A stretch of 64,000 bases of DNA. It comes from Patescibacteria group bacterium (GTDB taxonomy: Bacteria; Patescibacteriota; Minisyncoccia; Phycocordibacterales; Zambryskibacteraceae). Positions 1 to 64,000 of the stretch are shown piece after piece. The stretch is from assembly GCA_004322205.1 (NCBI GenBank), contig SCSN01000008.1:18370-82369 (forward strand), given 5' to 3'. The notes beneath the pieces are model-generated. The model worked only from the letters and a program-made list of their open reading frames with translations, did no database searches and was not told the origin of the DNA. Within the stretch, counting starts at the first letter, position 1, and each line of letters begins with the position of its first letter. The position numbers were made by a program, and so were the translations under genes.

Positions 1-32
1 TTATGTATCTCATGGGGGGTATACTGAAATGA

Positions 33-656
33 ATGAGGCGAGCACTCTTTGTCCTCATTCTTTTGACTTTGGGAGCGGGAATTTATTTCCTCTTTCTTTT
101 GCCGCGCGGCTATGACATTAAAAATTATCCTTCTTCCGGCAGGCGCATCGTCGCCTTTGGCGACAGTCTGATTGAGGGGGTAGGGGCGACGGAAGGAGAG
201 GATCTCGTCTCCGTCTTGAGCCGGACTCTCGACGTCTCCATTGAAAATTACGGCAGGGGCGGGGATACAACGGCTCTTGCCCTTGAGCGATTGCCCTCGG
301 TGCTTGAGGAAGTGCCTGAGCCGAAGGCGGCGATTATTCTTCTCGGCGGCAACGACTTTCTGCAGAAGGTGTCCAAGGAAGAGATATTCGGGAATCTTGC
401 AAAAATCATCACTGCTTTTCAAGACCGCGGCGCGGTAGTGCTTGTCCTCGGCATTCGCGGCGGATTAATCAAAGATAATTTTGAGGGCGAGTTTGAGCAG
501 CTCGCTCACCGCCACAGAACCGCTTACGTTTCCAACATTTTGCGGGGACTGGTGACCAATCGGGAGCTAATGTTTGATTCGATCCACCCCAACGACAAAG
601 GATATGAGCGAATTGCCAGCCGTGTCGCTCCGGTACTTAAAAAAATTATTGAATAG
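33..656 (+). CDS. SGNH/GDSL-family hydrolase (lipase/acylhydrolase-like)
   Basis: 207-aa ORF with an N-terminal hydrophobic segment, a GDSL block (FGDSL) and a C-terminal DxxH-like catalytic block (HPNDKG). A TATACT box ends 9 nt before the ATG, with no SD. Confidence 0.8.
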   Translation: MRRALFVLILLTLGAGIYFLFLLPRGYDIKNYPSSGRRIVAFGDSLIEGVGATEGEDLVSVLSRTLDVSIENYGRGGDTTALALERLPSVLEEVPEPKAAIILLGGNDFLQKVSKEEIFGNLAKIITAFQDRGAVVLVLGIRGGLIKDNFEGEFEQLAHRHRTAYVSNILRGLVTNRELMFDSIHPNDKGYERIASRVAPVLKKIIE

Positions 657-657
657 T

Positions 658-1077
658 ATGAACCGCGCTCTCCTCGTTATTCTTATTATTGTGTTTCTCG
701 CTGCTGTCTTTTTGGTGTTTTTGAAATTTTCATCCGAGACGCAAAATATCGCAGTTTATAAAGACTTAATCCGCGTCTTTTCTCCAGTCACCGGCAGCAA
801 GCTAGCGAGTCCTGTCTCAATCAGCGGTGAGGCGAGAGGATTTTGGTACTTCGAAGCGTCATTCCCGGTCGTTCTTTTTGATGCTCGCGGAAATGAAATA
901 GCTCGTGGCATCGCGACGGCGCAGGGTGATTGGATGACGGAGAATTATGTTCCTTTTGTCGCCGAACTTACCTTTCTGAAGCCGAACACAAAAACGGGAA
1001 CGCTCTCGCTCGAGAAAGACAACCTCTCCGGCTTGCTGGAACACGCTGACGCTTTTCGCATTCCGGTTACGTTTTAG
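658..1077 (+). CDS. membrane-anchored Gmad2 / Ig-like (GerM-associated) domain protein
   Basis: Start moved to the in-frame ATG at 658, right after the upstream stop. Has an N-terminal TM helix followed by a GEARGFWYFEASFPVVLFDARGNEI block typical of the Gmad2 domain. Confidence 0.55.
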   Translation: MNRALLVILIIVFLAAVFLVFLKFSSETQNIAVYKDLIRVFSPVTGSKLASPVSISGEARGFWYFEASFPVVLFDARGNEIARGIATAQGDWMTENYVPFVAELTFLKPNTKTGTLSLEKDNLSGLLEHADAFRIPVTF

Positions 1078-1084
1078 CAGTTCT

Positions 1085-2260
1085 CTAGCGCGTGTCTCGC
1101 AGCCGCGCCGTGTACCACAGACCGCTGGCGGTTACGAGAGCCAGCAGGTAGAACATCTCCCGCAGACCGAAAGTTGAAAGTGAGAGCCAGGCAAGCGCCG
1201 GTGCAAGGATAAAAGCGATAGGGCGCATCAGCCGGAAGAAACTTACAATGTGGGCGTCTTTCCCTTTAACTTGTTTGAAGAAATAGCTTTCATTGGTGGT
1301 TTCGGTCAGGCTGGCGCCGATGCGAGAGAAGAAGAGGAGGATCATCCAGGGAAGAACCGCCGCGACTTTAAGAGAGGGTATGAGAAACGAGGCGAGAGCC
1401 ATGATGATGAAACCCGCAAACATCATCTCTTTTTCTCCGAGCTTGCGGTCGGCCAAGCGCCCGACTGGAATTCCAAGCATTATAAACGGCAGGAGCATCA
1501 CGGTAAATATTTGCCCGATGGTCTGCCAGGAAAAACCGACAACGCCGTGAAGGTATATTGGAGTGTAAATGACCATCCAAGCGTAGAAGAACTGCAAGGT
1601 CAGTTGTGCCATTGAAACGCGCATGATGTTTGGGTGGCTGGTGATTTGGCGGATTGTTTCGGGAATACTCGTTTCTTCCTGGTAGCTCTCGATCTGGCGT
1701 AAAGAGGAGAAGGCGAGGAGAAAAAATGGAATTAAGAGGATGCTCGAGAGAAGATAGAGTGGTCGGTAATTCTCCCCCGCCACAATTAGTGAAACCAGGA
1801 GAGGAGCGACAACCAGGCTCCCATTGGCAACTGTCAGGTAACCTCCTCGAATAAGACCGGTGTTTGTCTCTTTTTTGATGACAGTTTCTAGGAGAATGTC
1901 GAGGGCAAAAACAATCATCATTACCACTCCTTGGTGAACGATAAAAGCGCCGGCAACAAGCCAGGGGATGCTACTTACTGCCAAGAGCCACACTGCGACA
2001 AGCTCGGCAGCTGACCAGAGGATGAGAGTGAAGAATACACCCGTCCTGCGGATGAGCCACGGCGCCTCGAGAAGCAAGATGAGATTAAGAACCGATCCCA
2101 AGACAAAGATTAAACTCACCGCGGAGGCGGAAAAAAATCGGGTAAGTAGTGAAGAGTTGATGTAGATAATGAGGAAATAATGAAAGGCGATAAGGAAATT
2201 CGCGAGAAAAATCGCGCGCAGGTGTCGGTTGCGAGATAAAATTGAAAGAATGGCCGTCAT
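1085..2260 (-). CDS. MFS-type membrane transporter
   Basis: 391-aa polytopic protein with about 12 hydrophobic helices and short charged loops, as in the major facilitator superfamily. Confidence 0.7.
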   Translation of the reverse strand: MTAILSILSRNRHLRAIFLANFLIAFHYFLIIYINSSLLTRFFSASAVSLIFVLGSVLNLILLLEAPWLIRRTGVFFTLILWSAAELVAVWLLAVSSIPWLVAGAFIVHQGVVMMIVFALDILLETVIKKETNTGLIRGGYLTVANGSLVVAPLLVSLIVAGENYRPLYLLSSILLIPFFLLAFSSLRQIESYQEETSIPETIRQITSHPNIMRVSMAQLTLQFFYAWMVIYTPIYLHGVVGFSWQTIGQIFTVMLLPFIMLGIPVGRLADRKLGEKEMMFAGFIIMALASFLIPSLKVAAVLPWMILLFFSRIGASLTETTNESYFFKQVKGKDAHIVSFFRLMRPIAFILAPALAWLSLSTFGLREMFYLLALVTASGLWYTARLRDTR

Positions 2261-2487
2261 CCCGTTAGAAGCAGGTCGCGGTCAGCACTTCCTGCATATA
2301 GTTATTTTGATAAATGTTTCTGCTTAATTTCATATTTTACCAAAGCATTTATTGAAACTGCGACCGCCCCGCCTGCCATCGCCTAATGCACAAATGTAAG
2401 CTATATAGATTGTAGTGTAAATATGTCATTTTCTACAAAATACCACTATTATCGCTCTGGCATTGGCGGGCAGGGGCTTCTAACGGA
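2260..2487. repeat. MITE-like intergenic element bounded by 13-bp inverted repeats (TCCCGTTAGAAGC ... GCTTCTAACGGA)
   Basis: Left repeat at 2260-2272 and inverted copy at 2476-2487, with an AT-rich interior. The same repeat pair bounds a second element at 37379-37506. Confidence 0.45.
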
Positions 2488-2499
2488 GCTCGTGAACAA

Positions 2500-4350
2500 C
2501 TAAACGCCAAGCACTACAGGGATGACGATAGGGCGCTTGGCGGTTTTTTGGAAGAGAAAACGGCTGACCGCGTCGTTGACGTTTGCTTTGACGAAGTCGA
2601 AGTTAATGGGGTTCATGCCGAAGGTAGCTTTCTCGATCGTTCGCTTAATAATGAGCCGGGTTTGCGAAAGCAGTTCCTGTGATTCGCGCAGATAGACAAA
2701 GCCGCGCGAAATTATATCCGGAGATTTCTTGAGCTTGCCGGTTTTGATGTCAATGGTTGCGACAATGACGACAAAGCCGTCCTCGGCAAGCATCTTGCGG
2801 TCTCGCATCACCACTTCTTGGACGTTGCCGATGGAAAAACCGTCAACCAGGACAGGGCTAGAGGGCGCCGATTCTTTGAGTTTGACGAGTCTTTTACCCT
2901 CATCTTGAATCTCGATGACCATGCCGTTGTCGGGGACGATGATATTCTCCGGTGTTATTCCGAGAGAGAGCGCCACTTCTTCGTGAACGCGGAGCATGTA
3001 GTGGGTGCCGTGGATGGGGATAAAGAAACGCGGATGAATTTTTCTGTGAAGCCATTCGAGCTCGCCGCGGTTGCCGTGCCCGGTTGAGTGAATATAGACG
3101 TCGGAGGTGCGGTAGTGGATGATCTTGGCCCCTTGCCGAGCAAGGTTGTCTTTGAGTTTCTGCACCGCCCTTTCATTGCCGGGAATGATGGAGGAAGAAA
3201 GAAGAACCGTATCATTTTTAGTGATCTTGACGTACTTGTGGCTTTTGAGAGACATTCGCATCAGGGCGGCGAATTCGTCGCCTTGGGCGCCGGTGGCGAG
3301 AATAATGATTTTGTCTGGAGGGTATCTCTCCATCACTTCTGGCATAATAATGGTGTCAGGTTTAACTTTGAGTCTGCCGACCTTAGCGGCGATTTCAACG
3401 TTGGTTTTCATGCTGCGCCCTTCAACCACCACCTTTTTGTCGTAGCGCTCGGCGCTCTCGATAATTGCAACGACGCGCTCAATTTGTGAGGCGAAGGTGC
3501 CGATGATAAGGCGGCGCTTGGTGGTGCGAATGATTTCGTCCAAATTTTTGTGGACGAGACTCTCCGGAGTGGACCAGCCGGGATTTTCAACATTAGTTGA
3601 GTCCATCATCAGGAGAAGAACATTTGCATTTTCAAAAATTGAATACTCTTCCTCCTCTGCTTCCGTTGGCACACCATCGACGTGATCAAGCTTGATGTCG
3701 CCGGGATTAACGATCCAGCCTTGGGGAGTCTCAATGATAATGCCCATCGATTCAGGGATGGTATGGGTAACGGCAAAAAAGCGCACCTTGAGATTGCCGA
3801 CGCTGATATGGTCCTCTTTTTCAACCATCCGCAGATCAAGAGCGGGAAGATGAGGAAATTCCTCCTGGCGCTTGCGAATCATGATGGAAGTGAGAAAGCG
3901 GGTGTAGATGGGAGGGTTGCCGATCCGGTTCATTATGTAAGGGATAGCGCCGATATGGTCGAGGTGTCCGTGGGTGATGATGAGGGCGCGCACTTTGTCT
4001 TTGCGCTCTTCGAGGTATTTGGTGTTGGGCAGGATATAGTCAATGCCCGGCGTGTCTTCCTCGCGGAACTGAAAACCGGCATCAAGGACAATAATGTCGT
4101 TGCCGTACTCGACTACCGTCATATTCTTGCCGATTTCCTCAACTCCGCCCAGGGGGATGATGCGGATACTGTCGCCAGCCGGAGGAATCTTTTCTTCTTC
4201 CGGTCGTGTTGCGATCTGCCTCTGCGTCCCACGCATCGGACGGCGCGGACGCCGGAGCATTCCCATGCCGCGCACTCGAAGGTTTGGAGCTTGGCGGGGG
4301 CGCAGCCGGGTGATGTGTTGAGAGAAAGAATCTTGGTGTTGTGGGTTCAT
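2500..4350 (-). CDS. rnj: ribonuclease J
   Basis: Metallo-beta-lactamase HxHxDH motif (ITHGHLDHIG) with beta-CASP and RNase J C-terminal regions. Also carries a basic N-terminal extension of roughly 60 aa. Confidence 0.9.
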   Translation of the reverse strand: MNPQHQDSFSQHITRLRPRQAPNLRVRGMGMLRRPRRPMRGTQRQIATRPEEEKIPPAGDSIRIIPLGGVEEIGKNMTVVEYGNDIIVLDAGFQFREEDTPGIDYILPNTKYLEERKDKVRALIITHGHLDHIGAIPYIMNRIGNPPIYTRFLTSIMIRKRQEEFPHLPALDLRMVEKEDHISVGNLKVRFFAVTHTIPESMGIIIETPQGWIVNPGDIKLDHVDGVPTEAEEEEYSIFENANVLLLMMDSTNVENPGWSTPESLVHKNLDEIIRTTKRRLIIGTFASQIERVVAIIESAERYDKKVVVEGRSMKTNVEIAAKVGRLKVKPDTIIMPEVMERYPPDKIIILATGAQGDEFAALMRMSLKSHKYVKITKNDTVLLSSSIIPGNERAVQKLKDNLARQGAKIIHYRTSDVYIHSTGHGNRGELEWLHRKIHPRFFIPIHGTHYMLRVHEEVALSLGITPENIIVPDNGMVIEIQDEGKRLVKLKESAPSSPVLVDGFSIGNVQEVVMRDRKMLAEDGFVVIVATIDIKTGKLKKSPDIISRGFVYLRESQELLSQTRLIIKRTIEKATFGMNPINFDFVKANVNDAVSRFLFQKTAKRPIVIPVVLGV

Positions 4351-4365
4351 ATGATATGTGGATTG

Positions 4366-6117
4366 TTAAAAGCGAGTGAAAATCTTCCAGACTTTGCTTG
4401 TCTCAATGTACCAGCGGTTGATTGCAGAGAATCGCTCGCTCCCCGTAACTAGGGTGCCGAGGGTAATGCCTTTAATGTTTCGAGGGATGAGGTAGAGGAA
4501 TTGCGGCGAGTAGACAAAGACCACGGGACGATCATTCCCAATTTCTTTCTCGAGCGCAGCGTAGGTTTCGAGGCGCTTTTCTCTGTCGGAGAGCGTTCGG
4601 GCAGTCTCCAGGAGCTTATCAGCCTTGCTGTTGACGTAGAGAGCGATGTTGAGGCCCGGATCGTTGCGCTGGGACGAGTGCCAGAAAGGGTAGAGATCAA
4701 TGTCTCTGCCGACCACTTCACCGAAAAAGAGGGCATCGTAGCGGCGCGGCCGAATGACGTCCTGGTTGAGGTCGCCGGTTTCATAAACCAGAACGGTGAC
4801 GTTGGCTCCGAGGTCATTCCACTGCTCTTGGATGCTTTTGGCGGCCAGTTTAAGTTCCGGTGCGTCCCCGGTGGCGAGCGAGAAAGCCAGAGAGAAATTT
4901 TCCTTCTTGGTTTTTTTCTCGTAAATGCCGTCGACCCCTTTCTTCCAGCCGTTCTTCTCGAGGAGCGCCCGAGCTTCTTCTTTCGAGTGTTCTTTCTCCG
5001 AGAGCTTACCCACACTCCCTCCTGTCAGCGCCGCGGGAATTGGCCCTTCAAGAACGCTGCCGTATCCGGAGAGTACGTCGCGCACGATTTTATCTTTGTC
5101 GAGAGCCAGGTCGAGAGCCAGGCGCACTTCTTTGTTGGTAAAAAGGTGAGCCTGATTTTGGTTGAAGAAGATGCCGAAGATGCGCGGCAGGTCGCCGACT
5201 GCAACCGGAGCGCCGGAGCGGGAAAGCTCGCTAACGAGGCTCGGAGAAACGCCGGCAACACTCTCGACACCGCCGCTCTTGTAGGCTTTCACCGCCTCGC
5301 TCTCATTGGCGAAGAATTTGAAGGTTAGTGTCCTAATGTAGGGCTCGCCTAGAGTGTAGCGGTCCGAGGCGCGCAAGCGGTATTCGTTGGGGATGCCGGC
5401 GGAGTTGCGCCGTGAGCTGGCGACACGGTAAGATCCGGAACCCACCGGCTCGATGTTGTACTGGCTGAAAGGGAATTCGTCAGCCGCCACGTTCTTCCAA
5501 ATATGGCTGGGAAGAATGCCCACGGTCATGTTTTCAAGAAACGGCGCGTAAGGCTGTTTTAAGGTAAAGCGAATCTCTCGCTCGCTCACTTTCTCCACCA
5601 CCACTCCATCCCAATTGCCGCGCTTTGGACTTTTTACTGCCGGGTCCTGAATTTTCTCTATGGTGAATTTGATGTCATCGGCGCTGACAAGTTGCCCGTC
5701 GTGGAAGCGGGCGTTTGGCTTGAGGAAAAAAGTATAGGTCTTCCCGTCCTCAGAGATTTCGTAGCGTTCGGCGAGATCGGGGATGAGTTCGCCATCGGGA
5801 GTCGGGCGCAGCAACCCCGAGTAGACGAGGAAAGAGAGATCACGATCCGCATCGGAGAGCGCCAGGACGGGGTTGACGAAGCGAGGAGAGCCGATGATTC
5901 CTTCGGTTAGGTGCCCGCCGCGCTCAGGGACTTCGACGAGAAAGTTGCCGTTTGTTTTGAGGACAAGTCCTATTCCAGAAAGTACGAAAATTGAAGAGAG
6001 CGTCCAAAAAGCCAGCCGTTCGGCAGGTGAAAACGACTGAACTGCCCGCTCGATGGCGCGTTCTCCCGGCAGACGGAATTTCTTATAGAGCAATTTCTGG
6101 AGAATTTCACTCTTCAC
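4366..6117 (-). CDS. ABC transporter substrate-binding protein, family 5 (peptide/nickel type)
   Basis: 583-aa protein with an N-terminal membrane anchor and overall resemblance to OppA/DppA-like solute-binding proteins. Confidence 0.7.
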   Translation of the reverse strand: MKSEILQKLLYKKFRLPGERAIERAVQSFSPAERLAFWTLSSIFVLSGIGLVLKTNGNFLVEVPERGGHLTEGIIGSPRFVNPVLALSDADRDLSFLVYSGLLRPTPDGELIPDLAERYEISEDGKTYTFFLKPNARFHDGQLVSADDIKFTIEKIQDPAVKSPKRGNWDGVVVEKVSEREIRFTLKQPYAPFLENMTVGILPSHIWKNVAADEFPFSQYNIEPVGSGSYRVASSRRNSAGIPNEYRLRASDRYTLGEPYIRTLTFKFFANESEAVKAYKSGGVESVAGVSPSLVSELSRSGAPVAVGDLPRIFGIFFNQNQAHLFTNKEVRLALDLALDKDKIVRDVLSGYGSVLEGPIPAALTGGSVGKLSEKEHSKEEARALLEKNGWKKGVDGIYEKKTKKENFSLAFSLATGDAPELKLAAKSIQEQWNDLGANVTVLVYETGDLNQDVIRPRRYDALFFGEVVGRDIDLYPFWHSSQRNDPGLNIALYVNSKADKLLETARTLSDREKRLETYAALEKEIGNDRPVVFVYSPQFLYLIPRNIKGITLGTLVTGSERFSAINRWYIETSKVWKIFTRF

Positions 6118-6181
6118 GGTGTAGCGAGCCCTCGCGGGCGGTATTGTGAGATTGCGATCTCGGAGAAGTTAAATAAGGAGA

Positions 6182-6406
6182 TTAAATGATGAGAGCGAGA
6201 AAAGAAGAGAGGGCAAAGAGAACGGCGACAGCGATAGTTGCGCGGAATAAGAATTTCTCTGCCCCTCGGCGAGTATAGTGAGTGCTGAACCCTTCTGCTC
6301 CGAAGGCGCTTCCCAGTCCCGCCTCCGATCTCTGCAAAAGAACTCCCCCGATGAGGAGGAGGGAGAGGAGAATCTGAATGTAGGGAAGGAGAGCAGAAAT
6401 ACCCAT
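6182..6406 (-). CDS. secG: preprotein translocase subunit SecG
   Basis: 74 aa with two TM segments and the SecG-like LLQRSEAGLGSAFGAEG...RRGAEKFL core. Confidence 0.7.
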   Translation of the reverse strand: MGISALLPYIQILLSLLLIGGVLLQRSEAGLGSAFGAEGFSTHYTRRGAEKFLFRATIAVAVLFALSSFLALII

Positions 6407-6500
6407 GAAGATAGTATACAGTTCTCCATAGAGTTGGCAAGCTCGTAATCTTTAGCGATTTTAGGCCTTAGCCGCAGTATATTTTGAATGTGGAGAATTA

Positions 6501-6529
6501 TTGACAAAAAGTTTAAGTATGATATAATC
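6501..6529 (+). promoter_or_regulatory. consensus sigma70-type promoter (TTGACA-17-TATAAT)
   Basis: TTGACA at 6501-6506, a 17-nt spacer, TATAAT at 6524-6529. It drives the GC-rich ORF at 6596. Confidence 0.5.
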
Positions 6530-6595
6530 GAATAAGATAGTATTTAGAGCATCAGTTTCACACCCACCACACCCACGTTGTGGGAAGGAGAATTT

Positions 6596-6922
6596 ATGAG
6601 TAGCGAAGCGGTTTCTGTGCCCGCACCGGGGCGCAATGAGCTCTTCGAGACCATCGAGGTCTTGGAAAGGGCCGTCCGCCACTCCGAGATTTCCATGGTG
6701 GAGCTCTCGGAGCGTCTCAGGGACTGTGTGGCGGAGGCCTATCGCCGCCACGACCGAGCGTGCTGGACAAAGAAGTTCGCCGAGCGCCGCTTCTGGGAGC
6801 GGCGAGCGATCCGTCTAGCGACCGTCACGCGAGATGAGATCAGGTCGCAGGTCCGGCAAGCCCTCGATGCTCGTCGACGTAAGAAAACGAAGGAAGGCCG
6901 CAGCGTTCAGGCCACAGCCTGA
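6596..6922 (+). CDS. hypothetical protein (GC-rich ORFan with canonical SD)
   Basis: Start placed at the ATG at 6596, preceded by AAGGAG 7 nt upstream. GC content is visibly higher than flanking genes. I see no recognisable domain. Confidence 0.5.
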   Translation: MSSEAVSVPAPGRNELFETIEVLERAVRHSEISMVELSERLRDCVAEAYRRHDRACWTKKFAERRFWERRAIRLATVTRDEIRSQVRQALDARRRKKTKEGRSVQATA

Positions 6923-6993
6923 ACTTGTCGGTCACGGGCCCCGCTCGCGCGTACGCAAGTACATGCGCGAACGGAGCTCTTTGTTTTTCGTTA

Positions 6994-7022
6994 TTGACAG
7001 CTAAAGAAACGGCGTATACTAT
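6994..7022 (+). promoter_or_regulatory. putative groES promoter (TTGACA-17-TACTAT)
   Basis: TTGACA at 6994-6999, 17-nt spacer, TACTAT at 7017-7022, about 36 nt upstream of the groES ATG. Confidence 0.45.
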
Positions 7023-7058
7023 AATGCCGTATTTTTTTACCAACCAACTTCACTTTTT

Positions 7059-7394
7059 ATGAAGAAAAAGAGAGCTAATAAAGACAAGCCGGTAAAATCT
7101 TCCGTGGGTATGATTCCGCTTTGGGATCGGGTGCTCATAAAGGAGGAGGAGACGGCAGCCGAGGGAAAGCGTGAATCCGGAATTTATATCCCTGAAACAG
7201 TGAAGGAAGATCGCGGAACAAAACAAGGCAGAGTTATCGCTGTCGGAGAAGGAAAATATGAGAACGGCAAACTCGTTCCTCTCAAAGTAAAGGTCAGTCA
7301 AACCGTTCTCTTTCAGTGGGGAGATAAAGTTACTTTTCGCGGCGAAGAGTACTACATTGTGCGCGAAAGCGAAATTCTTGCGATTATTAGGTGA
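7059..7394 (+). CDS. groES: co-chaperonin GroES (10 kDa chaperonin)
   Basis: Contains MIPLWDRVLIKEE...GRVIAVGEGK...VLFQWGDKV, the classic Cpn10 pattern. The true start may be the internal ATG at 7110. Confidence 0.9.
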   Translation: MKKKRANKDKPVKSSVGMIPLWDRVLIKEEETAAEGKRESGIYIPETVKEDRGTKQGRVIAVGEGKYENGKLVPLKVKVSQTVLFQWGDKVTFRGEEYYIVRESEILAIIR

Positions 7395-7442
7395 ATCAAA
7401 GAACGGAGCGACTATGATTTTCATACTCACTTAGTTCGTTAA

Positions 7443-9098
<1,656 letters not shown>

Positions 9099-9102
9099 AA
9101 GC

Positions 9103-9135
9103 TTTTTGGCTTTCGGCCGAGAGCTTTTTAGCAGG
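9103..9135 (+). terminator. putative intrinsic terminator after groEL
   Basis: Imperfect hairpin around the TCGGCCGA palindrome, followed by a TTTTT tract. Confidence 0.45.
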
Positions 9136-9149
9136 AATTAAAAATAATA

Positions 9150-9182
9150 GATAAAAAGAACCTCTCACTCTTCGGTGAGAGG
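9150..9182 (-). terminator. putative intrinsic terminator of the minus-strand HTH/HEAR gene
   Basis: Hairpin CCTCTCAC-TCTTCG-GTGAGAGG overlaps the stop codon and is followed on the minus strand by a T-rich run. Confidence 0.45.
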
Positions 9183-9788
9183 CTCGCATTTGTGTTCTCC
9201 TCCCTTTCTGTTTGGTTTCAGTCCGGCGGCGGTCTGCGCCGCGCGCAGACTTCCAAAGGAACTGTAATAGTCCTCTGCCCAGAACTTACCAAGCTCGTCA
9301 ATCTCCCTCTCGCTCGGAGTGTGACCAAGTTTCAGGGCGAGCACTCGTAAGTCTTCCCGCATAACTTCGCGCCTTAGAGCTTGATTCCGCCACCTCCGTA
9401 GCGAGAAGAGTCTCTCCACCGCCTCTGTGATGCCAAACTCCAGCATCATTTTCCTAAGAGAAAAGTTCTTCACGCCGCCCCGCCCCTTTCTCTTGAGGGC
9501 TTTTTGCCAAGCATGGAGCGATGTTATCTCCGAGTTCTCTCTTAATGTCCGGATGGCGGGTAGCGGGTCTTTCGGCCAGTTGGGCTTTGAATAGACACTT
9601 CCTGTCTTCCTCACGAGCTGTCTTACCCTCTCCCTACTTAACCCTCCCAGAAGATCGCCAAGCTCCTCAAGAGTGTATTGCCCGCTTTCGTAGAGGGACC
9701 TGATGGCGAAGAGCTCTTGGGGACTTCTTCTCTCGCTACTGCCCTGAAGGCTTCTTGCGGTAATCACTACAATGTCTCTCTTGTACAC
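9165..9788 (-). CDS. DNA-binding protein: sigma-70 region-4-like HTH plus homing-endonuclease-associated repeat (HEAR)
   Basis: The N-terminal block YTLEELGDLLGGLSRERVRQLVRK resembles sigma70 region 4. The C-terminal block LALKLGHTPSEREIDELGKFWAEDYYSSFGSLRAAQTAAGL matches the HEAR repeat pattern. GTG start with AAGGAG 8 nt upstream. The gene is GC-rich. Confidence 0.55.
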   Translation of the reverse strand: MYKRDIVVITARSLQGSSERRSPQELFAIRSLYESGQYTLEELGDLLGGLSRERVRQLVRKTGSVYSKPNWPKDPLPAIRTLRENSEITSLHAWQKALKRKGRGGVKNFSLRKMMLEFGITEAVERLFSLRRWRNQALRREVMREDLRVLALKLGHTPSEREIDELGKFWAEDYYSSFGSLRAAQTAAGLKPNRKGGEHKCEPLTEE

Positions 9789-9934
9789 TGTATTCTCCTT
9801 TCAGTTCTGTTAGAACTCTAACCTTTTTACCCTTGACGTCAATAATTGAGTATAGCCATTTCGGTTGCTGGCTGGTGTCTTTCAGAAATTTACGAAAGGT
9901 GATAAACTTCGCTAAATAGAAATAAGAAAAAACT

Positions 9935-10492
9935 ATGTATCTCTATATTGCTCTTGGAGTCCTGGCCTTGATTGTTCTCTGGATAATTGCCAGCTATAAT
10001 CGCTTTATTCGTCTGGTCAATCGCGCTAAGGAGGCCTGGGCGGATATTGATGTTCAACTCAAGCGCCGCTACGATCTAATTCCTAATTTGGTCAACACGG
10101 TAAAGGGGTATGCGGAACACGAGAGATCCGCATTTGAAAATGTTACCAAGGCGCGCGCCGCCGCCATGGGAGCTCGCAACCTGGAAGAGAAGGGAAAGGC
10201 AGAGAATATGCTCACTGGTGCCCTCAAATCTCTATTGGCAGTTGCCGAAGCCTATCCTGACCTTAAAGCCAATCAGAACTTTCTTGAACTTCAGCGAGAA
10301 CTCTCCGACACCGAGAATAAAATTCAGGCTGCCCGCCGATTCTACAACGGCAACGTCCGCGACCTCAACATCGGCCTTGAATCATTTCCGGGCAATGTCA
10401 TCGCCGACATCTTCAAGTTTGCCAAAATGGAATTCTTTGAGCTTGAGGAAGGTGAGAGGGCGGCGAGAAGCCCCGTTGAAGTCAAGTTCTAG
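9935..10492 (+). CDS. lemA: LemA family membrane protein
   Basis: N-terminal TM followed by YNRFIRLVNRAKEAWADIDVQLKRRYDLIPNLV, the LemA signature. Confidence 0.9.
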   Translation: MYLYIALGVLALIVLWIIASYNRFIRLVNRAKEAWADIDVQLKRRYDLIPNLVNTVKGYAEHERSAFENVTKARAAAMGARNLEEKGKAENMLTGALKSLLAVAEAYPDLKANQNFLELQRELSDTENKIQAARRFYNGNVRDLNIGLESFPGNVIADIFKFAKMEFFELEEGERAARSPVEVKF

Positions 10493-10506
10493 AGGATTTT
10501 AATCTG

Positions 10507-10820
10507 ATGCAATCTAAAGGAGACAACCTTTTGCACGAGGTAGCTATTAATGCAATTATTGCAAAGGATAACTCTTATCTCGTCACTATGTAACGAGTTT
10601 GGCGACTATTCATGCAGATGGATCACCTTCACTGGTTATTTCATGCCTAGCTCACTATGCCGGTGGGGAAGTTATCCTCAAAGAAGATGAAACCGACAAG
10701 TTTGCGTGGGTAACAATAGAGGAAGCGAAAACCTATGATCTTATTGATGGTATTTATGACAAAATTATGATGGCGGACAAGCTTAGCAAGGGCGAAAGGT
10801 CGGAGTGGAAACATAGCTAG
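10507..10820 (+). pseudogene. degraded NUDIX hydrolase remnant (frameshifted, Nudix box missing)
   Basis: A 29-aa N-terminal fragment (10507-10593, MQSKGDNLLHEVAINAIIAKDNSYLVTM) ends in TAA. A C-terminal-like fragment in another frame (10599-10820, ...KFAWVTIEEAKTYDL...) follows. The GX5EX7REUXEEXGU box is absent. Confidence 0.4.
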
Positions 10821-10840
10821 CACTTGCGGCGGTCGAAATT

Positions 10841-11734
10841 ATGGCAAGTCTTTACAGGCACCAGTCGGCAAACGTTCGCAAGACATGGCTCTTTGTATCC
10901 ATGTTCTTTGTATTTCTCATCCTCCTCGGCTGGGTCTTTAGCCGAGTTTACGGTAATCCGACCATTCTATATTTCTTCGTCTTTTTTTCAGTCATTCTAA
11001 ATATATTTAGCTATTGGTTCTCCGACAGAATTGTTCTTAAACTCCACCGCGCCAAACCGGTCACCCGCCAAGAATATTTTGACCTCTGGAACGCCACCGA
11101 GAATCTCTCTATCACCGCCGGCCTTCCACAGCCCAAGCTCTATGTTATTGACGATCCGGCGCCGAACGCTTTTGCAACCGGCAGAAACAAGGAACACGCC
11201 GTGGTAGCAGTGACAACAGGACTCCTTCGTATTCTTGATAAAACAGAGCTTGAAGGTGTGATTTCCCATGAGCTTTCCCACATCGGAAACCGCGACATGC
11301 TTCTTTCAACGATTGTGGTGGTGCTTGTTGGTTTTGTAACTCTGCTTTCTGATTTTTTCCTGCGCACTGCCCGCTGGGGCGGTGGAAGGAGCAGCCGCGG
11401 CAATCAAATTCAAGTAATTTTTTTGCTGGTCGGAATAATTCTCGCTATCCTCTCGCCTTTGATTGCTACTCTCATCCAGCTTGCCATTTCTCGCAAGCGG
11501 GAATTTCTGGCAGATGCCTCTGGTGCGCTTCTGACCCGCTATCCGGAAGGTCTGGCCAATGCCCTGCGGAAAATTTCTGCCGCCGGCATTTCTATGCGTA
11601 CAGCCAATCACGCCACCGCTCATTTGTTTATTGCCAATCCCTTTGGCCAAACGGCGCGCCTTGTTGGAAAATTCTTTATGACCCACCCTCCAGTAGAGGA
11701 GCGGATAGCGGCTCTGCTCGAATCACAGACGTGA
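10841..11734 (+). CDS. htpX: zinc metalloprotease HtpX (peptidase M48)
   Basis: HELSHIGNRD HExxH motif with flanking TM segments, about 297 aa as expected. Confidence 0.9.
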   Translation: MASLYRHQSANVRKTWLFVSMFFVFLILLGWVFSRVYGNPTILYFFVFFSVILNIFSYWFSDRIVLKLHRAKPVTRQEYFDLWNATENLSITAGLPQPKLYVIDDPAPNAFATGRNKEHAVVAVTTGLLRILDKTELEGVISHELSHIGNRDMLLSTIVVVLVGFVTLLSDFFLRTARWGGGRSSRGNQIQVIFLLVGIILAILSPLIATLIQLAISRKREFLADASGALLTRYPEGLANALRKISAAGISMRTANHATAHLFIANPFGQTARLVGKFFMTHPPVEERIAALLESQT

Positions 11735-12345
11735 GCGATGAACTTAAAAAAGAAAAAGAGACACTCAAAGCGCGAATCACGGAGCTTGAGAGAGAAAATG
11801 AGAGGCTTGAAGCCGATCTTATTCACGACCATCTGACTGGGCTTAAGACACGGAAGTTTTTTGAAGAGGAGCTTGGAATATATCTTGAGACGATTAAGAA
11901 AAGCAGATTGAGCCGCCGGCGCGAATGGTTTGGATTCAGAGTTCTCTCAGTCATCCTTTTTGACGCTGATTATTTCAAGCGTCTCAATGATACCCACGGG
12001 CATCTGGTTGGCGACGAAGCCTTGCAAAAAATTGCCTCTGTCGTTGGAGGAAGTTTGCGGGAAGGTGACACGGCGGCGCGCTGGGGAGGGGAAGAGATTA
12101 TTGCACTTCTGCCGGGAGCAAGTGAGAGAGATGCAGTAAAGAAGGCAGAGGAAATAAGAAGGGAAGTGGAGTTCATTCGTTTGGAAGATGTTTCTGACCT
12201 TAAGCTTTCGGTGAGCGCCGGGGTAGCACAGTCGGAGAGCGGAATTTCAATGGATGAACTTGTCAAACGTACCGATAGAGCTCTATATCATGCCAAGAAA
12301 AGGGGCAGAAACAGAGTCTCCGCGTATTCCGAACTTGGACGTTAA
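11731..12345 (+). CDS. GGDEF-domain diguanylate cyclase with N-terminal coiled coil
   Basis: RWGGEEIIALLPG contains the GG(D/E)EF active site, and the surrounding DGC fold blocks DHLTGL and ISVSAGVA are present. Overlaps the htpX stop by 4 nt. Confidence 0.8.
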   Translation: MSDELKKEKETLKARITELERENERLEADLIHDHLTGLKTRKFFEEELGIYLETIKKSRLSRRREWFGFRVLSVILFDADYFKRLNDTHGHLVGDEALQKIASVVGGSLREGDTAARWGGEEIIALLPGASERDAVKKAEEIRREVEFIRLEDVSDLKLSVSAGVAQSESGISMDELVKRTDRALYHAKKRGRNRVSAYSELGR

Positions 12346-12399
12346 GCTGGGAGTTTTTTTGCTGCTGTTTGATGTAAGTTGTTGGTTGTAGCTGTTACT

Positions 12400-12489
12400 G
12401 GAGGCGTCGCATAGCGGTCTAGTGCGGTTGCTTGGAGAGCAACTATGTCCGAAAGGGCATCGTGAGTTCGAATCTCACCGCCTCCGCCA
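12400..12489 (+). tRNA. tRNA-Ser (anticodon GGA), type II with long variable arm, CCA encoded
   Basis: Hand-folded cloverleaf. Acceptor stem GGAGGCG/CGCCTCC, anticodon stem GTTGC/GCAAC with loop TTGGAGA, a long variable arm, T-loop GTTCGAATC and a 3' CCA. Confidence 0.85.
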
Positions 12490-12501
12490 GTTAAGAAATC
12501 T

Positions 12502-13230
12502 ATGAGAAAATTTATCAATGCGATTATGAAATGGCTGGGGAGCGCCAAAATACTGTCAGTCCCAAGAGGATATGTAGGAAAAGTTCTGGTTTATTATTAC
12601 TTGGCTAAAAACGGAGTGCTATTTTTTTACGATGATCCGGCAAGCACCCAAGTATTTAATTTAATTAAGCAGATCAAAAAAGAAACGGAAATGATTCTCA
12701 AGGATCATGAGGCTTACCAAATATATAGGACGGTGAGAGAAACTGAAAAAATTAAGGGGGATATTGCTGAAGTCGGTGTGTATAAAGGAGGTTCAGCGAA
12801 ACTTATATGTGAGGCCACGAAGAAACCGGTGCATTTATTTGATACTTTTGAGGGACTGCCGGATTTATGTGAAATTGACAACCCGGAGCAGTTTCGCAAA
12901 GGAGATTATTCCGCCCAGTTTGAAAATGTTAAGAGCTACCTTAAAAAGTATCCGGACGTTTATTTTTACAAAGGACTTTTCCCTTCGACTTCTGAACTCG
13001 TAAAAAATAAAAAATTTTCATTTGTTCATCTTGATGTAGATCTTTATGAATCCACGCTGAATTGCCTAAAATTCTTTTATCCCAAAATAAACAGAGGGGG
13101 TGTTATCATTTCTCACGATTATCTAAAATCGGAGGGGGTTAAGAGAGCGTTTGACAAGTTTTTTAAAGATAAACCGGAGATAATTATTGAACTGCCCGCA
13201 TGTGATCAGTGTCTAGTTGTTAAATTATAA
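12502..13230 (+). CDS. class I SAM-dependent O-methyltransferase (TylF/MycF macrocin-O-MT-like)
   Basis: DIAEVGVYKGGSAKLI...LFDTFEGLPD and VHLDVDLYEST blocks are typical of TylF-family methyltransferases. Confidence 0.7.
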   Translation: MRKFINAIMKWLGSAKILSVPRGYVGKVLVYYYLAKNGVLFFYDDPASTQVFNLIKQIKKETEMILKDHEAYQIYRTVRETEKIKGDIAEVGVYKGGSAKLICEATKKPVHLFDTFEGLPDLCEIDNPEQFRKGDYSAQFENVKSYLKKYPDVYFYKGLFPSTSELVKNKKFSFVHLDVDLYESTLNCLKFFYPKINRGGVIISHDYLKSEGVKRAFDKFFKDKPEIIIELPACDQCLVVKL

Positions 13231-13375
13231 CCAAAGGGCGCGAATTGAGGGAATTTGCCGTCTCATATCGCCAAGACTTCGCAGGGCAATGCAAAGAAAA
13301 ACTCAAGGTCTTCAGACACTGCCTTGGCTTTTGACCTTTTTCTAATGAGGCTGATTCGTTTGGTATAATGAAAAG

Positions 13376-13750
13376 GTGAACGAGGAAGAGCTGAAAAAGA
13401 AACTCTCGCCGGAGGCATACCATGTCTTGCGCCAGGCCGGGACAGAAGTACAGTTTTCGGGAGAGTATGTTCGTACAAAAGAGAGAGGCATGTACCGCTG
13501 TGCCGCATGTGGGGCCCAACTTTTCTCATCCGATGCCAAGTTCAATTCCGGAACGGGTTGGCCGTCGTTTGACGAGGCGCTGCCCGGGGCAGTTGAACTC
13601 CGCGATGACAGCAGCCTCGGTATACGTCGAACTGAAGTTAAATGCAAAAACTGCGGCTCCCACTTGGGACATGTTTTTGACGACGGTCCCAAAGAAACAA
13701 CCGGCAAACGCTACTGCATAAACTCTGTCTGCCTTGATTTGCAAAAATAA
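13376..13750 (+). CDS. msrB: peptide-methionine (R)-S-oxide reductase MsrB
   Basis: CxxC ... CxxC zinc site plus the GTGWPSF and RYCINS catalytic blocks. GTG start after an extended -10 (TGGTATAAT). Confidence 0.9.
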   Translation: MNEEELKKKLSPEAYHVLRQAGTEVQFSGEYVRTKERGMYRCAACGAQLFSSDAKFNSGTGWPSFDEALPGAVELRDDSSLGIRRTEVKCKNCGSHLGHVFDDGPKETTGKRYCINSVCLDLQK

Positions 13751-13754
13751 TCTA

Positions 13755-14363
13755 ATGGCAAAGTATAAAAAATCTATTTTCTTTTTTGTTCTTATTTTAT
13801 TGATTGCCGGCGCGGGATATTTGTTTCGCGGCAGACTTTTCCCGCCGAGCGCAAAATCCGAGCGGCAGCCGCCGCTATCCGAGGCGGCGGCTGGGGAATA
13901 TGAAAGCGAAGCTTTCAGTTTTTCTTTCTCTTATTCTTCGGTACACACTGTTCGGGAGGAGTCTCAATCGAGTGTCGCTCTCGTCAATAAAGAAACCGGC
14001 AGAGAGGAAGCGCGACTCGATGTTATCCTTGAAAGCGGAGATGTCGAGGTGCCCTATGAGCAATTTGTCCTTGACGAATCACGCGCTCTTTGCGAAGCCG
14101 CCGGAGCAAATCTTTCGTGCCGAGAAGTGAAAGATCTCTCATCTATCGTGAATAAAAACGGTTTATCGGCGCAGAAATTTTATCTTGTTCTGGAAGAAAA
14201 ATTAGAAGATTCTGTCACCAGCCGCGAAAAAGGGCCGTTTTACGCTTTTAATTTTTCGGAAAACACTCCCGGGAAAATGAGTTTTATTCTCATTCATCCA
14301 CCTATCGCCAGCCGCGGCTCCGTTGATTTGCTCTCTAAGATCGCGGATTCATTCGCGTTTTAA
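13755..14363 (+). CDS. hypothetical membrane-anchored protein
   Basis: Start moved to the ATG after the msrB stop. N-terminal TM, no recognisable domain. Confidence 0.45.
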   Translation: MAKYKKSIFFFVLILLIAGAGYLFRGRLFPPSAKSERQPPLSEAAAGEYESEAFSFSFSYSSVHTVREESQSSVALVNKETGREEARLDVILESGDVEVPYEQFVLDESRALCEAAGANLSCREVKDLSSIVNKNGLSAQKFYLVLEEKLEDSVTSREKGPFYAFNFSENTPGKMSFILIHPPIASRGSVDLLSKIADSFAF

Positions 14364-14450
14364 TCAGTCAGTTTACTTTGGGTTGACCCTGTAGTGAATT
14401 TGGCAATAATTGTTTGCGCCTACGGCGCATTGCCGAAATCTACTACGGGG

Positions 14451-14478
14451 TTGACTTTCTTGTGCCGCTGTGTATAAT
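14451..14478 (+). promoter_or_regulatory. sigma70-type promoter (TTGACT-16-TATAAT)
   Basis: TTGACT at 14451-14456, 16-nt spacer, TATAAT at 14473-14478, followed by a roughly 100-nt leader before the RRM gene. Confidence 0.5.
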
Positions 14479-14585
14479 GGGTTTATGTAAGTTCTCCTCG
14501 GGTTTTGGGCGGGGTTGTCTCCGACAGAAAACGTGAGAGAGTGCTCGTCGCTTACATCGAAGCAGCCAAGAGACGAGCCAAGGAT

Positions 14586-14879
14586 ATGGCAGTAAAATTG
14601 TATGTCGGCGGCATCCCGTACTCGAGTACCGATACGGATGTGCGCGACGTGTTTGCCCAAGTCGGCGAAGTTGAGTCAGTGCAAATTGTCACTGACCGCG
14701 CCACTGGCAGATCACGAGGATTCGGGTTTGTGACCATGAAAGAAGATGCTGATGCAGATCGAGCAATCGAGATGTGGAACGGCAAGGACTTCCAGGGACG
14801 CAAACTGACCGTCAACGTCGCTCGCCCCATGGCTCCCCGCGAGGGGTTCCGTGGCGGCTTCCGCGGCCAAGCGGAGTAA
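14586..14879 (+). CDS. RNA-binding protein with RRM domain
   Basis: KLYVGGIPY (RNP2) and RGFGFVTM (RNP1) motifs, with a Gly/Arg-rich C-terminus. Start taken at the ATG at 14586, with AAGGA upstream. Confidence 0.8.
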   Translation: MAVKLYVGGIPYSSTDTDVRDVFAQVGEVESVQIVTDRATGRSRGFGFVTMKEDADADRAIEMWNGKDFQGRKLTVNVARPMAPREGFRGGFRGQAE

Positions 14880-14890
14880 TCCGAAGAAGA

Positions 14891-14930
14891 GCCCCCCACA
14901 TGCGTGCATGTGGGGGGCTCTCTTGTTTCT
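14891..14930 (+). terminator. rho-independent terminator
   Basis: Perfect inverted repeat GCCCCCCACA...TGTGGGGGGC followed by TCTTGTTTCT. Confidence 0.7.
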
Positions 14931-14940
14931 CGAGAAAGAA

Positions 14941-15435
14941 ATGCAACAATCAATTTGGAAAACCATTGAAGTGCTTGTTCTCACCTTTGTTTTGCTCTCT
15001 ATTGCCTTTTCCTTGATTTTTTTCTTGACTCAAATCAAGCCGCCAAAACAAAACCGCGCCGCATTGCTAAATACAGACTTTTCTCGGCCGCTTCGTGTCG
15101 GCTCTGCAGTGGTCTGGGCGGATATTGCCGAAACCGAAAAGGAGAGAGTGCTCGGATTCTCCGGCGTCAGCGACATTTTAGACAATCAGGGGCTTCTCTT
15201 TGTTTTTCCCGAGCCGCGCCCTGTCGGGATTTGGATGAAGAATATGCTTTTCTCCATTGATGTTCTCTGGCTGGACGAAGAGTGGCGGGTGATTCAGATC
15301 GAAACCCGCCTCGTCCCGGAGGGTTTTCCAAAAATCTTTACGGGGGCGACTCCTGCCCGCTATGTTCTTGAGCTAAAGAGCGGTTTTGTCGAGCGTGAGG
15401 GGACATCAGTCGGCGACAGGATCTCGCCATTGTGA
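14941..15435 (+). CDS. DUF192 (COG1430) family protein
   Basis: Start at the ATG after the terminator. N-terminal TM and a GIWMKNMLFSIDVLWLDEEWRVI core typical of DUF192. Confidence 0.65.
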   Translation: MQQSIWKTIEVLVLTFVLLSIAFSLIFFLTQIKPPKQNRAALLNTDFSRPLRVGSAVVWADIAETEKERVLGFSGVSDILDNQGLLFVFPEPRPVGIWMKNMLFSIDVLWLDEEWRVIQIETRLVPEGFPKIFTGATPARYVLELKSGFVEREGTSVGDRISPL

Positions 15436-15535
15436 TTTCTTCCTCAGGGTTCTCCTTCTACTCCGGTATCGCCGGGATTTTGTCTTGTATCGTTTGCGCG
15501 CTATACTATATTCATTACAATTCTTTATCTCTTTG

Positions 15536-16570
15536 ATGAAAACAATTCGAGTTGCGGTGAACGGCGCTGGCAGAATCGGACGAGCATTCATAAAATTGGC
15601 GCAGACGCGCCCCGAGATTGAACTGGTGGCGATCAATGATCTCGGGGATGCTCAAAACATCGCCTATCTAATAAAATACGACTCTGTCTACGGAAAGGCC
15701 CCCTTCGCGGTTTCAGTGCGCCCTGACGGCAAGGCAATTGTGCTCGACGGGCGGGAGATTTTATTTATTGGAGAGAAGGAACTGGCCAAACTTCCTTGGC
15801 GCGATTTGAACGTCGACGTTGTGGTTGAATCCACTGGTCTCTTCGCGAGCTATGAAAAAGCGAAGGTTCATTTGGAGGCGGGAGCAAAAAGAGTGGTTGT
15901 AACCGCCCCCATGAAAGACGATCCCACGCCGGGGATCGAAGGAGCGACAGTTCTTATGGGGGTGAATGATGAAAAGCTCGCCACATGCGCTATCAGCTCG
16001 AACGCTTCGTGTACTACTAATGCAGGGAGTCCCTTGATTGCAATTCTTGATGAAGCGATTGGTATTGAGAAGGCGGTTTTGAATACTGTCCACGGATACA
16101 CAGCCACTCAATCCCTTGTTGATGGTCCTTCTAAGAGGGGATTTCGAGAAGGGAGGGCGGCAGCGCACAACATTGTGCCATCATCCACGGGCGCGGCGAT
16201 TGCAGTAACCAAAGCCTTCACCAAACTTGAAGGGCTTTTTGACGGTGTATCTATGCGTGTGCCGATCATTGCCGGCTCAATTGTTGACGTCACATTCATT
16301 GCAAAAAGAAATACTTCGAAAGAGGAAGTGAACGATATTCTACGCCGTGCCGCAGAGAATCCCCGCTGGAAGGGAATTTTTTCCGTAACAGAAGAGCCGC
16401 TGGTCTCCAGTGATATTTTAGGCAGCTCCTACGGCTCTATTGCCGATCTTGAGTTCACCCGCGTTATCGGTGGCAACTTGGTGAAGGTCTGTGCCTGGTA
16501 CGACAATGAAATGGGATACACTTACACTCTAGTTGAGCATGTGATAAAAACCGGCAGTCATATCATATAG
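15536..16570 (+). CDS. gap: glyceraldehyde-3-phosphate dehydrogenase
   Basis: Start at MKTIRVAVNGAGRIGR (NAD-binding GxGxxG). The active-site SNASCTTN block is present. About 344 aa. Confidence 0.95.
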   Translation: MKTIRVAVNGAGRIGRAFIKLAQTRPEIELVAINDLGDAQNIAYLIKYDSVYGKAPFAVSVRPDGKAIVLDGREILFIGEKELAKLPWRDLNVDVVVESTGLFASYEKAKVHLEAGAKRVVVTAPMKDDPTPGIEGATVLMGVNDEKLATCAISSNASCTTNAGSPLIAILDEAIGIEKAVLNTVHGYTATQSLVDGPSKRGFREGRAAAHNIVPSSTGAAIAVTKAFTKLEGLFDGVSMRVPIIAGSIVDVTFIAKRNTSKEEVNDILRRAAENPRWKGIFSVTEEPLVSSDILGSSYGSIADLEFTRVIGGNLVKVCAWYDNEMGYTYTLVEHVIKTGSHII

Positions 16571-16574
16571 TTGA

Positions 16575-16877
16575 ATGGAAAGTTACGATAAATTGGTAAG
16601 AGATAAAATACCGGAAATTCTTGATGAAAAAGGAATTTCCTACGAAAGAAGAGTTGCCTCTCCAGAAGAATATAAGACTGAATTGATAAAAAAGCTCGGG
16701 GAAGAAGTTGCAGAATTTCTACAAGCTGGTAACTCGGAAGAGTTGGCTGACGTGATGGAGGTAGTAGAAGCGTTAAGAAAATTACCTGATTATGCTAGTG
16801 TAGAGCAATTACGTAGAAAAAAACTTGCGGCGCGCGGCGGATTTGAAGGAAGAATTATCTTGAAGGGAAAAAAGTAG
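16575..16877 (+). CDS. MazG-like all-alpha nucleotide pyrophosphohydrolase (small house-cleaning NTP-PPase family)
   Basis: 100 aa with LVRDKIPEIL ... EE.aEfl ... EELADVMEVVEAL metal-binding Glu pattern. Confidence 0.55.
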   Translation: MESYDKLVRDKIPEILDEKGISYERRVASPEEYKTELIKKLGEEVAEFLQAGNSEELADVMEVVEALRKLPDYASVEQLRRKKLAARGGFEGRIILKGKK

Positions 16878-16937
16878 GGAGCGACAGTGCATAAGTGAAG
16901 TTGTGGGTCGTCGGCTGTTGGTTGTATATTTAATTTC

Positions 16938-17408
16938 ATGAAAATCTTCATTGGCACCGACCATGCCGGCCTTGCTCAGAAGGAAAAGATAATTGAATAT
17001 CTGCGTGAAAACGGCTACGAAGTTATTGATCAAGGTGCACAAGAGTACGACGAAAATGACGACTATCCAGATTATGTTATTCCTGTGGCTCGCGAAGTCT
17101 CCCGCAATCCTCAAGGGGTGAGAGGGATTATTTTGGGTGGCTCGGGACAGGGTGAGGCAATGTGCGCTAATCGTTTTCCGCATGTTCGCGCAGCTCTTTT
17201 CTACGGCTCCCGCATTTCTCTAACTAGCAGTATTACAAACCTGGAAGTCTCACGCCAGCACAATGACGCAAATATTCTCGCTATTGGCTCACGATTTGTG
17301 ACTGACGATGAGGCGGTGCAGGCGGTGAGGGTTTGGCTCGATACGCCGTTCTCGAACGGCGAGCGCCACAAGCGCCGTCTCGGCAAGATAGAGCGCGCGC
17401 ATGAATAG
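16938..17408 (+). CDS. rpiB: ribose-5-phosphate isomerase B
   Basis: MKIFIGTDHAGLAQKEKI... RpiB/LacAB fold pattern, 156 aa. Confidence 0.9.
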   Translation: MKIFIGTDHAGLAQKEKIIEYLRENGYEVIDQGAQEYDENDDYPDYVIPVAREVSRNPQGVRGIILGGSGQGEAMCANRFPHVRAALFYGSRISLTSSITNLEVSRQHNDANILAIGSRFVTDDEAVQAVRVWLDTPFSNGERHKRRLGKIERAHE

Positions 17409-17428
17409 ACGTGGAAGTTCTTTAGTTC

Positions 17429-18136
17429 ATGACCGAAGTCATCCCAGCCATAATTCCACGAAGCCTCTCTGATCTCGAGGACAAGCTTTCTCATATCGTC
17501 GGATTGGTGAAATTTGTTCAAGTCGATGTTCTGGATGGCACGCTTGTGCCGGAGCGCTCGTGGCCGTACCTCTCAACGGGAGTTGACCCTGATTTTGTCC
17601 GCATCATTCGCGAAGAAGATGGATTGCCTTTCTGGGAGGAATTTGATTTTGAAGTTGATCTCATGGTGGGGCGGCCGCGAAATGTTCTTGACCAGTGGGT
17701 CACCGCAGGCGCGGTGAGAGTTATTGCCCACTACGAATCATTTTCCTCACCCAAGGAGGCACTTTCGTTTGTGGAGAGTTTTGAAAGTGATTTTGGCAAT
17801 AGAAGCTCGCTTGTCAACACCGAACTTGGCCTAGCGCTCAACATTGAAACCTCAAATGAGGTGCTCGAGCCGCTTATCTCTCACCTCGATGTGGTGGAGT
17901 TTATGGGAATTGGCACAATCGGGCGGCAGGGGGAGCCGTTTGATAGTCGAGTTCTTCGGAAGATTGCCGATTTACGAGCAAAGTTTCCCGATGTTATCAT
18001 AAGTGTTGACGGAGGAGTGAATTTAGAGTCGGCGCCGCGTCTTGTTGAGGCTGGAGCCAGCCGGCTGGTTGCCGGTTCAGTAATTTGGAAGAGTGAAAAT
18101 CCGCAAGAGACGATTATTGAACTTCAAAATCTATGA
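17429..18136 (+). CDS. rpe: ribulose-phosphate 3-epimerase family protein
   Basis: IIPRSLS...VDVLDGTLVPE...DLMV blocks fit the RPE TIM barrel. An internal insertion relative to the canonical enzyme is present. Confidence 0.65.
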   Translation: MTEVIPAIIPRSLSDLEDKLSHIVGLVKFVQVDVLDGTLVPERSWPYLSTGVDPDFVRIIREEDGLPFWEEFDFEVDLMVGRPRNVLDQWVTAGAVRVIAHYESFSSPKEALSFVESFESDFGNRSSLVNTELGLALNIETSNEVLEPLISHLDVVEFMGIGTIGRQGEPFDSRVLRKIADLRAKFPDVIISVDGGVNLESAPRLVEAGASRLVAGSVIWKSENPQETIIELQNL

Positions 18137-19035
18137 ATGCTCTTACTGACAAACAGATCAAGGACCTGGAGGTCAAGGCTAATGCCATTCGCCTCTCCAT
18201 TATTGAAATGCTTCTTGAGGCACGCTCCGGTCATAGCGCCGGTCCTCTTGGCATGGCGGATATTTTCACCTATCTCTATTTTGTCGCACTCAAGCACGAT
18301 CCAAAAAATCCTGATTGGCCCGAGCGCGACCGGCTTGTGCTCTCTAACGGTCACATCTGCCCGGTGCTCTACGCCGCAATGGCGCATACCGGCTATTTTC
18401 CGCTGGAAGAATTAAAGACCTTGCGCAAGCTGGGGACTCGGCTACAAGGTCATCCGCACAGAGAGTATTTGCCCATGCTTGAGACAAGTTCTGGCCCTCT
18501 TGGAGCGGGTCTATCGCAGGCAGTGGGAATGGCAATAGCTGACATTATGGATAATGGCATTGATACTAAACGCACTATCTATGCACTTATGAGTGACGCC
18601 GAACAAGCCGCCGGCAACACTTACGAGGCGGCTTTGCTTGCCGGAAAACTCAAACTCCGCAACCTCATCGCTATTATTGACCGCAATAACATTCAGATTG
18701 ATGGCTTTACCGAGGACGTCATACCCTTAGAACCCCTTGCGGACAAATGGAGGGCGCGCAACTGGCATGTCATTGAAATTGACGGGCATAATTTCGCCGA
18801 TATCCACGAGGCAGTCAATCGGGCCAAGGCCGTGTTTGAAAAGCCGTCAGTAATTATTGCCCACACAATTCCGGGCAAGGGAGTGGGTTATATGGAGCGC
18901 GATTTCAAATGGCACGGCGTCCCGCCGGGAATCCAAGATATGCCCGGCGAGCCGCCCAAAGCGGAGCAAGGCAAAATTGCACTAGATGAGCTGCGTTCTC
19001 TCGGCGGTAGGATAAGCGGATACCATAATGATTAA
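18133..19035 (+). CDS. transketolase, N-terminal (TPP-binding) subunit
   Basis: HSAGPLGMADIF, SNGH and GDG-like TPP-binding blocks. Stop and restart with the C-terminal subunit indicate a split transketolase. Confidence 0.9.
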   Translation: MNALTDKQIKDLEVKANAIRLSIIEMLLEARSGHSAGPLGMADIFTYLYFVALKHDPKNPDWPERDRLVLSNGHICPVLYAAMAHTGYFPLEELKTLRKLGTRLQGHPHREYLPMLETSSGPLGAGLSQAVGMAIADIMDNGIDTKRTIYALMSDAEQAAGNTYEAALLAGKLKLRNLIAIIDRNNIQIDGFTEDVIPLEPLADKWRARNWHVIEIDGHNFADIHEAVNRAKAVFEKPSVIIAHTIPGKGVGYMERDFKWHGVPPGIQDMPGEPPKAEQGKIALDELRSLGGRISGYHND

Positions 19036-20068
19036 TGCAAGTGTAAAGCTGAATCCAAAACTGTTTTCTGCCCAAAGCGGACCAGCCTCGGGCTGGGATG
19101 ATGATGTCGAGCAAGTTCCTATTCGCAAGGGATTTGGCGAAGGTTTGGTTATTGCAGGAGAACAAAATGAAAATGTTGTTGGACTTTGCGCGGACCTTAC
19201 TGAGTCTACGCAAATGCATTTATTCAAAAATAAATTTCCAGAGCGGTTTGTTGAAATCGGAGTGGCGGAGCAGAATTTGGCGGGAGTGGCGAGCGGCATG
19301 GCGGCAATGGGTAAAATTCCCTTCATATCTTCCTATGCGATGTTTAGTCCCGGCCGCAACTGGGAGCAGATTAGAACCACTATTTGCTACAACGACCGGC
19401 CGGTAAAAATCGCCGGCTCCCATGCGGGAATTTCTGTCGGTCCGGACGGCGGCACTCATCAGGCAATTGAGGATATTGCTATTACCCGCGTTATGCCGCG
19501 CATGGTGGCGCTTTCTCCCTGCGATGCTATTGAAGCCAAGAAAGCGACAATTGCCGCCGCAAAAACAAATACACCTGTCTATATCCGCCTTGCCCGAGAA
19601 AAAACGCCAGTTATTACAACCGAAGAGACTCCGTTTGAAATAGGCAAAGCTCAAATTTTCTGGGACTCTTCACTTGGCGACCGAACCGCCAAGTGCGAGG
19701 CAGGGGTTATTGCAACCGGCGCACTTTTATACAAAGCGCTTCTGGCGGCGAAGCAACTTGAAAAAGAGGGTATTAGAGTAAAGGTCATGAATCTTTCCAC
19801 CGTTAAACCCCTTGATGAAAAAGCGATTTTGAATTTAGCTAGAGAAACCGGAGCAATTGTTACTGTTGAAGAGCATCAAATTTCCGGCGGGATGGGTTCG
19901 GCAGTGACAGAGTGCTTGGCAGTGAATTACCCCGTGCCGCAGGAATTTGTTGGAGTCAGAGATCAGTTCGGACAATCCGGAACTCAAGAAGAACTCGTTG
20001 AACATTACGGAATGGGAGAAAGTCATATCAAAGAAGCAGTCAAAAAAGTCATAAGTCGAAAGTCTTAA
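19028..20068 (+). CDS. transketolase, C-terminal (pyrimidine-binding plus C-terminal domain) subunit
   Basis: Pyr-binding domain blocks (GVAEQNLAGVASGMA, ICYNDRPVKIAGSHAGISVGPDGGTHQ), overlapping the upstream subunit by 8 nt. Confidence 0.9.
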   Translation: MINASVKLNPKLFSAQSGPASGWDDDVEQVPIRKGFGEGLVIAGEQNENVVGLCADLTESTQMHLFKNKFPERFVEIGVAEQNLAGVASGMAAMGKIPFISSYAMFSPGRNWEQIRTTICYNDRPVKIAGSHAGISVGPDGGTHQAIEDIAITRVMPRMVALSPCDAIEAKKATIAAAKTNTPVYIRLAREKTPVITTEETPFEIGKAQIFWDSSLGDRTAKCEAGVIATGALLYKALLAAKQLEKEGIRVKVMNLSTVKPLDEKAILNLARETGAIVTVEEHQISGGMGSAVTECLAVNYPVPQEFVGVRDQFGQSGTQEELVEHYGMGESHIKEAVKKVISRKS

Positions 20069-20118
20069 AAATCAAACCACAACATCTTAACATTCTGCAG
20101 AATATTAGAATGTTGTGA

Positions 20119-20535
20119 TTGTACTTACACATGAAAACTCCTTATGTATTGGTGGTTTTGACGATTGCGGCGCTCGTTGCCCTAAGTATTTTTCTCTTTG
20201 TCTATGATGTTGGTCTTGCCAGTGAGTCGTTTGCCAAGAGAGTTTTTTACAAAGCCTTGTTTAACTATGAAAGCGGAGATTGCGAAATCTTTGAAAAACT
20301 TATTCTCAACAAAAATCTTGTCACTAATTGTCTGCGCCGCAAGGAATCAGTTCAGAAACCCCTGCAGGAGCAGTTCGTATTTGGGGAAAACCTCTCTGTT
20401 CTTTCGGTTACCGATGACCGGGCGGAGATGGAAGCCGATTTTATTGACAACCGTGGAGCAAGTACTTCTCACGCCCGTTACGTTCTTGAGAGAGTTGAGG
20501 GAAGATGGTATGTGGCTGATATTGCTGAATATTGA
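20119..20535 (+). CDS. hypothetical membrane-anchored protein
   Basis: N-terminal TM, no recognisable motif. Confidence 0.45.
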   Translation: MYLHMKTPYVLVVLTIAALVALSIFLFVYDVGLASESFAKRVFYKALFNYESGDCEIFEKLILNKNLVTNCLRRKESVQKPLQEQFVFGENLSVLSVTDDRAEMEADFIDNRGASTSHARYVLERVEGRWYVADIAEY

Positions 20536-20537
20536 GA

Positions 20538-21536
20538 CTAGGAAAGTGCTTTCGGCTGGTAATTCTCCGGTGCTTCCCGCACGATGCGCTCTATCTCCTC
20601 GCGAGAGAGAAGCCCGCGTTGGGCGCCGATATACTGCACAACAGACATGGCATTGACCGGCGCCCAGCGGAGGGCTTCTTCGACGTTCTTTCCTAGCGCT
20701 AGTGCGGCGGTGAAAGTTGAGGAAAAGGCATCGCCTGCCCCGGTTCGCTCAAAGGGGGGCTTGGGATCGGGATAGGGAGGCATAAAGAGAGTGCGCTCGC
20801 CATCGTAGCTATAGGCTCCTTTCGGTCCGTCAGTGATGACGACGAGCTTCGACCCCAAGCTGCGCAATTTCTCAAGAAGGGGGGCGATGTTCACTTCCTC
20901 AATAATGCCCAGGATCCGTTTTGCTTCGTCAACATTACAGAAAAGAACTTCAGCGTGCTTGTAGAGCTCACCAAGCCGTGAGGTGCCGAGTTTTATTTGA
21001 AATGTGCCCGGTTGAAAGGCGAGTTTGATAGTCGGATGCGCCGCCAAGTAACCGATAATTTCCTCGTGGTACGAGAGCGAGCTCGGTCCTAGTGAGGAGA
21101 GATAGATCCAAGCCGGCGTTCCAAAGTCCGGAAGCTTGTAGGCGAACTCCTGATGCTTAACTAAAATGGTGCGCTCGTCTTCGTACCAGAGCACGTAATG
21201 ATAGTTGGTTTCTTTGTGGCGGTGAGCAGTCATAAATTCAAGAGCGACACTGTTTCGCTTCAGGGTGGCGAGGCATTCGCCGCCGTTTTGGTCGTCGCCA
21301 ACATTAGCGACGAGCCCCGAGCGAAGCCCCAACCGCGCCGCTGCCACCGCAGCGTTAGGGCTATTGCCGACTGCCTGAACTACTTCCACAAATTCATAAG
21401 GAACTTTGTCGCCGAAGGAAACGCAGAGTTTGCATTTTTCGCGGTTGACGTCGCAGAAGACACTGGCGTCCTTGAGGCGAATGAACGCATCGGTGGTGAT
21501 GTCGCCGATGGCGACGAGGTCATAGTCTTTTGGCAT
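20538..21536 (-). CDS. PfkB-family carbohydrate kinase (ribokinase-like)
   Basis: N-terminal VAIGDITTD and C-terminal TGAGDAFSSTF motifs. Start trimmed to MPKDYDL. Confidence 0.85.
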   Translation of the reverse strand: MPKDYDLVAIGDITTDAFIRLKDASVFCDVNREKCKLCVSFGDKVPYEFVEVVQAVGNSPNAAVAAARLGLRSGLVANVGDDQNGGECLATLKRNSVALEFMTAHRHKETNYHYVLWYEDERTILVKHQEFAYKLPDFGTPAWIYLSSLGPSSLSYHEEIIGYLAAHPTIKLAFQPGTFQIKLGTSRLGELYKHAEVLFCNVDEAKRILGIIEEVNIAPLLEKLRSLGSKLVVITDGPKGAYSYDGERTLFMPPYPDPKPPFERTGAGDAFSSTFTAALALGKNVEEALRWAPVNAMSVVQYIGAQRGLLSREEIERIVREAPENYQPKALS

Positions 21537-21610
21537 GCGTAAATTATACCAGTAATGAACAACTGACAACAAACAACATCAATTCTAAATTAAAGAACTC
21601 TGGTTGTTGG

Positions 21611-21640
21611 TTGTAAGTTGTTGGTTGTAAGTTAGAATAT
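21611..21640 (+). repeat. tandem duplication of the GTTGTTGGTTGTAAGT motif upstream of fba
   Basis: ttggttgtaagttgttggttgtaagt contains a -35-like TTGTAA, then 16 nt, then TAGAAT, then 6 nt to the GTG start. Related copies occur at 12371, 16901, 28966 and inverted at 42441. Confidence 0.5.
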
Positions 21641-21644
21641 AGCT

Positions 21645-22514
21645 GTGAAAACTCTGCGCGACCATATTGCCGAAGCTGAAAATAAGCACACTGCGCTCGG
21701 CCACTTCAATATCGGGAACATCGAGGGGCTTTGGGCGATTGCCCGTGCCGCCAAAGCCGTCGGCGTGCCGGTCATTATCGGCGTCTCGGAGGGGGAGAGA
21801 GATTTTCTCGGCGTGCGGCAAGTCAGAGCCCTAGTAACTAGTGTTGCCGAGCAGCTCGGTTATCCCATCTTTCTCAACGCCGACCACACCTATTCGCTCG
21901 AGAAAATCAAAGAAGCGGTCGATGCCGGATTCGACTGCGTCATCATTGACGGCGCTAAACTTTCCTTTGAAGAGAATGTCAAAATTACCAAAGAAGCAGT
22001 CGAGTATGCCCGAGCCAAAAATCCTCATGTGCTTGTCGAAGGAGAGATTGGTTACATTGGCCAATCTTCGCAGCTTTTGGAGACGATTCCTCCGGGCGTC
22101 GCGCTCGATCCGGCCTCCCTTACTTCTCCGGAAGAAGCGAAGAAATTTGTTTCTCTAACCGGCATTGACCTCTTGGCGCCGGCTGTCGGCAATATCCACG
22201 GCATGCTCAAGGGAGGAGATGAGCCGAGCATTGATGTCAAGCGTGTTGCCGCTATCCGGGGAGAAGCAGGTATTCCGCTCGTTCTCCACGGCGGCTCGGG
22301 TAATTCCGACGAAGATTTTCTCAAGGCCATCAAGGCCGGAATCTCAATCATTCACATAAATACCGAGCTGCGGGTGGCTTTTCGCGATGCTGTCAAAAAG
22401 TCGCTCCAAGATGACCCGGACGAAGTGGCACCCTATAAAATCATGAAACCGGCGGTGCAAGCAATGCAGAAACTTGTTGAGCAGAAACTCAAACTATTTT
22501 CCGGACTCTCCTAA
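21645..22514 (+). CDS. fba: class II fructose-bisphosphate (ketose-bisphosphate) aldolase
   Basis: ALGHFNIGNIEGL... and the HG..G and zinc-His blocks of class II aldolases. GTG start, leaderless-like. Confidence 0.9.
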   Translation: MKTLRDHIAEAENKHTALGHFNIGNIEGLWAIARAAKAVGVPVIIGVSEGERDFLGVRQVRALVTSVAEQLGYPIFLNADHTYSLEKIKEAVDAGFDCVIIDGAKLSFEENVKITKEAVEYARAKNPHVLVEGEIGYIGQSSQLLETIPPGVALDPASLTSPEEAKKFVSLTGIDLLAPAVGNIHGMLKGGDEPSIDVKRVAAIRGEAGIPLVLHGGSGNSDEDFLKAIKAGISIIHINTELRVAFRDAVKKSLQDDPDEVAPYKIMKPAVQAMQKLVEQKLKLFSGLS

Positions 22515-22515
22515 T

Positions 22516-24144
22516 ATGCGCCAGGAGCTTGAGCGAATTCTTGAGGGAAGAGTGGCTGACGATGAGACAACACTTGCAACCTACAGCCGCGACGCCAGTC
22601 TCTGCGAAGTCAAACCGCACCTCGTTGTTTTTCCCAGAGGCAGTGAAGACATTCAAAAGTTGGTGCGGTTTGTGTCAGAGCGTAAGACAAATGATCCAAC
22701 TCTCTCCATCACTGCACGTGCCGCCGGCAGCTGCATGTCGGGAGGACCGCTCGGTGAATCTATCATTCTCGACACCAGTCGCTACATGAGGGGAGTACCC
22801 AGCTTTGATGGATCAGTCGCCGAAGTTTTGCCGGGAACTTTTTATCGCGATTTTGAAAAAGAGACCTTGAGGCGAGGCCTTATCTTACCTTGCTATACCG
22901 CCTCAAAGGACCTCTGCGCTCTCGGCGGGATGATTGGCAACAATGCGGCGGGAGAAAAGACTCTTCGCTACGGCAAAATGGAGGATTATGTTGAGTCGCT
23001 TTCGGTAGTTTTTTCAGACGGCAACGAATATGAAGTCAGACTGCTCTCAAGTGGCGAGCTGAAACGCAAAATCTCTCAAAATGATTTTGAAGCAGAGATT
23101 TATCGTAAGGTCTTTGCGCTGATAGAAGAAAATCGGGAAGAAATTGAGCGCGCTCGCCCCAAGGTCTCAAAGAATTCGGCTGGCTACTATCTCTGGAATG
23201 TTTGGGACGGGCAAACTTTCAATCTGGTGAAGCTCTTGGTCGGCTCTCAAGGCACGCTTGGCATTGTGACGCGCGCCCGGCTTCGTCTGGTGCCGGTGAC
23301 TAAACACTCTCGGCTCTTTGTTATTTTTCTCAAGGACCTCTCTTGCTTAAGCGAGCTTGTCAACATCATCTTACGTTTCCGGCCGGAGTCGCTGGAGAGT
23401 TATGACGACTCCACTCTGCGGCTGGCGGTTCGCTTCTTCCCAGAAATGGTTGGTCTTATGAAGGGAGGGCTTGTCAAGCTGCTCTGGAGCTTTCTTCCCG
23501 AGATTGCCATGGTTTTAACCGGCGGCGTGCCGAAACTTGTGCTTCTCGCCGAGTTTACGGGCGAAACAAACGAGGCTATTGAGCGCACCATGCATACTCT
23601 CGAGAACACTTTACTTGTCTATAAACTGCAGATGCATGTCACTAAGACCGAGGATGAGGCGGGAAAGTACTGGACAATTCGGCGGCAGAGCTTTAATCTC
23701 TTGCGCCGTCACATCCGCGGCAAGCGCACCGCCCCTTTCGTTGACGATGTGGTGGTTGATCCCAAATATCTTCCGGAGTTTCTGCCGAGAATGAGAGCGA
23801 TTTTGGATGAATACAAACTTGTCTATACCATAGCCGGCCATGCCGGCAACGGCAATTTTCACATCATTCCGCTTATGGATATGCGCGACTGCCGCAACGT
23901 CTCTATTATTCTCGAAGTTTCTGACAAGGTCTATGATTTGGTCGCCCGCTACGGCGGCTCAATCACCGCCGAGCACAATGACGGCATCATTCGCACGCCG
24001 TATTTGGGGAAAATGTTTTCTCCGAAAATGCTCGAGCTTTTTGCCGAAGTAAAAAACATCTTCGACCCGCGGAACATCTTTAATCCTGGCAAAAAGGTTG
24101 GCGGTTCAGTCGAGTATTTGAAAGAGCATATATCAGGAAAATAG
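22516..24144 (+). CDS. FAD-linked oxidase (FAD_binding_4 / GlcD-D-lactate dehydrogenase-like)
   Basis: Start at the ATG 1 nt after the fba stop. PCMH-type FAD-binding blocks in the N-terminal half and an FAD-oxidase C-terminal domain. Confidence 0.8.
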   Translation: MRQELERILEGRVADDETTLATYSRDASLCEVKPHLVVFPRGSEDIQKLVRFVSERKTNDPTLSITARAAGSCMSGGPLGESIILDTSRYMRGVPSFDGSVAEVLPGTFYRDFEKETLRRGLILPCYTASKDLCALGGMIGNNAAGEKTLRYGKMEDYVESLSVVFSDGNEYEVRLLSSGELKRKISQNDFEAEIYRKVFALIEENREEIERARPKVSKNSAGYYLWNVWDGQTFNLVKLLVGSQGTLGIVTRARLRLVPVTKHSRLFVIFLKDLSCLSELVNIILRFRPESLESYDDSTLRLAVRFFPEMVGLMKGGLVKLLWSFLPEIAMVLTGGVPKLVLLAEFTGETNEAIERTMHTLENTLLVYKLQMHVTKTEDEAGKYWTIRRQSFNLLRRHIRGKRTAPFVDDVVVDPKYLPEFLPRMRAILDEYKLVYTIAGHAGNGNFHIIPLMDMRDCRNVSIILEVSDKVYDLVARYGGSITAEHNDGIIRTPYLGKMFSPKMLELFAEVKNIFDPRNIFNPGKKVGGSVEYLKEHISGK

Positions 24145-24248
24145 AGCCTAAAAATAGGAGTAGATTTGGGCACATAATTCTATTAACAAACTATAAGTTT
24201 GGGTGTATGATGTTAAGTAGGTAGAACCTTGAGAAAGCTACTTGTATT

Positions 24249-24299
24249 TATGTACAGCTTTGAGAGTGGTTCCTCGAACTTCTTTCCAAGCTGTACATA
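24249..24299. promoter_or_regulatory. nested palindrome (12-bp arms TATGTACAGCTT/AAGCTGTACATA enclosing GTTCCTCGAAC), candidate operator
   Basis: Perfect 12-bp inverted arms separated by 27 bp that themselves contain the GTTC-CTC-GAAC palindrome. Lies about 70 nt upstream of the GC-rich ORF at 24367. Confidence 0.35.
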
Positions 24300-24366
24300 A
24301 CAGGCCCGCTCTAGGTCCCGGCATTTGGTCGGAGCTTACGGGTGAGCCACAAACAAGGAGAAAGTC

Positions 24367-24984
24367 ATGACCGCCAAGGCCGTGACAACCGCGCAGTTAG
24401 AGCAGATCCGCAAGATGGCGAAGGAGAAGGGCGTCAGCCGCGACCAGTTCCAGCTGGGGCTCGACAACGGAATGTTCGCACGCACCCTCGACGAGCTCAT
24501 CGTCGGCAAGGTGACGGAAACACCAACGGGCCTCTTCCGCCTCGCCGTGGACTGGGGTCGGACGACCGAGGAGATGGTCCGGGCGTGCCAGTACGACTGT
24601 GCCAACCCGGATATCACCGAGGAACACTTCCCCCGGCCGCGCACGAGCGGCGTCGTGAAGGGCGACTACAAGCTCTTTCACTTCAACCGCAATATCTCAT
24701 CGGACCAGGCTGTCCGCGAGATACGCGCCGAGGGCTTCGAGCTTACCGGAGCGCACGAGATCCTCGTCTTCAGGGAGAAGTTCCCCGAGGAGCAGCGGAA
24801 GTTCACCATCGTTGGCCTCGGCGATCCCCTCTGGCGGCGGGACCGGTACGGCTACCGGCACGTGGTTGTGCTCCGCAGGCACGAGGCGCGCCGCTCCGCT
24901 GACCTGACCCTCTGGGAGGTCGTCTGGCCTCCGCTCTACCGCTTCCTCGCCCGTCGCCTGCCTGCCGGACAGGCAGGCAAGTAG
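24367..24984 (+). CDS. hypothetical protein (GC-rich ORFan with canonical SD)
   Basis: 205 aa, AAGGAG 5 nt upstream, very GC-rich by eye, followed by its own terminator. I see no recognisable domain. Confidence 0.5.
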   Translation: MTAKAVTTAQLEQIRKMAKEKGVSRDQFQLGLDNGMFARTLDELIVGKVTETPTGLFRLAVDWGRTTEEMVRACQYDCANPDITEEHFPRPRTSGVVKGDYKLFHFNRNISSDQAVREIRAEGFELTGAHEILVFREKFPEEQRKFTIVGLGDPLWRRDRYGYRHVVVLRRHEARRSADLTLWEVVWPPLYRFLARRLPAGQAGK

Positions 24985-25030
24985 GACCTGGGTCCTAGGA
25001 AAACGGAGCTTCTGGAATTCTAGACCCTCG

Positions 25031-25062
25031 GCCCGCGTGTCTAACGATGCGCGGGCTTTTGC
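25031..25062 (+). terminator. rho-independent terminator
   Basis: GCCCGCG-loop-CGCGGGC followed by TTTTGCT. Confidence 0.6.
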
Positions 25063-25092
25063 TATGTAAGAGCTTTAAAATCTCCTAAAATT

Positions 25093-25120
25093 TTGATTTC
25101 TATAACTTTATCTGTATAAT
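25093..25120 (+). promoter_or_regulatory. promoter of rplY (TTGATT-16-TATAAT), leaderless-type
   Basis: -35 at 25093-25098, -10 at 25115-25120, ATG at 25129. Confidence 0.5.
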
Positions 25121-25128
25121 ACTCCGGC

Positions 25129-25815
25129 ATGTTGGAACTTCAGGTTGAAAAGAGAGAAAAAGCAGGAAAAGTCGAAGGATTGCGCCGAGGAGGCGTGATG
25201 CCGGCAGTTCTCTATGGTAAAAAACAATCCTCGATACCAATTTCAATTTCCTACCGTGATTTTTTGAAGGTTTGGAAGAAGGCGGGAGAGTCGGCGGTGG
25301 TGACGCTCAAGGAGAAGGACGGGAAAACCTTTGACGCCCTGATTCACGATGTTGATATTGATCCGGTAACGGGAAGCCCGCGCCACGCGGACTTTTATGT
25401 TTTTGAAGCGGGACACAGGGTGAGAGTGTCGGTGCCTCTTGAATTCGTAGGTGTTGCCCCCGGCGTAAAAGACCACGGCGGTCTCTTGGTAAAAGTTTTG
25501 CACGAGTTTAAAGTTGAAGCGATGCCAAAAGATTTGCCGGTTCAGCTTGAAGTGGACATCTCCAAACTTGAAGCTATCGGCAATCAACTGCTCGCCAAAG
25601 ATATTGCTATGCCTGCCGGTGTAACAGCGCTTGAAAGTCCAGATGAGATCACGGCACTCGTTGCCGAGCCGAAGAAAGAGAAGGAAGAAGCTCCCGCCGA
25701 GCCGGTTGATCTCTCTGCTATTGAAGTTGAGAAGAAGGGAAAGGAAAAAGAAGGAGAGGAGGAGACAGCTCCAGGGAAAGCCTCAGGAGAAGTGGCAAAA
25801 AAAGCAGAGAAGTGA
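25129..25815 (+). CDS. rplY: ribosomal protein L25 / general stress protein Ctc
   Basis: MLELQVEKREKAGK...GGVMPAVLYG...HDVDIDPVTG pattern, with an acidic and lysine-rich C-terminal tail. Confidence 0.9.
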   Translation: MLELQVEKREKAGKVEGLRRGGVMPAVLYGKKQSSIPISISYRDFLKVWKKAGESAVVTLKEKDGKTFDALIHDVDIDPVTGSPRHADFYVFEAGHRVRVSVPLEFVGVAPGVKDHGGLLVKVLHEFKVEAMPKDLPVQLEVDISKLEAIGNQLLAKDIAMPAGVTALESPDEITALVAEPKKEKEEAPAEPVDLSAIEVEKKGKEKEGEEETAPGKASGEVAKKAEK

Positions 25816-25832
25816 GTTATTTGCAGGAAAGA

Positions 25833-25860
25833 AAAGACGGCGCAAGCCGTCTTTTCTTTA
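25833..25860 (+). terminator. rho-independent terminator after rplY
   Basis: AAGACGGC-GCAA-GCCGTCTT followed by TTCTTTAT. Confidence 0.65.
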
Positions 25861-25877
25861 TGTCTATTGCCAGTACT

Positions 25878-25886
25878 TGGTATAAT
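25878..25886 (+). promoter_or_regulatory. extended -10 (TGGTATAAT)
   Basis: TGnTATAAT 15 nt upstream of the ATG at 25901. Confidence 0.4.
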
Positions 25887-25900
25887 TGAAAGCACGCCGT

Positions 25901-27304
25901 ATGACCAATACTCGCCAACGCGCCGTGGTGAAACTTGCGCCTTTGTTTCTGTTCATTCTCTCTCTTCTCTTTCTGCCGTTTGTTTCTTCTGCCCAGACCC
26001 TGACAGAGCAGCGGATTGCCGACCAAGAAACGAAACTCCGCGCCGAATACGACGCTCTCCAGAAAGAAATCGAGAAGTGGCAGGGGATTCTCACTGAAAC
26101 ACAGAAAAAGGCAAGCACCTTGCAAGGTGATATTTCCTTTTTGAACGCCAAAATCAAGGAGGCGGAGCTTACCATCAAAGCAAAAAACATTGCCATCGGG
26201 CAACTGGCTAAGGAAATCGGAGTCAAGACCAAAAAAATTGGTGAACTTGAGGGGAAGCTCGCGCGGGGCAGGCAGTCCCTCGCTGAACTCATCCGCAAGA
26301 CCAATGAACTCGATTCATATTCGCTGCCCGAAGCAATTCTTACGAATAAAGATCTTTCCGAGTTCTTTAAAGATTTTGATTCATATTTGTCGATTAAGAG
26401 TGCTCTGCAAGAGCATTTTGCTGAAGTTCGGCAAGTTAAAAAACAGACCGAAGCGGAACGGGAGCAACTTGACGTCAAAAAAAATCAGGAGACTGACGCC
26501 AAGTATGTAGTGGAGAGCCGCAAGAAAGTCATCGGTCAAAGCCAGAAAGAAAAAACGCAGCTGCTTACCGTAACAAAGCAAGAAGAAAAAACCTATCAGA
26601 CGGTTTTGGCTGAACGACAGAAGCGGGCGGCGCAAATCCGAGCGGCGCTCTTCCGTCTTCGCGACACTGAAGGCATTCCTTTCGGCAAAGCTCTCGAGTA
26701 TGCAGGCCTTGCTTCCTCAAAAACAGGTGTTCGGCCGGCTCTTATTCTCGCCATTCTTTCGCAGGAGTCCGACTTAGGAAAAAACCAGGGCTCCTGCATT
26801 CTCTCAAGTCTTACGACTGGCGATGGAGTAGGGAAGAATACGGGCACATTTTTTGAAAAAGTTATGAAAGCGCCGCGCGACACGGAGCCGTTTGAGAACA
26901 TTACCAAACAGCTGGGGAGGGAATGGACCTTGACGCCAGTTTCTTGTCCGCCCGGGACGACATATTCCACGAGCCGCGGCTACGGCGGCGGCATGGGCCC
27001 CTCGCAGTTCATCCCCTCCACCTGGGAGCTCTTCAAGGAGCGCATTGGGAGTATTATCGGACTCGGTGCTGACAGCCTTGATCCTTGGAATCCGGAGCAT
27101 TCGTTCGTGGCGACGGCAATTTATCTCTCTGATTTGGGGGCGGCTGGCGACGGGTATTCGGCGGAGCGCAATGCGGCCTGCAAATATTATTCCGGCGCCT
27201 CTTGCCGAGCGGGGCGCAAGCCACCCAATGTTTTTTACGGCGATTCAGTGATGCAGAAAGCGGAGGAGATACAAAGTAATATCGACTTTTTGAAGGGGGT
27301 TTAA
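25901..27304 (+). CDS. secreted coiled-coil protein with C-terminal lytic transglycosylase (MltB-like) domain
   Basis: Signal peptide, long heptad-rich region, then LAILSQESDLG (catalytic Glu) and GGGMGPSQFIPSTW, which is characteristic of MltB-family transglycosylases. Confidence 0.6.
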   Translation: MTNTRQRAVVKLAPLFLFILSLLFLPFVSSAQTLTEQRIADQETKLRAEYDALQKEIEKWQGILTETQKKASTLQGDISFLNAKIKEAELTIKAKNIAIGQLAKEIGVKTKKIGELEGKLARGRQSLAELIRKTNELDSYSLPEAILTNKDLSEFFKDFDSYLSIKSALQEHFAEVRQVKKQTEAEREQLDVKKNQETDAKYVVESRKKVIGQSQKEKTQLLTVTKQEEKTYQTVLAERQKRAAQIRAALFRLRDTEGIPFGKALEYAGLASSKTGVRPALILAILSQESDLGKNQGSCILSSLTTGDGVGKNTGTFFEKVMKAPRDTEPFENITKQLGREWTLTPVSCPPGTTYSTSRGYGGGMGPSQFIPSTWELFKERIGSIIGLGADSLDPWNPEHSFVATAIYLSDLGAAGDGYSAERNAACKYYSGASCRAGRKPPNVFYGDSVMQKAEEIQSNIDFLKGV

Positions 27305-27337
27305 AAGAGCTTCTTAGCTAGTTAGCTTATTAGAAAC

Positions 27338-27379
27338 TGCACACCAAAAAATGGCTCAAAAGAGCCATTTTTTGGTGTG
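27338..27379. terminator. bidirectional intrinsic terminator (19-bp perfect arms)
   Basis: GCACACCAAAAAATGGCTC-AAAA-GAGCCATTTTTTGGTGTGC. Confidence 0.7.
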
Positions 27380-27403
27380 CAGGCAAAGAAAATGCAAAAA
27401 TTA

Positions 27404-27431
27404 TTGACAGAAAACACTGATATGCTATAAT
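27404..27431 (+). promoter_or_regulatory. consensus promoter TTGACA-16-TATAAT
   Basis: TTGACA at 27404-27409 and TATAAT at 27426-27431. No ORF follows, only a GC-rich structured region. Confidence 0.5.
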
Positions 27432-27437
27432 TAGTTG

Positions 27438-27795
27438 GAGATCAGTTCGGGGAGGTAAGTAAGCCGCAAGGCCGAAATTCCCCTTCGAGCGTAAGTCCTT
27501 AGGTTGCTCTATTCGTCGGAGCGCCGGGCAGCAAGGTGGGGTCCTCTCTTCTAACGGTGCGTTTGTGTAGGAGATGGTAAGTTATCGGCCTGACGCGGCA
27601 GCCGGTTCGGCGCCCGCGCCCAGTGCGTCCAGCCTAACAAAGAGGGCGGGACGGATGAACGGAGCCCCCGCGGGGCACATCCTCTGGAGTGTATCGTTCC
27701 ACTCCCCGGTAACTAGCCAAGTCTAGACTCTCCCACGCAAACGTGCTGGGGCCTCGTCGCAGTCGTAGTTGACCGCGGCGGGGCCTCTTTGTTTT
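27438..27795 (+). ncRNA. candidate structured ncRNA of about 360 nt (GC-rich; identity unresolved)
   Basis: Sits between a consensus promoter and a GC hairpin plus T-tract (GGGGCCTC...CTTTGTTTTTATT). Contains many GNRA-closed hairpins such as GCC-GCAA-GGC. No credible ORF in any frame. Confidence 0.35.
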
Positions 27796-27873
27796 TATTA
27801 TATTCTGTATTGTGCTTTACTGTCACTGTACTAGAGTACTAGAAATTTAATATCTTAATATCCCAGCAGTAGT

Positions 27874-27901
27874 CTTAGTATATCATATATGATGCATTAA
27901 G
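27874..27901. repeat. palindrome family member 1 (CTTAGTATATCATATATGATGCATTAAG, imperfect)
   Basis: Shares the ATCATATATGAT core with the copies at 28518 and 32649. Confidence 0.5.
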
Positions 27902-28069
27902 AAACTCGCAAGAAACTGGCTGTTAGGCGAGTTTTTAGCTTTTGGTTCCAAATTGAAACTATTGAAACTACTGCCTCTTGCTTCCATGACTTATGTTTTC
28001 GCCGCGTCTCCGCTTTTTACACCTTCTCCTTGACAGGCGTCTTTGGGTTGCTATGGTTGGACTAGAGGC

Positions 28070-28416
28070 TCTTGTGCGCCGTGTGAGCAGAAGGGTCAGT
28101 GACTGCGGACGGAGAACTTCAGCGCGTCTCTCCTGGGCACCGGCGCACACAAAAAGACTGGGCAACAGCAGTCTAAGAGCTCATAACCCCGATGGTTGTG
28201 GTGTTCTCGCACCCGTTGTCCAGCCACAATCGTGCTTGTGTCTCGCACACTTTCTTGGGCGAAAGACAATGCGACTCTTGCTTCGGCGAGGGGGGAATGT
28301 AGGTATGGACGGAGCAGTTCCAGCCCAGCGTGGCGCTCGCCACGCACTCCAGGCTTACAAAACCAGCACAGGCATGGACCCCCACGCACGCCACCGTGGG
28401 GGTCTGTCTTTTTCTG
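28070..28416 (+). ncRNA. second candidate GC-rich non-coding transcript (about 350 nt)
   Basis: Weak promoter (TTGACA-16-TATGGT at 28030-28063) and a strong terminator (GACCCCCACG...CGTGGGGGTC plus TGTCTTTTTCTG, 28378-28416). The only ORFs are Arg/Ser-rich overlapping pairs on both strands, typical of non-coding GC-rich DNA. Confidence 0.25.
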
Positions 28417-28517
28417 TCGGGGTGCAGGGCTTTCGGCAAGGTTTGAACGTAAAGATCGAAGCGCGAAAATTTCGCGGGAAACACAGAAAAAGCAAGAAAC
28501 CATGAAACTCTCCTTTC

Positions 28518-28543
28518 TTAGTCTATCATATATGATAGACTAA
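28518..28543. repeat. palindrome family member 2 (TTAGTCTATCATATATGATAGACTAA, perfect 26 bp)
   Basis: Perfect palindrome about 100 nt upstream of rpmE. Confidence 0.55.
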
Positions 28544-28650
28544 GCGTGCAAAAGACAAGAAAGTTTAAGAAAACTGTTGGATTCGCGGCGATAGGTGTAG
28601 GTCAAGTGCCACCCTTGCTTTTTATTTTAAGATTGTTATATTCAGCTCGC

Positions 28651-28869
28651 ATGAAAAAAGACATCCATCCTCAATATTTTGATAAGGCAAATGTCGTCTG
28701 CGCCTGCGGCAATACTTTTACCATTGGCTCGACAAAAGAACGAATCGAGGTGGAAATCTGCAGCGCCTGCCACCCCTTTTACACCGGCACCGAGAAAATC
28801 ATTGACTCCGCCGGACGAGTTGAGAAATTCAAATCCAGGCGCGCCAAAGCGGCAAAGAGCAAGAAATAA
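28651..28869 (+). CDS. rpmE: ribosomal protein L31
   Basis: MKKDIHPQY...CACG...[10 protein letters not shown] zinc-ribbon L31 pattern. Start trimmed to the ATG at 28651, 8 nt after an extended -10 (TGTTATATT). Confidence 0.9.
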
Positions 28870-28994
28870 CTAATAACGAGCGACAAACGACCGACCCCAA
28901 ACGAAATGACGACTGGCAGCGAGCTATTTCGTACGGGGCAGGCGACTGGCGACCTTAAAATCTTGCATTTGTCTTGTTTGTTGTTGGTTGAGAT

Positions 28995-29966
28995 ATGGAC
29001 TTAGAGAAATACAAAAGAAATAAAAAGACAGCGTACTTGGCAGAGTCCTATGAAAAACTTCTTGGGGAGGAGAAGGAAATTCTGGCTTTGTCAGAAAGTG
29101 ATCCTTCGATGAGAACATTGGCGCAGGATGAGTTCAAGGGGATCGGCGCTCGGAAGAGTGAGCTGGTAGCACGGATGGAGGAGTATTTAGCTGAAGAAAA
29201 AAGGCAAGAAGAGTCTCCTCGCGCAATCATTCTTGAAATCCGCGCCGGCGTAGGCGGAGAGGAAGCAACGCTTTTTGCGGCTTTGCTGGCAGCGATGTAT
29301 GAAAAGTATGTTCTCTCCTGCGGCTGGAGCTGGAAGGTTATTAACCAGTCGAGAGGCGATTTGGGTGGTTACAAGGAAGCCGCGTTTGAAGTTGGGGGCG
29401 ATGGTGTTTACGATGAACTGCGCTTTGAGACCGGCGTGCACCGCGTTCAGCGCATTCCCAAAACTGAAAAGTCGGGGCGGATTCACACCTCAACTGCTTC
29501 GGTCGCGATTCTGCCGCTGCGTAAGCGTGCGCAGATTGAAATTAATCCAGCAGATCTGGAAATTGAGTTTTCGCGCTCCGGCGGCAAGGGCGGGCAGAAT
29601 GTTAACAAAGTAGAGACAGCAGTGCGCATTATCCACAAGCCGACGGGTATTGATGTCCGCTCAACTTCGGAGCGCAGCCAGAAAGCCAATCGCGACAAAG
29701 CTCTGGCGATTCTATCGGCTAAGCTTGAAGCGATTGAAGAGGAAAAAGAGCTGCGCTCACGGGTGGAAGAAAGGAGAACCCAGATTGGCACTGCTCTGCG
29801 TTCGGAAAAAATTCGGACGTATAATTTTCTCCAGGATCGCCTGACTGATCATCGCTTGAATGAATCGTGGCATAACTTGGAAGGCATTCTCGCCGGTAAC
29901 CTCGGTCCGGTGGTTGAAGCGTTTAAAGCAGCCACATCAGCTAAGAAATCTGTTGCGCGGCAGTAA
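28995..29966 (+). CDS. prfA: peptide chain release factor 1
   Basis: GGQ motif ([11 protein letters not shown]) and the RF1-type tripeptide PKT in [17 protein letters not shown]. Confidence 0.9.
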
Positions 29967-29997
29967 CAGATCTGTTAGGATAATTTTCGCTTCTGCT

Positions 29998-30762
29998 ATG
30001 GCAGAACACAGCAAAAACGAGTCACAACTTATTGATAAGCTCTTCGCAGCAGGAGCACATTTTGGTTTGATCCGCTCCCGCCGCCATCCCTCTGTTAAAC
30101 CTTTTCTCTTTGGTATAAAAAATCGGGTGGAGATTTTCGACCTGGTGAAAACGAGCGAAGCCCTACTTACGGCAAAGAATTTTGTAAAGCAAATCGGAGC
30201 GTCCGGCGGGATTTTGCTTTTCGTCGGCGGCAAAACTGAAGCTAAAGATGCCATAAGGGGGGGCACCGGTTCGATCTCGATGCCATACGTTGCCGGCCGC
30301 TGGCTGGGCGGGACACTCACCAACTTTGCCGAAATTCGCAAACGCATCGCAAAGCTTGTGGAGCTTACAGCGCAGCGAGAGAGGGGAGAACTTGCCAAAT
30401 ACACCAAAAAAGAGCGCGTGCTCATTGACCGAGAGATTGACCGCCTTCAGGAATTTTTCTCCGGCCTTGTAACACTTACGGCGCTGCCAAAGGCGCTCTT
30501 TGTAGTTGATCCGAGGCGGGAAATAAATGCCGTCCGCGAAGCGCGGCATCTCAAGATTCCCATCGTGGCATTGGCGAGCTCCGATTGTAATGTTCACGAG
30601 GTTGATTATCCCGTGCCAGGCAACGACGCTTCGAAGGCAAGTATAGAGTTTGTTGTTAGCGAAATAGTCTCCGCTTTTGCGGAAGGAAGAAAGGCGGCGC
30701 CGGCGGCAGCGGCGGCGGAGAGTGGAGCGAGTGAGGCGGGGGAAGTTACATTAAGGCGATGA
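29998..30762 (+). CDS. rpsB: ribosomal protein S2
   Basis: LFAAGAHFG...ILFVGGKTEA pattern with an Ala-rich C-terminal extension. Start trimmed to the ATG at 29998, after the prfA stop. Confidence 0.9.
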   Translation: MAEHSKNESQLIDKLFAAGAHFGLIRSRRHPSVKPFLFGIKNRVEIFDLVKTSEALLTAKNFVKQIGASGGILLFVGGKTEAKDAIRGGTGSISMPYVAGRWLGGTLTNFAEIRKRIAKLVELTAQRERGELAKYTKKERVLIDREIDRLQEFFSGLVTLTALPKALFVVDPRREINAVREARHLKIPIVALASSDCNVHEVDYPVPGNDASKASIEFVVSEIVSAFAEGRKAAPAAAAAESGASEAGEVTLRR

Positions 30763-31343
30763 TTACTGCAGAACAAGTCAGGCAATTGCGCAGTAAAACC
30801 GGGCTTTCCGTTATGCAGTGCCGGAAGGCGCTTGAAGAAGCGGACGGTGATATGGAGAGAGCCGCTTTTCTCCTGCGGCAGAAAGGCGGGGAAGCTCTCA
30901 AGAATAAATCCGGGAGGGCGCTTTCGGCGGGTGTAGTTTCATCTTATATTCACAACACCGGCACTGTCGGGGCAATTGTTGAGCTTTTCTGCGAGACAGA
31001 TTTTGTGGCGAAGAATGAGGAATTTCGGGCGCTTGCCCACGATGTCGCTATGCAGGTGGCGGCGACCGATCCGCAGTTTTTGAATCTCGAGGACATAACG
31101 CCGGAAGTAAAAAAGTCTGTGGAGGAAATTTTTCTCCCGGAAGTTGGAGACATACCCCGGGATCTCAAGAAAAAAATCCTGGAAGAAAAACTTCGAGCGC
31201 ATCTCGGCGAGCGGACGCTAATGGAGCAGCCCTTTATCAAAAACCCGGAGCTTACGGTGAGCAGTCTAGTTGCCGGGGCGGTGCAGAAATTTGGCGAAAG
31301 AATTGAGATCAGGCGTTTTGCTCGTTTTTCAACTCAAGGCTAA
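30759..31343 (+). CDS. tsf: translation elongation factor Ts
   Basis: The N-terminal LRSKTGLSVMQCRKALEEADGD is the UBA-like EF-Ts signature. This is the short 194-aa form. Confidence 0.9.
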   Translation: MITAEQVRQLRSKTGLSVMQCRKALEEADGDMERAAFLLRQKGGEALKNKSGRALSAGVVSSYIHNTGTVGAIVELFCETDFVAKNEEFRALAHDVAMQVAATDPQFLNLEDITPEVKKSVEEIFLPEVGDIPRDLKKKILEEKLRAHLGERTLMEQPFIKNPELTVSSLVAGAVQKFGERIEIRRFARFSTQG

Positions 31344-31344
31344 T

Positions 31345-31755
31345 ATGTTTCTCACTATAGTATTTTTCTTTTCCCTGGCGGGACTTGTGGTCCTTGTCGG
31401 TCTCAAGGTCTATGAGTTTAGGAGCGGCAGACGAGTAATCTCCCGCAGCTTACTTGCAAAGTGGAATGCGGTTCTTCACCGCGAGACGGCGCGCGGCCGC
31501 GGACGGCTTACTGTCGCCCGGGAGCGCGGCAGAGTCTTTCTCGTTCGTGAACTACCTAGGCACTCCGAAGCGCTCGTCGACATGCTGCGGCGTGAATTTG
31601 AGAGGGCATACCAGAAGTTTCTGGAGAAGGTACGGGGAAGCCGAGTGCTTCACTCAAACGGCAAAGTTTCCGACTTTTTGGAAAAAATCTCTGAAGAGAG
31701 AAAAAATGGGAAGAAGAATAATTCTAGCAATACCTCGAGCACAACACAAACCTAG
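31345..31755 (+). CDS. hypothetical membrane-anchored protein
   Basis: ATG 1 nt after the tsf stop. One TM helix, then an Arg-rich soluble region. Confidence 0.45.
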   Translation: MFLTIVFFFSLAGLVVLVGLKVYEFRSGRRVISRSLLAKWNAVLHRETARGRGRLTVARERGRVFLVRELPRHSEALVDMLRREFERAYQKFLEKVRGSRVLHSNGKVSDFLEKISEERKNGKKNNSSNTSSTTQT

Positions 31756-31798
31756 CTTTTGAAATTTGCGGGCTTTGCGTTAGAATTCTTTCGGACTT

Positions 31799-31870
31799 GC
31801 CGCCTTAGCTCAATGGTAGAGCACTCGCTTTGTAAGCGAATGGTTCCCGGTTCAAGTCCGGGAGGCGGCT
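31799..31870 (+). tRNA. tRNA-Thr (anticodon UGU)
   Basis: Hand fold: acceptor GCCGCCT/AGGCGGC, D-arm GCTC...GAGC, anticodon loop TTTGTAA, T-arm CCCGG-TTCAAGT-CCGGG. CCA is not encoded. Confidence 0.8.
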
Positions 31871-31877
31871 CAAGAAT

Positions 31878-31905
31878 TTGATTTTTATTTGCCCAGAGCT
31901 ATAAT
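31878..31905 (+). promoter_or_regulatory. promoter TTGATT-16-TATAAT
   Basis: Immediately downstream of the tRNA. Drives a GC-rich non-coding stretch. Confidence 0.4.
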
Positions 31906-31911
31906 GTTAAA

Positions 31912-32128
31912 TGCAACGGTAATCGGAGAGATGCGACTATCTTCGGGAGTCTATAGCTGTTGCTTCTACGGGGGCGCCGGGCATCGCCTTATAAAGCTGC
32001 CTAATTCTCATAATCAGTGAAGGGTGGAGCCTGATCGTAGCCATCCGGAGAGAGAAGAGCGATCACCCACGATCGTCGCAATCGGTGGGCCGGGCGCTGG
32101 GTCTTGATGACCAGCGCCCTACTCTTTT
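31912..32128 (+). ncRNA. candidate small structured RNA of about 215 nt (identity unresolved)
   Basis: GC-rich, no ORF, and ends in the hairpin GGGCGCTGG...CCAGCGCCC plus TACTCTTTTGTT (32091-32130). Confidence 0.25.
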
Positions 32129-32232
32129 GTTATAATTTGCCGAGTAGAAAAAGAGTCTGTACAGAAGAAGATTTCTGAAATTAAAACCGCTTCCAAGATT
32201 TGACTTTCGGGCAAGAAACAGAGGTAAAACCC

Positions 32233-32580
32233 ATGATGACTTCTAGAAAATTCCAGCGTACCAAGGAAGACTTCACCTGCGAGAGGTGCGGTTTCTTTGT
32301 ACGCGGGAGCGGCTACACCAATCACTGTCCGCAGTGTTTGTGGAGTAAGCACGTTGACGTGAATCCCGGCGACCGCGAGGCGCGATGTCAAGGACTCATG
32401 GAACCCGTAGGCGTGGAACTCAAGGGCGGAGAATACACCATTCTCCATCGCTGCGTCTCTTGCGGTTTTGAGAAGCGGAACAAGGCGGCGAAGGACGATA
32501 ACTTCACGCCATCCTTCAGCCAACCGCCGGAATTTTTGATAAGTAGGTTCCCCCCAGAGGCGGGCAGGCGAGCGCAGTGA
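32233..32580 (+). CDS. RNHCP-domain zinc-ribbon protein
   Basis: CERCG ... YTNHCPQC ... CVSCG cysteine pairs with the (R/T)NHCP motif. AGAGGT RBS 7 nt upstream, and an extended -10 (TGTTATAAT) at 32127-32135. Confidence 0.55.
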   Translation: MMTSRKFQRTKEDFTCERCGFFVRGSGYTNHCPQCLWSKHVDVNPGDREARCQGLMEPVGVELKGGEYTILHRCVSCGFEKRNKAAKDDNFTPSFSQPPEFLISRFPPEAGRRAQ

Positions 32581-32648
32581 TAAAGATACTCCACGATTAG
32601 ACTTTCGGACAGAGCACCCACTTTTTGACTAACAAAAACGCTAAGTCT

Positions 32649-32672
32649 TAATGTATCATATATGATACATTA
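32649..32672. repeat. palindrome family member 3 (TAATGTATCATATATGATACATTA, perfect 24 bp)
   Basis: Between the RNHCP gene and the GH1 gene. Confidence 0.55.
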
Positions 32673-32726
32673 GGGAGTGTTATGTCAGCGACACGGAGTG
32701 TTATAATTTGCTGATATAATTGGGTT

Positions 32727-33869
32727 ATGGAAAGATTCCCAAAGGGTTTTCTGTGGGGCAGTGCGACTTCTTCCTATCAAGTTGAAGGGGGGATTGAGAA
32801 TAACGATTGGGCGGAAGCGGCTAGGGAGGGAAAGGTGCCGGTCTGCGGCAGGGCAACTGACCACTACAATCGCTACGAGAGCGATTTTGATATTGCTAAA
32901 TCTTTGGGACAAAATGCCCATCGCTTATCAATAGAGTGGGCGAGGATTGAGCCGGAAGAAGGGCGTTTTGACGAGCGCGAAATCGAACATTATAGAAAAG
33001 TCCTGCGGTCGCTTCGTGCGCGCAACCTTGAGCCATTTGTGACACTTTGGCACTTCACCTTACCCCTTTGGTTTTCAAAAAAGGGGGGATTTCAAAATTT
33101 TGATGCTCCGAAACTATTCGCACGGTATTGCAGTTATGTCGTAGAAAAACTAGGTAGCGAAGCACAATACTGGATTACAATAAACGAACCACTTGTTTGG
33201 GCGTCAGTTGGTTACAGGACAGGAAAATGGCCGCCGTTTAAAAAAAATATTTTTTCATTCATTTTCATAATCAACCAACTTGTCAAAGCCCACAGTTTAT
33301 CTTACGAAAGAATGAAAAAGGCCTCGCTCAATGTATTGGTGGGAATCGCCAAAAACAATATTCATTTCGATTCAAATATCTTGCCTTGGAATACGCTGCT
33401 TTATTTTCTAGCGAATTGGTTCTGGAATGAGAGATTCTTAAATAAAATTAAGAATTATCAAGATTTTATTGGCTTAAACTATTATTTTCATAAGAAGTTT
33501 GGGGTGAAAGAAAAACTAGAAAGAACCGATATGGGATGGTGTGTATTTCCGCAAGGTCTATACCGTCTTTTGGTAGATTTAAAGAAGTATGGCAAACCGA
33601 TTTATATTACGGAAAGCGGAATAGCTGACGCCAACGACAGTAAAAGAGCGAATTTTATTCGTGATCATGTTGTATTTGTTAAGAAAGCCATAGACGAAGG
33701 TGCGGATGTCCGTGGTTACTTCTACTGGTCGCTACTTGATAACTACGAGTGGGCGTCCGGCTTTAAAGAGAGGTTTGGGCTGGTTGAAGTAAATTACGAG
33801 ACTCTGGAAAGGAAGATAAGACCATCTGCTTTTATCTACAAGAAAATAGCGGAAAGTAGTCTATTATAA
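32727..33869 (+). CDS. glycoside hydrolase family 1 (beta-glucosidase-like)
   Basis: FPKGFLWGSATSSYQVEGG N-terminal signature, acid/base TINEP and nucleophile YITESG. At 380 aa it is shorter than typical GH1. Confidence 0.85.
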   Translation: MERFPKGFLWGSATSSYQVEGGIENNDWAEAAREGKVPVCGRATDHYNRYESDFDIAKSLGQNAHRLSIEWARIEPEEGRFDEREIEHYRKVLRSLRARNLEPFVTLWHFTLPLWFSKKGGFQNFDAPKLFARYCSYVVEKLGSEAQYWITINEPLVWASVGYRTGKWPPFKKNIFSFIFIINQLVKAHSLSYERMKKASLNVLVGIAKNNIHFDSNILPWNTLLYFLANWFWNERFLNKIKNYQDFIGLNYYFHKKFGVKEKLERTDMGWCVFPQGLYRLLVDLKKYGKPIYITESGIADANDSKRANFIRDHVVFVKKAIDEGADVRGYFYWSLLDNYEWASGFKERFGLVEVNYETLERKIRPSAFIYKKIAESSLL

Positions 33870-33874
33870 TATAA

Positions 33875-34771
33875 ATGTCACCACATTTACTGTCGATTGT
33901 GTTTGTATTTTTTGGTCAGTTTCTGAATGCTTCGGTTGTTTTGATTGACAAGTACATAGTTACCCGCACCGACGTGTCTCATCCTCGCGTCTATGCATTC
34001 TATGTGGGTATGATTTCCGGAGTGGTGATTTTCCTCCTCCCGTTTGGGGCGGTTCGCGCGCCTGACCTTTACACCGTGGTGATGTCACTTATTATCGGTC
34101 TTGTTTTTATCTCTTCTATCGTTTTTCTTTTTTCAGCATTGAAACATGCTAATGCTACTGATGTGGTTGCTTGGCTTGCCGCAGTTTCCACTCTGACAAC
34201 ATTTGTGGCCGGTTCCTTGGTTCTCAGTGAAAATCTGCCGAAGCTGTTTCCCGTTGTGCTAATCTTTTTTATTATCGGGATGATTCTTGTCGGACATTTC
34301 CGTTTCCACGCAAGGTCGTTTGTTTTTGTTGTTTTTTCCGGCATTTTGTTTGGACTCTCCGTCGTGTTTGTAAAGATGCTCTTTAATCACACCGACTTCG
34401 TCAATGGATTTTTCTGGTCGAGAATGGGTAATGTCGTCGGAGCAGTTTCTCTCCTTCTTGTCTCGGAGGTTCGACAGTCGGTATTTCAAACCTCAAGAGC
34501 GATTTCTCGGAAGACAAGCTCACTGATAATTTTCAACAGAGTGCTAAGCGGAGCGGCTTTCCTCTCTATTCTTTATGCCATTCGTCTCGGCTCGGCTTCG
34601 ATTGTAAATGCTCTGTCGTCACTCCAATTCGTATTCGTTTTCCTTATGGTTTTTCTCCTTAGAAAAAAGTTGGCGCATCTTTATGAGCATGAATTCCGTC
34701 ATGGTCATATTTTGCACAAGGTCTTGGCCATGATCTTCATTGCCGCCGGTTTTCTCGCACTCTTTCTATGA
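33875..34771 (+). CDS. polytopic membrane protein, DMT/EamA-like transporter (putative)
   Basis: About 10 predicted TM helices. The family assignment is by general topology only. Confidence 0.45.
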   Translation: MSPHLLSIVFVFFGQFLNASVVLIDKYIVTRTDVSHPRVYAFYVGMISGVVIFLLPFGAVRAPDLYTVVMSLIIGLVFISSIVFLFSALKHANATDVVAWLAAVSTLTTFVAGSLVLSENLPKLFPVVLIFFIIGMILVGHFRFHARSFVFVVFSGILFGLSVVFVKMLFNHTDFVNGFFWSRMGNVVGAVSLLLVSEVRQSVFQTSRAISRKTSSLIIFNRVLSGAAFLSILYAIRLGSASIVNALSSLQFVFVFLMVFLLRKKLAHLYEHEFRHGHILHKVLAMIFIAAGFLALFL

Positions 34772-35772
34772 AGGTTTTTAAAAAAATTTTAAAAGTCTCT
34801 ATTTTTGTTTTTTTAACACTCCTGGCTCTTCTCCTTGTTTTATCTGTTCGAAAAAACCCTGAAACCATTTTCTACGGCGCTTCGTTTAGCAAACTACGGT
34901 CTGACGAGCTTGGACTTGATTGGGAAAAAGTATATATGGCGGTTCTTGACGATTTAGGAGTGAGAAAGTTGCGTCTTTCGGCGCATTGGCCAATGGTTGA
35001 ACCGGAGAGAGACAACTTTAATTTCTCGGAATTGGATTTTCAGATCAGAGAGGCGGAAAAAAGAGAGGTGGGGGTTATCCTCTCTATTGGTAGGAGACTG
35101 CCCGACTGGCCAGAGTGTCATGTCCCGGGGTGGGCTAAGAGTCTATCTTGGGAAGAGCAGAAAGAGAGAATTCTGCTCGTAATTGAAAAGTTAGTTACTC
35201 GATATAAGAATTATGAGAACTTGCAATACTGGCAGGTCGAAAACGAGCCGTTCCTTGAAATTTTTGCCAAAGAGCACTGCGGTGATCTCGATCAGGATTT
35301 TCTAAAAAAAGAGATTGATCTCGTAAAACGTCTTGACCCAAAGCATCCTATACTTGTGACTGACAGTGGTAACCTTGGATTATGGTACGGAGCTTGGAGA
35401 TCTGGCGACGCCTTCGGAACAAGTGTTTATATGTATCTTTGGAACCCGGAACTGGGTCAGATTAAAAGTGTATATCTCCCTTCTTTCTATAAGTTAAAAA
35501 CCAATCTCATGACGCTTCTTTTTGGCAAAAAGGAAAGTCTTCTGATTGAACTGTCTCTAGAACCGTGGCTTATTGCGCCAGCGCTCGACAATCCGATTGA
35601 AGTTCAAATTGACAGGATGAGTCTAGATAAATTCGAGGAGGTTATTGTCTTTGCCCGCAAAACCGGTTTTGTCGAGCAGTATCTCTGGGGCGCGGAATGG
35701 TGGTATTGGATGAAAGGTCGCGGACATGGGGAATATTGGGAGAGAGCAAAAATTTTATTTCAGAGCCAATAA
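34768..35772 (+). CDS. membrane-anchored clan GH-A glycoside hydrolase (GH5/GH42-like TIM barrel)
   Basis: N-terminal TM, then HWPMVEPERDNFNF ... YWQVENEP (an NEP catalytic acid motif). Confidence 0.5.
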   Translation: MKVFKKILKVSIFVFLTLLALLLVLSVRKNPETIFYGASFSKLRSDELGLDWEKVYMAVLDDLGVRKLRLSAHWPMVEPERDNFNFSELDFQIREAEKREVGVILSIGRRLPDWPECHVPGWAKSLSWEEQKERILLVIEKLVTRYKNYENLQYWQVENEPFLEIFAKEHCGDLDQDFLKKEIDLVKRLDPKHPILVTDSGNLGLWYGAWRSGDAFGTSVYMYLWNPELGQIKSVYLPSFYKLKTNLMTLLFGKKESLLIELSLEPWLIAPALDNPIEVQIDRMSLDKFEEVIVFARKTGFVEQYLWGAEWWYWMKGRGHGEYWERAKILFQSQ

Positions 35773-35844
35773 CGTCTTATGGTCTGACTGGCAGAGAGCA
35801 CAAACTTTTGCTAGATTGAGTTCCTTAAACTTTTCACTGTAAGA

Positions 35845-37377
35845 ATGAGTTATAAATTAACCCCTTACTTCAAGGTTGGCCGCGCCTCGGATCTGCAAGG
35901 AAAAGACAGGGTTCTTTACCGTGCGCTGGAAATACTCCCCGGTTTCTTGTCATGGACTACCCTGATAACGGCTGTTCTACTTTCAATTTTCGCACCCGTG
36001 ACGGCGGCGTATTTTATTATTGCGCTGGACGTCTATTGGCTGCTGAAGACTGCTTACCTGTCGCTTCATTTGAGACACAACTGGAAACGGATACGCTATA
36101 ACCTATCGGTTAATTGGTCGGAGATGCTCTCCAAGATGAAGTACGAACATATTTTTCATCTTGTGATCCTGCCTTACTACAAGGAAGATTTAGCTGTTGT
36201 GGAGCAGAGCATCAGGTCTCTTCTTGAGACCGAATACGACAAAAAGAAAATGGCAGTTGTGCTGGCGGTTGAAGAAAGAGCAGGAGAGAAAGCGATAGAG
36301 ATCGGCAAGGCTATTGAAGGGCGATACGCGAAAAAGTTCGGTCATTTTCTGGTCACTGTTCACCCAGCCGATGTTCCCGGTGAGATGGCTGGCAAGGGCT
36401 CAAATATCTCATATGCGGCCGAGGAAGCGAGGAAAAAAATACTTGATCCGAGCCGCATTCCCTATAAAGATGTAATTGTTTCCGCTTTTGATGTGGACAC
36501 TGTGGCTTACGAGCAATATTTCTTGTGTTTGACTTGGCATTTTCTCACCTCAGCCGACCCATACAAGGTGTCGTTTCAACCTGTTCCTTTTTACAACAAC
36601 AACATCTGGCAGGCGCCAGCAATTTCGCGGGTGGCGGCCGGCTCAAGTACTTTCTGGCAAATGATGCAGCAGGAGAGGCCGGAGAAGCTTGCCACCTTCT
36701 CTTCTCATTCAGTAAGTTTTCAGTCGCTTTATGAAGTTGGTTATTGGCAGAAAAATATGGTTTCAGAAGATTCGCGCATTTTCTGGAATCTCTTTGTTGC
36801 TCGAAGCGGCGATTATTCCGTCGTGCCTCTTTCTTACCCGGTTTCGATGGATGCCAATCTTGCTCCTTCGTTGTGGCAGACGATGAAAAATATTTACCGC
36901 CAGCAGCGGCGTTGGACTTGGGGAGTTGAGAATATTCCCTATATTCTTTTCGCCTTTATAAAAAACAAGGCTATTCCTTTTTGTACCAGACTGAGAGTCG
37001 CGTTTGTACAGATGGAAGGTTTTTGGTCATTGGCTACAAATCCGATCATGATATTTTTGCTCGGTTGGTTGCCGGTAATTCTCGGAGGGGAGCGTTTTAA
37101 TAAAACAATTCTTTCGTATAATCTGCCGGTTTTGACTAGGAATATAATGATTGTGGCTATGTTGGGACTGGTTCTTTCTTCCGTTATCTTCATTTCATTT
37201 CTGCCGGAACGACCGAAGGAGAGGGGGAAATTAGCAAAATTGTCTATGGTACTGCAATGGATTCTCATTCCCTTTACCATAGTAGTTTTTGGAGCAATAC
37301 CCGGGCTTGATGCTCAAACACGGCTTATGTTTGGGAAATACCTTGGTTTTTGGGTAACACCTAAGCATAGGAAATGA
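35845..37377 (+). CDS. integral-membrane family 2 glycosyltransferase (processive, cellulose/chitin-synthase-like)
   Basis: DxD-type region (AFDVDT) and the QQRRWTWG (QxxRW) processivity motif, flanked by multiple TM helices. Confidence 0.6.
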   Translation: MSYKLTPYFKVGRASDLQGKDRVLYRALEILPGFLSWTTLITAVLLSIFAPVTAAYFIIALDVYWLLKTAYLSLHLRHNWKRIRYNLSVNWSEMLSKMKYEHIFHLVILPYYKEDLAVVEQSIRSLLETEYDKKKMAVVLAVEERAGEKAIEIGKAIEGRYAKKFGHFLVTVHPADVPGEMAGKGSNISYAAEEARKKILDPSRIPYKDVIVSAFDVDTVAYEQYFLCLTWHFLTSADPYKVSFQPVPFYNNNIWQAPAISRVAAGSSTFWQMMQQERPEKLATFSSHSVSFQSLYEVGYWQKNMVSEDSRIFWNLFVARSGDYSVVPLSYPVSMDANLAPSLWQTMKNIYRQQRRWTWGVENIPYILFAFIKNKAIPFCTRLRVAFVQMEGFWSLATNPIMIFLLGWLPVILGGERFNKTILSYNLPVLTRNIMIVAMLGLVLSSVIFISFLPERPKERGKLAKLSMVLQWILIPFTIVVFGAIPGLDAQTRLMFGKYLGFWVTPKHRK

Positions 37378-37378
37378 A

Positions 37379-37506
37379 TCCCGTTAGAAGCTGCGAAAAT
37401 CGGACTTATAATAATATGTCAATGATGGTTCGATACAATCGAAAGAGGAATAATAATCTTAAAACTTCAAGCAGAAACAGCCAGTCCGTTTCCTGCTTCT
37501 AACGGG
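37379..37506. repeat. second copy of the MITE-like element (TCCCGTTAGAAGC ... GCTTCTAACGGG)
   Basis: Left repeat at 37379-37391, inverted copy at 37495-37506, which directly abuts the ATG at 37507. The interior is AT-rich and 128 bp long. Confidence 0.45.
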
Positions 37507-38394
37507 ATGAAACCCCTCTCTCGCACAAAAAGACGCATCTACCTGATTTTTTTCGCATTAGTGTTCGTTGTGTCTTTGCCGTTGGTGATTTTGTATGCCA
37601 GAGGTTACCGCCTAACGCTCTCGGAGGCTCTTAAGTTCGGCAGAACGGGCGGCTTTTATATTGCCGCAACGCAATCCGGGGCGGAGATTTACATCGATAG
37701 CAAACTTGTTAAAAAGACGGGCATTTTTCAAAAGAATGTTCTGGTGCAGAACCTAAAACCCGGCTCATATGACATCAAGGTTGTCAAAGACGGCTTCCAC
37801 ACTTGGACAAAGACACTTTCTGTTTTTTCGGAGACAGTAACTGAAGCTCATCCATTTATGCTTCCGGAAAATCCTGAGCTCGTTGAAGTACCGCCGTATT
37901 TGTCTGATTCCGGCATGCCGACATCAACCCCACCCAAAGCTTCGCTGATAAACACTCTGAGAAATCCAGAGTATATTCAAGCAGCAGCTTTGTTTTCCGT
38001 CGCTTCAAGTAAGGAGACTGCCTTAAAGAGCGGAACTTCCACTGAAATTCTTGGGATTCAGAGGAAACTCTCCGTTGAAAATCGAGACGGCAGACTTTAT
38101 ATCGAGTGGTTGGGCAAGTCTGCTGACATTCCAAGCTATTTCTGCCAGTACGAGCAATGCAAGTCGTCAATTACACTTGCCGGTCTTTCGGCGGTAAAAG
38201 TTTTTGATTTCTATCCCGGCCGTGGGGATCTGTTGATTATCGCTGTGTCGGATGGTATTTACGTGGCTGAAATGGACGACCGTTCAGCACAAAACATTCA
38301 ACCTCTGTTTCCGGGCAAGAATCTTGATTTTCGGATCGACGGAGACGTTATTTTCATAAAACAAGCGAAACGAATGTATTTTCTCTCTCTTTAG
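37507..38394 (+). CDS. PEGA-domain protein, membrane-anchored
   Basis: N-terminal TM followed by a KPGSYDIKVVKDGFHTW PEGA-like motif. Confidence 0.55.
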   Translation: MKPLSRTKRRIYLIFFALVFVVSLPLVILYARGYRLTLSEALKFGRTGGFYIAATQSGAEIYIDSKLVKKTGIFQKNVLVQNLKPGSYDIKVVKDGFHTWTKTLSVFSETVTEAHPFMLPENPELVEVPPYLSDSGMPTSTPPKASLINTLRNPEYIQAAALFSVASSKETALKSGTSTEILGIQRKLSVENRDGRLYIEWLGKSADIPSYFCQYEQCKSSITLAGLSAVKVFDFYPGRGDLLIIAVSDGIYVAEMDDRSAQNIQPLFPGKNLDFRIDGDVIFIKQAKRMYFLSL

Positions 38395-38430
38395 GGGTGA
38401 CTGGGGCATAGACGGAGTTTCAGATATAAT

Positions 38431-39297
38431 GTGGTTATGAATAATAAAGAACAGGTGCACCCCCATCCTCTCACTCAGGTTATTCAAGAAACAAGCGATA
38501 TTTTCCGAGAGATGGGGTTTGCCGTTGCCGACGGGCCGGAAATCGAAACGGAGTATTATAACTTTGATGCTCTCAATATTCCTGCCCACCACCCGGCGCG
38601 TGACTTGTGGGATACGTTTTGGTTAAAGACCAACGACCAACAACCCACAACTACCAACAAAGATAAAGATAAATCCGGTTGTCAGTCATCGGTTGTTAGT
38701 GGTGAGTTGCTTAGGACTCACACTTCTCCTGTGCAAGTGAGATATGTTGAAACGCATAAGCCGCCGATTCGGATAATTGTTCCCGGTAAGGTCTATCGCC
38801 ATGAGGCAACTGACGCGGCTCATGAAGCTCAATTTTTCCAGCTCGAGGGTCTTATGATCGAAGAAGAAGTTTCTATTGCTAACCTCAAATACGTTTTAAA
38901 TCAATATTTTGAAAAACTTTTTGAAACAAAAACTGAAGTCAGATTCCGACCAAGCTATTTTCCATTCACCGAACCAAGTGTTGAGGTGGACACGAGCTGT
39001 TTTAATTGTAGCGGCGAGGGATTAATACTAATGGGCACAAAAGGCAAAATTGTAGGTGAAAGAAAAACTCGGACAGACTACAAAGTCTGTTCGGTGTGTA
39101 AGGGTTCTGGCTGGCTTGAAATTATGGGAGCCGGGATGGTTCATCCGAAGGTCCTGCAGGCTATGAAAATTAACCCCCGCAGATACCGCGGTTTTGCCTT
39201 CGGCGGCGGCATAGACCGTCTGGCAATGCTTAAATACGGCATTGACGATATCCGACTGTTTTATACGGCTGACCTTCGGGTTATAAATCAATTCTGA
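38431..39297 (+). CDS. pheS: phenylalanine--tRNA ligase alpha subunit
   Basis: [26 protein letters not shown] and [14 protein letters not shown] class II motifs. Carries an in-frame insertion of about 24 aa at 38630-38705 (see findings). Confidence 0.9.
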
Positions 39298-39298
39298 A

Positions 39299-41671
39299 AT
39301 GCTAGTTTCCTACAAGTGGTTACAGGGATATTTTGATGAGCCGCTTCCTCCTGCAGAAAAGCTGGTAGAGCTTTTAACTAGATACGCCTTTGAAGTTGAG
39401 TCTGTTGAAAAAAGAGGAGAGGATTCTGTTTTGTACGTCAAAGTTCTGCCTGACAGAGCGCATGATTGCCTCTCTCACATTGGGATTGCAAAAGAAATCT
39501 CAACCATCTCTCGCCTGCCGCTCAAAACCGGCTTGGTTTCAGCGCGCCAACTCTCCGCGCCGGAATCAAATTTGCTGAAGGCAGAGTCAGAAGATCCTGC
39601 TTTGTGTCCTCGCTTCAGTGCGCTGGTCATAGAAAATGTTGAGGTCAAAGAAAGCCCGGGCTGGCTCAAGGATTTGCTTGCCGCAATCGGGCAAAAGTCC
39701 GTCAATAATATCGTTGACGTTACAAACTACTGCATGTTTGCCTACAACCAGCCGCTTCATGCCTACGATTTGGGCAAGCTCTCCTCTGGCGAAGAGGGCT
39801 ATAAACTTACTGCCAGAACCGCCGGCAAAAAGATGAAATTTCTCGCGCTGGATGATAAAGAGCACAATCTTGTTGAAACCGATTTGATTATAGCCGACGG
39901 AGTATCTGGTGAGACGCTCGGAATTGCCGGTATAAAAGGCGGCAAGGCGTTTCAAATAGAGGAGAACACGAAACGCATTGCTCTAGAGGCGGCAAATTTT
40001 AACCCTGTTTCAATCAGCAAAACTTCAAGACGCCTTTCTCTTCTGACTGACGCCTCAAGACGCTTTGAAAACGGAATTTCCCCGAGCCTGACGCTCATTG
40101 GGCTTTCCGAAGCTTCGAGACTGATTCTTGAGATTGCCGGGGGGGAGAAGATACGTGTTGAGGGACTTTGCGACTTTTATCCGAGGAGGGCCAATCCTTA
40201 CAAACTGGGAGTATCTCTTTCTGAAGTAAGAAATTGGCTCGGCCTTGATATAACTTCGGCTGAAATTGAGGAAATTCTCAATCGCCGCGGATTTGAGTGG
40301 GGGCTTGTCAGTCCTCGTGAAGAAATTGTTGCGCGCGCCAAAGAGCTCATCGGCGTCCCGTACAAATACGGCTCCAGTGTTCTTTACGACGCGCCGAAAA
40401 CATTTGATTGTTCCTCGTTTACAGCGTACTTGTGCGCGCAGGCGGGTGCCTCCATTCCGAGGATGACGATAGACCAGTATGTTTGGATGGAGTCGGTTGA
40501 AGATGGAGAAGCACAGCCAGGCGATTTTGTTTTTTCAAATACACATGACTTAAAAAGAGTGATACGGACTGAAAGTGTCGAATTTATGGCGGGCACAAAA
40601 GTGCCCGACGGGGTTGATCACGTTGGTGTTCTTCTCGGCGAAGGCAAGGTCGTTCACGCCACTGAAACTGCGGGAAAGGTTATAAAAGAGGAGCTGGCGG
40701 GAGCCCCGCGCTTTCAAGATTTACGCGGCTTCAGGCGAGCTGTGAGCGACGGGAAGAGATACGTTGTAACAGTTCCCGATGAGCGGCTTGATTTGAGAAT
40801 AAAGGAGGATTTGATTGAAGAAATCGGGCGGCTCTACGGTTATGACAGAATCGGCTCGAGGACCATATCTGGTTTTCCACAAGAGCCGGAGATCAACAAG
40901 ACCGCTTATTACTGTGATAGAATCCGCGACTTACTCCGCGCGAAAGGGTGCTCGGAAGTTATCACCTACGCCCTGCGCAGTGATGGGGAAGTTGAACTTG
41001 AGAATCCCACAGCCTCCGACAAGCGTTTCCTGCGCCGCAATCTCTCCGATGCTTTGAGCGAATCGCTTGAAATTAATGTCCGCAATGCCGATTTGCTAGG
41101 TCTCGACGAAATCAAAATTTTCGAAATCGGCAATGTTTTTCCAAAAGAAGGCGAGCGCCTATCCATTGCGCTAGGTGTGAAGAACGGCAGGGGTTCGGCA
41201 AAAAAGGAGACAGAAGAAGTCAAAGAAATTGTCAGCATGCTCTCTGCCGAGTTGGGGGTCGAATTTCCTCCACCAAACGGAGCAGTATATGAGGTGAATT
41301 TAGGGAAAATCTTGGACGGATTGCCCGCGCCGGAGAAACCGCTCTCTTACGAGAAGCCGCTCTCTTTTAGTTACAAGAAGTTCTCGCCTTATCCTTTCGT
41401 CGTTCGTGACATTGCTGTTTTGAGTAGCGAAGAACCAAAGAAGGTGGAAGAATTTGTTGTAAATGGTGCTAGAGAAGCCATCAAGGGCTCAAAGATTGAT
41501 TTGGTGAACAGTCGGATATTCGACGTCTTCGAGCCTAAGGAGGGAGGTAAGTCAACGGCCGTCCGCCTGGTGTTTCAATCGTCGGAGCGAACGCTTACAG
41601 ACAGTGAAGTGAACGAGATTATGAAGAAAGTGACAGAAGATGTTTCAGAAAAAGGTTGGCAGGTAAGATAA
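39299..41671 (+). CDS. pheT: phenylalanine--tRNA ligase beta subunit with an inserted NlpC/P60-like domain
   Basis: N-terminal MLVSYKWLQ, B3/4, B5 and C-terminal anticodon-binding regions. An NlpC/P60 signature (GVPYKYG, FDCSSF, QPGDFVF, HVGVLLGEGKVVHA) lies in-frame inside the B5 region. Confidence 0.9.
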   Translation: MLVSYKWLQGYFDEPLPPAEKLVELLTRYAFEVESVEKRGEDSVLYVKVLPDRAHDCLSHIGIAKEISTISRLPLKTGLVSARQLSAPESNLLKAESEDPALCPRFSALVIENVEVKESPGWLKDLLAAIGQKSVNNIVDVTNYCMFAYNQPLHAYDLGKLSSGEEGYKLTARTAGKKMKFLALDDKEHNLVETDLIIADGVSGETLGIAGIKGGKAFQIEENTKRIALEAANFNPVSISKTSRRLSLLTDASRRFENGISPSLTLIGLSEASRLILEIAGGEKIRVEGLCDFYPRRANPYKLGVSLSEVRNWLGLDITSAEIEEILNRRGFEWGLVSPREEIVARAKELIGVPYKYGSSVLYDAPKTFDCSSFTAYLCAQAGASIPRMTIDQYVWMESVEDGEAQPGDFVFSNTHDLKRVIRTESVEFMAGTKVPDGVDHVGVLLGEGKVVHATETAGKVIKEELAGAPRFQDLRGFRRAVSDGKRYVVTVPDERLDLRIKEDLIEEIGRLYGYDRIGSRTISGFPQEPEINKTAYYCDRIRDLLRAKGCSEVITYALRSDGEVELENPTASDKRFLRRNLSDALSESLEINVRNADLLGLDEIKIFEIGNVFPKEGERLSIALGVKNGRGSAKKETEEVKEIVSMLSAELGVEFPPPNGAVYEVNLGKILDGLPAPEKPLSYEKPLSFSYKKFSPYPFVVRDIAVLSSEEPKKVEEFVVNGAREAIKGSKIDLVNSRIFDVFEPKEGGKSTAVRLVFQSSERTLTDSEVNEIMKKVTEDVSEKGWQVR

Positions 41672-41694
41672 TAAGTTTGTAAAGTTAAAAGTCT

Positions 41695-42039
41695 GTGGAG
41701 CGTAAAATTTATAGTTTGAGATCCAGGGAAGTGAATCGCGATATTTTTGAGGCGATAAGAGGCGGCAAGAAAAAAGTGGAAACGAGAGCGGCAACAGAGA
41801 AATACCGCGGCATTAAAAGCGGCGATACGGTGGTTTTAAATTGTGCCGGTAAAAGTTTCAGGAAAAAAGTCGGCAGAGTTGAGCGATGCAGGTCAATTGG
41901 CGCGGTGCTCAAAAAATACAAGCCGGAGAGAATAAATCCAAAGACCCATACTGCCAAGGAAGCGCGGGAAATGTGGTACAGCTTCCCCGGTTACAGAGAA
42001 AAAATAAAGCATGGGTTGGTCGTGTTGCATTTGAATTGA
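41695..42039 (+). CDS. ASCH/PUA-like domain protein (putative)
   Basis: 114 aa, GTG start, with a GGKKKVETR ... GDTVVL pattern reminiscent of the ASCH beta-barrel. Confidence 0.45.
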   Translation: MERKIYSLRSREVNRDIFEAIRGGKKKVETRAATEKYRGIKSGDTVVLNCAGKSFRKKVGRVERCRSIGAVLKKYKPERINPKTHTAKEAREMWYSFPGYREKIKHGLVVLHLN

Positions 42040-42053
42040 GAACATTAGACTTG

Positions 42054-42437
42054 ATGACTAAATCGCAAGGTAGCGCAATCATGAGCGAGTTAATAACAAA
42101 ATGGCAAAGACTGACTTCGAGAGTTGAGCCTCTTTGGACATTGATAGGCGCTCCGGTTATCCAAGAATTTATTTTTCGGCTTGTTCCTTACAAACTCTAT
42201 CTTAGTTACGGAGGTTTTTATATGTTTGGTATTTTGAGTTCTGTGTTCTTTGCAAGCATTCATTGGTATTTTGGAAAATGGTTCGTGGTATATTCTTTTG
42301 CTGGAGGTCTCGTTTTATGGTTTGTAATTGTGAACTACGGCTTTTTGTTAGCAGTTATCCTTCACGCGCTTGCGAATCTTGTGCTTTTGAGCTTAGGAAT
42401 TTTGCGGAAAGTTAAAGACAGATCAACCGTTGATTAA
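42054..42437 (+). CDS. CPBP-family intramembrane metalloprotease (CAAX protease / Abi)
   Basis: Start trimmed to the ATG at 42054. Motifs are QEFIFR (EExxxR-like), FASIHW (FxxxH) and HALANL (HxxxN) within TM helices. Confidence 0.7.
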   Translation: MTKSQGSAIMSELITKWQRLTSRVEPLWTLIGAPVIQEFIFRLVPYKLYLSYGGFYMFGILSSVFFASIHWYFGKWFVVYSFAGGLVLWFVIVNYGFLLAVILHALANLVLLSLGILRKVKDRSTVD

Positions 42438-42467
42438 ACTTAAAAACTTTACAACTTACAAACTAAC

Positions 42468-43040
42468 ATGAAGCTGGATGTCCCGTACTACTCCCAGTTC
42501 AAGGATGTGACTGACCCGGAGTGGAGGCTCAAAGCCTGCACCATAGCGAATCTCAAGATGGCGCTGGAATATGCTCTCGGCGCGCCGGCTCCTTCGATTG
42601 ATGAACTCATAAAAGAGGGATTGTTAATTAGAGGATATGGGCCGCATGGCTGGATTCACGACGCCATTGTCAATTTGGCTCACAATCACGGCGTGCCGGC
42701 CTATCGCGAGGAGTTTAGGTCGGTGGCGGTTGATACGGCGCGGTCGGAGTTTTCGAGAAGCAAATACGAAGACAGTCTTCTTTCCTACAGTCTTGAGAAA
42801 TTCAGAAAAAAGCTTTCCGCGGGCGCATTAGTCATTGCCTCAACGCCACGTAATTGGGCGCCAGATGGAAATTTTCACACCACTCTCCTTGTTGGTTATA
42901 AAGAGAAGAATGGTGCTTTAAGCGGTTTTTACTACCACGACCCCGACGCCCCAAACGAACCCAAGAAAGATCAGTTTGTTGATGTAGAAACGTTTAAGGA
43001 GTACTGGCGCCGTCTAGCGATATTTTTTGAAAAAGAATGA
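42468..43040 (+). CDS. peptidase C39-like (papain-fold) domain protein
   Basis: VPYYSQ ... CTIANL (catalytic Cys) ... H pattern of the C39_2/BtrH-like family. Confidence 0.6.
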   Translation: MKLDVPYYSQFKDVTDPEWRLKACTIANLKMALEYALGAPAPSIDELIKEGLLIRGYGPHGWIHDAIVNLAHNHGVPAYREEFRSVAVDTARSEFSRSKYEDSLLSYSLEKFRKKLSAGALVIASTPRNWAPDGNFHTTLLVGYKEKNGALSGFYYHDPDAPNEPKKDQFVDVETFKEYWRRLAIFFEKE

Positions 43041-43083
43041 GAGTTCTGGAATGCCCAGAACTCTCTTGATGGTTCGCTATAGA

Positions 43084-43533
43084 TCACTCGTCAGACAGAC
43101 GGCGGACTTCTGCCCGTACCCCCTCTAGGGTAGCGCCCGCGTCACTGAGTATCTGAGAGGCAAGCCCGCCGGTGTCTCGCATCAGACCGAGCAGGATATG
43201 TTCGGCGCCGATGTGGGCACAACCAAGATCACGAGCCTCGTCAGAAGCAAGTTCGAGAGCTACTCTAGTGCGGGTAGTATATGGGATGTCAAATGACAGA
43301 ATTGGTGACGCTCTACCGCCCAGGAGAGTTTCTCTGATCCTGCCCTCAATTCTCTCGAGATTGACGTTGAGATTGAGCAGAGCAGCCACTGCTACGCTGT
43401 TTTCCTCCCGAATCAAGGCGAGGAGAATGTGTTCGGTGCCAACGTACTCGCGGTGTAGCCTCACCGCCTCATATCTCGCGTTAACCAGAATTTTCCTGAC
43501 GCGATCGGTGAAACGGTCAAGAATCGATGGCAT
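43084..43533 (-). CDS. stand-alone Clp N-terminal (double Clp_N repeat) domain protein
   Basis: Two Clp_N repeats (GTEHILLALIRE ... and GAEHILLGLMRD ...). GGGGAG RBS. GC-rich. Confidence 0.75.
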   Translation of the reverse strand: MPSILDRFTDRVRKILVNARYEAVRLHREYVGTEHILLALIREENSVAVAALLNLNVNLERIEGRIRETLLGGRASPILSFDIPYTTRTRVALELASDEARDLGCAHIGAEHILLGLMRDTGGLASQILSDAGATLEGVRAEVRRLSDE

Positions 43534-43679
43534 CTCTCCCCCAGGGTGGAGTGTTGTATGATGTGCCTATCTTTTACGACTATATCATAAAGCTAACCTT
43601 TAGTCCAATAGTCCAAATTCTAAAGGGAGTCCTTGGAATTTCTTCGTCATTTACTCTCGTTTAAAGTATAGCAAAGCAA

Positions 43680-43724
43680 ACATAAAATGAAGAGGCCCGC
43701 TCCGACGTAACGTCGGAACGGGCC
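43680..43724 (-). terminator. intrinsic terminator of the minus-strand ORF 43742-44284
   Basis: GGCCCGCTCCGACG-TAA-CGTCGGAACGGGCC hairpin, with a T-rich run on the minus strand. Confidence 0.55.
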
Positions 43725-43741
43725 TTCCAGTGAACCAGTTG

Positions 43742-44284
43742 CTACGCGCGCGGGACGGCCAGACAGCAGCGCTGGCTGAAGGCGCCCACGAGCCAGCTCC
43801 AGTCGAGCTCCGGCGCCTCGCCGTAGCAGTGGAGCACAGGCACGCGGCGGTGGCCGAGCTCGTCCACCAGGACCGTCCCGGCGAACACCAGGATGCGGCC
43901 CTTCGCCTCCTTAGGTAGGAGCTCGGGGTGATCCCAGTGGAAGAGTGCGTCCCGATAGCCGAGACGGAGCCCCTTCTTCGCGCGGACAAGCATCTCCTCC
44001 CAGCGGATCCATTCTTCATCACTGCCGGTGAAGAACTCGGCAAGCGCGATTCCGCCGCCGTGGAAAGGAGCATCCTCCACGACTTCCCGGACCCAGTCCG
44101 GAAAACGAACAGCGACGACCATCTTCGCAAACTTCGCGAAGAGGCTCCTAGACTCGGGTCGGGAGAGGCGGTGGATATCCTCGTCAGATCCGCCCTCCTC
44201 CCGGATCGTCGCGACTAGTGTCTCGATGATACTCGTCGCGACGCCCATGCCGCTGACGACAGCGGCAACGTCTTTCTTAGACAT
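43742..44284 (-). CDS. hypothetical protein (GC-rich ORFan with canonical SD)
   Basis: 180 aa, AGGAGAAGAG RBS and its own terminator. The overlapping 43651-44130 frame is Arg/Ser-rich and looks like an off-frame artefact. Confidence 0.5.
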   Translation of the reverse strand: MSKKDVAAVVSGMGVATSIIETLVATIREEGGSDEDIHRLSRPESRSLFAKFAKMVVAVRFPDWVREVVEDAPFHGGGIALAEFFTGSDEEWIRWEEMLVRAKKGLRLGYRDALFHWDHPELLPKEAKGRILVFAGTVLVDELGHRRVPVLHCYGEAPELDWSWLVGAFSQRCCLAVPRA

Positions 44285-44621
44285 TTCTCTTCTCCTCGTT
44301 TAGGCTCGCCCCTCACCCTAGCGTCCGCTAGGGCCCCGGACTTGCCATTGGTTACAGCGCCTAAGACACGAGGTTTCGCATCCTAAGCGCTGCAACCAGT
44401 ATTTGCGTAGCGTAGATGGTAAGGTACTGAAAGATAATTCCATTATGTATTATATACCTCTAACTCAATCCTGTCAATACCTAGGAAATGGCTTGAGGAG
44501 TAGTTGAAAGTTGTCCGTTCTCACTCTTCCCTTCCTGACTTCAATTTGCTATAATTAGCTTGTAAAAATTGGCGTTTTTGAGCGTTTGCCCCGCCCAAAA
44601 AGAGGGCAATGTTTGTTTAAA

Positions 44622-46718
44622 ATGGCTGTCCAAAAATCAAAGATCAAAAAGAGTAAAGGTCAGGAGAAAGCCCCCGCAACTAAACGGGGACGTTATAGCG
44701 CTGAAGATATCACTGTTTTGGAGGGTCTTGAGCCGGTGCGCCGCCGTCCCGGAATGTACATTGGCACCACCGGCCCCGACGGTCTTCATCATTTGGTCTG
44801 GGAAATTTTTGATAATGCCCGCGATGAGGCGATGGCCGGTTTTGCCAATCGCGTCGAAGTCGCTCTGCTCCCGGGTAATCGGGTGCGGGTGACTGACAAC
44901 GGGCGGGGAGTGCCCGTTGACATTCACAAGCAGACCAAAGTCTCCGCTCTGGAGACGATTATGACTACTCTTCATGCCGGAGCAAAGTTCGGCGGCGGCG
45001 GATACAAGGTGGCCGGCGGTCTCCACGGCGTCGGCGCCTCGGTGGTTAATGCGCTTTCGGTCTGGATGAGAGCGGTGGTGCACCGCGACGGCGGGGAGTA
45101 TGTTCAGGAATACTCCCGCGGCAAGCGGAAGGGGGCGGTAAAGAAAGTTGGCCCTTCCAAGTTTGTCGGCACCGTTGTGATCTTCGAGCCGGATCCGGAG
45201 ATTTTTCCCGAAATTAGTTTTGATTACAACCGAATCGTCAATCACTTGCGCCAACAGGCGTATCTGGTCAAGGGTCTTCGCATTGTTATGATTGATGCTC
45301 GCGAGTATAAGGAAAAAATTGATGAGGATATTTTCTATCTTGCTGACCTTGGAGCGGAGATGCCTTCAACCACTTTTTATTTCGAGGGAGGTCTTCTTTC
45401 TCTGGTAAAGTTTTACAACCAGACGGAGAAACCGGTCAATAAAAACATCTTCTACGTTGAGAAAAAGCTCAATGAGTATGAATCTGTTGAGGTGGCGCTT
45501 CAGTACGTCGATGACATCTCTTCGCGCCTTATCCCTTTTGCCAATAACGTCTACAACTCTGAAGGTGGAACGCACGTCACCGGTTTCAAAACTGCTCTGA
45601 CGCGGACGCTCAACAACTATGCTCGCAAAAGCGGTTTGGCAAAAGACAATGGCGACAGCTTTACGGGAGACGATGTCTTGGAGGGGTTGACGGCGGTGAT
45701 TTCGGTCAAACTCCGCGAAGTGCAATTCGAAGGCCAAACCAAAGCAAAACTGGGCACGGTGGAGGCGCGGGGGATGGTGGAGAGCATCTTTGGCGACGCC
45801 TTTGAAGCGTTTCTTGAAGAAAATCCTGATGAGGCGAGAGCAATTTTGAATAAGGTTGTTTTGGCGCTTAAAGCCCGTAAAGCAGCCAAAGCGGCAAAAG
45901 ATTCTGTTCTGCGCAAGGGCGCGCTTGAAGGCATGACCCTTCCCGGCAAGCTGGCCGACTGCCAGTCACGCTCGGCAGAAGAGTCAGAGCTTTTCATTGT
46001 TGAGGGCGACTCTGCCGGCGGCACCGCCAAAATGGGACGTGACCGCCGTATCCAGGCGGTGCTGCCCTTGCGCGGAAAAATCTTAAACATTGAACGGGCG
46101 CGGCTCGATAAAATTCTCACCTCCGAGCAGATAAAAAATTTGGTGGTGGCGCTCGGCACAGCCATCGGCGACACTTTTGACATTGGCAAACTCCGTTATC
46201 ACAAAGTTATTATCGCCACCGATGCTGATGTTGATGGGGCGCATATCCGCACGCTTCTCTTGACTCTACTCTACCGTTTCTTCCGGCCGCTGATTGAAGT
46301 TGGTCATGTCTATATTGCCCAGCCTCCGCTCTATAAAATAAAAAAGGGCAAGGATGTTTTTTACGCTTTTTCTGATGAAGAGAAAATGAAAATTGTAGGC
46401 AAAGACGCTACTGCAGAAGAACAAAGAGAGACAGAAACCGAAGAAAGTGAAGAAGAACCTATTGAAGACGAAGCTAAACAAGCTGACAGACCGAAAGGCT
46501 CTAAAGTTTCCATTCAGCGCTATAAGGGTTTGGGCGAGATGAATGCCGAAGAACTCTGGGAGACAACAATGGATCCCGAGCGGAGAACCTTAAAACAAGT
46601 CACGATTGAAGACGCACAAGAAGCGGATAGGGTCTTTGACGTTCTTATGGGTACTGATGTACCTGCAAGGAAGAGCTTTATTCAGACAAACGCCAAACTG
46701 GCAAATCTGGACATTTAA
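44622..46718 (+). CDS. gyrB: DNA gyrase subunit B
   Basis: GHKL ATPase blocks (GLHHLVWEIFDNARDE, GGLHGVGASVVNALS), the TOPRIM EGDSAGG and a C-terminal tail. Start trimmed to MAVQKSK. Confidence 0.95.
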   Translation: MAVQKSKIKKSKGQEKAPATKRGRYSAEDITVLEGLEPVRRRPGMYIGTTGPDGLHHLVWEIFDNARDEAMAGFANRVEVALLPGNRVRVTDNGRGVPVDIHKQTKVSALETIMTTLHAGAKFGGGGYKVAGGLHGVGASVVNALSVWMRAVVHRDGGEYVQEYSRGKRKGAVKKVGPSKFVGTVVIFEPDPEIFPEISFDYNRIVNHLRQQAYLVKGLRIVMIDAREYKEKIDEDIFYLADLGAEMPSTTFYFEGGLLSLVKFYNQTEKPVNKNIFYVEKKLNEYESVEVALQYVDDISSRLIPFANNVYNSEGGTHVTGFKTALTRTLNNYARKSGLAKDNGDSFTGDDVLEGLTAVISVKLREVQFEGQTKAKLGTVEARGMVESIFGDAFEAFLEENPDEARAILNKVVLALKARKAAKAAKDSVLRKGALEGMTLPGKLADCQSRSAEESELFIVEGDSAGGTAKMGRDRRIQAVLPLRGKILNIERARLDKILTSEQIKNLVVALGTAIGDTFDIGKLRYHKVIIATDADVDGAHIRTLLLTLLYRFFRPLIEVGHVYIAQPPLYKIKKGKDVFYAFSDEEKMKIVGKDATAEEQRETETEESEEEPIEDEAKQADRPKGSKVSIQRYKGLGEMNAEELWETTMDPERRTLKQVTIEDAQEADRVFDVLMGTDVPARKSFIQTNAKLANLDI

Positions 46719-46722
46719 CCAT

Positions 46723-47139
46723 TTACTCGTAGTGGAGCTCTATCTTGTCCCCGTCATGCATTACGTAGTTCTCGTATTCGCTATTTTCTTTGCCGTTGAC
46801 GGTCATTTTCACATTTTCTCCGAAAGAGTGTATATCTTTGCCCCAAACTTTGAAAAACTGACCGAGCTTGATGTCGTCTTGTCTCACTAACCCGTCAAAT
46901 TCGAGGTGAATCAACGGCAGGTCGTCGTGGGTGTGAATGGGGGAATGTACCGCCCCGAGGCCTGTGTTTTCGGGTATTTCAACTTTCTCTCCTTTAACGA
47001 GAATTTTCAGCCCCGGATGCCAGTGGATTCCGCCGCGAGCGATAACACCTGGATCATTTTTCTGGAGACTTCTTGACCAAAAGACTCCTCCGGCAAGCAG
47101 TAAAATAACAACAACAATAAGTATCAATCCCTTTTTCAT
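46723..47139 (-). CDS. hypothetical exported protein, possibly metal-binding (His-rich HWHP / HTHDD)
   Basis: N-terminal TM or signal. Adjacent to, and co-directional with, the P1B ATPase. Confidence 0.4.
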   Translation of the reverse strand: MKKGLILIVVVILLLAGGVFWSRSLQKNDPGVIARGGIHWHPGLKILVKGEKVEIPENTGLGAVHSPIHTHDDLPLIHLEFDGLVRQDDIKLGQFFKVWGKDIHSFGENVKMTVNGKENSEYENYVMHDGDKIELHYE

Positions 47140-49262
47140 ATTTTTTGCTTGCGAAGCAGTATAGCATTGAATGCCACAATGACGGTAGATAACGACATGA
47201 ATATCGCCGCCACTGCCGGCTCTAGAATGATTCCCTTGAATGCCAGCGCCCCTGCCGCAAGCGGCAACGCCACTATGTTATAGCCTGTTGCCCAGAAGAG
47301 GTTTTGGAGCATTTTTGAGTAGGTGAGTTTGGAGAGACGAATGATTTTTGGAATATCTCGGGGATCGCTTTTGACAAGTATGATGCCTGCTGATTCTATG
47401 GCAACATTGGTGCCAGCGCCGATGGCAATACCGAGGCTCGCTTGGGTGAGGGCGGGCGCATCGTTGACACCATCGCCCACAAATGCCACCTTGGCGCTCT
47501 CTTTCTGAAGAAGTTTTACCTTTTCGGATTTCTGGTGCGGCAGGACCTTGGCAAAGTATTGGTCAACGCCGAGCTCTTGTGAGACCCACGCCGCCACGTC
47601 TTCGGAGTCGCCAGTAACCATCGCCACCTTGATGCCAAGAGCCTTAAGGGAGCGAACTGCTTCTCGGGATTCCGGCCGGATAACGTCAACCAGCGCAATG
47701 CTTCCCGCCAGTTTCCCATCTACAACCACGTGAATCGTAGTCTTGCCTTGCTTTGTCAGTCCGGAGATTTTTGTCTGATGGCTGCTCTCGAGAGTGATGC
47801 CGAGTTCAGCAAGGAGTACGTCGCTTCCGACGAAAACCTTTTTGTCTCCCACATCAGCTTTCGCTCCCTTTCCGGCAAGGCGCTCGAAGTTTTTTATTGT
47901 CAAATTTCCTATTTTTCGCGCCGCCGCCTCTGAAACGATGGCTTTGGCAATGGGATGTTCCGATTCTCGGTTGACTCCCGCGGCATAACGCAGCACTTCT
48001 TCTTCAGGAAAACTATCAGCAGAAATTATAGCGTCAACTCCAAACTCTCCGCGGGTCAAAGTTCCTGTCTTGTCGAAGAGAACAGTGTCAACATTCCTGG
48101 CTGCCTCGAGAGCCAGGCGTTGCCGAACCAAGAGACCGTTTCGCGCCGCCATGGTGGTTGAGATTGAAGCTACTAGTGGAACCGCGAGCCCCAGAGCGTG
48201 GGGGCAGGCGATAACCAGCACCGCGACAAGGCGCTCGGTGGCAAAAACAATCCCTGCTTTAGCGAGAATCCAGAGAATAAAAGTGAGTCCTCCGGCGGCG
48301 ACGGCAACAACAGTCAGGTAAAATGCTGCCCGATCAGAGAGAATCTGGAGACGCGATTTGCTGGCCTGCGCTTCCGCCACCAGCCGCATGACGCCGGCAA
48401 GAAAGGTGTGCTCTCCGATTTTGCTGACCGAAATCTTGAGACTGCCGTCACCGTTTATTGCTCCAGCAATGACCTCGTCGCCGACCTTTTTGGGTACCGG
48501 CTTCGACTCCCCGGTAATTATAGATTCATTGAGTTCCGTTCTCCCCTCGATAATTTTTCCGTCGGCTGGTACTTTGCCTCCCGGTTTTACCATAACCAGA
48601 TCTCCGATAGTAAGTTCTGAAAGGGGGACAATCACAGTCGAGTTACCGCGGATAACCTCTGCAGTATCCGGCAGAAGCTTTGCCAGCTCCTTTAGGGCAC
48701 CCTGGGCTCCCGCGACCGCTCTCATTTCAATCCAGTGGCCAAGGAGCATGATGCCAATCAGAGTCGAAAGCTCCCAGAATAGATTGTGCGGTGAGCCGCG
48801 CAACACCTCAAAGACACTGAAAAGATAGGCGGCGGAAATGGCAAGGGCAATCAAGGTCATCATCCCCGGGAGACGTGCTTTTAGTTCGCGATATGCGCCA
48901 ATGATAAACACCCATCCGCCGTAGAAGAAAACAGCCGAGCCGAGAGCAAGGATGAAGAGACTTGAACCGCGAAAGATTGGCGCTTGCCAACCGAGGACTT
49001 TTTCCGAAAGCTCCGAGTAGGCAAGAATGGGTATGGTCAGTATGGCAACAACCCAGAATTTCTTTAAGAAATCCTGCGTTTTATGCCCGGCGTGCTTGTC
49101 GTGAGAGTGGTCTTTCTCTTTTTTATTTCTTCCTTCCGTTGGTACAAGGTTCATTCCGCATTCGGGGCAGATGCCGGGTGTTTCTCGTACAATTTCCGGA
49201 TGCATCGGGCAGGTATATATCTTCTGTTCTCCGGAATTCTTGTCGTTGTGATTGTGATTCAT
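47136..49262 (-). CDS. heavy-metal (copper) translocating P1B-type ATPase, CopB-like (CPH motif)
   Basis: An N-terminal CPMHPE...CPECG metal-binding finger, a TM CPH motif, DKTGTLT, GDGVNDAPAL and the TGES-like actuator. Confidence 0.85.
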   Translation of the reverse strand: MNHNHNDKNSGEQKIYTCPMHPEIVRETPGICPECGMNLVPTEGRNKKEKDHSHDKHAGHKTQDFLKKFWVVAILTIPILAYSELSEKVLGWQAPIFRGSSLFILALGSAVFFYGGWVFIIGAYRELKARLPGMMTLIALAISAAYLFSVFEVLRGSPHNLFWELSTLIGIMLLGHWIEMRAVAGAQGALKELAKLLPDTAEVIRGNSTVIVPLSELTIGDLVMVKPGGKVPADGKIIEGRTELNESIITGESKPVPKKVGDEVIAGAINGDGSLKISVSKIGEHTFLAGVMRLVAEAQASKSRLQILSDRAAFYLTVVAVAAGGLTFILWILAKAGIVFATERLVAVLVIACPHALGLAVPLVASISTTMAARNGLLVRQRLALEAARNVDTVLFDKTGTLTRGEFGVDAIISADSFPEEEVLRYAAGVNRESEHPIAKAIVSEAAARKIGNLTIKNFERLAGKGAKADVGDKKVFVGSDVLLAELGITLESSHQTKISGLTKQGKTTIHVVVDGKLAGSIALVDVIRPESREAVRSLKALGIKVAMVTGDSEDVAAWVSQELGVDQYFAKVLPHQKSEKVKLLQKESAKVAFVGDGVNDAPALTQASLGIAIGAGTNVAIESAGIILVKSDPRDIPKIIRLSKLTYSKMLQNLFWATGYNIVALPLAAGALAFKGIILEPAVAAIFMSLSTVIVAFNAILLRKQKI

Positions 49263-49268
49263 ATTTTT

Positions 49269-49691
49269 CTATCTTAAACTCCATTCAAATGAACGCAGAG
49301 GAATGCCGCCAATGTTTTTAATCTGCAGTTCTATACGCTCCGGCGGGGGATTGATTGAATTGAATCTTATCACCCCCCCTCTGTGGTGGCCGCCCGGTGG
49401 GTCGCCCTGCCAAGAGAGCGGCTTGTATTGTTTACCGTTTTCATCTATAAGAGTCGATGTGCTCACCAGATCTTCATTTAACTCTACTGAATGCGTGCTA
49501 AGTGTCACTTCAAAGTTCCAGAATTCTGCGCTTTTCGATATTTGTGGCTTTACTGTTATTGTTACGCCGCCCGCGTCGCTAGCTTGCGGTTCTAAAGTTC
49601 TTTCATCAATTGGCTCGGCGCTCCTGCGGGGGTATAGAGTAAGGGGAACCGTTGCGGCAATAAGAACTGCAATAATGAATAAGTATTTCAT
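49269..49691 (-). CDS. hypothetical secreted protein or lipoprotein
   Basis: Signal-like N-terminus, no recognisable domain. Confidence 0.4.
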   Translation of the reverse strand: MKYLFIIAVLIAATVPLTLYPRRSAEPIDERTLEPQASDAGGVTITVKPQISKSAEFWNFEVTLSTHSVELNEDLVSTSTLIDENGKQYKPLSWQGDPPGGHHRGGVIRFNSINPPPERIELQIKNIGGIPLRSFEWSLR

Positions 49692-50125
49692 GCTCTTAAA
49701 AACTTTCTAATTTTGTTTGTTATGTACCAGATGCCGAAAATATTGGCGGCAAGACCGACCCAGAAGAGCTCAATTTGGTATTGCCCGATAAATGAGATTA
49801 GTCCTGCAATGCCTACTACCGGCAGTATGTTTGCAAGATAATGAGCGCAGCAGGAAAGCGTGGCGACAGTTGAAGTTGTTCCTGAAGCAACCACTGCTCC
49901 CTTCGGCACGCTTCTTCGGATTGCGTTCTTGAGATAAGAGTAAAGGCCGATTTGTATGCCGAAGCCGAGAGTCAAACTCACAATGAAATACCAGAATCGG
50001 GTAAACTGCTCCAAGGCGAATGCCCAGCCTGAAATCAGGGTGACTACCGCAAAATAGAGGGCAAGAAGCGATAACGCCGCCAATATTCCTTTGAACGCTG
50101 ACTGGATTTTCATTAGACACTGCAT
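49688..50125 (-). CDS. hypothetical 4-TM membrane protein
   Basis: Hydrophobicity pattern only. Confidence 0.4.
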   Translation of the reverse strand: MQCLMKIQSAFKGILAALSLLALYFAVVTLISGWAFALEQFTRFWYFIVSLTLGFGIQIGLYSYLKNAIRRSVPKGAVVASGTTSTVATLSCCAHYLANILPVVGIAGLISFIGQYQIELFWVGLAANIFGIWYITNKIRKFLRA

Positions 50126-50985
50126 CCGCTCCCTCCTCTCGGCTCACGATTCATCTGGTCTTTAAATTTTTGATACCCCGAAGCGCTTGAGTAAGTTGCG
50201 CTCAAAATCTGCTTCGGACTGGTTGTTTCCCAGCGTATGCCCCTGGATTTGAAGTACTCTCCCAGCGAGCGGTAAGTGTCGGGAAACCAAGCCGAATTGG
50301 CCGCAAGAGCTGCCTTGTACATCTCTTCTTCGCTTACATTTTGCGCTGACATCAGTTCAAGAAGCCCGAGCATTGCCATACCGTGATTGCAGTCTGGCAG
50401 ATGAGCGGGGTTGTTGCAGCAGGGGCGGTAAATTGTTCTGGCGAGTCGCTCGACGAGCGACTCCTGCTCGGCTGTGAGCGGTAAAAAGCGGTGTCTGCCC
50501 AAGTGCTCCATCGCGTCGCCTCTGGCAATTGTCCAGCCCGCTGTTGACGCCAGCCCTCCGGCGGTGTTTTTGTCGGCGAAGAAATTTTCTTCCAGCAGTT
50601 TGTTCTTCTGGCCAAGACCTAATGCCCAAAGAAAATTCAGTAAGATATCAGAATTTTCAGGATTTATTTCGACGTAAGCATCTTCATTTTGACTAAGTAA
50701 TTTAGCTGCTTCAGACAACCTTCCGCTTTGCCGATACAATTCTTCAAATTTTTTTCTGTCAATCACTCCAGCGCTCACCATTCTCTCTCCCAGATTCCTC
50801 AGCTTGATTGGCAGGACGTAGCTTTCCGCCGTTATTTTCTCCGGGGGCAGGCTCGCTGCTCCGTCTCCATTTCCACCGTAAACGTAGATTATTGCCCCGG
50901 CTATTAAGAGCCCCGACAGAATAATGCTTCCCGGCAGAGTGAGTTTATTCTCTGTCTTTATATTTTGCTCTTTATCCGACCCCAC
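50113..50985 (-). CDS. hypothetical membrane-anchored protein (Cys-rich CCNNPAHLPDCNHG block)
   Basis: N-terminal TM. A possible metal or thiol site, which is a guess. Confidence 0.4.
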   Translation of the reverse strand: MGSDKEQNIKTENKLTLPGSIILSGLLIAGAIIYVYGGNGDGAASLPPEKITAESYVLPIKLRNLGERMVSAGVIDRKKFEELYRQSGRLSEAAKLLSQNEDAYVEINPENSDILLNFLWALGLGQKNKLLEENFFADKNTAGGLASTAGWTIARGDAMEHLGRHRFLPLTAEQESLVERLARTIYRPCCNNPAHLPDCNHGMAMLGLLELMSAQNVSEEEMYKAALAANSAWFPDTYRSLGEYFKSRGIRWETTSPKQILSATYSSASGYQKFKDQMNREPRGGSGCSV

Positions 50986-51239
50986 TATTTTTTGGTTCTG
51001 TTAAATAACTCGATGAATAGCCAGATTCCGAGCAGGGCAATAATGTTCCAGATAACTAGGCCGGAAATAAACGTCCCGAAGGTAAGAACGTTTTGACCAA
51101 TGTCAGTTTCTGTATGCAGGGCGTAGCGCATAAAGGCAGAACGGATGCCCGGGAAAAGCGCCACGCCTGCATAACAAATGGCGTAAACAATACTGATCCA
51201 AGCTAAACTCACTCTTAGAAGATGTTTGATGTTAATCAT
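50985..51239 (-). CDS. small membrane protein
   Basis: 84 aa with two TM helices. Confidence 0.3.
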   Translation of the reverse strand: MINIKHLLRVSLAWISIVYAICYAGVALFPGIRSAFMRYALHTETDIGQNVLTFGTFISGLVIWNIIALLGIWLFIELFNRTKK

Positions 51240-51255
51240 GGTTTTATATTAACTG

Positions 51256-51660
51256 CTAACAACAATCCTTGAATTTGTCCTCGGAAGCCTTTCGCCGCAG
51301 GCGTCCGAGAACAAACATTACCGTTACCAGAGCGACCACCGAGAATAGAATTAACGCCTTCAGAGCGTCTTCGATAACGAGGAGATAAATTCCAGCCGAC
51401 CCTAAAACTACGAGAATTGTTTTCCAGAAAAACCCAAACTTAGAGCCATATTTTTCGGCGAGAGCCCCTAGGCTTGCCCCCGTAAGAATCGCGATGAAGA
51501 GAGGATCAACGGGTAAGTTTGTTGCGTAGAGAAGTAAAAGACCAACTAGCCAGGTTAGAGCGACTGCGGAGCATATAGGGCAGAATCTTAAAATATCCAG
51601 TTTATGGAGAATCCAGAAAAGTATCACTGACCCGATTAGAATTGCCAGAAGAATTGTCAT
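51256..51660 (-). CDS. hypothetical membrane protein with CPIC motif
   Basis: 134 aa, polytopic. Confidence 0.35.
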   Translation of the reverse strand: MTILLAILIGSVILFWILHKLDILRFCPICSAVALTWLVGLLLLYATNLPVDPLFIAILTGASLGALAEKYGSKFGFFWKTILVVLGSAGIYLLVIEDALKALILFSVVALVTVMFVLGRLRRKASEDKFKDCC

Positions 51661-51664
51661 GATT

Positions 51665-52450
51665 TTAAAGAGACAAAATTATCAGCGCCAAAACAATCAT
51701 AAGAAACCCCGCAGTAATCTTCATTGATCTGTTGTTTGTTTTTTGGAACTCTCTAACTTTTTCCACGACAACTTTATTGCTCGCAACGGCAAGAATTACG
51801 ATAAGGGGAAGAATAAATACAAGGTTGTATATCAGAAGATAGCCAACACCGCTCCAATAAGTTCTGGTATCGTGAAGAAGGCCCAGAACGGCAAGGTACG
51901 GGCCTCCGGTGCAGGGGAATTCGCAGAGCCCTACCAGAGCGCCCAAGGCGAACATGCCGGGCAGTGTTGCTTTTTCCAAAAACACGTTCATCTTGGCGTG
52001 GGCGGCGTGGGGAATTCTGAAGTGGATGGGGAAGCTCGGGAATATAACTTCTAAAATATTAATTGCCCCGAAAATGACAAGGAGGACAGCGGCAAGCTTG
52101 GACATAAAGTGGGGAACGTTGAAAATGTGAAGAATCTGCAGTATTCCAAGCCCAATCAGGAGATAGACCGCGAATATCCCCAAAATATAAGAAACTCCAT
52201 ACTTGAAAATTCTTTCTCTAGTACTGCCCAAGCTGAAAAGAAAAATGATGCTTACGATGAGAACGGAGAAGGCGCAAGGATTGATGCTGTCAATCAGAGA
52301 GGAAACTATCACTAAAGGAAGAAGAAAAGTTCCGCCTCGGCTGACGTTCCAGAGCCACTCTGCGCCTCCGGGAAACTTTTGGAAAAGAAAGGCAAAACCG
52401 ATGACAAGAATTGCCGCTGCGGTTGCTAAAATTAGATTCCTCTTCTCCAT
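51665..52450 (-). CDS. ccdA: cytochrome c biogenesis / thiol-disulfide transmembrane protein CcdA (DsbD-like)
   Basis: LIDSINPCAF and CEFPCTGGPY conserved Cys in TM helices, as in DsbD_2. Confidence 0.65.
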   Translation of the reverse strand: MEKRNLILATAAAILVIGFAFLFQKFPGGAEWLWNVSRGGTFLLPLVIVSSLIDSINPCAFSVLIVSIIFLFSLGSTRERIFKYGVSYILGIFAVYLLIGLGILQILHIFNVPHFMSKLAAVLLVIFGAINILEVIFPSFPIHFRIPHAAHAKMNVFLEKATLPGMFALGALVGLCEFPCTGGPYLAVLGLLHDTRTYWSGVGYLLIYNLVFILPLIVILAVASNKVVVEKVREFQKTNNRSMKITAGFLMIVLALIILSL

Positions 52451-52453
52451 AGA

Positions 52454-52954
52454 CTATGGGGTGACGTTTGCTCTGATGGTTACTGAAACGAGTTTTCCTT
52501 GAGAGCCTTCGAGTATTATCTCTCTTTCAATGGCTCCCACTCCTGCTGGACCGTGGGCGGTCGGGTCGAATTGAACTTCAATTGCAGCTTCGTCACCGGG
52601 CTTGAGTACTTGCTTAAATGTTGGGATAAATCCGTGCCCCAGCATACCAAAAGGCCCCTCGCTCTTATCGCCGACTATAAGTTTAGCCTCTGTGCACATG
52701 CAGGAGGTGTAGAGTTTGTTGAGAGTGATTTCTTTTGACGTTGGATTTTTTACTTTGAATGTTGTTTTTACGTTGCCGTCTTTCATTGAGATGGTTCCAA
52801 AGTCGTGGGAACTCCTGTCGGCCGCGAGCGCAGTTTCTGTTGAGGCACTGTTTCTATTGGGGAGGTTTTCATTCTGCGGACGAGCATAAATAAAAATAAA
52901 GGTGAGGATTGCAACCAGGACCAGCAGGTATATAAAAAATTTCTTTGATTTCAT
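52454..52954 (-). CDS. DUF1573-like exported protein
   Basis: N-terminal TM plus a YTSCMCT CxC motif and a beta-rich region. Confidence 0.45.
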   Translation of the reverse strand: MKSKKFFIYLLVLVAILTFIFIYARPQNENLPNRNSASTETALAADRSSHDFGTISMKDGNVKTTFKVKNPTSKEITLNKLYTSCMCTEAKLIVGDKSEGPFGMLGHGFIPTFKQVLKPGDEAAIEVQFDPTAHGPAGVGAIEREIILEGSQGKLVSVTIRANVTP

Positions 52955-53223
52955 ATTTTCTTCTTTGCCAGTTTATAAACTCTCATTACTTCGCCAACCG
53001 CCCTTTTTGTCTTTCCGTGGCGCATTTGATGAACAACGTGAGTCCCGAGATGGTTTTCGAGAATGAGGTTTTCAACTCCAGACAACGCTTCACGAATGGC
53101 GCTCGATTGGGTAATAATGTCAATACAGTATTTCTCCCGATGGACCATGTTCTGGAGTCCTCTGACCTGACCTTCGATTATCCTAAGCCTTCTTAAAGCT
53201 TTCTTCTTTATCTCTTGCTCCAT
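52951..53223 (-). CDS. csoR: CsoR/RcnR-family metal-sensing transcriptional repressor
   Basis: RLRIIEGQVRGL...CIDIITQSSAIREAL...H pattern (W-X-Y-Z Cys/His ligands). Confidence 0.85.
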   Translation of the reverse strand: MEQEIKKKALRRLRIIEGQVRGLQNMVHREKYCIDIITQSSAIREALSGVENLILENHLGTHVVHQMRHGKTKRAVGEVMRVYKLAKKKI

Positions 53224-53284
53224 GCGGTTATTATACCCCCCGGGGGTATTTAGTCAAGAAAATTTTTTAGCCGCTGTGGATAAT

Positions 53285-53920
53285 TTAAAACTCTCTCGTT
53301 TCTCCTTCCTCTATGACGATGAATTGAATTTCTCGTGGTTCCAACAATTTTGCGGGATGTCGGTGCACGCCACCCCTTGATTTGAGATTGGCGTCATGTA
53401 CTGGAAAAGCTATCTTAGGAGAAATTTCTCTAGCATATTCAATAGCTTCGGAAATTTTTAGCCACGGTCCGGCCACCGGTAGAGCCAGAATCTCCACTTT
53501 TTTGCCCGGATTGTGAAAGGCGTCGCCGGGGTAAAAGAGCCGGTTTGCAATAAAATATCCTGTATTTTGTACTGATGGTATTTCAGAGTGAATCTCTGCG
53601 TGAATGTTACCAAATCCTTCAATCAGTACATCTTTTACTATGATACTTTCTTTGTCTTCAAGAAATTGGTAGCTGATCTTCTCGGGGTCAAGAAGCTTGG
53701 CAACGCCGTGGTTGGTAATGATTTTAACTTGCGGGTTTTTGGCAAGCACTTTCTTGAGAGATTCGATATGAATATGGTCTTGGTGCTCGTGGGTAATGAG
53801 AATGAGGTCAATATTTTCAACATCTTCCTGACCGGTGCTGTAATTGCCCGGATCTGTCAAAATCCGCAGATTGTTTTCTTCAATGAGAAGACAACAATGT
53901 CCGATTTTCGTGATTTTCAT
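53285..53920 (-). CDS. MBL-fold metallo-hydrolase
   Basis: The ITHEHQDH HxHxDH motif. Confidence 0.75.
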   Translation of the reverse strand: MKITKIGHCCLLIEENNLRILTDPGNYSTGQEDVENIDLILITHEHQDHIHIESLKKVLAKNPQVKIITNHGVAKLLDPEKISYQFLEDKESIIVKDVLIEGFGNIHAEIHSEIPSVQNTGYFIANRLFYPGDAFHNPGKKVEILALPVAGPWLKISEAIEYAREISPKIAFPVHDANLKSRGGVHRHPAKLLEPREIQFIVIEEGETREF

Positions 53921-55674
53921 TATTTCTTTTCGGTAATTTCCTTCGTGACTTTTTTCAAGAGATTCTCTAGAGACATCTGTCCTAAGCTTTCCTTGTCTCT
54001 GGATTCAACTGTAACTTTTTTCGACTCTATCTCTTTGTCGCCAATCACTAACGCATAGGGGATTTTTTTAATTTTGAATTGGCGGATTTTTTTATTGAGA
54101 GTTTCGTCTGAATCATCGAGTTCGGCTCGAATGTTTTGATCAAGCAGAGTAGTGTAAATTTTCCGCGCGTATTCCTGATGCGCTCTTCCAATAGGAAGTA
54201 CTCGAATCTGTACAGGAGCGAGCCAAAGAGGGAAAGCGCCGGCGTAGTGCTCAATGAGAAAGCCGATGAAGCGCTCGTGGGTGCCGAGGGGGGCGCGGTG
54301 GATACAGAGAGGAGTTTTTTCTTTGTTATCTTTGTCAATATAGACAAGCTCGAAGCGGCGCGGCTGGGCAAAATCAACTTGATTAGTGGCGAGGGAAAAT
54401 TCTCTGCCAATGGCGCTCCAGACCTGAACGTCGATTTTAGGTCCGTAAAAGGCAGCTTCGTTTGCCACTTCAACATAAGGTATTTTTGATTTTCCAAGCA
54501 CTTTCCGCACCATATCTTCTGTTTTTTCCCAGAGTTCAGGCTCATTGACGAATTTTTCACCGAGCCGCGCTGGATCATGTGTGGAGAAGCGCATCAGATA
54601 CTTTTTTATGCCGAAAATCTCAAAGTAATGAAGATACATATCGTTGACTCGATTGAACTCGTCCTCAAACTGATCGGGAGTGAGATAAATGTGAGCGTCG
54701 TTCATCTGCAAAAATCTGACGCGCATCAACCCAAAGAGCTCACCAGATTTTTCGTGGCGATAAACAGTGCCGTATTCGGCAATCCTCAACGGTAAATCTC
54801 GGTAACTTCTTTGCTCTGAAGCGTAAATTTTGTGGTGATGCGGGCAATTCATCGCCCGCAGGTAGTATCTGCCGCCCTCAAGCTCCATGGGCGGAAACAT
54901 TGTGTCTTGGTAAAAGGGGAGGTGACCGCTCTTAAGATACATTGATTCTTTAGCAATGTGAGGAGTGCGAACACGAACGTAGCCCGCTTGAAGTTCGGTC
55001 TCTTTGGCAAGCTTCTCGAGTTCCTCAATAATGATCGCGCCGTTGGGAAGCCAAAGAGGGAGTCCCGGCCCCACGTCATCGTCGAAAGTGAAGATTTTGA
55101 GCTCTTTGCCTAGCTTGCGGTGGTCGCGCTTTTCAGCTTCTTCTTGCATTTTAATATGCTCATCAAGTTCTTCTTTAGTCTTGAAGGCCAGGCCGTAAAT
55201 ACGCGTGAGCATTTTGTTTTTCTCGTCTCCGCGCCAATAAGCGCCGGCAATGCGGGTGAGCTTGAAGGCGTCGGGGTTAATTTCCGCGGTGTTTTCAACA
55301 TGTCCGCCGCGGCAGAGGTCAGTAAAATTTCCGGAAGTATAAAGTGTTATCTTTTCTTTCTTTGAGATTATTTCGTCAATTAGTTCTTGTTTGTATTGAT
55401 TGTCTTTGAAAAACTCCCTGGCTTCTTTTTCGGTAACTCCTTTTCCTGAAAACTCCTTCCAAGTTTTGAGTATTTTTCTCATCTTCTTCTCAATCGTTGG
55501 GAGATCGGCGGAAGAAGACCCTCCCTCCGGCGGAAAGTCAAAGTCGTAGTAAAAGCCGTTTTCAATGGCAGGACCGATGGTATTTTTTGTCCCCGGGTGG
55601 AGCTCAAGCACAGCGGCGGCGAGAAGGTGCGCCAAAGAATGGCGAAGATACTCAAGATTTCCTGTCTTTTCCAT
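53920..55674 (-). CDS. thrS: threonine--tRNA ligase
   Basis: Class II motifs (FRAMNCPHH, YRHEKSGELFGLMRVRFLQMNDAHI) and a C-terminal anticodon-binding domain. Lacks the N-terminal TGS domains. Confidence 0.95.
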   Translation of the reverse strand: MEKTGNLEYLRHSLAHLLAAAVLELHPGTKNTIGPAIENGFYYDFDFPPEGGSSSADLPTIEKKMRKILKTWKEFSGKGVTEKEAREFFKDNQYKQELIDEIISKKEKITLYTSGNFTDLCRGGHVENTAEINPDAFKLTRIAGAYWRGDEKNKMLTRIYGLAFKTKEELDEHIKMQEEAEKRDHRKLGKELKIFTFDDDVGPGLPLWLPNGAIIIEELEKLAKETELQAGYVRVRTPHIAKESMYLKSGHLPFYQDTMFPPMELEGGRYYLRAMNCPHHHKIYASEQRSYRDLPLRIAEYGTVYRHEKSGELFGLMRVRFLQMNDAHIYLTPDQFEDEFNRVNDMYLHYFEIFGIKKYLMRFSTHDPARLGEKFVNEPELWEKTEDMVRKVLGKSKIPYVEVANEAAFYGPKIDVQVWSAIGREFSLATNQVDFAQPRRFELVYIDKDNKEKTPLCIHRAPLGTHERFIGFLIEHYAGAFPLWLAPVQIRVLPIGRAHQEYARKIYTTLLDQNIRAELDDSDETLNKKIRQFKIKKIPYALVIGDKEIESKKVTVESRDKESLGQMSLENLLKKVTKEITEKK

Positions 55675-55748
55675 ATATCTATCGTAGCATACCCTCGCTT
55701 TTTACCAAGCGCGTGATAGGATGCCACTGGAACTAAACGGAGGCTCTA

Positions 55749-56090
55749 GTGCCGACTTATCAGTCTGTCGCCGAACTTGTTAACGACTTTGCGTTCAGGT
55801 TCGACTTCTCCCAGGAGGAAATGGACAGGATATTCGTTCAGACGCTGGCCACTAGCAGCGCGAAGGGTCCTGATGACCGCGCCTACGACAGCCGCGAGTC
55901 TGTCGAGAGTGGGTTGATCCAACTCCGGAGCGTTCTTCTGTCCTTTCTTGCCCCCGGAGTGGCGCGCAACTGGCTGCAGCAAGTCAGGCACGGCAATGAA
56001 AATATCACTGGCAAGGAGATGCTTCTTGCCGGCAGGATTGCCGAAGTTATTGCCATAGCTCTGTCGGCGCAAGCCAACCGCGGTTGGTGA
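55749..56090 (+). CDS. hypothetical protein (GTG start, GGAGG RBS)
   Basis: 113 aa. The antisense 55746-56147 frame is Arg/Gly-rich and less protein-like. Followed by a hairpin terminator. Confidence 0.4.
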   Translation: MPTYQSVAELVNDFAFRFDFSQEEMDRIFVQTLATSSAKGPDDRAYDSRESVESGLIQLRSVLLSFLAPGVARNWLQQVRHGNENITGKEMLLAGRIAEVIAIALSAQANRGW

Positions 56091-56120
56091 GGTCCCGTGC
56101 ATCTTGCGGGACCTTTTTCG
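56091..56120 (+). terminator. intrinsic terminator
   Basis: GGTCCCG-TGCATCTTG-CGGGACC followed by TTTTTCG. Confidence 0.6.
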
Positions 56121-56121
56121 T

Positions 56122-59100
56122 TCACAAGGCTCTAATTTTTTCTGCAATGAGGCTCACTCCGCCGTTTCGCCGAGAGACAGTACCCGACATAGCGAGGCAC
56201 TGCTCTGGTTTGATAAGCGTCTTACATTCCTCGAAGAGGCGTGGAAAAATAACCACCTCGAGATTGCCAAGGAAGTCGGCAAGCTTCATGAACGTCATTT
56301 TCTGATTTTGCTTGGTGATAATCTCCCGAAACTCTTCGATGATGCCGGCAAGTGCAATATGTTCTCCTTCACGCCGCTCTTTAATTGTCTGGGAGTTATC
56401 CTTAAATCTTGCCATTTTCTCTTGGAATCGCTCGAGCGGATGCCCGGAAACATAGAGACCTAAAAGCTCTTTCTCCCAGGCAAGTTTTTGCTCTCTCTCG
56501 GCTGGCGGGACGGGAGGAAGAGAAATTTCAGGCGCCGCAGCCCCGACTGAAGTAAAAAGTGATTCGTGGCTGCCTCCCTGCTTCATCTGCTCTTTGTGGT
56601 AGCTAAGGAGCAGATCAAGACTCGCAAACATTGCTCCGCGCTCCCCAAAATCATCGAGGGCGCCGCTTTTGATGAGCGCCTCAAGGGATTTCTTGTTAAG
56701 GTTGCGGTCTTTGACCCGGTCGAGGAAATGAGCAAGCGAGGTATACTTGCCGTGCTCTTTACGCTCCCGCACGATTTGCTGGGCAACGCCCTCTCCGAGA
56801 TTTTTTATAGTTGCCAGTCCGAAGCGGATGGTGTCGGGTTTACCGGCGGCGCGAACAACCGAAAACCCTCTGAAACTCTCGTTGACTAATGGCGGTAGCA
56901 CTGGAATGCCCATGCGCTTGCATTCGTGAATTAGCGCGCCAATTTCTTCTACGTTCCCCGAGTCAGCGGTGAGCACCGCCGACATATAAATTGCCGGGTA
57001 ATTCGCCTTGAAATAGGCAGTTTGGTAAGCAATGCGACCGTAGCTTGCGGCGTGAGCCTTGTTGAATCCGTATGCCGCGAATGGTTCAACCCAACTCCAA
57101 AGCTCCCGGGCTTTCTTTTCGCTCCAGCCGCTGTGGGAGACGCAGCCCTGGATAAACTTTTCTTTCTGGGCAGCCATCTCTTCGGGGATTTTTTTGCCGA
57201 CCGCCTTGCGAAATTTATCCACCTCAAGCCACGAATAGCCGGCAATGTCTTTGGCAATTATGAGAAGGTCGTCCTGATAGACGAGAACTCCGTAGGTTCG
57301 GGAAAGAATCGGTTCGAGGGCAGGATCGAGGTAGCTCGCGAGTTTGGGATTGTGTTTTCGCTTGATGAACTGAGGAATGAATTGCATCGGTCCGGGGCGA
57401 TAGAGTGCCACCATGGCGTTGATGTCATGAATGGTCGTTGGTTTGAGCTCCATAAGAAATCTTGTCATCGCTTCGCCGTTGAGCTGGAAAAGTCCTTCGG
57501 TTTCTCCTTTGGCGAGGATGGCAAATGTTTTTTTGTCGTCCAGAGGAATAGTTTCCGGATCGGTCTCTTTCTCTTCGATGGCGCGAATTCTGTCAACAGT
57601 ATCTGCAATGATTGAAAGATTTTTTAACCCCAGAAAGTCAAATTTCAGTAGTCCGGCGTCCTCAACCGAGTACATATCATATTGGGTGATGATTTTTCCT
57701 TCGCCCTTCGGGTCGAACTGAAGAGGCACGAAATTCACCAGCGACTCCGGTGCAATAACCACACCGGCGGCGTGAACGGAGATGTGGCGAGCGCAGCCCT
57801 CAATTTTCTTTGCCATATCAATGACCCCCTTGACCTCGGCGTCTTTTTTGTAGAGTTCCTTGAGGTCGGGGACGATTTCAAAGGCGCGGCTGATGGTCAT
57901 GGGAAAACCTTGCGAGCCGAAGGGGATGAGCCTCGCTATGCGGTCGCCGACAGCATACGGGTGTCCCATGGCGCGTGCTACGTCGCGCACCACTCCGCGG
58001 GCGAGCATGGTGCCGAATGTTCCGATTTGGGCGACTTTGTCGGCTCCGTATTTCTCTCTCGCGTAATCGATCATTTCGTCACGGCGGTTATCGGCAAAGT
58101 CCATGTCGATGTCTGGAGCCGAAGGTCGTTCGGGATTTAGGAACCGTTCGAAAGGCAGGGCGTATTCAATTGGGTTGATATTGGTGATGCCGCAGAGGTA
58201 GGTCACCATGGAGCCAGCGACGGAGCCTCGAATGTTGGTAAGAATTCCGTTCTGGTGGGCATAGCGAAGCAAATCTGCAACGACCAAGAAATACGGTGAA
58301 TACCCTTTGTCACGGATAATCTTGAGTTCGTACTCTATGCGCCCTTCAGTCTCTGCGGTTTTCTCAATTTTGTGCCGCGACAGCCCCTCATAAACAAGGC
58401 GGCGCAATTCCTCGTCGTGAGAAAGTCCGCTTTCAACCCGGAAATTAGGAAAGACCCACGAGCCGAATTGAAGCTTGAGGTTGCAGGCTGCGGCGATTTC
58501 GGTTGAGGCGGCAAGAGCTTCCGGTAGATCTTTGAAGCGTTCATTCATTTCTTTTTGGGAAAGGAAAGAAAAGTTTTCGGCACGCTCTCCAAACGACCGG
58601 CGCTCTCGCTCGCCACCCGACTGGACTGAAAGGAGCGTCTCCCAAGCTGGTCTGTCTTCGGGATTGACGTAAAAAATGTCGTGGGCGGCAACCAGTGGAA
58701 CTTCTGAATCTTTAGCGAATGAAACGAGTCGCTTGAGCCGCTCACCGTCGCTATCTGTTTCTGGACGTTTGATGATTTCTAGATAGAACATGTCCGAACC
58801 AAAAACACTTCGGTACCAGTCGGCGAGATTTTTTGCCTTCTCAATGTCGCGATGCTCAATAGCGCGCGCTAGGTCGGACTCCGAACTTGCAATGCAAATT
58901 AGCCCGCTGGCGTGCATCTCAATGAGCGCCTTATCAATGCGAGGCTTGTAGTAGAAACCTTCGAGATGGCCCTTGGTGGCAAGTTGGATTAGATTCTTGT
59001 ACCCCGTTTCGTCTCGGGCGAGGAGGAGGAGGCGAGTGCGGATGTTGTCAACGCCGGTTTGTTTGTCGAGGCGGCTGCGGTTGGCAACATAAGCGTCAAT

Positions 59101-59292
59101 GCCGAGAATGGGTTTGATGCCTTGGCGTTCGCATTCTTTGTAGAATTCAATCGCCCCGTAGAGATTTCCGTTATCGGTGAGGGCTAGAGCCTTCATGCCG
59201 TCTTTGACGGCGGTTGCCACAAGATCCGGAATCTTCGGCAAGGCACCCAAGAGACTGTAGTGGCTGTGCGTGTGGAGATGGACGAATGTCAT
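56122..59292 (-). CDS. dnaE: DNA polymerase III alpha subunit
   Basis: PHP domain N-terminus (MTFVHLHTHSHYSLLGA), palm, fingers and OB regions. 1056 aa. Confidence 0.95.
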   Translation of the reverse strand: MTFVHLHTHSHYSLLGALPKIPDLVATAVKDGMKALALTDNGNLYGAIEFYKECERQGIKPILGIDAYVANRSRLDKQTGVDNIRTRLLLLARDETGYKNLIQLATKGHLEGFYYKPRIDKALIEMHASGLICIASSESDLARAIEHRDIEKAKNLADWYRSVFGSDMFYLEIIKRPETDSDGERLKRLVSFAKDSEVPLVAAHDIFYVNPEDRPAWETLLSVQSGGERERRSFGERAENFSFLSQKEMNERFKDLPEALAASTEIAAACNLKLQFGSWVFPNFRVESGLSHDEELRRLVYEGLSRHKIEKTAETEGRIEYELKIIRDKGYSPYFLVVADLLRYAHQNGILTNIRGSVAGSMVTYLCGITNINPIEYALPFERFLNPERPSAPDIDMDFADNRRDEMIDYAREKYGADKVAQIGTFGTMLARGVVRDVARAMGHPYAVGDRIARLIPFGSQGFPMTISRAFEIVPDLKELYKKDAEVKGVIDMAKKIEGCARHISVHAAGVVIAPESLVNFVPLQFDPKGEGKIITQYDMYSVEDAGLLKFDFLGLKNLSIIADTVDRIRAIEEKETDPETIPLDDKKTFAILAKGETEGLFQLNGEAMTRFLMELKPTTIHDINAMVALYRPGPMQFIPQFIKRKHNPKLASYLDPALEPILSRTYGVLVYQDDLLIIAKDIAGYSWLEVDKFRKAVGKKIPEEMAAQKEKFIQGCVSHSGWSEKKARELWSWVEPFAAYGFNKAHAASYGRIAYQTAYFKANYPAIYMSAVLTADSGNVEEIGALIHECKRMGIPVLPPLVNESFRGFSVVRAAGKPDTIRFGLATIKNLGEGVAQQIVRERKEHGKYTSLAHFLDRVKDRNLNKKSLEALIKSGALDDFGERGAMFASLDLLLSYHKEQMKQGGSHESLFTSVGAAAPEISLPPVPPAEREQKLAWEKELLGLYVSGHPLERFQEKMARFKDNSQTIKERREGEHIALAGIIEEFREIITKQNQKMTFMKLADFLGNLEVVIFPRLFEECKTLIKPEQCLAMSGTVSRRNGGVSLIAEKIRAL

Positions 59293-59372
59293 GGAGAGGA
59301 GGGTGCATGAATTATATCAAAGCACTTCCTGCTCTTGATCCATTAATCCAAAGAGCGGTATATAATGGCAGT

Positions 59373-59969
59373 ATGTCAAGGAAAAGGAGGATTCTGGTTG
59401 GTGTTGATGAGGCCGGGAGGGGACCCCTTGCTGGTCCGCTGGCCGTGGGGATTGTGGTTCTGCCGCGTCGGTACCTCAAGGAGTTTGCCCAGATTCGGGA
59501 TTCCAAGAAACTAACCAGCGCCAAGCGGCAGATCTGGTTTGACAAGTTGCGGAAAGAGCGAAAACGCGGGACCCTCGACTTTCGTGTTTCCTGCGTAGGC
59601 AATGCGATAATAGACAAGAAGGGCATCAGCTATGCCGCGCGCTGCGGCATCCGGCGCTGTCTCCAAAGACTTGAAGTGTCTCCAGCGCAGTCGGAGATTC
59701 TTTTGGACGGGCTTCTGTACGCTCCCAAGAAATTTTTGCTCCAGAAAACTGTGATCAAGGGCGATGAGCGGGTGCCTATCATCGCTCTTGCCTCGGTTGC
59801 CGCCAAAGTAGTGCGTGACGGGAAAATGACTCGTCTGGCGAAACGTTTCCCGCAATACGGATTTGAAATCCACAAAGGGTACGGCACGGCGCTTCACCGA
59901 AAAAGAATCCTTAAGCACGGCCCCTCTCCCATTCACCGAAGAAGTTTTCTGAAGAATTTTGCCAAGTAG
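59373..59969 (+). CDS. rnhB: ribonuclease HII
   Basis: ILVGVDEAGRGPLAGPL catalytic DEAGRG block. Start trimmed to MSRKRR, 7 nt after TATAAT (59361-59366), leaderless-like. Confidence 0.85.
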   Translation: MSRKRRILVGVDEAGRGPLAGPLAVGIVVLPRRYLKEFAQIRDSKKLTSAKRQIWFDKLRKERKRGTLDFRVSCVGNAIIDKKGISYAARCGIRRCLQRLEVSPAQSEILLDGLLYAPKKFLLQKTVIKGDERVPIIALASVAAKVVRDGKMTRLAKRFPQYGFEIHKGYGTALHRKRILKHGPSPIHRRSFLKNFAK

Positions 59970-60237
59970 TTTAACTTGTATTATGCTCTAAAGCCAGATA
60001 AAGTTTCATTCATCATGAACCCACGGAGGTTTCATGTCAGTCTTTCAGCGCAGTTCTAAGATTGAGAGCCGAGACTGATGGGAGGCTGTGCTCGAGCGCC
60101 CCCATGCCTTGCTGGGAAGAGAGAAAGCGGCGGAGATTTCTGCCGAGGAACTCCAAGATATCACTGACCCGGAAGTTCTGCGTAGCCTCGGCTGCTACCT
60201 CTTTGGCGAAGCTGGGAGAGCGTGTTGCTGATTCTGC

Positions 60238-60276
60238 GCGGTCGCACCTCAAGCAGGTGCGACCGCTTTTCTCTTG
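60238..60276 (+). terminator. intrinsic terminator in the rnhB-rpmF spacer
   Basis: GCGGTCGCACCT-CAAGC-AGGTGCGACCGC followed by TTTTCTCTTG. Confidence 0.65.
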
Positions 60277-60309
60277 ATAATTCTCTGTCATACGATATAC
60301 TGCCAGACT

Positions 60310-60549
60310 ATGGTTGTCCGAATGCGCCACAACAGATCGCAGACCCGCAGCCGGCGCTCTCATCGCGCCCTCTTGCCCGCGGCGTTTTTTGCCTGTCCTC
60401 ATTGCGGCGCCAAAAAGGAGAAGCATGCCATCTGCCCGAATTGCGGCAAGTACCATGAGCGCGATATGATTGATGTTATCGGAAAGAGAGCTATGAAAGC
60501 CGCTAAGAAGAAAGAGAAACAAGCAGCACCCGCCACGGCAGAAAAGTAA
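60310..60549 (+). CDS. rpmF: ribosomal protein L32
   Basis: RRSHRAL...CPHCG...CPNCG zinc-ribbon L32 pattern with a lysine-rich C-terminal tail. Confidence 0.8.
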   Translation: MVVRMRHNRSQTRSRRSHRALLPAAFFACPHCGAKKEKHAICPNCGKYHERDMIDVIGKRAMKAAKKKEKQAAPATAEK

Positions 60550-60572
60550 TCCGCGGCAAGCACATTTCCACT

Positions 60573-61514
60573 GTGAATTCCATGGCAAATCGTCATCTGG
60601 CGCGATCGGTCGTTCTCCAGTCTCTTTTTGAGTGGGACTTCGGAGGTAAGCCCAATAAAAAAAAAGAGGCGATGTTGATCTTTCGGCGCAACGTTCAGGA
60701 ATTTGCGCCGGGGATAAAGGATGTCTCTTTCATGGAATCGCTCATGGAGAGTGTGCTTGCTAAGAGCAAAGACCTTGACACTATAATATCTACTGCCGCC
60801 CCGGATTGGCCGCTTGAAAAGATAGCGGTTGTTGACCGCAATGTTCTGCGCATCGGTCTCTACGAACTTTTGTTTGCGGATCGCAGCGAAGTGCCGCCCA
60901 AAGTTGCCATCAACGAAGCCATCGAGCTTGCCAAAACATTCGGCGGTGAGACCTCGGGAAAATTTGTCAATGGCGTCTTGGGGGCGGTCTACAAGGAGAT
61001 GGGCGAGCCGGGGAGGGATGAGAGGAGTTCGAAGAAAAAAAACGCTAATGATATCCCCGACGACCAGGCGCCGGTGGAGAATTTGGGCGGAGCCGTTGTC
61101 TATGCGGAGGAGGGAAAAAAAATCTTTGTTGCTCTGGTTCATGACGTCTTCGGGCACTGGACGCTCTCGAAAGGAAAGCTCGAGGCGGGAGAAGATGTGG
61201 AGGCAGGTACGGTTCGGGAGGTCAAGGAGGAGATTGGACTCGACGTCACCCCCGAAGATGACTTGGGTGTCAATGAATATATTGCCTTTCCTCCGGACAA
61301 AGGAAAAATCAAAAAGCGCGTCCATTACTTTTTAGCTCGCTCCGATTTTCAGCCGCTTCAGCTCGAGTCGCAGGGAGGACTTGATAACGCCCGCTGGTTT
61401 GCACTTGACGAGGTGGCGGAGCTTAATTTCTACGATGATATTGTTCCTCTGATTACCAAGGCGATCCAGATTCTGGGGCGAAAAAGTTCGCGGGCGAAGC
61501 GAAAAAATGAGTGA
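60573..61514 (+). CDS. nusB: NusB antitermination factor fused to a C-terminal NUDIX hydrolase domain
   Basis: NusB core from residues 1-140 (RHLARSVVLQSLFEWDF ... NGVLGAVYKE), then a NUDIX box GKLEAGEDVEAGTVREVKEEIGL. Confidence 0.8.
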   Translation: MNSMANRHLARSVVLQSLFEWDFGGKPNKKKEAMLIFRRNVQEFAPGIKDVSFMESLMESVLAKSKDLDTIISTAAPDWPLEKIAVVDRNVLRIGLYELLFADRSEVPPKVAINEAIELAKTFGGETSGKFVNGVLGAVYKEMGEPGRDERSSKKKNANDIPDDQAPVENLGGAVVYAEEGKKIFVALVHDVFGHWTLSKGKLEAGEDVEAGTVREVKEEIGLDVTPEDDLGVNEYIAFPPDKGKIKKRVHYFLARSDFQPLQLESQGGLDNARWFALDEVAELNFYDDIVPLITKAIQILGRKSSRAKRKNE

Positions 61515-62223
61515 GATTCATAACAAAGAAAAAATGAACATTGATCAATTTGAGAAAAAAGCGAGGGTGATTTTCCAAGACAAAAATCTCCTCGGGCAAG
61601 CTTTTGTTCATCGCTCGTATCTCAATGAGAATCGTGATTTTCCCCTTGGGCACAATGAACGGTTGGAGTTTTTAGGCGATGCGGTGCTTGAGCTGGTTAC
61701 TACGGAATATCTCTATCGCAAATACCCGGACAAAACAGAAGGTGAGATGACCTCACTGCGCTCCGCTCTAGTCAATGCCAATACGCTCTATGTTGTAGGG
61801 GTCAATCTCGGGGTAAATGACTATTTGCTTCTCTCCCGTGGGGAGACGAAGGATACAGGCAGAGCGCGGCAGTATATTCTGGCCAACACGATTGAGGCGA
61901 TAATCGGAGCGGTCTATTTGGACCAAGGGTACGAAACGGCGAAGAAGTTTATTTACGAACACATCACGCCGCTCATTGAAAAAATTATTTCTGAAGGTAG
62001 CTGGATTGATGCCAAGAGCCGTTTTCAGGAACAGGCACAGGACGTTGTCGGTGTCACTCCTCTCTACAAAACGCTCAAGGAAATTGGTCCCGACCATGAT
62101 AAACACTTCACGGTTGGAGTTTATCTTGGAAGCGAGCTTATAGCAGAGGGTGAAGGGGACTCCAAGCAGAATGCCGAGCAGGAAGCGGCGCGCCGGGCGT
62201 CACGAGCAAAAGATTGGGAATGA
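61507..62223 (+). CDS. rnc: ribonuclease III
   Basis: NERLEFLGDAVLELV signature plus a C-terminal dsRBD. Confidence 0.9.
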   Translation: MSEIHNKEKMNIDQFEKKARVIFQDKNLLGQAFVHRSYLNENRDFPLGHNERLEFLGDAVLELVTTEYLYRKYPDKTEGEMTSLRSALVNANTLYVVGVNLGVNDYLLLSRGETKDTGRARQYILANTIEAIIGAVYLDQGYETAKKFIYEHITPLIEKIISEGSWIDAKSRFQEQAQDVVGVTPLYKTLKEIGPDHDKHFTVGVYLGSELIAEGEGDSKQNAEQEAARRASRAKDWE

Positions 62224-62257
62224 TAGACCCCCCACATACCACGCCTTTTAATATGTC

Positions 62258-62302
62258 GAAATAAAGGTTCCTCGGGGCTGCCCCGAGGAACCTTTATTTT
62301 TC
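62258..62302. terminator. bidirectional intrinsic terminator (15-bp perfect arms)
   Basis: AAAGGTTCCTCGGGG-CTG-CCCCGAGGAACCTTT flanked by A and T tracts. Confidence 0.75.
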
Positions 62303-62413
62303 TACTGCGAGCTCGCTTTTCATGTATTTGCCCAAAGCGAGAACTTCATTCGCCATTCCTTTGGCGATTGCTCCGAGAAGCAAATCGCGTCTCTCCGACG
62401 TCATCTCGGACAT
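62294..62413 (-). CDS. small ORF (39 aa, amphipathic), translationally coupled to the upstream small ORF
   Basis: MSEMTSERRDLLLGAIAKGMANEVLALGKYMKSELAVEK. ATG sits 2 nt after the TGA of the 49-aa ORF. Not in the ORF track because it is shorter than 60 aa. Confidence 0.3.
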   Translation of the reverse strand: MSEMTSERRDLLLGAIAKGMANEVLALGKYMKSELAVEK

Positions 62414-62415
62414 GG

Positions 62416-62565
62416 TCACTCGCATCCTCTCTTTGTCTCAGTTTCAGGCGGTTTCGCCCGGGAGTCGTTGGGCGGCCGCAGAAGCCATCGCCCCGTGAGG
62501 TAGAGCACGTAGGCGATTACAACGACGATCCAGATAACGATGACAGCCCGGCTTTCGTCAGACAT
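62416..62565 (-). CDS. small hydrophobic membrane peptide (49 aa)
   Basis: MSDESRAVIVIWIVVVIAYVLYLTGRWLLRPP... GGAGGA RBS 5 nt upstream, with a TTGACG-16-TATCAT promoter at 62597-62624 on the minus strand. Confidence 0.4.
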   Translation of the reverse strand: MSDESRAVIVIWIVVVIAYVLYLTGRWLLRPPNDSRAKPPETETKRGCE

Positions 62566-62596
62566 AATCGCTCCTCCGTTGTGCGTATCTATTTTA

Positions 62597-62624
62597 ATGA
62601 TACCACCTCGCGAGTTTTCGTCAA
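62597..62624 (-). promoter_or_regulatory. minus-strand promoter TTGACG-16-TATCAT
   Basis: Read on the minus strand. Overlapped by a GTTTCAGAAAC near-palindrome. Confidence 0.4.
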
Positions 62625-62630
62625 GTTTCT

Positions 62631-62688
62631 GAAACAAAAACCCCGCCCGGAGCTGAAACTCTTTCGAGTCAACTGCGGCGGGGGAGCA
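62631..62688 (-). terminator. minus-strand intrinsic terminator after the 52-aa ORF
   Basis: CCCCGCC ... GGCGGGG stem with an inner GACTC-GAAA-GAGTT hairpin, then a TTTTTGTTTC run on the minus strand. Confidence 0.45.
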
Positions 62689-62772
62689 ACTTTCAAGACG
62701 TGCTCAGGTCTGCGCGTTGTTTCAGAAATGTCCTTGATGTGGGGCGAGAACAGCCGGAGCTCGCTTGTTCTA

Positions 62773-62931
62773 TTAGACTCGACGCCGCTTCCACCTAATC
62801 AGAAGTACAAGTCCGAACAGTGCGAGCGGGATAGATAACCAGTACGAGGGCGGAGGGTCCGGCACCCGTGGCGCGTCCGCTTGGATGATAACCCCAAGCA
62901 CTTCCGCGACATGCTTCAAGAATAACGTCAT
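62773..62931 (-). CDS. small ORF (52 aa) ending in a TM helix plus RWKRRRV basic tail
   Basis: MTLFLKHVAEVLGVIIQADAPRVPDPPPSYWLSIPLALFGLVLLIRWKRRRV. The C-terminus resembles a PEP-CTERM/LPXTG-type sorting tail without a passenger domain. Confidence 0.3.
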   Translation of the reverse strand: MTLFLKHVAEVLGVIIQADAPRVPDPPPSYWLSIPLALFGLVLLIRWKRRRV

Positions 62932-63100
62932 ACTACACCCCTGTGTTTGTGGTAAGTTTTCCAGCTGTTCAGATCTTTTTAAAAAATATCATATTTAATT
63001 TATACAGTCAATAACTATTCCCTGTTCAAAAACGGCTCAAAATAGTGATAGAATTGATGACGACCCTGTATTTAACTTTCAAGCTTTTTAACTTTACACA

Positions 63101-64000
63101 ATGCTCCTGAAATCCATAGAACTTCACGGCTTTAAGTCCTTCCCGAGGAAAAGCCTTTTTGAGTTTATTTCTCCTATTTCGGCGGTTGTCGGTCCGAATG
63201 GAAGCGGTAAATCAAACGTGGCGGAAGCATTTCAGTTTGTGCTCGGAGAACAGTCTATCAAGTCCCTGCGCGGGAAAAAAGGAGAGGATTTAATCTGGAA
63301 CGGCGGGGCTGATTTCCCGCGTGCCAACCGCGCTTCCGTCAAGGTTCTGCTTGACAACAGCAATAAATTTTTAAACATTGATTTTCCCGAAGTTGCCATC
63401 GAGCGCGTTGTGCACCGCGATGGAGTCAATGAGTACATCGTAAACGGCAGCCAGGTGCGCTTGCGTGACATCATTGAGCTTCTCGCTCCGGCTCACATTG
63501 GCGCCTCGGGGCACCATATTATTTCTCAAGGTGAGGCGGATCGGGTTCTTTCTGCCAACCCTCGCGAGCGGCGGGAAATGATCGAAGATGCTCTGGGGCT
63601 AAAGATTTACCAATACAAGCGACAAGAGAGCGAGCGGAAGCTCGAAAAAACCCTCGAAAACATTTCTCAAGTTGACGCTCTGCGAAAAGAAATTGCTCCG
63701 CATCTGCGATTTCTCAAAAAGCAGGCGGAGAAAATCGAGAAGGCGGCGGAGCTCAAAGAGCGGCTCAAAACTTTTGCCAAGAAGTATTTGAAACGAGAAT
63801 CGTGCTACCTCGAGTGGCTCAAGCGAGAGATTGAAAAAACGAAACGCCCGCTTGAAGCGAAAAAAGCGGCGCTTGAGCGAGAGCTTAACGAGGCGAGGCG
63901 GGTTCTTGAGCAGTCGAAAATGAGAGACGCCAAGAGCGACGAGGTGGTTTCACTTGAAGGGAAAATTCAATCACTGCGGAAAAGGAAAGACGGACTCTTG
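63101..64000 (+). CDS. smc: chromosome segregation protein SMC (N-terminal part, runs off the window)
   Basis: MLLKSIELHGFKSF ... GPNGSGKSN Walker A, followed by coiled coil. No stop before position 64000. Confidence 0.85.
   Translation, partial: MLLKSIELHGFKSFPRKSLFEFISPISAVVGPNGSGKSNVAEAFQFVLGEQSIKSLRGKKGEDLIWNGGADFPRANRASVKVLLDNSNKFLNIDFPEVAIERVVHRDGVNEYIVNGSQVRLRDIIELLAPAHIGASGHHIISQGEADRVLSANPRERREMIEDALGLKIYQYKRQESERKLEKTLENISQVDALRKEIAPHLRFLKKQAEKIEKAAELKERLKTFAKKYLKRESCYLEWLKREIEKTKRPLEAKKAALERELNEARRVLEQSKMRDAKSDEVVSLEGKIQSLRKRKDGLL

Follow-up and report, generated by a model that had tools for sequence, protein, structure and literature searches.

The window, by which we mean the whole 64-kb stretch of DNA that was analysed, is part of a 118-kb contig and contains a 205-aa open reading frame flanked by a FAD-binding oxidase gene on its 5′ side and by rplY on its 3′ side. 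A preliminary description of this DNA had placed the ORF between these two genes, preceded by a palindrome with 12-bp perfect arms that encloses a second palindrome (24249-24299) and by an AAGGAG ribosome binding site, and followed by a terminator-like hairpin. We found all of these elements in the sequence, and the ORF is GC-rich as described (GC 0.65 vs 0.49 window-wide). Downstream of the oxidase stop codon (24142-24144) the following features were annotated, some of them named after homologs that are linked to diversity-generating retroelements (DGRs):

24183..24211, + strand: promoter-like site of the sigma-70 kind (-35 TTAACA at 24183-24188, 17-nt spacer, -10 TATGAT at 24206-24211; 10/12 in the consensus scan)
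24224..24235, + strand: degenerate element at the boxA position, GAACCTTGAGAA, a positional homolog only
24248..24300, + strand: leader hairpin 1 (arms 24248-24272 and 24276-24300, loop CTC; repeat search and RNA fold)
24303..24348, + strand: predicted leader hairpin 2 (GGC.CCGCUCUAGGU...GCUUA.CGGGU.GCC; minimum-free-energy fold)
24355..24360, + strand: Shine-Dalgarno sequence AAGGAG, 6 nt 5′ of the ATG at 24367, read from the sequence
24367..24984, + strand: gene of the 205-aa protein (GenBank TAL49202.1, “hypothetical protein EPN83_01530”; ORF with an exact database match)
24388..24513, + strand: three-helix module at the N-terminus (residues 8-49; from the model's secondary structure)
24535..24957, + strand: C-type-lectin/FGE-like alpha/beta domain (residues 57-197), closing with the family motif YRFLA.R
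24826..24957, + strand: variable-region equivalent (final ~44 codons of the lectin domain), which aligns with template and variable repeats from 21 DGR-linked homologs
24956..24978, + strand: perfect GC hairpin GCCTGCCTG-CCGGA-CAGGCAGGC in the last codons, right after the variable-region equivalent (repeat search, DNA fold)
24985..25029, + strand: 3′ trailer of degenerate YT.GG repeats (GGACCTGGGTCCTAGG...CTGGAATTCTAGACCCTCGG)
25030..25062, + strand: intrinsic-terminator-like hairpin (hairpin 25030-25057, then TTTTG; 12 pairs in the consensus scan, including 8 G-C)

The product of the ORF, which begins MTAKAVTTAQLEQIRK..., had been taken for an ORFan without a recognisable motif. We found instead that it belongs to a large family: an exhaustive profile search returned 6,714 cluster representatives at E <= 1e-3, of which 4,157 reach <= 1e-10 (a word-index search with the 205-aa protein gave 8 matches only). 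Pfam covers none of the 6,714 representatives, and Pfam, PHROG and PDB sequence searches with the protein itself gave no useful match. Structure prediction, which the preliminary description had proposed, was run with AF2 and yielded a confident model (pLDDT 81, pTM 0.69) with a C-type-lectin/FGE fold, and a search of a viral library returned C-type lectins only, each of them weak. The C-terminal motif RF.A.R is similar to the end of FGE-type lectin domains. The proteins P0008 and P0009 are ~80% identical to the product over residues ~7-35, and their C-terminal domains are at most 30% identical to its own. By eye, the 205-aa protein shows neither a signal peptide nor a hydrophobic segment. The GC3 of the ORF is 0.87, and that of the two neighbouring genes is 0.57 and 0.48.

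A genome scan, for which the query was an alignment of 9 closer sequences, gave 47 loci with homologs, almost all of them in Patescibacteria. Against the loci L004-L036 with variable region/template pairs, tblastn of the 205-aa protein gave E values from 3e-31 to 1e-16, and the protein has the motifs DIT.E.FP, FHFNR.ISS, PEEQRKFPIVGLG and YRFLAVR in common with the DGR-linked homologs. In 21 of the 47 loci the last 103-139 nt of the homolog are repeated ~350-600 nt downstream at 81-88% identity, and 380 of the 394 mismatches between the repeats fall at template adenines. A reverse transcriptase-like ORF lies 3′ of the template repeat, so that the gene order is target gene, template repeat, reverse transcriptase; all four of the ORFs tested match RVT_1 (E ~1e-21 to 1e-24), and tblastn found reverse transcriptase homologs in 27 of the 47 loci. 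Furthermore, the target gene is strongly enriched in synonymous GC and the adjacent reverse transcriptase gene of the relatives is not. Collectively, the 3′-end repeats with their adenine mismatches and the adjacent RVT_1 reverse transcriptase identify the family, on sequence grounds, as the variable protein of Patescibacteria DGRs. Such retroelements were reportedly first surveyed by Paul et al. (Nat Microbiol, 2017). In the homologs, the reverse transcriptase copies the nearby template repeat, misreads its adenines and rewrites the final ~44 codons of the lectin domain. We infer that the 205-aa protein binds a ligand and that DGR mutagenesis gave its binding face the present shape.

The window copy is an ordinary member of this family, and its assignment as a DGR target gene is based on homology. 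The codons that are AAC or AAT in the template consensus are mostly NNC in the window, and the window differs from the template consensus at 24 of 35 A positions vs 42 of 106 positions elsewhere (Fisher p = 0.003, a comparison confounded by GC content). The adenine content is 0.10 in the variable-region equivalent and 0.19-0.26 in the remaining ORF. The perfect 9-bp GC hairpin at 24956-24978 stands immediately 3′ of the RFLARR codons, and by eye several DGR-linked homologs have a short hairpin at the equivalent place. In known DGR targets, Guo et al. (2011) reportedly described a hairpin or cruciform downstream of the variable region.

The search for a retroelement covered about 24 kb upstream and 39 kb downstream of the gene. 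The repeat finder and blastn found no repeat of 24200-25100 within the 64-kb window, no window ORF combines the YxDD and G..SQ motifs, and tblastn with 10 family reverse transcriptases gave no match. We also scanned metagenomes for a template repeat with the adenine-free 19-mer CCGCTTCCTCGCCCGTCGC, and discarded all 120 loci as chance matches in unrelated GC-rich DNA.

One explanation is that the gene is an active remote target, whose codons ~154-197 are rewritten in trans by a DGR elsewhere in the genome. The ORF is intact with a confident model, the leader and trailer are kept, the variable-region equivalent is poor in adenine, the perfect GC hairpin follows it exactly as in the DGR-linked homologs, and the visible genome amounts to the 64 kb of the window; all of this would fit a gene that is still being rewritten. 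However, besides the lack of a reverse transcriptase or template repeat in the span covered, the template repeat of each of the 21 DGR loci matches the adjacent gene only (each locus was examined up to 10 kb on each side). In one locus (L041), the template of a complete DGR fails to match a solitary paralog that lies 5 kb away. Furthermore, solitary copies are common, as ~12 of the 47 loci extend at least ~5 kb downstream of the gene and show no reverse transcriptase match there, and the variable region of the window gene is identical in a contig of a second sequencing run. The identical second run, the L041 paralog and the commonness of solitary copies incline us to a fixed copy: the window gene is most likely no longer diversified, which we consider more likely than rewriting by a retroelement outside the window, an unlikely state of affairs on this evidence.

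The two palindromes upstream of the gene form one long hairpin. The perfect arms TATGTACAGCTT (24249-24260) and AAGCTGTACATA (24288-24299) and the inner palindrome GTTC-CTC-GAAC (24269-24279) fall within arms of 25 nt that are 84% complementary (92% with G.T pairs) around a 3-nt loop, and the leader (24215-24380) folds better than 200 of 200 shuffles (z = -3.96). Hairpin 1 could be aligned with 27 family leaders, and across the 28 sequences we found 17 pairs (95% paired), 13 of them with compensatory changes, which none of 500 shuffles equalled. The window hairpin agrees with the family in its position and shape. The family core is CCAUAGC/GCUAUGG, and the window has GUACAGC/GCUGUAC, nearest to the variants of L030, L033 and L039. 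A covariance model from which the window was left out scores the window hairpin at 13.3 bits (+ strand) and 2.8 bits (- strand) over its full length. The leave-one-out E value is 4.8e-4 in the 222-nt leader and 0.14 window-wide, and in the window-wide scan the hairpin ranks third, below an unrelated palindrome. These values give modest support to the window's own copy as a probable divergent member of the leader family.

The preliminary description had read the nested palindrome as an operator-like site, that is, as a DNA operator through which a dimeric regulator would control the ORFan. Perfect arms of 12-13 bp between the promoter-like site and the ribosome binding site would suit such a role, and the CCATAGC/GCTATGG core of the relatives could be a protein recognition sequence. 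However, the arms reach 25 nt via G.T pairs, which are mismatches on the opposite strand, and across the 28 leaders G.T pairs outnumber A.C pairs (38 vs 9), with one G.U wobble kept in 21 of the 28. The loop ranges from 3 to >40 nt, which makes the spacing of the half-sites variable, the site lies 3′ of the -10 element and thus within the transcript, and the gene is not an ORFan. Taken together, the compensatory pairing, the kept G.U, the varying loop and the higher covariance-model score on the sense strand point to a stem-loop of the mRNA leader (5′ UTR) and not to a dimer-binding DNA site, and we regard the operator as very improbable. A protein may bind the RNA or the DNA form of hairpin 1.

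That the hairpin at 24248-24300 is instead a terminator or 3′ stabiliser of the FAD oxidase transcript, unrelated to the ORF, is hardly credible: the stem is strong and lies ~100 nt past the oxidase stop, but no T-run stands behind it (the next bases are ACAGGCCCGC), the terminator scan did not report it, a promoter-like site separates it from the oxidase stop, it accompanies the family gene in 30 other loci, the upstream genes of which are unrelated, and it is absent from relatives without the cassette.

Rfam (4,227 models, gathering threshold) found two tRNAs only in the window. A permissive search gave nothing below E = 1 in the cassette and noise only in the GC-rich 27.3-28.7 kb region, and on seven homolog loci Rfam found rRNA and tRNAs only. 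The leader RNA is therefore not represented in Rfam, and it is a more novel part of the cassette than the protein.

Hairpin 1 is followed by hairpin 2, for which we found 19 pairs common to the window, L002 and L003, 5 of them with compensatory changes and several G.U; as only three sequences are compared, its conservation is tentative. On the 5′ side of hairpin 1, many leaders of the family carry a sequence resembling boxA, whose consensus GYTCTTTAANA (PMC5725501) is gamma-proteobacterial. A match of at least 9/10 is present in 13 of 31 family leaders vs 0.6% of random 70-nt windows, mostly 2-19 nt 5′ of the hairpin and shortly after the -10 element, and DGR-linked relatives such as L012 and L014 have GUUCUUUGAUA. 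In the window the best match within 70 nt before the hairpin is 6/10, which is no better than chance. By eye, there is no clear difference in boxA quality between DGR-linked and solitary copies. Among the Patescibacteria loci only L004 has a 16S gene, and the boxA of its rRNA leader reads GACTTTGACA. A NusB-domain gene is present in the genome (60573-61514 of the window).

The preliminary description had also proposed a self-contained cassette inserted at this place, and comparison with relatives upheld this part. Two loci whose rplY is 67-69% identical to that of the window (L052 and L053) have the same gene order without the cassette, and the gap between the FAD oxidase gene and rplY is 56-85 nt in these loci. 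The ~0.93 kb that the window has in addition, which carries its own promoter-like site, ribosome binding site and terminator, is for this reason read as an insertion, and the synteny of the relatives supports the placement of the putative insert (~24150-25090) 3′ of the FAD oxidase gene and 5′ of the rplY promoter, which is kept. The other cassettes of the family have a strong TTGACA-17-TATAAT promoter at the equivalent relative position, trailers with CCCTTGGAATCTTGGACCCTTGGTCC-like repeats and, in the DGR-linked loci, a terminator-like arrangement likewise after the target gene. A profile of 38 trailers, with the window excluded, has its top window match at 24937-25089 (weak, 6.9 bits, E = 0.099). 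In sum, the features and the inserted cassette of the preliminary description stood, and its ORFan and its operator were not supported.

Two further candidates at the insert were rejected. A direct repeat (24191-24211 and 25100-25120, 76%) by which the cassette promoter would be a duplicate of the rplY promoter was equalled by 378 of 2,000 shuffles. A 17-nt inverted repeat at the flanks of the insert (24151-24167 and 25078-25094), considered as terminal repeats, is short, AT-rich and 76% complementary, and is probably due to chance.

Taken together, we propose with a probability of roughly three in four that the segment is a stand-alone gene cassette for the variable protein of Patescibacteria DGRs that was inserted downstream of the FAD oxidase gene and ahead of the rplY promoter. 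Under this hypothesis, the gene would be transcribed from its own promoter and the palindrome would be the first of two stem-loops in a conserved mRNA leader. Because the leader of the relatives starts with a boxA-like sequence, the leader probably governs elongation or stability of the transcript in addition to translation. The gene would end with the GC hairpin after the variable region, the conserved trailer and the terminator.

We further hypothesize, much more tentatively and at somewhat less than even odds, that DGR variable-protein genes have a new cis-regulatory RNA architecture that serves Nus antitermination and travels as a mobile module, composed of a boxA-like sequence, a ~50-nt CCAUAGC/GCUAUGG hairpin, a second, capped hairpin 5′ of the ribosome binding site and a trailer of YTTGG repeats that precedes a terminator. 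Such a leader could recruit Nus factors, so that the RNA polymerase would pass the terminator and the ~1 kb of template RNA, which is untranslated, and arrive at the reverse transcriptase gene, and antitermination would then set the frequency at which the retroelement fires. The module, from promoter to terminator, would also be able to spread and persist as an independent cassette, as for example in the window.

Antitermination leaders with boxA have been described for rRNA operons, lambda nut sites (boxA, then a hairpin), suhB (PMC5725501) and CRISPR arrays (PMC7665894). The leaders of the relatives are similar in that a boxA-like match precedes a stem-loop, and in the operon that follows, the template repeat and spacer make up ~1 kb of untranslated RNA, a stretch at which Rho would be expected to terminate. 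In contrast to these systems, the element of the window is degenerate (6/10), and the hairpin, at ~50 nt, is much longer than a 15-nt boxB.

A Patescibacteria-restricted clade of DGRs (“clade 2”) with targets lacking recognisable domains was reported by Roux et al. 2021 (PMC8144416). The window protein resembles these targets in its host group and its small size. Like them, it has no signal peptide, no transmembrane segment and no Pfam domain, and its variable region lies at the C-terminus, on a lectin fold that is divergent. It differs in having neither a template repeat nor a reverse transcriptase within the 64 kb, so that a pipeline that starts from the reverse transcriptase and looks for repeats within <=20 kb of it (PMC8144416) would not call this copy. 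The conserved leader and trailer are likewise not mentioned for these targets in the available literature. The structurally solved C-type-lectin DGR proteins Mtd of Bordetella phage BPP-1 (PMC2408619), TvpA of Treponema denticola (PDB 2y3c), TaqVP of Thermus aquaticus (PMC6328139) and an archaeal variable protein (PMC5006420) are similar to the window protein in having their variable residues in the last ~40. In contrast, the window protein has no detectable sequence similarity to them and is far smaller, at 205 aa, and the three-helix module at its N-terminus is unrelated. Proteins of the FGE/sulfatase-modifying factor fold (PvdO, EgtB, OvoA, SenA) are 270-700 aa long, and the window protein has no FGE_sulfatase Pfam match.

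The structured leader, the trailer and the synonymous GC enrichment, none of which is in Rfam or the available literature, provide handles on the expression and spread of these genes. The solitary genes, which amount to about a quarter of the species-level loci (~12/47), escape surveys that begin with the reverse transcriptase. The 205-aa protein and its thousands of metagenomic relatives can now be labelled homologs of a lectin-fold DGR variable protein, and DGR variable proteins are among the few hypervariable proteins of these ultra-small symbiotic bacteria.

We found that the window protein, an exact match to GenBank TAL49202.1 ('hypothetical protein EPN83_01530', on a 118-kb contig), has no match in Pfam or PHROGs, and that Pfam domains are likewise absent from the ten family members checked. 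A word-indexed search returned only 8 relatives. A profile of these 9 sequences (the window protein and its 8 relatives), scored against all 1.84 billion cluster representatives, retrieved 6,714 proteins at E <= 1e-3 and 4,157 at E <= 1e-10, family proteins being mostly about 200 aa long. The window protein belongs to this family, with which it has in common the motifs DIT.E.FP, FHFNR.ISS, PEEQRKFPIVGLG and a C-terminal YRFLAVRK; it is therefore neither the ORFan nor the protein without recognisable motif of the preliminary description.

AlphaFold2, run on the 9-sequence alignment (pLDDT 81, pTM 0.69), predicts an N-terminal part of three helices (residues 8-49), followed by an alpha/beta domain (57-197) with a lectin fold. 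The model resembles the C-terminal domain of Bdellovibrio Bd2740 (7.9), an FGE paralog (6.7), PorK, PvdO, SenA/EgtB/OvoA and dozens of animal C-type lectin domains, while in a viral structure library it resembles C-type lectins only, none significantly. A signal peptide or hydrophobic segment is not visible in the sequence. The C-terminal face, which DGRs (diversity-generating retroelements) vary, probably binds a ligand in the window protein. Some family proteins (P0010, P0011, P0012, P0013 and P0015) carry two or three tandem lectin-fold cores of ~140 aa, each with a terminal RF.AVRK.

Scanning one genome per species with the 9-sequence alignment gave 47 loci, nearly all from Patescibacteria (Saccharibacteria, Paceibacterota, Kaiser-, Adler-, Taylor-, Morani-, Uhr- and Magasanikbacteria) and a few from Bdellovibrionales or Proteobacteria bins. 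In 21 of the 47, the last 103-139 nt of the homolog are repeated ~350-600 nt downstream with 81-88% identity, and 380 of the 394 mismatches between the two copies have adenine in the downstream copy. This bias is the signature of DGR adenine mutagenesis and identifies the upstream copy as variable region and the downstream copy as template repeat. AAC/AAT codons are abundant in the template repeats, at positions that vary among family proteins. Next in the DGR-linked loci comes an ORF that is ~330-390 aa long and contains YxDD and G..SQ motifs, and that in 4/4 cases tested matches Pfam RVT_1 (E ~1e-21 to 1e-24); with ten family reverse transcriptases (RTs) as tblastn queries, RT homologs were found in 27/47 loci. 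Collectively, these results show that the family is a target of DGRs, and its loci match the DGR clade that Roux et al. 2021 (PMC8144416) described as restricted to Patescibacteria.

Several loci have further features. Locus L017, on one Patescibacteria contig, holds two DGR-type RT genes 10 kb apart (115-1149 and 11231-12235), and L004 (9989-14304) has a complete DGR cassette (target, template and RT ending at 12490) directly upstream of a 16S rRNA gene (12854-14304). A conserved element of ~60 nt, CGACAAACGGAAAATTCGAGGTTACGGCTTCGGGTAGTTTGTCCGCAAGCCCGAGGGTGAGA, lies 3' of the target gene and 5' of the template repeat in L015 (~10650-10715); it is also present in L016 (~10530-10600) and L020 (~10545-10610), both lacking an RT, and partially in L021 (~10650-10710). 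The element may belong to the DGR RNA, or it may be what is left of a retroelement that has been lost.

The window gene itself, a homolog of Patescibacteria DGR variable-protein genes, is a solitary inserted cassette. The palindromes, AAGGAG, GC-rich 205-aa ORF and terminator of the preliminary description were all found in place, and its reading as self-contained is borne out by a promoter-like site, RBS and terminator-like hairpin of its own:

24183-24211, promoter-like site TTAACA-17-TATGAT, upstream of hairpin 1
24249-24260 and 24288-24299, perfect arms of hairpin 1, TATGTACAGCTT and AAGCTGTACATA, enclosing GTTC-CTC-GAAC at 24269-24279
24303-24348, hairpin 2, common to the window and loci L002 and L003
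24355-24360, RBS AAGGAG, before the ATG at 24367
24367..24984 (+), ORF of 205 aa
24956-24978, perfect 9-bp GC hairpin directly after the variable-region equivalent (repeat search, DNA fold)
25030-25057, terminator-like hairpin of 12 pairs, then TTTTG

The proposed insertion between the FAD oxidase gene and rplY is confirmed by two relatives without the cassette (rplY 67% and 69% identical), which keep the order PfkB kinase, fructose-bisphosphate aldolase, FAD oxidase, rplY, ~450-aa protein, L31, RF-1, S2 and EF-Ts with an oxidase-rplY gap of 56 and 85 nt, compared to 984 nt in the window. The rplY promoter (TTGATTT-16-TGTATAAT, 25093-25120) is kept in all three, which places the insert at roughly 24150-25090; no convincing sign of a target-site duplication or of terminal repeats was seen there. 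Further along the window, about 1.35 kb without credible ORF (27305-28650) separate a 472-aa gene (25886..27304) from rpmE (L31, ~28652-28870); the counterpart in relatives measures 960 nt (L052) and 143 nt (L053). This stretch, which had no Rfam match even at E <= 1, contains a promoter (TTGACA 27405, TATAAT ~27428) followed by two GC-rich blocks, the first of ~350 nt with a hairpin and T-run at its end (~27745-27795), the second at ~27990-28500. The blocks may be non-coding RNAs of a new kind.

We then considered whether the window copy is still diversified. Over 24 kb to the left end and 39 kb to the right end of the window, itself part of the 118-kb contig, there is no repeat of the gene's 3' end and, by motif scan or tblastn, no RT. 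In an alignment with the template repeats of relatives, the variable-region equivalent (about 24826-24957) reads TAC, CAC, CGC, CAC, TCC, GAC, ACC, GTC, CCT and CTC at places where the template consensus is AAC/AAT. Mismatches to this consensus fall on 24/35 adenine positions vs 42/106 elsewhere (p = 0.003), which, because the test is confounded by the GC-richness of the gene, is only suggestive of a history of adenine mutagenesis. Adenine content is 0.10 in the variable-region equivalent vs 0.19-0.26 in the rest of the gene. Characterised DGRs are said, in work by Guo et al. of 2011, to need a hairpin or cruciform after the variable region; by eye, a short hairpin occupies the position after the variable region in several DGR-linked homologs, as in the window.

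A retroelement elsewhere in the genome that still diversifies the window gene from a distance is the less likely reading. We lean towards a copy that is now fixed, because the 64 kb contain neither RT nor template and because 24828-25210 recurs without any difference on a contig that the same study obtained in another run (SRR8426592). The family points the same way, since templates match only the adjacent gene in 21/21 analysed loci (within the locus read) and about 12/47 loci have a family gene, no RT match anywhere in the locus and ~5 kb or more of sequence readable downstream. Furthermore, locus L041 (2697-4932 and 9983-10651) combines a complete DGR (variable region 2992-3085, template 3466-3559, RT 3973-4932; adenine mismatches 19/19) with a second, solitary family gene 5 kb off; the template finds no match in the 3' end of this second gene. 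The 3' ends of RT-less loci differ from heterologous templates preferentially at adenines, e.g. 22/26 in L020.

The N-terminal helical module and leader (the stretch from promoter to RBS) have ~80% DNA identity to L002 and L003, compared to <=30% protein identity for the lectin domains. The pattern suggests that N-terminal and variable domains have been shuffled as modules among the three, and it fits the modular recombination of DGR targets suggested by Roux et al. (PMC8144416). The stretch of about 80% identity comprises leader and first ~40 codons (window 24301-24480, L002 6065-6270, L003 1870-2050); the <=30% refers to the C-terminal lectin domains of P0008 and P0009.

Next we examined the leader. 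In a recurring 5' layout, family genes have a strong promoter followed by a short U-rich motif and, in many cases, by UUUGCGAAC; next come a long hairpin, whose typical form is UCGCCAUAGC...GCUAUGGCGA, the motif GCCC(N)CUAGC, another hairpin, frequently capped by a GNRA loop, and finally the RBS. In the window, the repeat search resolves hairpin 1 as a single long hairpin with 3-nt loop and arms of 25 nt (24248-24272 / 24276-24300; 84% complementary; 4 non-Watson-Crick positions, 2 of them G.T), and the leader RNA (24215-24380) folds into two adjacent stem-loops (-60.7 kcal/mol, z = -3.96, beating 200/200 shuffles). Hairpin 1 aligns well between 27 loci and the window, and RNAalifold on these 28 gives 17 pairs, 13 with compensatory changes, a covariation that 0/500 shuffles reach. 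Picking each leader sequence as the best hairpin upstream of its gene inflates the paired fraction (95% of cells vs 36-46% with the partner slid 1-3 columns), not the homologous alignment or the compensatory changes. G.T outnumbers A.C (38 vs 9) and one pair is G.U in 21/28 sequences, so the structure belongs to the sense strand. Hairpin 1 is thus most probably a conserved RNA hairpin of the leader rather than the operator-like site first proposed, and we infer that the leader works as RNA, by affecting elongation, stability or translation.

A covariance model from which the window was left out matches the window hairpin over its full length at 24244-24304 (+) with 13.3 bits (antisense 2.8 bits). 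E is 4.8e-4 within the 222-nt leader; for the window as a whole, E is 0.14 and the match comes third, with an unrelated palindromic terminator (27340-27379) ahead of it. Among 25 loci outside the model, only the leaders of L034, L009 and L021 match, and the cassette-less relatives do not. With GUACAGC/GCUGUAC as its core, the window hairpin is a divergent member whose nearest counterparts are those of L030, L033 and L039. Hairpin 2 has 5 compensatory pairs among the window, L002 and L003 (three sequences only). Rfam has no family for the leader of the window or of seven relatives.

In many loci the U-rich motif after the promoter reads GTTCTTTGA(T/A/C)A. Judged by the gamma-proteobacterial boxA consensus GYTCTTTAANA (PMC5725501), 13/31 leaders match at >=9/10 specified positions vs 0.6% of 70-nt windows drawn at random from the same loci. 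The element lies mostly 2-19 nt before the hairpin. This order recalls lambda nut sites, in which boxA is followed by a hairpin. In DGR operons, the target gene is followed by a terminator-like hairpin, and about 1 kb of untranslated RNA separates its stop codon from the start of the RT; together with the boxA-like element, this makes leader-dependent antitermination a reasonable hypothesis. Outside rRNA operons, boxA is known from suhB (PMC5725501) and from CRISPR arrays, where it shields long untranslated transcripts from Rho (PMC7665894). For the window leader, with GAACCTTGAGA at the boxA position and a best match of 6/10, we do not claim a functional boxA. The rRNA leader of L004 contains GACTTTGACA, similar to the boxA-like motif of cassette leaders. 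The window also encodes, directly upstream of the RNase III gene, a 310-313-aa protein with NusB and NUDIX domains (60573-61514; 580-1512 in locus L051), an unusual fusion that bears on the boxA idea.

After the stop codon, family trailers have YTTGG repeats (e.g. CCCTTGGAATCTTGGACCCTTGGTCC), then a GC hairpin and T-run; in the window, GGACCTGGGTCCTAGG...CTGGAATTCTAGACCCTCGG precedes the terminator. When 38 trailers are combined in a profile, its best match in the window lies at this place, at 24937-25089, a weak one (6.9 bits, E = 0.099) that owes part of its score to the last codons. The window ORF is GC-rich (0.65 vs 0.49 for the whole window; GC3 0.87 vs 0.57 and 0.48 in two adjoining genes), and the GC content of the target gene exceeds that of its flanks in 38/39 loci (median +0.106). 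Across 19 DGR-linked loci, the mean GC difference from the flanks is +0.110 for the target gene vs -0.057 for the adjacent RT gene, so the GC-richness is a property of the family and not of foreign DNA in general.

Taken together, the novelty lies mainly in what is family-wide, less in the window copy itself: a structured leader, boxA-like in relatives and not previously described, and, also among the more novel content, a conserved trailer and a GC enrichment specific to the target gene.

Follow-up and report, generated by a model that had tools for sequence, protein, structure and literature searches.

Genomes of CPR/Patescibacteria are smaller than 1 Mb and contain very little non-coding DNA, and to our knowledge the regulatory or accessory RNAs of these bacteria are almost entirely uncharacterised. 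What is encoded, in such a genome, by a GC-rich stretch that lies between a cwlO-like gene and rpmE and has no credible reading frame? An earlier note on this DNA had proposed that about 360 nt of it are transcribed independently, from their own promoter to their own terminator, into a GC-rich non-coding RNA (here RNA1). We analyzed the whole 64-kb stretch of DNA that contains it (the window) together with related loci, and this core claim holds as a prediction.

The sigma-70 promoter TTGACA-16-TATAAT, at positions 27404-27431 of the + strand, was found as claimed; it matches the consensus in 12 of 12 positions and carries an extended -10 element (TG at 27423-27424). Only three 12/12 matches exist in the whole 64-kb window, the RNA1 promoter among them, and the RNA1 region contains six promoter-like sites, compared with 1.3 +/- 1.0 in shuffled sequences. 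The predicted primary transcript, with ends inferred from the promoter and the terminator, is non-coding, has a length of about 359 nt and occupies positions 27438-27796 (+ strand); the GC content of its body is 61-63%, against 49% across the window. The GC hairpin and T-tract that had been noticed at the 3' end are indeed an intrinsic terminator (27748-27796, + strand), in which a 13-bp GC stem with a small inner hairpin (arms 27748-27760 and 27775-27787) is followed by the U-tract UUUGUUUUU at 27788-27796. Three G.U pairs make this stem specific to the + strand, and it was missed by a simple terminator scan because its loop is longer than 8 nt. Hexamers at the 16-18 nt spacing and a downstream intrinsic terminator, both predicted from sequence, define an independent sigma-70 unit, and we infer that RNA1 is expressed from it.

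The coding status of RNA1 was examined by six-frame translation, by the period-3 signal, by a search for ORFs at Shine-Dalgarno distance and under alternative genetic codes. In agreement with the earlier reading, no credible ORF was observed: the longest one has 50 amino acids, lacks an RBS, is of low complexity and is not hydrophobic, and the period-3 GC signal of RNA1 is 0.9, compared with 4.8-43 in coding GC-rich islands and 10-13 in the neighbouring genes. A long ORF under an alternative genetic code, which would have spoken against a non-coding RNA, is absent from all frames of RNA1, since stops other than UGA break every one of them. The transcript could instead be an mRNA, with a type I toxin or a small protein as its product, as it has a Shine-Dalgarno-like motif close to its 5' end and ORFs of 14-50 codons; moreover, the opposite strand contains a promoter-like sequence (27826-27797, 11/12 matches) from which an antisense RNA overlapping the 3' end might be made, an arrangement known from some type I toxin-antitoxin systems. 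However, the motif, GGGGAGGU at 27449-27456 (+ strand, about 12-19 nt downstream of the predicted 5' end), includes GGAGGU at 27451-27456, and what comes after it is not a start codon but UAAGUAAG. Given also the poor quality of the 50-aa ORF, the weak periodicity, the stops in all frames and the lack of a consistent small ORF after the motif across the RNAs found at this place in related genomes (see below), we regard a coding function as very improbable.

The predicted fold of RNA1 is more stable than expected, in particular on the transcribed strand. With the terminator included, the fold z-score is -3.6 on the + strand and -2.7 on the - strand; without it the values are -2.2, which is modest, and -0.8. 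Both the MFE and the centroid structures contain a 5' hairpin domain at 27445-27490 (+ strand), with the stem 27445-27452/27483-27490, internal loops UAAGUAA and CGAAAUU, and the apex GCC-GCAA-GGC at 27463-27472. A central multi-branched domain (27556-27747, + strand) is closed by a long-range helix of 13 bp, 27556-27568 with 27735-27747, which continues as 27570-27574 with 27729-27733. With its four G.U pairs the long-range helix is specific to the + strand, which agrees with the better z-score there. The many GNRA-capped hairpins described earlier could not be reproduced, as only one with at least three closing pairs (GCC-GCAA-GGC) was detected, which is the level of shuffled sequences (P=0.47), and RNA1 showed no enrichment of stable tetraloops (GNRA, UNCG). 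Similarly, GGA motifs in RNA1 loops, counted by hand, number eight, with about eight expected.

Its size led the earlier note to suggest RNase P RNA, tmRNA or a large SRP RNA. None of these identities is supported by comparison with known families. Rfam 15 gave no match for RNA1 when the 64-kb window was searched at gathering thresholds, nor at E<=10 on a 601-nt segment or on the 365-nt RNA1 alone, the latter search listing matches down to about 10 bits; the remaining output consisted of tRNAs and of chance miRNA-like matches on a hairpin upstream of the promoter. ARAGORN identified two tRNAs and no tmRNA in the window. For RNase P RNA, neither the type A nor the type B model (RF00010/RF00011) matched at E<=10. 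tmRNA (RF00023) was rejected on the negative ARAGORN and Rfam results and because the 3' end of RNA1 is an intrinsic terminator; a tmRNA combines a tRNA-like domain (paired 5' and 3' ends, T-arm, CCA end) with a tag reading frame. SRP RNA is recognized by the symmetric and asymmetric loops and the GNAR tetraloop of domain IV, with an Alu domain in the large form; every SRP model (RF00169 small, RF01854 large) was silent at E<=10, so the resemblance of the 5' end to an Alu domain, remarked upon earlier, finds no model support at that threshold.

Three further candidates were rejected. The 6S RNA forms a rod, about 180 nt long, whose large central bubble imitates an open promoter, whereas RNA1 has 359 nt and folds, in both MFE and centroid structures, into a 5' hairpin and a multi-branched domain with no rod; the 6S model (RF00013) was also negative at E<=10. 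Group I introns interrupt a host gene, be it for a tRNA, an rRNA or a protein, and have a conserved P3-P9 core. Introns of this group are common in tRNA genes of Patescibacteria (PMC13011429), but RNA1 has its own promoter and terminator, tRNA halves are absent and the Intron_gpI model was silent at E<=10. A CRISPR or TIGR-like array was rejected, as the only trace of one is a lone DR2-like 29-mer (E=0.064, single copy) and a repeat array is absent.

That RNA1 is a housekeeping RNA (RNase P, tmRNA, SRP or 6S) so far diverged that the standard models miss it deserves separate consideration, because its size would fit, no other rnpB, ssrA or ffs was found within the 64-kb window, and RNase P RNAs of CPR bacteria can score below the Rfam thresholds (PMC8172020). 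By eye, RNA1 even shows a weak ordered resemblance to E. coli M1 RNA, formed by GAGCGUAAGUCC (present at 27487-27498), AACAAAGAGGGCGG and AGCCAAGUCUAG. In a manual check that used no model, however, RNA1 lacked both GGCUU and ACAGAA, and thus the P4 partner of CR-I (GAGGAAAGUCC) and the CR-IV motif ACAGAA-N-GGCUUA. The diverged CPR RNase P RNAs resemble RNA1 in phylum, in size range and as GC-rich islands in an AT-richer genome, but they retain the conserved core and still score with RF00010 at lowered thresholds (PMC8172020), whereas RNA1 lacks P4, CR-I and CR-IV and is matched at E<=10 by no RNase P, tmRNA, SRP or 6S model, and the element is dispensable in relatives. About half of the relatives lack the syntenic element; where it occurs, its length differs (110-620 nt) and a common core is absent, which rules out an essential housekeeping RNA, and 24 related loci gave no Rfam match in the gap. 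We thus consider a disguised housekeeping RNA extremely improbable. The fallback of the earlier note, an undescribed RNA, fits the evidence best, although the lack of conservation in relatives, which had been named as a reason to abandon it, is formally what we observed for the RNA1 sequence.

Further elements surround RNA1. Its unit is headed by a perfect 21-bp hairpin, CTGCACACCAAAAAATGGCTC/GAGCCATTTTTTGGTGTGCAG, at 27337-27382, flanked by an A-tract and a T-tract and thus able to terminate transcription in both directions; it is predicted to insulate the RNA1 unit from the upstream cwlO-like gene. The hairpin sequence CCAAAAAA-N-TTTTTTGG occurs once in the 64-kb window and never in shuffled sequences. 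Downstream of RNA1 lies a second, unrelated unit, RNA2 (28030-28417, + strand), which has the promoter TTGACA-16-TATGGT with a TG element at 28030-28057, a GC-rich body of about 350 nt without ORFs, and a terminator at 28374-28407 followed by a T-run. Its period-3 signal is 1.2 and its fold z-score is -1.8 on the + strand and -0.1 on the - strand. A 170-aa "ORF" at 27993-28505, overlapping RNA2, is considered spurious given this periodicity and the absence of a Pfam match. RNA2, too, had no match in Rfam, RNase P models included; it contains GGCUUA, but a manual check did not reveal an AAGUCC-type partner. A 28-nt palindrome occurs on either side of the RNA2 unit, as a degenerate copy at 27873-27902 and a perfect one at 28516-28544, possibly at the border of a recombined or inserted segment.

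The rpmE gene has its own promoter, TTGCTT-16-TGTTATATT at 28615-28642 (+ strand), so RNA1 is not its leader; the rpmE start (28651) is about 8 nt past the -10 element, and the mRNA is thus probably leaderless. RNA1 ends 850 nt from rpmE, and both the RNA2 unit and the rpmE promoter lie in between. The same 64-kb window contains three GC-rich orphan protein cassettes, for which Pfam, PHROG and NCBIfam returned nothing and whose 205-aa protein has only nine distant homologs. Short perfect tandem duplications are clustered around cassettes. The annotated neighbours include no integrase and no phage genes.

The gene order FAD-oxidase, L25, cwlO-like, gap, L31, RF1, S2, EF-Ts is conserved in 164 related loci, where the best homologs of the flanking proteins are 74-76% identical and the gap between cwlO-like and rpmE ranges from 13 nt to 3.6 kb. 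In about 45 loci the gap contains a TTGACA-16-TAtAaT promoter, a GC-rich body with neither an ORF nor a period-3 signal, a terminator and the rpmE promoter, but the bodies are mostly unrelated to each other. In about half of the 125 loci with a bounded gap the element is absent (gap <100 nt), and elsewhere it has 110-620 nt. Of 38 GC islands (about 140 loci), 21 fall in this gap, none of them with codon periodicity. In the relatives free of such cargo, an rpmE promoter, TTGCAA-17-TGTTATATT, directly follows the cwlO-like gene, which identifies the whole unit as an insertion. The mean fold z-score of the cargo class is -2.9 on the + strand and -2.1 on the - strand. Neither k-mer enrichment, beyond SD-like words, nor loop-motif analysis revealed a motif common to all cargos. 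In some genomes (L162, L014/29/43 and the L052 group) the slot is filled by protein genes.

The head, by contrast with the cargo, can be followed between genomes. The hairpin CCAAAAAA-N-TTTTTTGG was found once each in L001 and L021, in the same slot, and in L012, in a different one, and in these as in the window it is positioned 25-35 nt upstream of the cassette promoter. Hairpin and promoter together show 72% column identity among the four, and the cargos are unrelated to that of the window. We define the cassette by CCAAAAAA...TTTTTTGG, the 25-35 nt spacing, TTGACA-16-TGnTATAAT, a GC-rich ORF-less body and a terminator, all of which are present at RNA1; the family boundaries, being drawn from only four genomes, are provisional.

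The position of the unit, always directly upstream of rpmE, raises the possibility that it acts in cis, as a long attenuator or leader or as a transcriptional insulator tuning L31. The cargo terminator of many relatives has a U-tract that directly adjoins the -35 box of the rpmE promoter, and in L039, L122, L028 and L062 an SD-like motif and a 4-codon mini-ORF lie in a hairpin loop, reminiscent of ribosome-sensing leaders. The sensor domains of leaders are normally conserved, whereas here the body is the variable part. In addition, RNA1 stops far short of rpmE, with a second unit and a promoter intervening, about half of the relatives express rpmE without such an element, and a homologous cassette in L012 is located upstream of the L25 gene. 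This makes cis action on rpmE unlikely for the unit, and RNA1 itself probably does not regulate the gene in this way.

The cargos of L001 and L012 are homologous (E ~1e-35, 80% column identity), although the latter, upstream of the L25 gene, occupies another intergenic slot. Conservation of cargos was judged by comparing BLAST matches with identity at four-fold degenerate sites, and for these two genomes the synonymous identity is 0.24 with 0.28 expected, i.e. random. Within a 161-nt core of this cargo family (family X, 450-620 nt), 41 pairs are predicted, of which eight show compensatory changes and none is disrupted. Similarly, the cargos of L108 and L117 are 90% identical over 176 nt at a synonymous identity of 0.32-0.34, and all 12 variable pairs stay paired. 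By these substitution patterns, purifying and structural selection clearly acts on at least some of the other cargos, and the two slots of family X show that cargos can be mobile. RNA1 and RNA2 do not belong to either group: a covariance model of the 5' module of the L108 group (R1) had no match in RNA1 or RNA2, one of the 161-nt core of family X (R2) gave only generic hairpin matches of at most 6.5 bits in 27300-28700, and the motif CCCGG...CAGGGR, common to several cargos, is absent from the whole 64-kb window.

Searches for RNA1 and RNA2 by nhmmer and blastn in the 164 related loci, phages and plasmids yielded seed-length chance matches only, and two pattern scans of viral contigs revealed no homolog. 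With no homolog in these collections, RNA1 might be non-functional, a foreign GC-rich fragment or a decayed cargo in a recombination hotspot, transcribed behind a resident promoter. Apart from its lack of conservation and modest structural z-score, this reading is favoured by the nature of the slot, which accepts protein genes in some genomes, and by the three GC-rich orphan protein cassettes and the tandem duplications around cassettes; as these cassettes share the window, the high GC content of RNA1 may reflect foreign origin and not structural selection. On the other hand, random bacterial DNA is mostly coding, so the missing period-3 signal makes it doubtful that RNA1 is a fragment or a recent remnant of a coding sequence. 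High GC persists although the DNA is non-coding. In a lineage whose intergenic spacers are very short, the unit has kept its promoter perfect, along with the SD-like 5' motif and the strong terminator, and other cargos of the same cassette type are demonstrably selected. Balancing these observations, we find a mere passenger rather unlikely.

One feature does connect RNA1 with the other cargos. Among 31 cargo RNAs, 18 contain GGAGG or AGGAG within the first 100 nt, compared with 7.0 +/- 2.3 in shuffled sequences; SD-like words are the only ones enriched, and several related cargos have the exact AAAGGAGGA. In RNA1 the motif is located near the 5' end, is complementary to the 3' end of 16S rRNA and is non-initiating, the sequence pattern of STAB-SD elements, and we proposed for it a role as a STAB-SD-type stabiliser. 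An RNase J homolog is encoded at 2500-4350 of the 64-kb window. By analogy, the motif and the 5' hairpin may stabilise RNA1 against RNase J through 30S binding, with the reservation that GGAGG is partly base-paired in the MFE fold, which would compete with such binding.

The interpretation that we favour, if by a limited degree, is that RNA1 is the cargo of an accessory, self-contained cassette inserted between cwlO-like and rpmE in a Paceibacteria-type CPR bacterium, and that it acts as a stable, structured RNA in trans. Behind a hairpin that insulates it, such a cassette would carry a structured non-coding RNA between a consensus sigma-70 promoter and a strong intrinsic terminator, all of it next to a gene predicted to encode a peptidoglycan hydrolase. 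With a promoter of the strongest class in the window, the unit is seemingly built for stable RNA accumulation. GGAGGU without a start codon would recruit 30S subunits, these together with the 5' hairpin could block the 5'-to-3' decay by RNase J, and the GC-rich multi-helix body and the 3' terminator hairpin would add further stability. The most likely mode of action would be in trans, either as a protein decoy or sponge or as a base-pairing or guide RNA. Interchangeability of the cargo among lineages suggests accessory, possibly conflict-related, functions.

Tentatively, the observations may be extended to a broader, and more doubtful, proposal: Paceibacteria would carry undescribed mobile insulated RNA cassettes that share a head, an SD-like stabiliser and a terminator, differ in interchangeable cargos of 110-620 nt, some of them selected, and are exchanged across genomes and slots, RNA1 and RNA2 being two new cargo types. 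If so, the diversity and turnover of the cassettes would point to conflict or host interaction, for instance through decoys or guides. RNA1 is a predicted RNA gene with a strong promoter, located in a hotspot next to genes of the core translation machinery. Comparison with relatives revealed a conserved head combined with exchangeable RNA cargo, a recurrent SD-like motif that is non-translational, and one or more new families of large structured RNAs with clear covariation. As real modules, the cassettes would represent a new route by which minimal symbionts gain and exchange RNA-based functions, and a source of uncharacterised structured RNAs. Even as a transcribed passenger, RNA1 would flag a recombination hotspot informative on the plasticity of CPR genomes.

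Several known systems share features with this unit. The STAB-SD 5' stabiliser of cry3A mRNA was reportedly described by Agaisse and Lereclus in 1996. RNA1 resembles it in having SD-like GAAAGGAGG/GGAGG near the 5' end that does not start translation, in a window that encodes an RNase J homolog; the cry3A element, however, stabilises a downstream coding mRNA, whereas RNA1 is untranslated and its motif partly paired in the predicted fold. The precedent comes from Bacillus thuringiensis (reviewed in PMC4113751).

CsrB/RsmZ and 6S RNA are likewise stand-alone, strongly expressed, terminator-ended multi-hairpin RNAs that drift fast in length and sequence, but RNA1 has no enrichment of GGA in loops, no 6S rod with a central bubble and no Rfam match. 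OLE, ROOL, GOLLD and raiA are large GC-rich intergenic non-coding RNAs, and screens of GC-rich intergenic regions by the Breaker laboratory belong to the same background. They have in common with RNA1 a long GC-rich ORF-less intergenic island and a complex multi-helix fold; they are, however, defined by conserved sequence and by covariation in large numbers of genomes, whereas RNA1 is, to date, a single case that their models do not match. Finally, phage "morons" and other accessory cassettes are similar in having their own promoter and terminator between conserved genes, deviant composition, patchy distribution and interchangeable cargo. The difference is that the cargo here is a non-coding structured RNA, that the annotated neighbours on this CPR chromosome give no sign of a prophage, and that a conserved head of hairpin and promoter accompanies the differing cargos.

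The transcription unit of RNA1, the predicted non-coding transcript at 27438-27796 (+), begins with the promoter TTGACA-16-TATAAT with an extended -10 TG (27404-27431, +). This is one of three promoters with the full 12/12 score in the 64-kb window, each of which is followed by a GC-rich island. Counted from the predicted start near 27438, RNA1 is about 359 nt long, has a GC content of 61-63% (49% in the window), and ends at a terminator identified by sequence and fold, a 13-bp GC stem (27748-27760 / 27775-27787, +) followed by UUUGUUUUU. The period-3 GC signal is 0.9, compared with 4.8-43 for the coding GC-rich islands of the window and 10-13 for the neighbouring genes, and the longest internal ORF, of 50 codons, lacks an RBS, so that a small-protein mRNA is a very improbable reading. 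An alternative genetic code does not rescue one, since stops other than UGA interrupt every frame; the long ORF in such a code that the earlier note had named as a counter-argument is thus absent. Its description of a complete unit with a consensus promoter, about 360 nt without a credible ORF, and a terminator is largely correct.

The predicted fold comprises a 5' hairpin with an apical GCAA loop (27445-27490, +), a large multi-branched domain, which a 13-bp G.U-rich helix (27556-27568 / 27735-27747, +) closes, and the terminator. Its stability exceeds that of dinucleotide shuffles: z is -3.6 on the plus strand and -2.7 on the minus strand with the terminator, and -2.2 and -0.8, respectively, without it. 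The many GNRA-capped hairpins reported from the sequence reduce to one, which is the chance level.

A divergent housekeeping RNA had also been suggested as one possible identity of RNA1, and these interpretations are wrong. A search of the entire window with Rfam 15 identified two tRNAs and nothing else. At E<=10, where in the search with RNA1 alone matches of about 10 bits get listed, neither 601 nt nor RNA1 by itself produced a relevant match, so the recommended comparison with Rfam yields no known family, and the suggested SRP Alu-like 5' end finds no support. ARAGORN detected no tmRNA in the window. RNase P RNAs of CPR bacteria are known to be diverged (PMC8172020), and the universal core was therefore sought in RNA1 by eye: a CR-I-like GAGCGUAAGUCC is present, but the P4 partner and CR-IV are missing. 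Taken together with the negative searches, this leaves a diverged housekeeping RNA with hardly any probability. A 6S RNA was rejected since the predicted fold is not rod-shaped, and an intron since the promoter and terminator are RNA1's own and no tRNA halves lie beside it.

The proteins encoded on either side of RNA1 (EPN83_01530 and EPN83_01540) are of the Patescibacteria, Paceibacteria/Zambryskibacteria type. The gene order, FAD-linked oxidase, bL25, cwlO-like/SLT peptidoglycan hydrolase (25886-27304), gap, bL31 (rpmE, 28651-28869), RF1, S2, and EF-Ts, is kept across 164 related loci, with a hydrolase-to-rpmE gap ranging from 13 nt to 3.6 kb. In short-gap relatives the rpmE promoter TTGCAA-17-TGTTATATT stands alone in the gap; in about 45 related loci a near-consensus TTGACA-16-TAtAaT promoter, a body, and a terminator all precede it, and in other relatives the gap is occupied by protein genes. 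The bodies are 110-620 nt long, exceed the genome in GC by 10-20 points, and contain no ORFs or codon periodicity. Among about 140 loci scanned, 21 of 38 GC islands are located in this gap. As judged by such comparison of sequences, the patchy presence and the spread of gap sizes indicate that the RNA1 unit is an accessory insertion in a hotspot.

The rpmE gene of the window still has a promoter of its own (28615-28642), situated 850 nt further downstream than RNA1; this rules out an rpmE leader and makes any action of RNA1 in cis on rpmE quite unlikely. Only about 8 nt separate the start codon from the preceding -10 element (28615-28653), suggesting a leaderless rpmE mRNA. The L31 sequence of the window is of the CxC...CxxC (zinc-binding) form. 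Two cassette-free loci, L008 and L097, have in common a short conserved gap element, CATTACGGAGCGYGAC...GCGCGAGTATAGC, possibly a small hairpin motif associated with rpmE.

The unit starts with a conserved head. Its perfect 21-bp hairpin (27337-27382), at first taken for the hydrolase-gene terminator, recurs with the cassette promoter and is thus part of the cassette. The CCAAAAAA...TTTTTTGG hairpin occurs once in the window and once in each of the related loci L001, L021, and L012, always 25-35 nt upstream of the promoter; in L012 the intergenic slot is another one, with the FAD-oxidase gene on one side and the L25 gene on the other. The four heads show 72% column identity through the -10 element and diverge completely after it. 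Similarly, in a subgroup of six loci (L016, L018, L022, L039, L045, and L062) the flanks on both sides align at 75-93% and the bodies, or cargos, are unalignable. RNA1 has the head and the grammar of the cassette, its cargo sequence being a singleton; the description that fits it best is that of a new orphan cargo in an accessory Paceibacteria RNA cassette of a newly recognised type.

Some cargos, by their substitution patterns, are clearly functional. Homology between the cargos of L001 (slot 1) and L012 (slot 2) extends across about 420 nt (nhmmer E 1e-34 to 1e-37; column identity 80%). In their 161-nt core both sides have changed in 8 of 41 predicted pairs and no pair is broken; between these genomes the neighbouring gene is fully randomised at its four-fold synonymous sites (0.24 observed vs 0.28 expected). 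This new large structured RNA of about 450-620 nt, family X (L001 7589-8085; L012 4413-5040, equal to L094 2413-3040 and L095 1314-1941), is kept in different slots between two species with saturated synonymous sites; its core is duplicated internally, in tandem, in L012. The cargos of L108 and L117 are 90% identical over 176 nt at a synonymous identity of 0.32-0.34, and all 12 variable pairs remain compatible. Genomes closer in their flanks (L108/L109; L117/L028) have different bodies, and cargos are therefore exchanged, not merely drifting. None of these cargo RNAs is in Rfam. Five otherwise different cargos have a CCCGG...CAGGGR motif in common, a covarying 3-4-bp hairpin with the loop GU(N2-3)CCCG and ACAGGGR 6-36 nt further on (L001 7702-7734; L012 4519-4552, 4679-4712; L021 7562-7589; L029 7586-7611; L043 7639-7664), in which pairing of the CCC in the loop with the GGG further on could create a pseudoknot. 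Neither RNA1 nor the rest of the window contains this motif.

The second unit, RNA2 (28030-28417, +), follows downstream of RNA1 and is unrelated to it in sequence. It has a TTGACA-16-TATGGT promoter with TG, a GC-rich body of about 350 nt without period-3 signal, and a terminator (28374-28407, +), and matches nothing in Rfam; a 170-aa ORF across it (27993-28505), rich in R and L and lacking a Pfam match, looks spurious. Copies of a 28-nt palindrome, one degenerate (27873-27902) and one perfect (CTTAGTCTATCATATATGATAGACTAAG, 28516-28544), flank it on both sides and could be a recombination site or operator. The promoter/terminator grammar of the RNA cassettes is also seen in three orphan small-protein cassettes of the window (108, 205, and 180 aa; 6501-6985 (+), 24183-25060 (+), and 44477-43690 (-)), which have a GC content of 63-66%, GC3 up to 0.87, and a strong promoter and GC terminator each; their proteins have no match in Pfam, PHROG, or NCBIfam. 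The 205-aa gene, an insertion that separates the FAD-oxidase gene from the L25 gene, is missing in all related loci, and its product has only 9 distant homologs among 5.8 billion proteins. Five of the six perfect two-copy 8-9-nt tandem duplications in the 64 kb adjoin GC-rich cassettes (27828-27843, 27847-27862, 27952-27970, 6559-6576, 43601-43616) and may be insertion or excision footprints. A lone 29-nt CRISPR-DR2-like sequence (27931-27959, -; 23.8 bits, E=0.064) is present in a single copy, with no CRISPR array or cas genes seen nearby. Elsewhere, the phenylalanyl-tRNA synthetase beta chain (39299-41671, +) has an apparent NlpC/P60 peptidase insert at residues 352-469, between B3_4 and B5.

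No similarity to RNA1 was found in the 164 related loci, phage or plasmid collections, or viral contigs, apart from a 22-nt exact match of RNA1 201-222 (AACAAAGAGGGCGGGACGGATG) to the minus strand of three IMG/VR contigs (L186 7710-7731, L187 1312-1333, L189 830-851), beyond which similarity ends and which is probably due to chance. RNA1 is not matched by covariance models for either of the two best-defined cargo families, and even in the nearest sampled genome the flanking protein is only 76% identical. With a singleton cargo and no model match, the function of RNA1 is therefore argued from analogy and anatomy. On these grounds we lean, with modest confidence, towards RNA1 being an accessory RNA that is expressed, is stable, and acts in trans; that it is a passenger without function, carried in a recombination hotspot, appears unlikely.

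Of 31 distinct cargos, 18 have GGAGG or AGGAG within their first 100 nt, compared with 7.0 +/- 2.3 (maximum 13) in shuffles. This SD-like motif is frequently AAAGGAGGA and frequently lies in a hairpin facing CCUCC; no start codon or ORF after it is consistent across cargos. The 5' regions of four cargos (L039, L122, L028, and L062) contain an AGGAG-N9-AUG module about 70-110 nt after the -10, with its AUG in a loop of 7 nt (AAAUGGA) that caps a covarying hairpin of 4-5 bp; two genomes thereby have a leader-peptide-like 4-codon ORF (MDPR*/MDPC*). In RNA1 the motif is GGGGAGGU (27449-27456, +), and UAAGUAAG comes next.

The combination of a consensus promoter, putative 5' stabiliser, GC-rich body, and 3' hairpin would constitute a design for stable-RNA accumulation. 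In STAB-SD, 30S subunits bind to an SD that lies close to the 5' end and does not initiate translation, and RNase J is thereby blocked (PMC4113751); an RNase J gene is present in the window (2500-4350). RNA1 and other cargos, with no consistent start codon or ORF, resemble STAB-SD in carrying an SD-like motif near the 5' end.

Follow-up and report, generated by a model that had tools for sequence, protein, structure and literature searches.

Palindromes near rpmE and GH1

The window analysed here, a 64-kb stretch of a 118-kb contig from a Patescibacteria group bacterium, contains exactly three copies of the core ATCATATATGAT, at positions 27882, 28525 and 32655, and allowing one mismatch did not retrieve any extra copy. 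The mean number expected by chance is 0.05, and none of 100 dinucleotide-preserving shuffles of the window gave three copies, indicating that the palindrome family proposed in an earlier, sequence-only reading is real. The complete repeat unit is a 28-bp dyad with arms CTTARTnTATCATA and TATGATAnAYTAAG; the three dyads lie where they had been described, although, at a reported 24–28 bp, they turned out to be slightly longer. None of them is assigned to a strand. P1 (27874–27901) is an imperfect 28-bp dyad, with arms CTTAGTATATCATA and TATGATGCATTAAG complementary at 11 of 14 positions, and is flanked by two GC-rich non-coding segments, A and B. P2 (28517–28544) is a perfect 28-bp palindrome, CTTAGTCTATCATATATGATAGACTAAG, with arms CTTAGTCTATCATA and TATGATAGACTAAG, located about 110 nt past the terminator of segment B and about 105 nt upstream of the rpmE ATG (28651). 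P3 (32647–32674; arms TCTTAATGTATCATA and TATGATACATTAGG) is perfect over its inner 24 bp (32649–32672) and matches at 13 of 14 arm positions over 28 bp; it is situated 67 nt past the stop codon of an RNHCP gene and 53 nt before the GH1 ATG, adjoining the −35 region of a TGTTATAAT extended −10 (ca. 32696–32705).

As previously noted, all three copies are intergenic, being placed between Pfam-supported ORFs or in non-coding sequence. They are found between transcription units, 67–110 nt past the end of the preceding one, and none overlaps a −10 or −35 predicted in the window. Intrinsic terminators were discarded as an explanation, because the stems are A+U-rich and their flanks contain no T-run; the original judgement that sites lacking T-tracts are unlikely to be terminators was thus reasonable, with the reservation that P3 alone passes a loose scanner, marginally, as borderline terminator-like.

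The GC-rich "cassettes" thought to meet core genes at these sites are mostly non-coding RNA-like units. Segment A (27404–27795, plus strand), upstream of P1, resembles a structured non-coding RNA unit with a terminator; its TTGACA-16-TATAAT promoter is perfect, with 12 of 12 matches, and its fold z-score is −3.9. Segment B (28030–28407, plus strand), GC-rich and non-coding, lies between P1 and P2, with its own promoter (TTGACA-16-TATGGT), an intrinsic terminator and a fold z-score of −4.8. Neither segment matched any Rfam family; the 170-aa ORF of segment B had no homologue among 1.84 billion representatives, and the segment showed no TrpR-like similarity. The proposed arrangement, a GC-rich cassette against a core gene, holds only in part: P2 is found between segment B and rpmE, P1 between segments A and B, and P3 between the RNHCP gene and GH1. 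The promoter and 5′ start of segment A are conserved at the same place in two syntenic relatives (L123 and L126), indicating that it is not an inserted cassette. Neither relative has such a palindrome before rpmE or GH1, so the targets of P1–P3 are not conserved.

A TrpR-like protein associated with the dyad

When 185,579 species genomes were scanned, 34 of 41 motif matches fell in Patescibacteria/CPR-labelled lineages. The 28-bp dyad is for the most part restricted to this phylum, where hundreds of these ultra-small bacteria have it on either side of a small Trp-repressor-like gene. In 13 of the matched loci the dyad adjoins a gene of ca. 130 codons from the Trp_repressor family (PF01371), and in nine loci two dyads, 449–491 bp apart, flank that gene. 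The product of the dyad-flanked gene matches PF01371 with an E value of 2.6e-11 and 43.8 bits (cut-off 27), and this domain is present in all 120 listed relatives of the protein. Its fold is an all-helical TrpR-type HTH, framed by an N-terminal MPH[IV]SSKKL and a C-terminal GLPPRAGRGRWKFLY, and the closest solved structures are TrpR-like/HisR-type (3FRW, 3G1C and 3KOR). Some members are annotated by JGI as 'uncharacterized protein YerC', and in the literature that we searched there was no paper linking TrpR or YerC with Patescibacteria. Judging from these sequences, this is an undescribed subfamily of TrpR/HisR-type regulators. The sequence-only reading had named three candidates without preferring any: the operator of a dimeric repressor, recombination or attachment sites, and sites of a nucleoid-associated protein. 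Its advice to search other parts of the genome for an HTH gene was the right lead, and the first candidate gains strong support from this comparison.

For a reverse test, we selected 70 distinct metagenome loci by the TrpR-like protein only, and recorded 14-mer palindromes in which six or more of the seven arm pairs matched, within 90 nt upstream or 120 nt downstream of the gene. Such a palindrome preceded the ATG in 57 of 65 loci (perfect in 45) and followed the stop codon in 61 of 64 (perfect in 40), against background frequencies per 100-nt window of 14% and, for perfect ones, 0.9%. The upstream (O1) and downstream (O2) cores of a locus were identical in 32 of 50 cases and differed by one base in nine more. 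In nearly all genomes with the protein, O1 covers the promoter of the TrpR-like gene. O2 is found 20–70 nt past the stop codon, and in 46 of 58 loci it lies between convergent genes. When we scored the window with a weight matrix (PWM) built from these protein-selected loci, P2 reached 45.6, P1 40.3 and P3 38.6, with the next best position at −9.2; true sites have a median of 46.1 and a 10th percentile of 37.9, which situates P2 near the median and P1 above the 10th percentile.

The window itself does not contain any TrpR-like ORF by tblastn and hmmsearch, and gyrB, dnaE, thrS and gap, the usual neighbours of the TrpR-like gene, are all present without one beside them. Segment B occupies the slot that in other genomes is held by the TrpR-like gene between two palindromes; P1 and P2 hence bracket a structured RNA-like segment and not a regulator. 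Orphan sites in other MAGs adjoin unrelated housekeeping genes (polA, ligA, secA, grpE, scpB, murI and pyrB), and in three MAGs they coexist with the regulator (L005/L012 with L019, L009 with L026, and L031 with L022). A third palindrome copy is rare in the 8-kb loci around the TrpR-like gene.

Proposed operator architecture and comparison with known systems

In more than 90% of sites, the gene-proximal arm of O1 is TGATATACT, an extended −10, whereas the same positions are degenerate in O2; the distance from the dyad centre to the ATG clusters at 26–27 nt. This arm fits an autorepressing operator, and the regulator would repress its own promoter by occluding the −10. The minus-strand arm of P1 reads TATGATATACTAAG, the promoter-type O1 arm of other genomes. 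The conserved dyad spans 28 bp, and 36 bp at O2 (AATTCCTTAA..TTAAGGAATT), against the ca. 18–20 bp expected of TrpR-family operators and the 20 bp of TrpR and HisR sites; given the length of the CPR dyad, the protein might bind as two dimers rather than one. Beside the dyad, the consensus reads AAGGAAT or AAGAAA and lacks any T-run. Arm positions 8–10 of O1 are complementary at chance level only; in O2, complementarity is weakly enriched at positions 9, 10 and 15–17 (p ~0.02) and at chance level at position 8.

Operator cores vary together with the recognition helix of the protein, and at least seven helix variants each have their own core. For instance, MSPATIxRMS occurs with TATCATA, [VI]SYPT[LI]SRMS with TAACATA, VSYSTLSRMS with TAGCATA, MSETTIFRMY with CACCATA, ..TT..KMS with TACARTA and VSISTVTRMS with ACCGATA. 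We consider this covariation as supportive of a protein–operator pairing, not as proof of it, with phylogeny confounding the signal; that both sites of a genome share a core tracking the helix points to a trans-acting reader.

The protein shares its Pfam family with Escherichia coli TrpR, which acts on the trpEDCBA, aroH and trpR operators, and like TrpR it would use a dyad-symmetric operator over its own promoter for autorepression. In hhalign comparisons, of low probability and with a single-sequence template, the invariant T43, R53, T79 and R82 of the CPR protein fall opposite T44, R54, T81 and R84 of TrpR, which we take to be corepressor-pocket residues; the possible conservation of the pocket is therefore a lead and not a test. 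The two systems differ in operator sequence and length (ca. 20 bp, TGTAcTnGTnnACnAgTACA, in E. coli versus 28–36 bp), in the additional conserved N-terminal MPHxSSKKL and basic C-terminal tail GRGRWKFLY of the CPR protein, and in that the CPR system has a second operator past the stop codon and no aromatic amino-acid genes nearby.

HisR (YerC), a TrpR-family protein of ca. 100 aa from Firmicutes and other phyla, is often autoregulated (PMC9413887); TrpR and HisR relatives autoregulate through palindromic operators, and those of HisR are lineage-specific and co-evolve with the protein (PMC9413887). The CPR protein resembles HisR in its family, in its co-varying, lineage-specific palindromes and in its nearest structures. 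However, it is about 30 aa longer, its dyad differs from the HisR motif cacTTTAn6TAAAgtg, and it scores 22.4 bits with the HisR/YerC-YecD model (TIGR02531), below the cut-off of 42.2, so that we rejected its assignment to HisR proper. A HisR regulon was equally discarded, because no his biosynthesis or transport genes occur beside any site, the neighbours being rpmE, GH1, Ham1, LMWPc, polA, ligA and secA, among others.

Pairs of nearly identical operators, separated by a few hundred bp and with a regulated promoter at one of them, are typical of lambda CI (OL/OR), LacI (O1/O2) and GalR (OE/OI); in lambda the repressor gene also lies between operator regions, as does the TrpR-like gene between O1 and O2. 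These auxiliary operators may serve as a model for O1/O2 action, although the protein families are unrelated, O2 lies in a convergent intergenic region and looping in CPR is putative. By analogy, O2 could close a loop of ca. 450 bp as an auxiliary operator, act as a roadblock to transcription coming from the convergent neighbour, or combine the two.

A small gene flanked by two palindromic copies, with extra intergenic copies often at gene 3′ ends and an element sequence that co-varies with the associated protein, is also reminiscent of REP/REPIN-RAYT systems. We discarded this identity: RAYT is a HUH/Y1 transposase and the flanked gene here encodes an all-helical TrpR-type HTH; REP copies amount to tens to hundreds per genome, as opposed to a handful in CPR (three in the 64 kb); and the CPR gene neighbourhood is stable. 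In Tus/Ter of E. coli and RTP/Ter of Bacillus subtilis, the gene for a small DNA-binding protein sits beside its own sites and is autoregulated through them, and further copies dispersed in intergenic DNA act as protein roadblocks. Ter sites are polar, asymmetric and clustered at the terminus, unlike the symmetric CPR sites; the protein folds are unrelated and nothing ties the CPR sites to replication.

Possible roles of the sites in the window

We consider it probable that P1–P3 are binding sites of a Patescibacteria-specific TrpR/YerC-type HTH subfamily, whose protein would bind the dyad as a dimer. On the sequence comparisons above, they are most likely orphan operator or roadblock sites of CPR TrpR/HisR-type regulators, orphan because the regulator gene is absent from the 64 kb; the cognate gene probably resides in another part of the 118-kb source contig or of the genome. 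Because the sites lie between units, with centres about −51, −120 and −176 relative to the next predicted start, they would most likely serve, when bound by the protein, to insulate or modulate segment B, the rpmE-prfA-rpsB-tsf operon and the GH1 operon, rather than for simple −10 occlusion. Several facts count against an operator reading: the lack of a TrpR-like ORF in the window, the absence of overlap with a predicted −10 or −35, the non-coding unit between P1 and P2, the missing sites in L123 and L126, and the weak excess of arm complementarity in O2. The location of O2 at convergent junctions and the orphan sites beside housekeeping genes also count against it, since neither is predicted by a classical promoter-operator regulon. 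A phylum-wide, protein-based insulator or roadblock system that is not a metabolic regulon is an unlikely reading. Bound dyads would then be situated where transcription units meet, convergent junctions above all, and to either side of the regulator gene, and would prevent read-through in small genomes whose terminators are weak; segment B, a structured RNA gene, would have taken the bracketed position, and the rpmE and GH1 operons would be insulated likewise.

The sites might also be relics of an O1-trpR-O2 module once located between SLT and rpmE, whose regulator was lost or displaced, leaving P1–P3 as non-binding leftovers. The missing regulator among its usual neighbours, a P1–P2 spacing that resembles a bracket with other content, the O1 promoter arm of P1 with no ORF behind it, and the imperfection of P1 would all agree with this. 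Nevertheless, we find it quite unlikely, because unselected AT-rich palindromes are expected to decay, and the perfect 28-mer of P2 and 24-mer of P3 score like functional sites; besides, the regulator search covered 64 kb of the contig, a small fraction of the genome, and other MAGs have orphan sites alongside the regulator. That the dyads act as hairpins (bidirectional terminators without T-tract, RNase III-type processing sites or cruciforms marking unit ends, the protein association being secondary) is very unlikely. Conservation across classes of the phylum extends beyond pairing to the dyad sequence itself; pairing is at chance level in parts of both O1 and O2, no U-tract consensus follows the dyad, core variants track the recognition helix, and a terminator at O1, upstream of the start codon, would block expression. 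Conversely, the predicted RNA stability is considerable (−15.0 kcal/mol for P2, −15.8 on its minus strand, and −13.5 for P3, with z-scores between −4 and −5.8), and the placement of every window site after a unit end, the convergent genes around O2, its weak excess of complementarity and the scanner hit of P3 are what hairpins would produce, as are the site-specific perfect palindromes of ca. 50 bp that contain the site in one Saccharibacteria MAG (L009, L026).

The idea that the palindromes are recombination or attachment sites bounding inserted cassettes fared worst, and we hold it highly improbable in its Xer/dif-module or integron form, in which the TrpR-like gene would be the usual cargo and segment B would take its place here. 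We rejected a tyrosine-recombinase core site (dif/pdif/att), because the central ATATAT is symmetric and gives no polarity, there is no recombinase among the ca. 40 window ORFs scanned, and a clearly foreign GC-rich gene (24367–24984) has no palindrome at either end in a PWM scan. Three copies in 5 kb would promote deletion or inversion, and what flanks the RNHCP gene on either side is a 22-nt direct repeat, not the palindrome. The protein has no relatives in 2.9 million viral contigs, and the stable gyrB, dnaE and thrS neighbours of its gene across many lineages fit vertical inheritance, not mobility. What survives of the cassette-boundary proposal is that two copies bracket a discrete unit, segment B here and the TrpR-like gene elsewhere. 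The 28 bp can also be read as an 11-6-11 layout, the SLT-rpmE spacer is longer here (1,345 bp) than in the relatives (737 bp in L126 and 823 bp in L123), and the tRNA-Thr to GH1 interval varies, with RNHCP here, HNH in L123 and nothing in L126.

For the window, the cassette-boundary idea is thus replaced by the concrete, checkable assignment of P1–P3 as putative TrpR-like operator sites, with the oddity of a candidate operator pair around an RNA-like unit in place of a regulator. Patescibacteria/CPR represent a large share of bacterial diversity and have very few regulators; to our knowledge, almost nothing is known about their transcriptional control. Our analysis yields a conserved CPR regulator subfamily and a candidate operator with a usable weight matrix, together with a likely promoter architecture, consisting of an extended −10 inside the operator and a near-leaderless mRNA, and a proposed specificity code relating recognition helix and operator core.

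A three-copy palindrome in the window

The window contains three copies of the core ATCATATATGAT, at positions 27882, 28525 and 32655, a number that does not rise when one mismatch is allowed. A mean of 0.05 copies is expected, and none of 100 dinucleotide-preserving shuffles reached three, so that the three-copy family of palindromes proposed in the sequence-only reading is real. The copies repeat in register as a 28-bp dyad with the half-site tCTTARTnTATCATA, which forms a perfect 28-mer palindrome in P2 (28517-28544), is perfect across 24 bp in P3 (32649-32672) and is paired at 11 of the 14 arm positions in P1 (27874-27901). When the 200 nt around each copy were aligned, likeness stopped at about 30 nt; a MITE or other larger repeat was therefore ruled out. 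Short direct repeats of the type AAGAAAC(T) or GAAACT, with a spacing of 9-11 nt, adjoin P1 and both sides of P2 (27902-27960, 28470-28515 and 28546-28580; for instance, AGAAACTcgcAAGAAACTgg and attGAAACTattGAAACTac), and a different repeat, GGAGTGTTAT, follows P3 in two copies 22 nt apart.

As deduced from Pfam matches, the plus-strand gene order around the palindromes comprises genes for a fructose-bisphosphate aldolase, an FAD oxidase, a 205-aa ORF without family, L25 and an SLT-like protein. A non-coding spacer of 1,345 bp separates these from rpmE, the gene of an RF1-type release factor, rpsB, tsf and tRNA-Thr; a 220-nt non-coding stretch then leads to an RNHCP-domain gene, GH1, more genes of glycosyl hydrolases and transferases, and finally pheS and pheT. 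The host is a Patescibacterium, whose RF1 is at most ca. 64% identical to anything on record and matches Parcubacteria or Paceibacterota. ARAGORN detected only two tRNAs and no tmRNA. The window rpmE is of the Cys-containing form, which is not known as the usual Zur target. In the PheT beta chain (39299-41671), an NlpC/P60 peptidase domain has been inserted at residues ca. 352-469, an insertion that is common to the syntenic relatives L123 and L126 and is missing in a third one, L125.

Association with a TrpR-like protein

A scan for TTARTNNATCATATATGATNNAYTA in 185,579 species, with one genome each, returned 41 stretches, 34 of them from genomes labelled as Patescibacteria/CPR (Saccharibacteria, Nomurabacteria, Paceibacterota, Zambryskibacteria, Minisyncoccia, Gracilibacteria, Parcubacteria or Patescibacteria group), and the matches had the same flanks as the window copies, CTTAGT..ACTAAG. 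In nine loci, two copies 449-491 bp apart enclose an ORF of ca. 130 aa, which is adjoined by at least one copy in 13 loci. Its product belongs to the Trp_repressor family (PF01371, 43.8 bits versus a cut-off of 27, E 2.6e-11), the closest solved relatives being the TrpR-like 3FRW, 3G1C and 3KOR. The AlphaFold2 monomer of this TrpR-like protein is all helical and of low confidence (pLDDT 61), as might be expected of an intertwined dimer. In an hhalign alignment, four residues invariant in the family lie opposite T44, R54, T81 and R84 of E. coli TrpR, the residues of its corepressor pocket, so that a small-molecule ligand would be plausible for the CPR protein.

Since this first sample was chosen by its motif, we used only the protein as query against metagenome contigs, obtaining at least 600 candidate stretches, of which 374 were confirmed; 80 loci were kept, 70 of them distinct. 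A 14-mer palindrome with at least six of seven arm pairs was found up to 90 nt upstream of the ATG (O1) in 57 of 65 evaluable loci and up to 120 nt past the stop (O2) in 61 of 64, and a perfect one in 45/65 and 40/64, respectively; the background, taken from 100-nt windows placed at random in these loci, is 14% and 0.9%. Both cores of a locus were identical in 32 of 50 cases and differed by one base in another nine. The outer arms, CTTAA/TTAAG, are invariant and the inner core varies across the family (TATCATA-TATGATA, TAACATA-TATGTTA, TAGCATA-TATGCTA, CACCATA-TATGGTG, TACARTA-TAYTGTA, ACCGATA-TATCGGT and AGCGATA-TATCGCT, among others), each core type being paired with its own recognition-helix sequence (MSPATIxRMS, [VI]SYPT[LI]SRMS, VSYSTLSRMS, MSETTIFRMY, ..TT..KMS, VSISTVTRMS or VSSSTVNRIS). 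Constant arms with a core that tracks the helix are the pattern to be expected of a protein-read site, although the pairing is support and not proof, because shared descent confounds it. A weight matrix trained solely on the protein-selected loci (training median 46.1, 10th percentile 37.9) scored P2 at 45.6, P1 at 40.3 and P3 at 38.6, and gave no other position in the window more than -9.2. Judging from these scores, the three window palindromes are full members of the predicted site family of the TrpR-like protein.

Position counts indicate that O1 is asymmetric. Its gene-proximal arm, TATGATATACTAAG, reads TG-n-TATACT, an extended -10; position +8 is T in 95% of sites, +9 is A in 97% and +10 is C in 91%, and their equivalents in O2 and in O1's distal arm are degenerate. 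The predicted promoters of the lineage typically have extended -10 elements, for example TGcTATAAT in segment A, a non-coding unit of the window, TGtTATAAT before GH1 and TGaTATACT before the GH1 gene of L123. Most loci have 26-27 nt between the dyad centre of O1 and the ATG, and we infer from this spacing that transcription starts ca. 7 nt past the -10, with a leader of only ca. 8 nt. Because the proximal arm reads as an extended -10, binding of the protein at O1 would occlude the promoter and result in autorepression, as has been described for TrpR and for numerous HisR proteins (PMC9413887).

O2 is more symmetric, is often extended to AATTCCTTAA..TTAAGGAATT and lies 21-71 nt past the stop. 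A convergent gene follows it in 46 of 58 loci, so O2 usually cannot serve a promoter downstream of it as operator. This placement, at 3' ends and between convergent genes, keeps a hairpin or terminator function alive as a secondary role. As the explanation of the palindromes it is, however, decidedly unlikely, because the sequence is conserved without conservation of pairing, both sites of a genome carry the same core and the U-tract is missing. Arm complementarity was at chance level at positions 8-10 of O1 and at position 8 of O2, with a weak excess at positions 9, 10 and 15-17 of O2 (p about 0.02); hairpin formation is thus not the main thing kept by selection. Site-specific compensatory pairing appeared only in one Saccharibacteria lineage, where the operator is within perfect palindromes of ca. 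50 bp whose outer arms vary by site (L009, ca. 4883-4932; L026, ca. 924-977; L108, ca. 1995-2045; e.g. ACACCAAAAGCTTAG..CTAAGCTTTTGGTGT), which hints at a hairpin role there. L125 contains two other perfect 28-bp palindromes around pheS-pheT: CTAATTCATTGCTA-TAGCAATGAATTAG before pheS (15517-15544) and AAATTTGTACGATA-TATCGTACAAATAA after pheT (18742-18769). The latter adjoins a GIY-YIG pseudogene and is similar to the CGATATATCG-type operators of divergent TrpR-like proteins (loci L119 and L122).

GC-rich units and the cassette question

The non-coding DNA before rpmE contains two units that fold far better than shuffled controls; in both, a GC-rich body stands between a sigma-70-type promoter and an intrinsic terminator. 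Segment A (ca. 27404-27795) has a 12/12 promoter, a GC-rich body of 365 nt and a terminator (fold z-score -3.9); segment B (ca. 28030-28407; fold z-score -4.8), which has a promoter and a terminator of its own, is enclosed by P1 and P2. Segment C (31878-32135), a short non-coding unit after tRNA-Thr, combines a TTGATT-16-TATAAT promoter with a terminator hairpin rich in GC (fold z-score only -1.4). Rfam searches (gathering and E-value thresholds) assigned no family to the palindromes or to segments A, B and C, either in the window or in its relatives, and paralogy among the three segments was discarded, as they have no similarity to one another or to the fetched loci. P1 separates segments A and B, P2 lies between segment B and rpmE, and P3 is located in the spacer that follows the RNHCP gene and precedes GH1.

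L123 and L126 have the same gene order as the window from the aldolase gene to pheT. At the place of segment A, between the SLT-like gene and rpmE, both contain the promoter TTGCTTGACA..TATGCTATAATA and then a GC-rich non-coding unit of ca. 570-650 nt (L126, 9060-9660; L123, 8870-9490). Segment A shares with them the promoter, TTGACA..TATGCTATAAT, and the first ca. 50 nt, with CCGCAAGG at the 5' start; it therefore reads as an RNA-like non-coding unit with a promoter and 5' start common to the lineage, and not as an insertion. The unit of L123 includes a (GGTTCTC)x6 tandem repeat (ca. 9018-9060). No counterpart of segment B was detectable, and a comparison of its 170-aa ORF with 1.84 billion representative proteins found no homologue.

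The 205-aa ORF (24367-24984; no Pfam family) has 65-70% GC in a genome of 49% GC, is identical to NCBI EPN83_01530, finds its next best match (58% identity) in a Proteobacteria MAG and is missing between the FAD oxidase and L25 genes in L123 and L126. It is preceded by a 25-nt inverted repeat (24248-24300) and followed by a terminator hairpin, and 24248-25060 is probably a horizontally acquired island. The RNHCP-domain gene has the look of an insertion whose junction was duplicated: the 22-nt direct repeat TCCAaGATTtGACTTTCGGgCA (32192-32213 and 32590-32611, 86% identical) brackets it exactly, 20 nt before the ATG and 10 nt past the stop, and its position is occupied by an HNH gene in L123 and by no corresponding gene in L126.

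The suggestion in the sequence-only reading that the palindromes bound inserted cassettes holds at most for P1-B-P2; against it, the promoter and 5' start of segment A are lineage-shared and the 205-aa ORF, the only clearly foreign gene, has no flanking palindrome. That they are recombination sites is very improbable, since no recombinase was found among the ca. 40 window ORFs scanned, the sites lack polarity, the regulator's neighbourhood is stable and viral contigs contain no relatives of the TrpR-like protein. The motif itself had a single match among viral contigs, an O1-type site, TTCTTAACTTATCATATATGATATACTAAC, with which L127 (IMGVR_UViG_3300009285_005166, filed as viral) ends (7950-7993); this contig probably represents a piece of CPR DNA, or a CPR prophage, truncated immediately ahead of the regulator gene. 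With no viral protein relatives and one viral motif match, a phage or mobile origin was rejected.

The window sites and their putative regulator

The HTH gene that the sequence-only reading proposed to look for elsewhere in the genome does occur in other Patescibacteria, where the palindrome flanks a gene of the TrpR family; in the window, tblastn and the family HMM found no TrpR-like ORF in any of the six frames. The usual neighbours of the TrpR-like gene elsewhere, gyrB, dnaE, thrS and gap, are all in the window. In three cases, orphan sites and the regulator are on separate contigs of the same MAG, so that a location of the gene outside the window is likeliest; that P1-P3 are relic sites is unlikely. 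Downstream of gyrB, the place of the TrpR-like gene in many other CPR genomes, a minus-strand gene block (46723-53920) includes a heavy-metal P-type ATPase (47136-49262, minus) and a CsoR-type metal-sensing repressor (52951-53223, minus). Pfam comparison of ca. 40 window ORFs yielded only two candidates, the CsoR-type repressor adjoining the copper ATPase and a protein of HNH repeats that matches sigma-r4 weakly, neither of which is a credible partner of the palindromes. Likenesses to LexA/SOS, NrdR and Fur/Zur boxes were dropped after the TrpR-like association emerged.

The window sites are not positioned for -10 occlusion: the nearest predicted start is that of GH1, rpmE or segment B, at ca. 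51, 120 or 176 nt, respectively, downstream of the centre of the site, and the sites are 67-110 nt downstream of the end of the preceding unit. Insulation, roadblock or upstream modulation would fit them better. We discarded rpmE and GH1 as conserved targets, because the syntenic relatives L123-L126 have no ATCATATATGAT-type site before either gene. The neighbours of orphan sites elsewhere include polA, ligA, secA, grpE, scpB, murI and pyrB, and the only recurrent non-regulator target seen is a cysteine-rich protein of ca. 570 aa (CxxC repeats, no Pfam family), located 6-19 nt downstream of the palindrome in three different CPR MAGs (L002, 1889-; L011, 3369-; L030, 2960-).

In mechanism and family, the predicted system is that of an autoregulated repressor of the TrpR/HisR type whose operator is palindromic. 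Nevertheless, the CPR protein fails membership of HisR/YerC proper both on score (22.4 versus 42.2 bits for the curated YerC/YecD cut-off) and on regulon. Unlike TrpR and HisR, it has conserved N- and C-terminal extensions, and the system differs from both in site length, in its bracket architecture and in lacking a coherent regulon. Our literature search retrieved no paper linking TrpR or YerC with Patescibacteria. In all, the CPR TrpR-like repressor-operator pair represents a known family with an unusual architecture.
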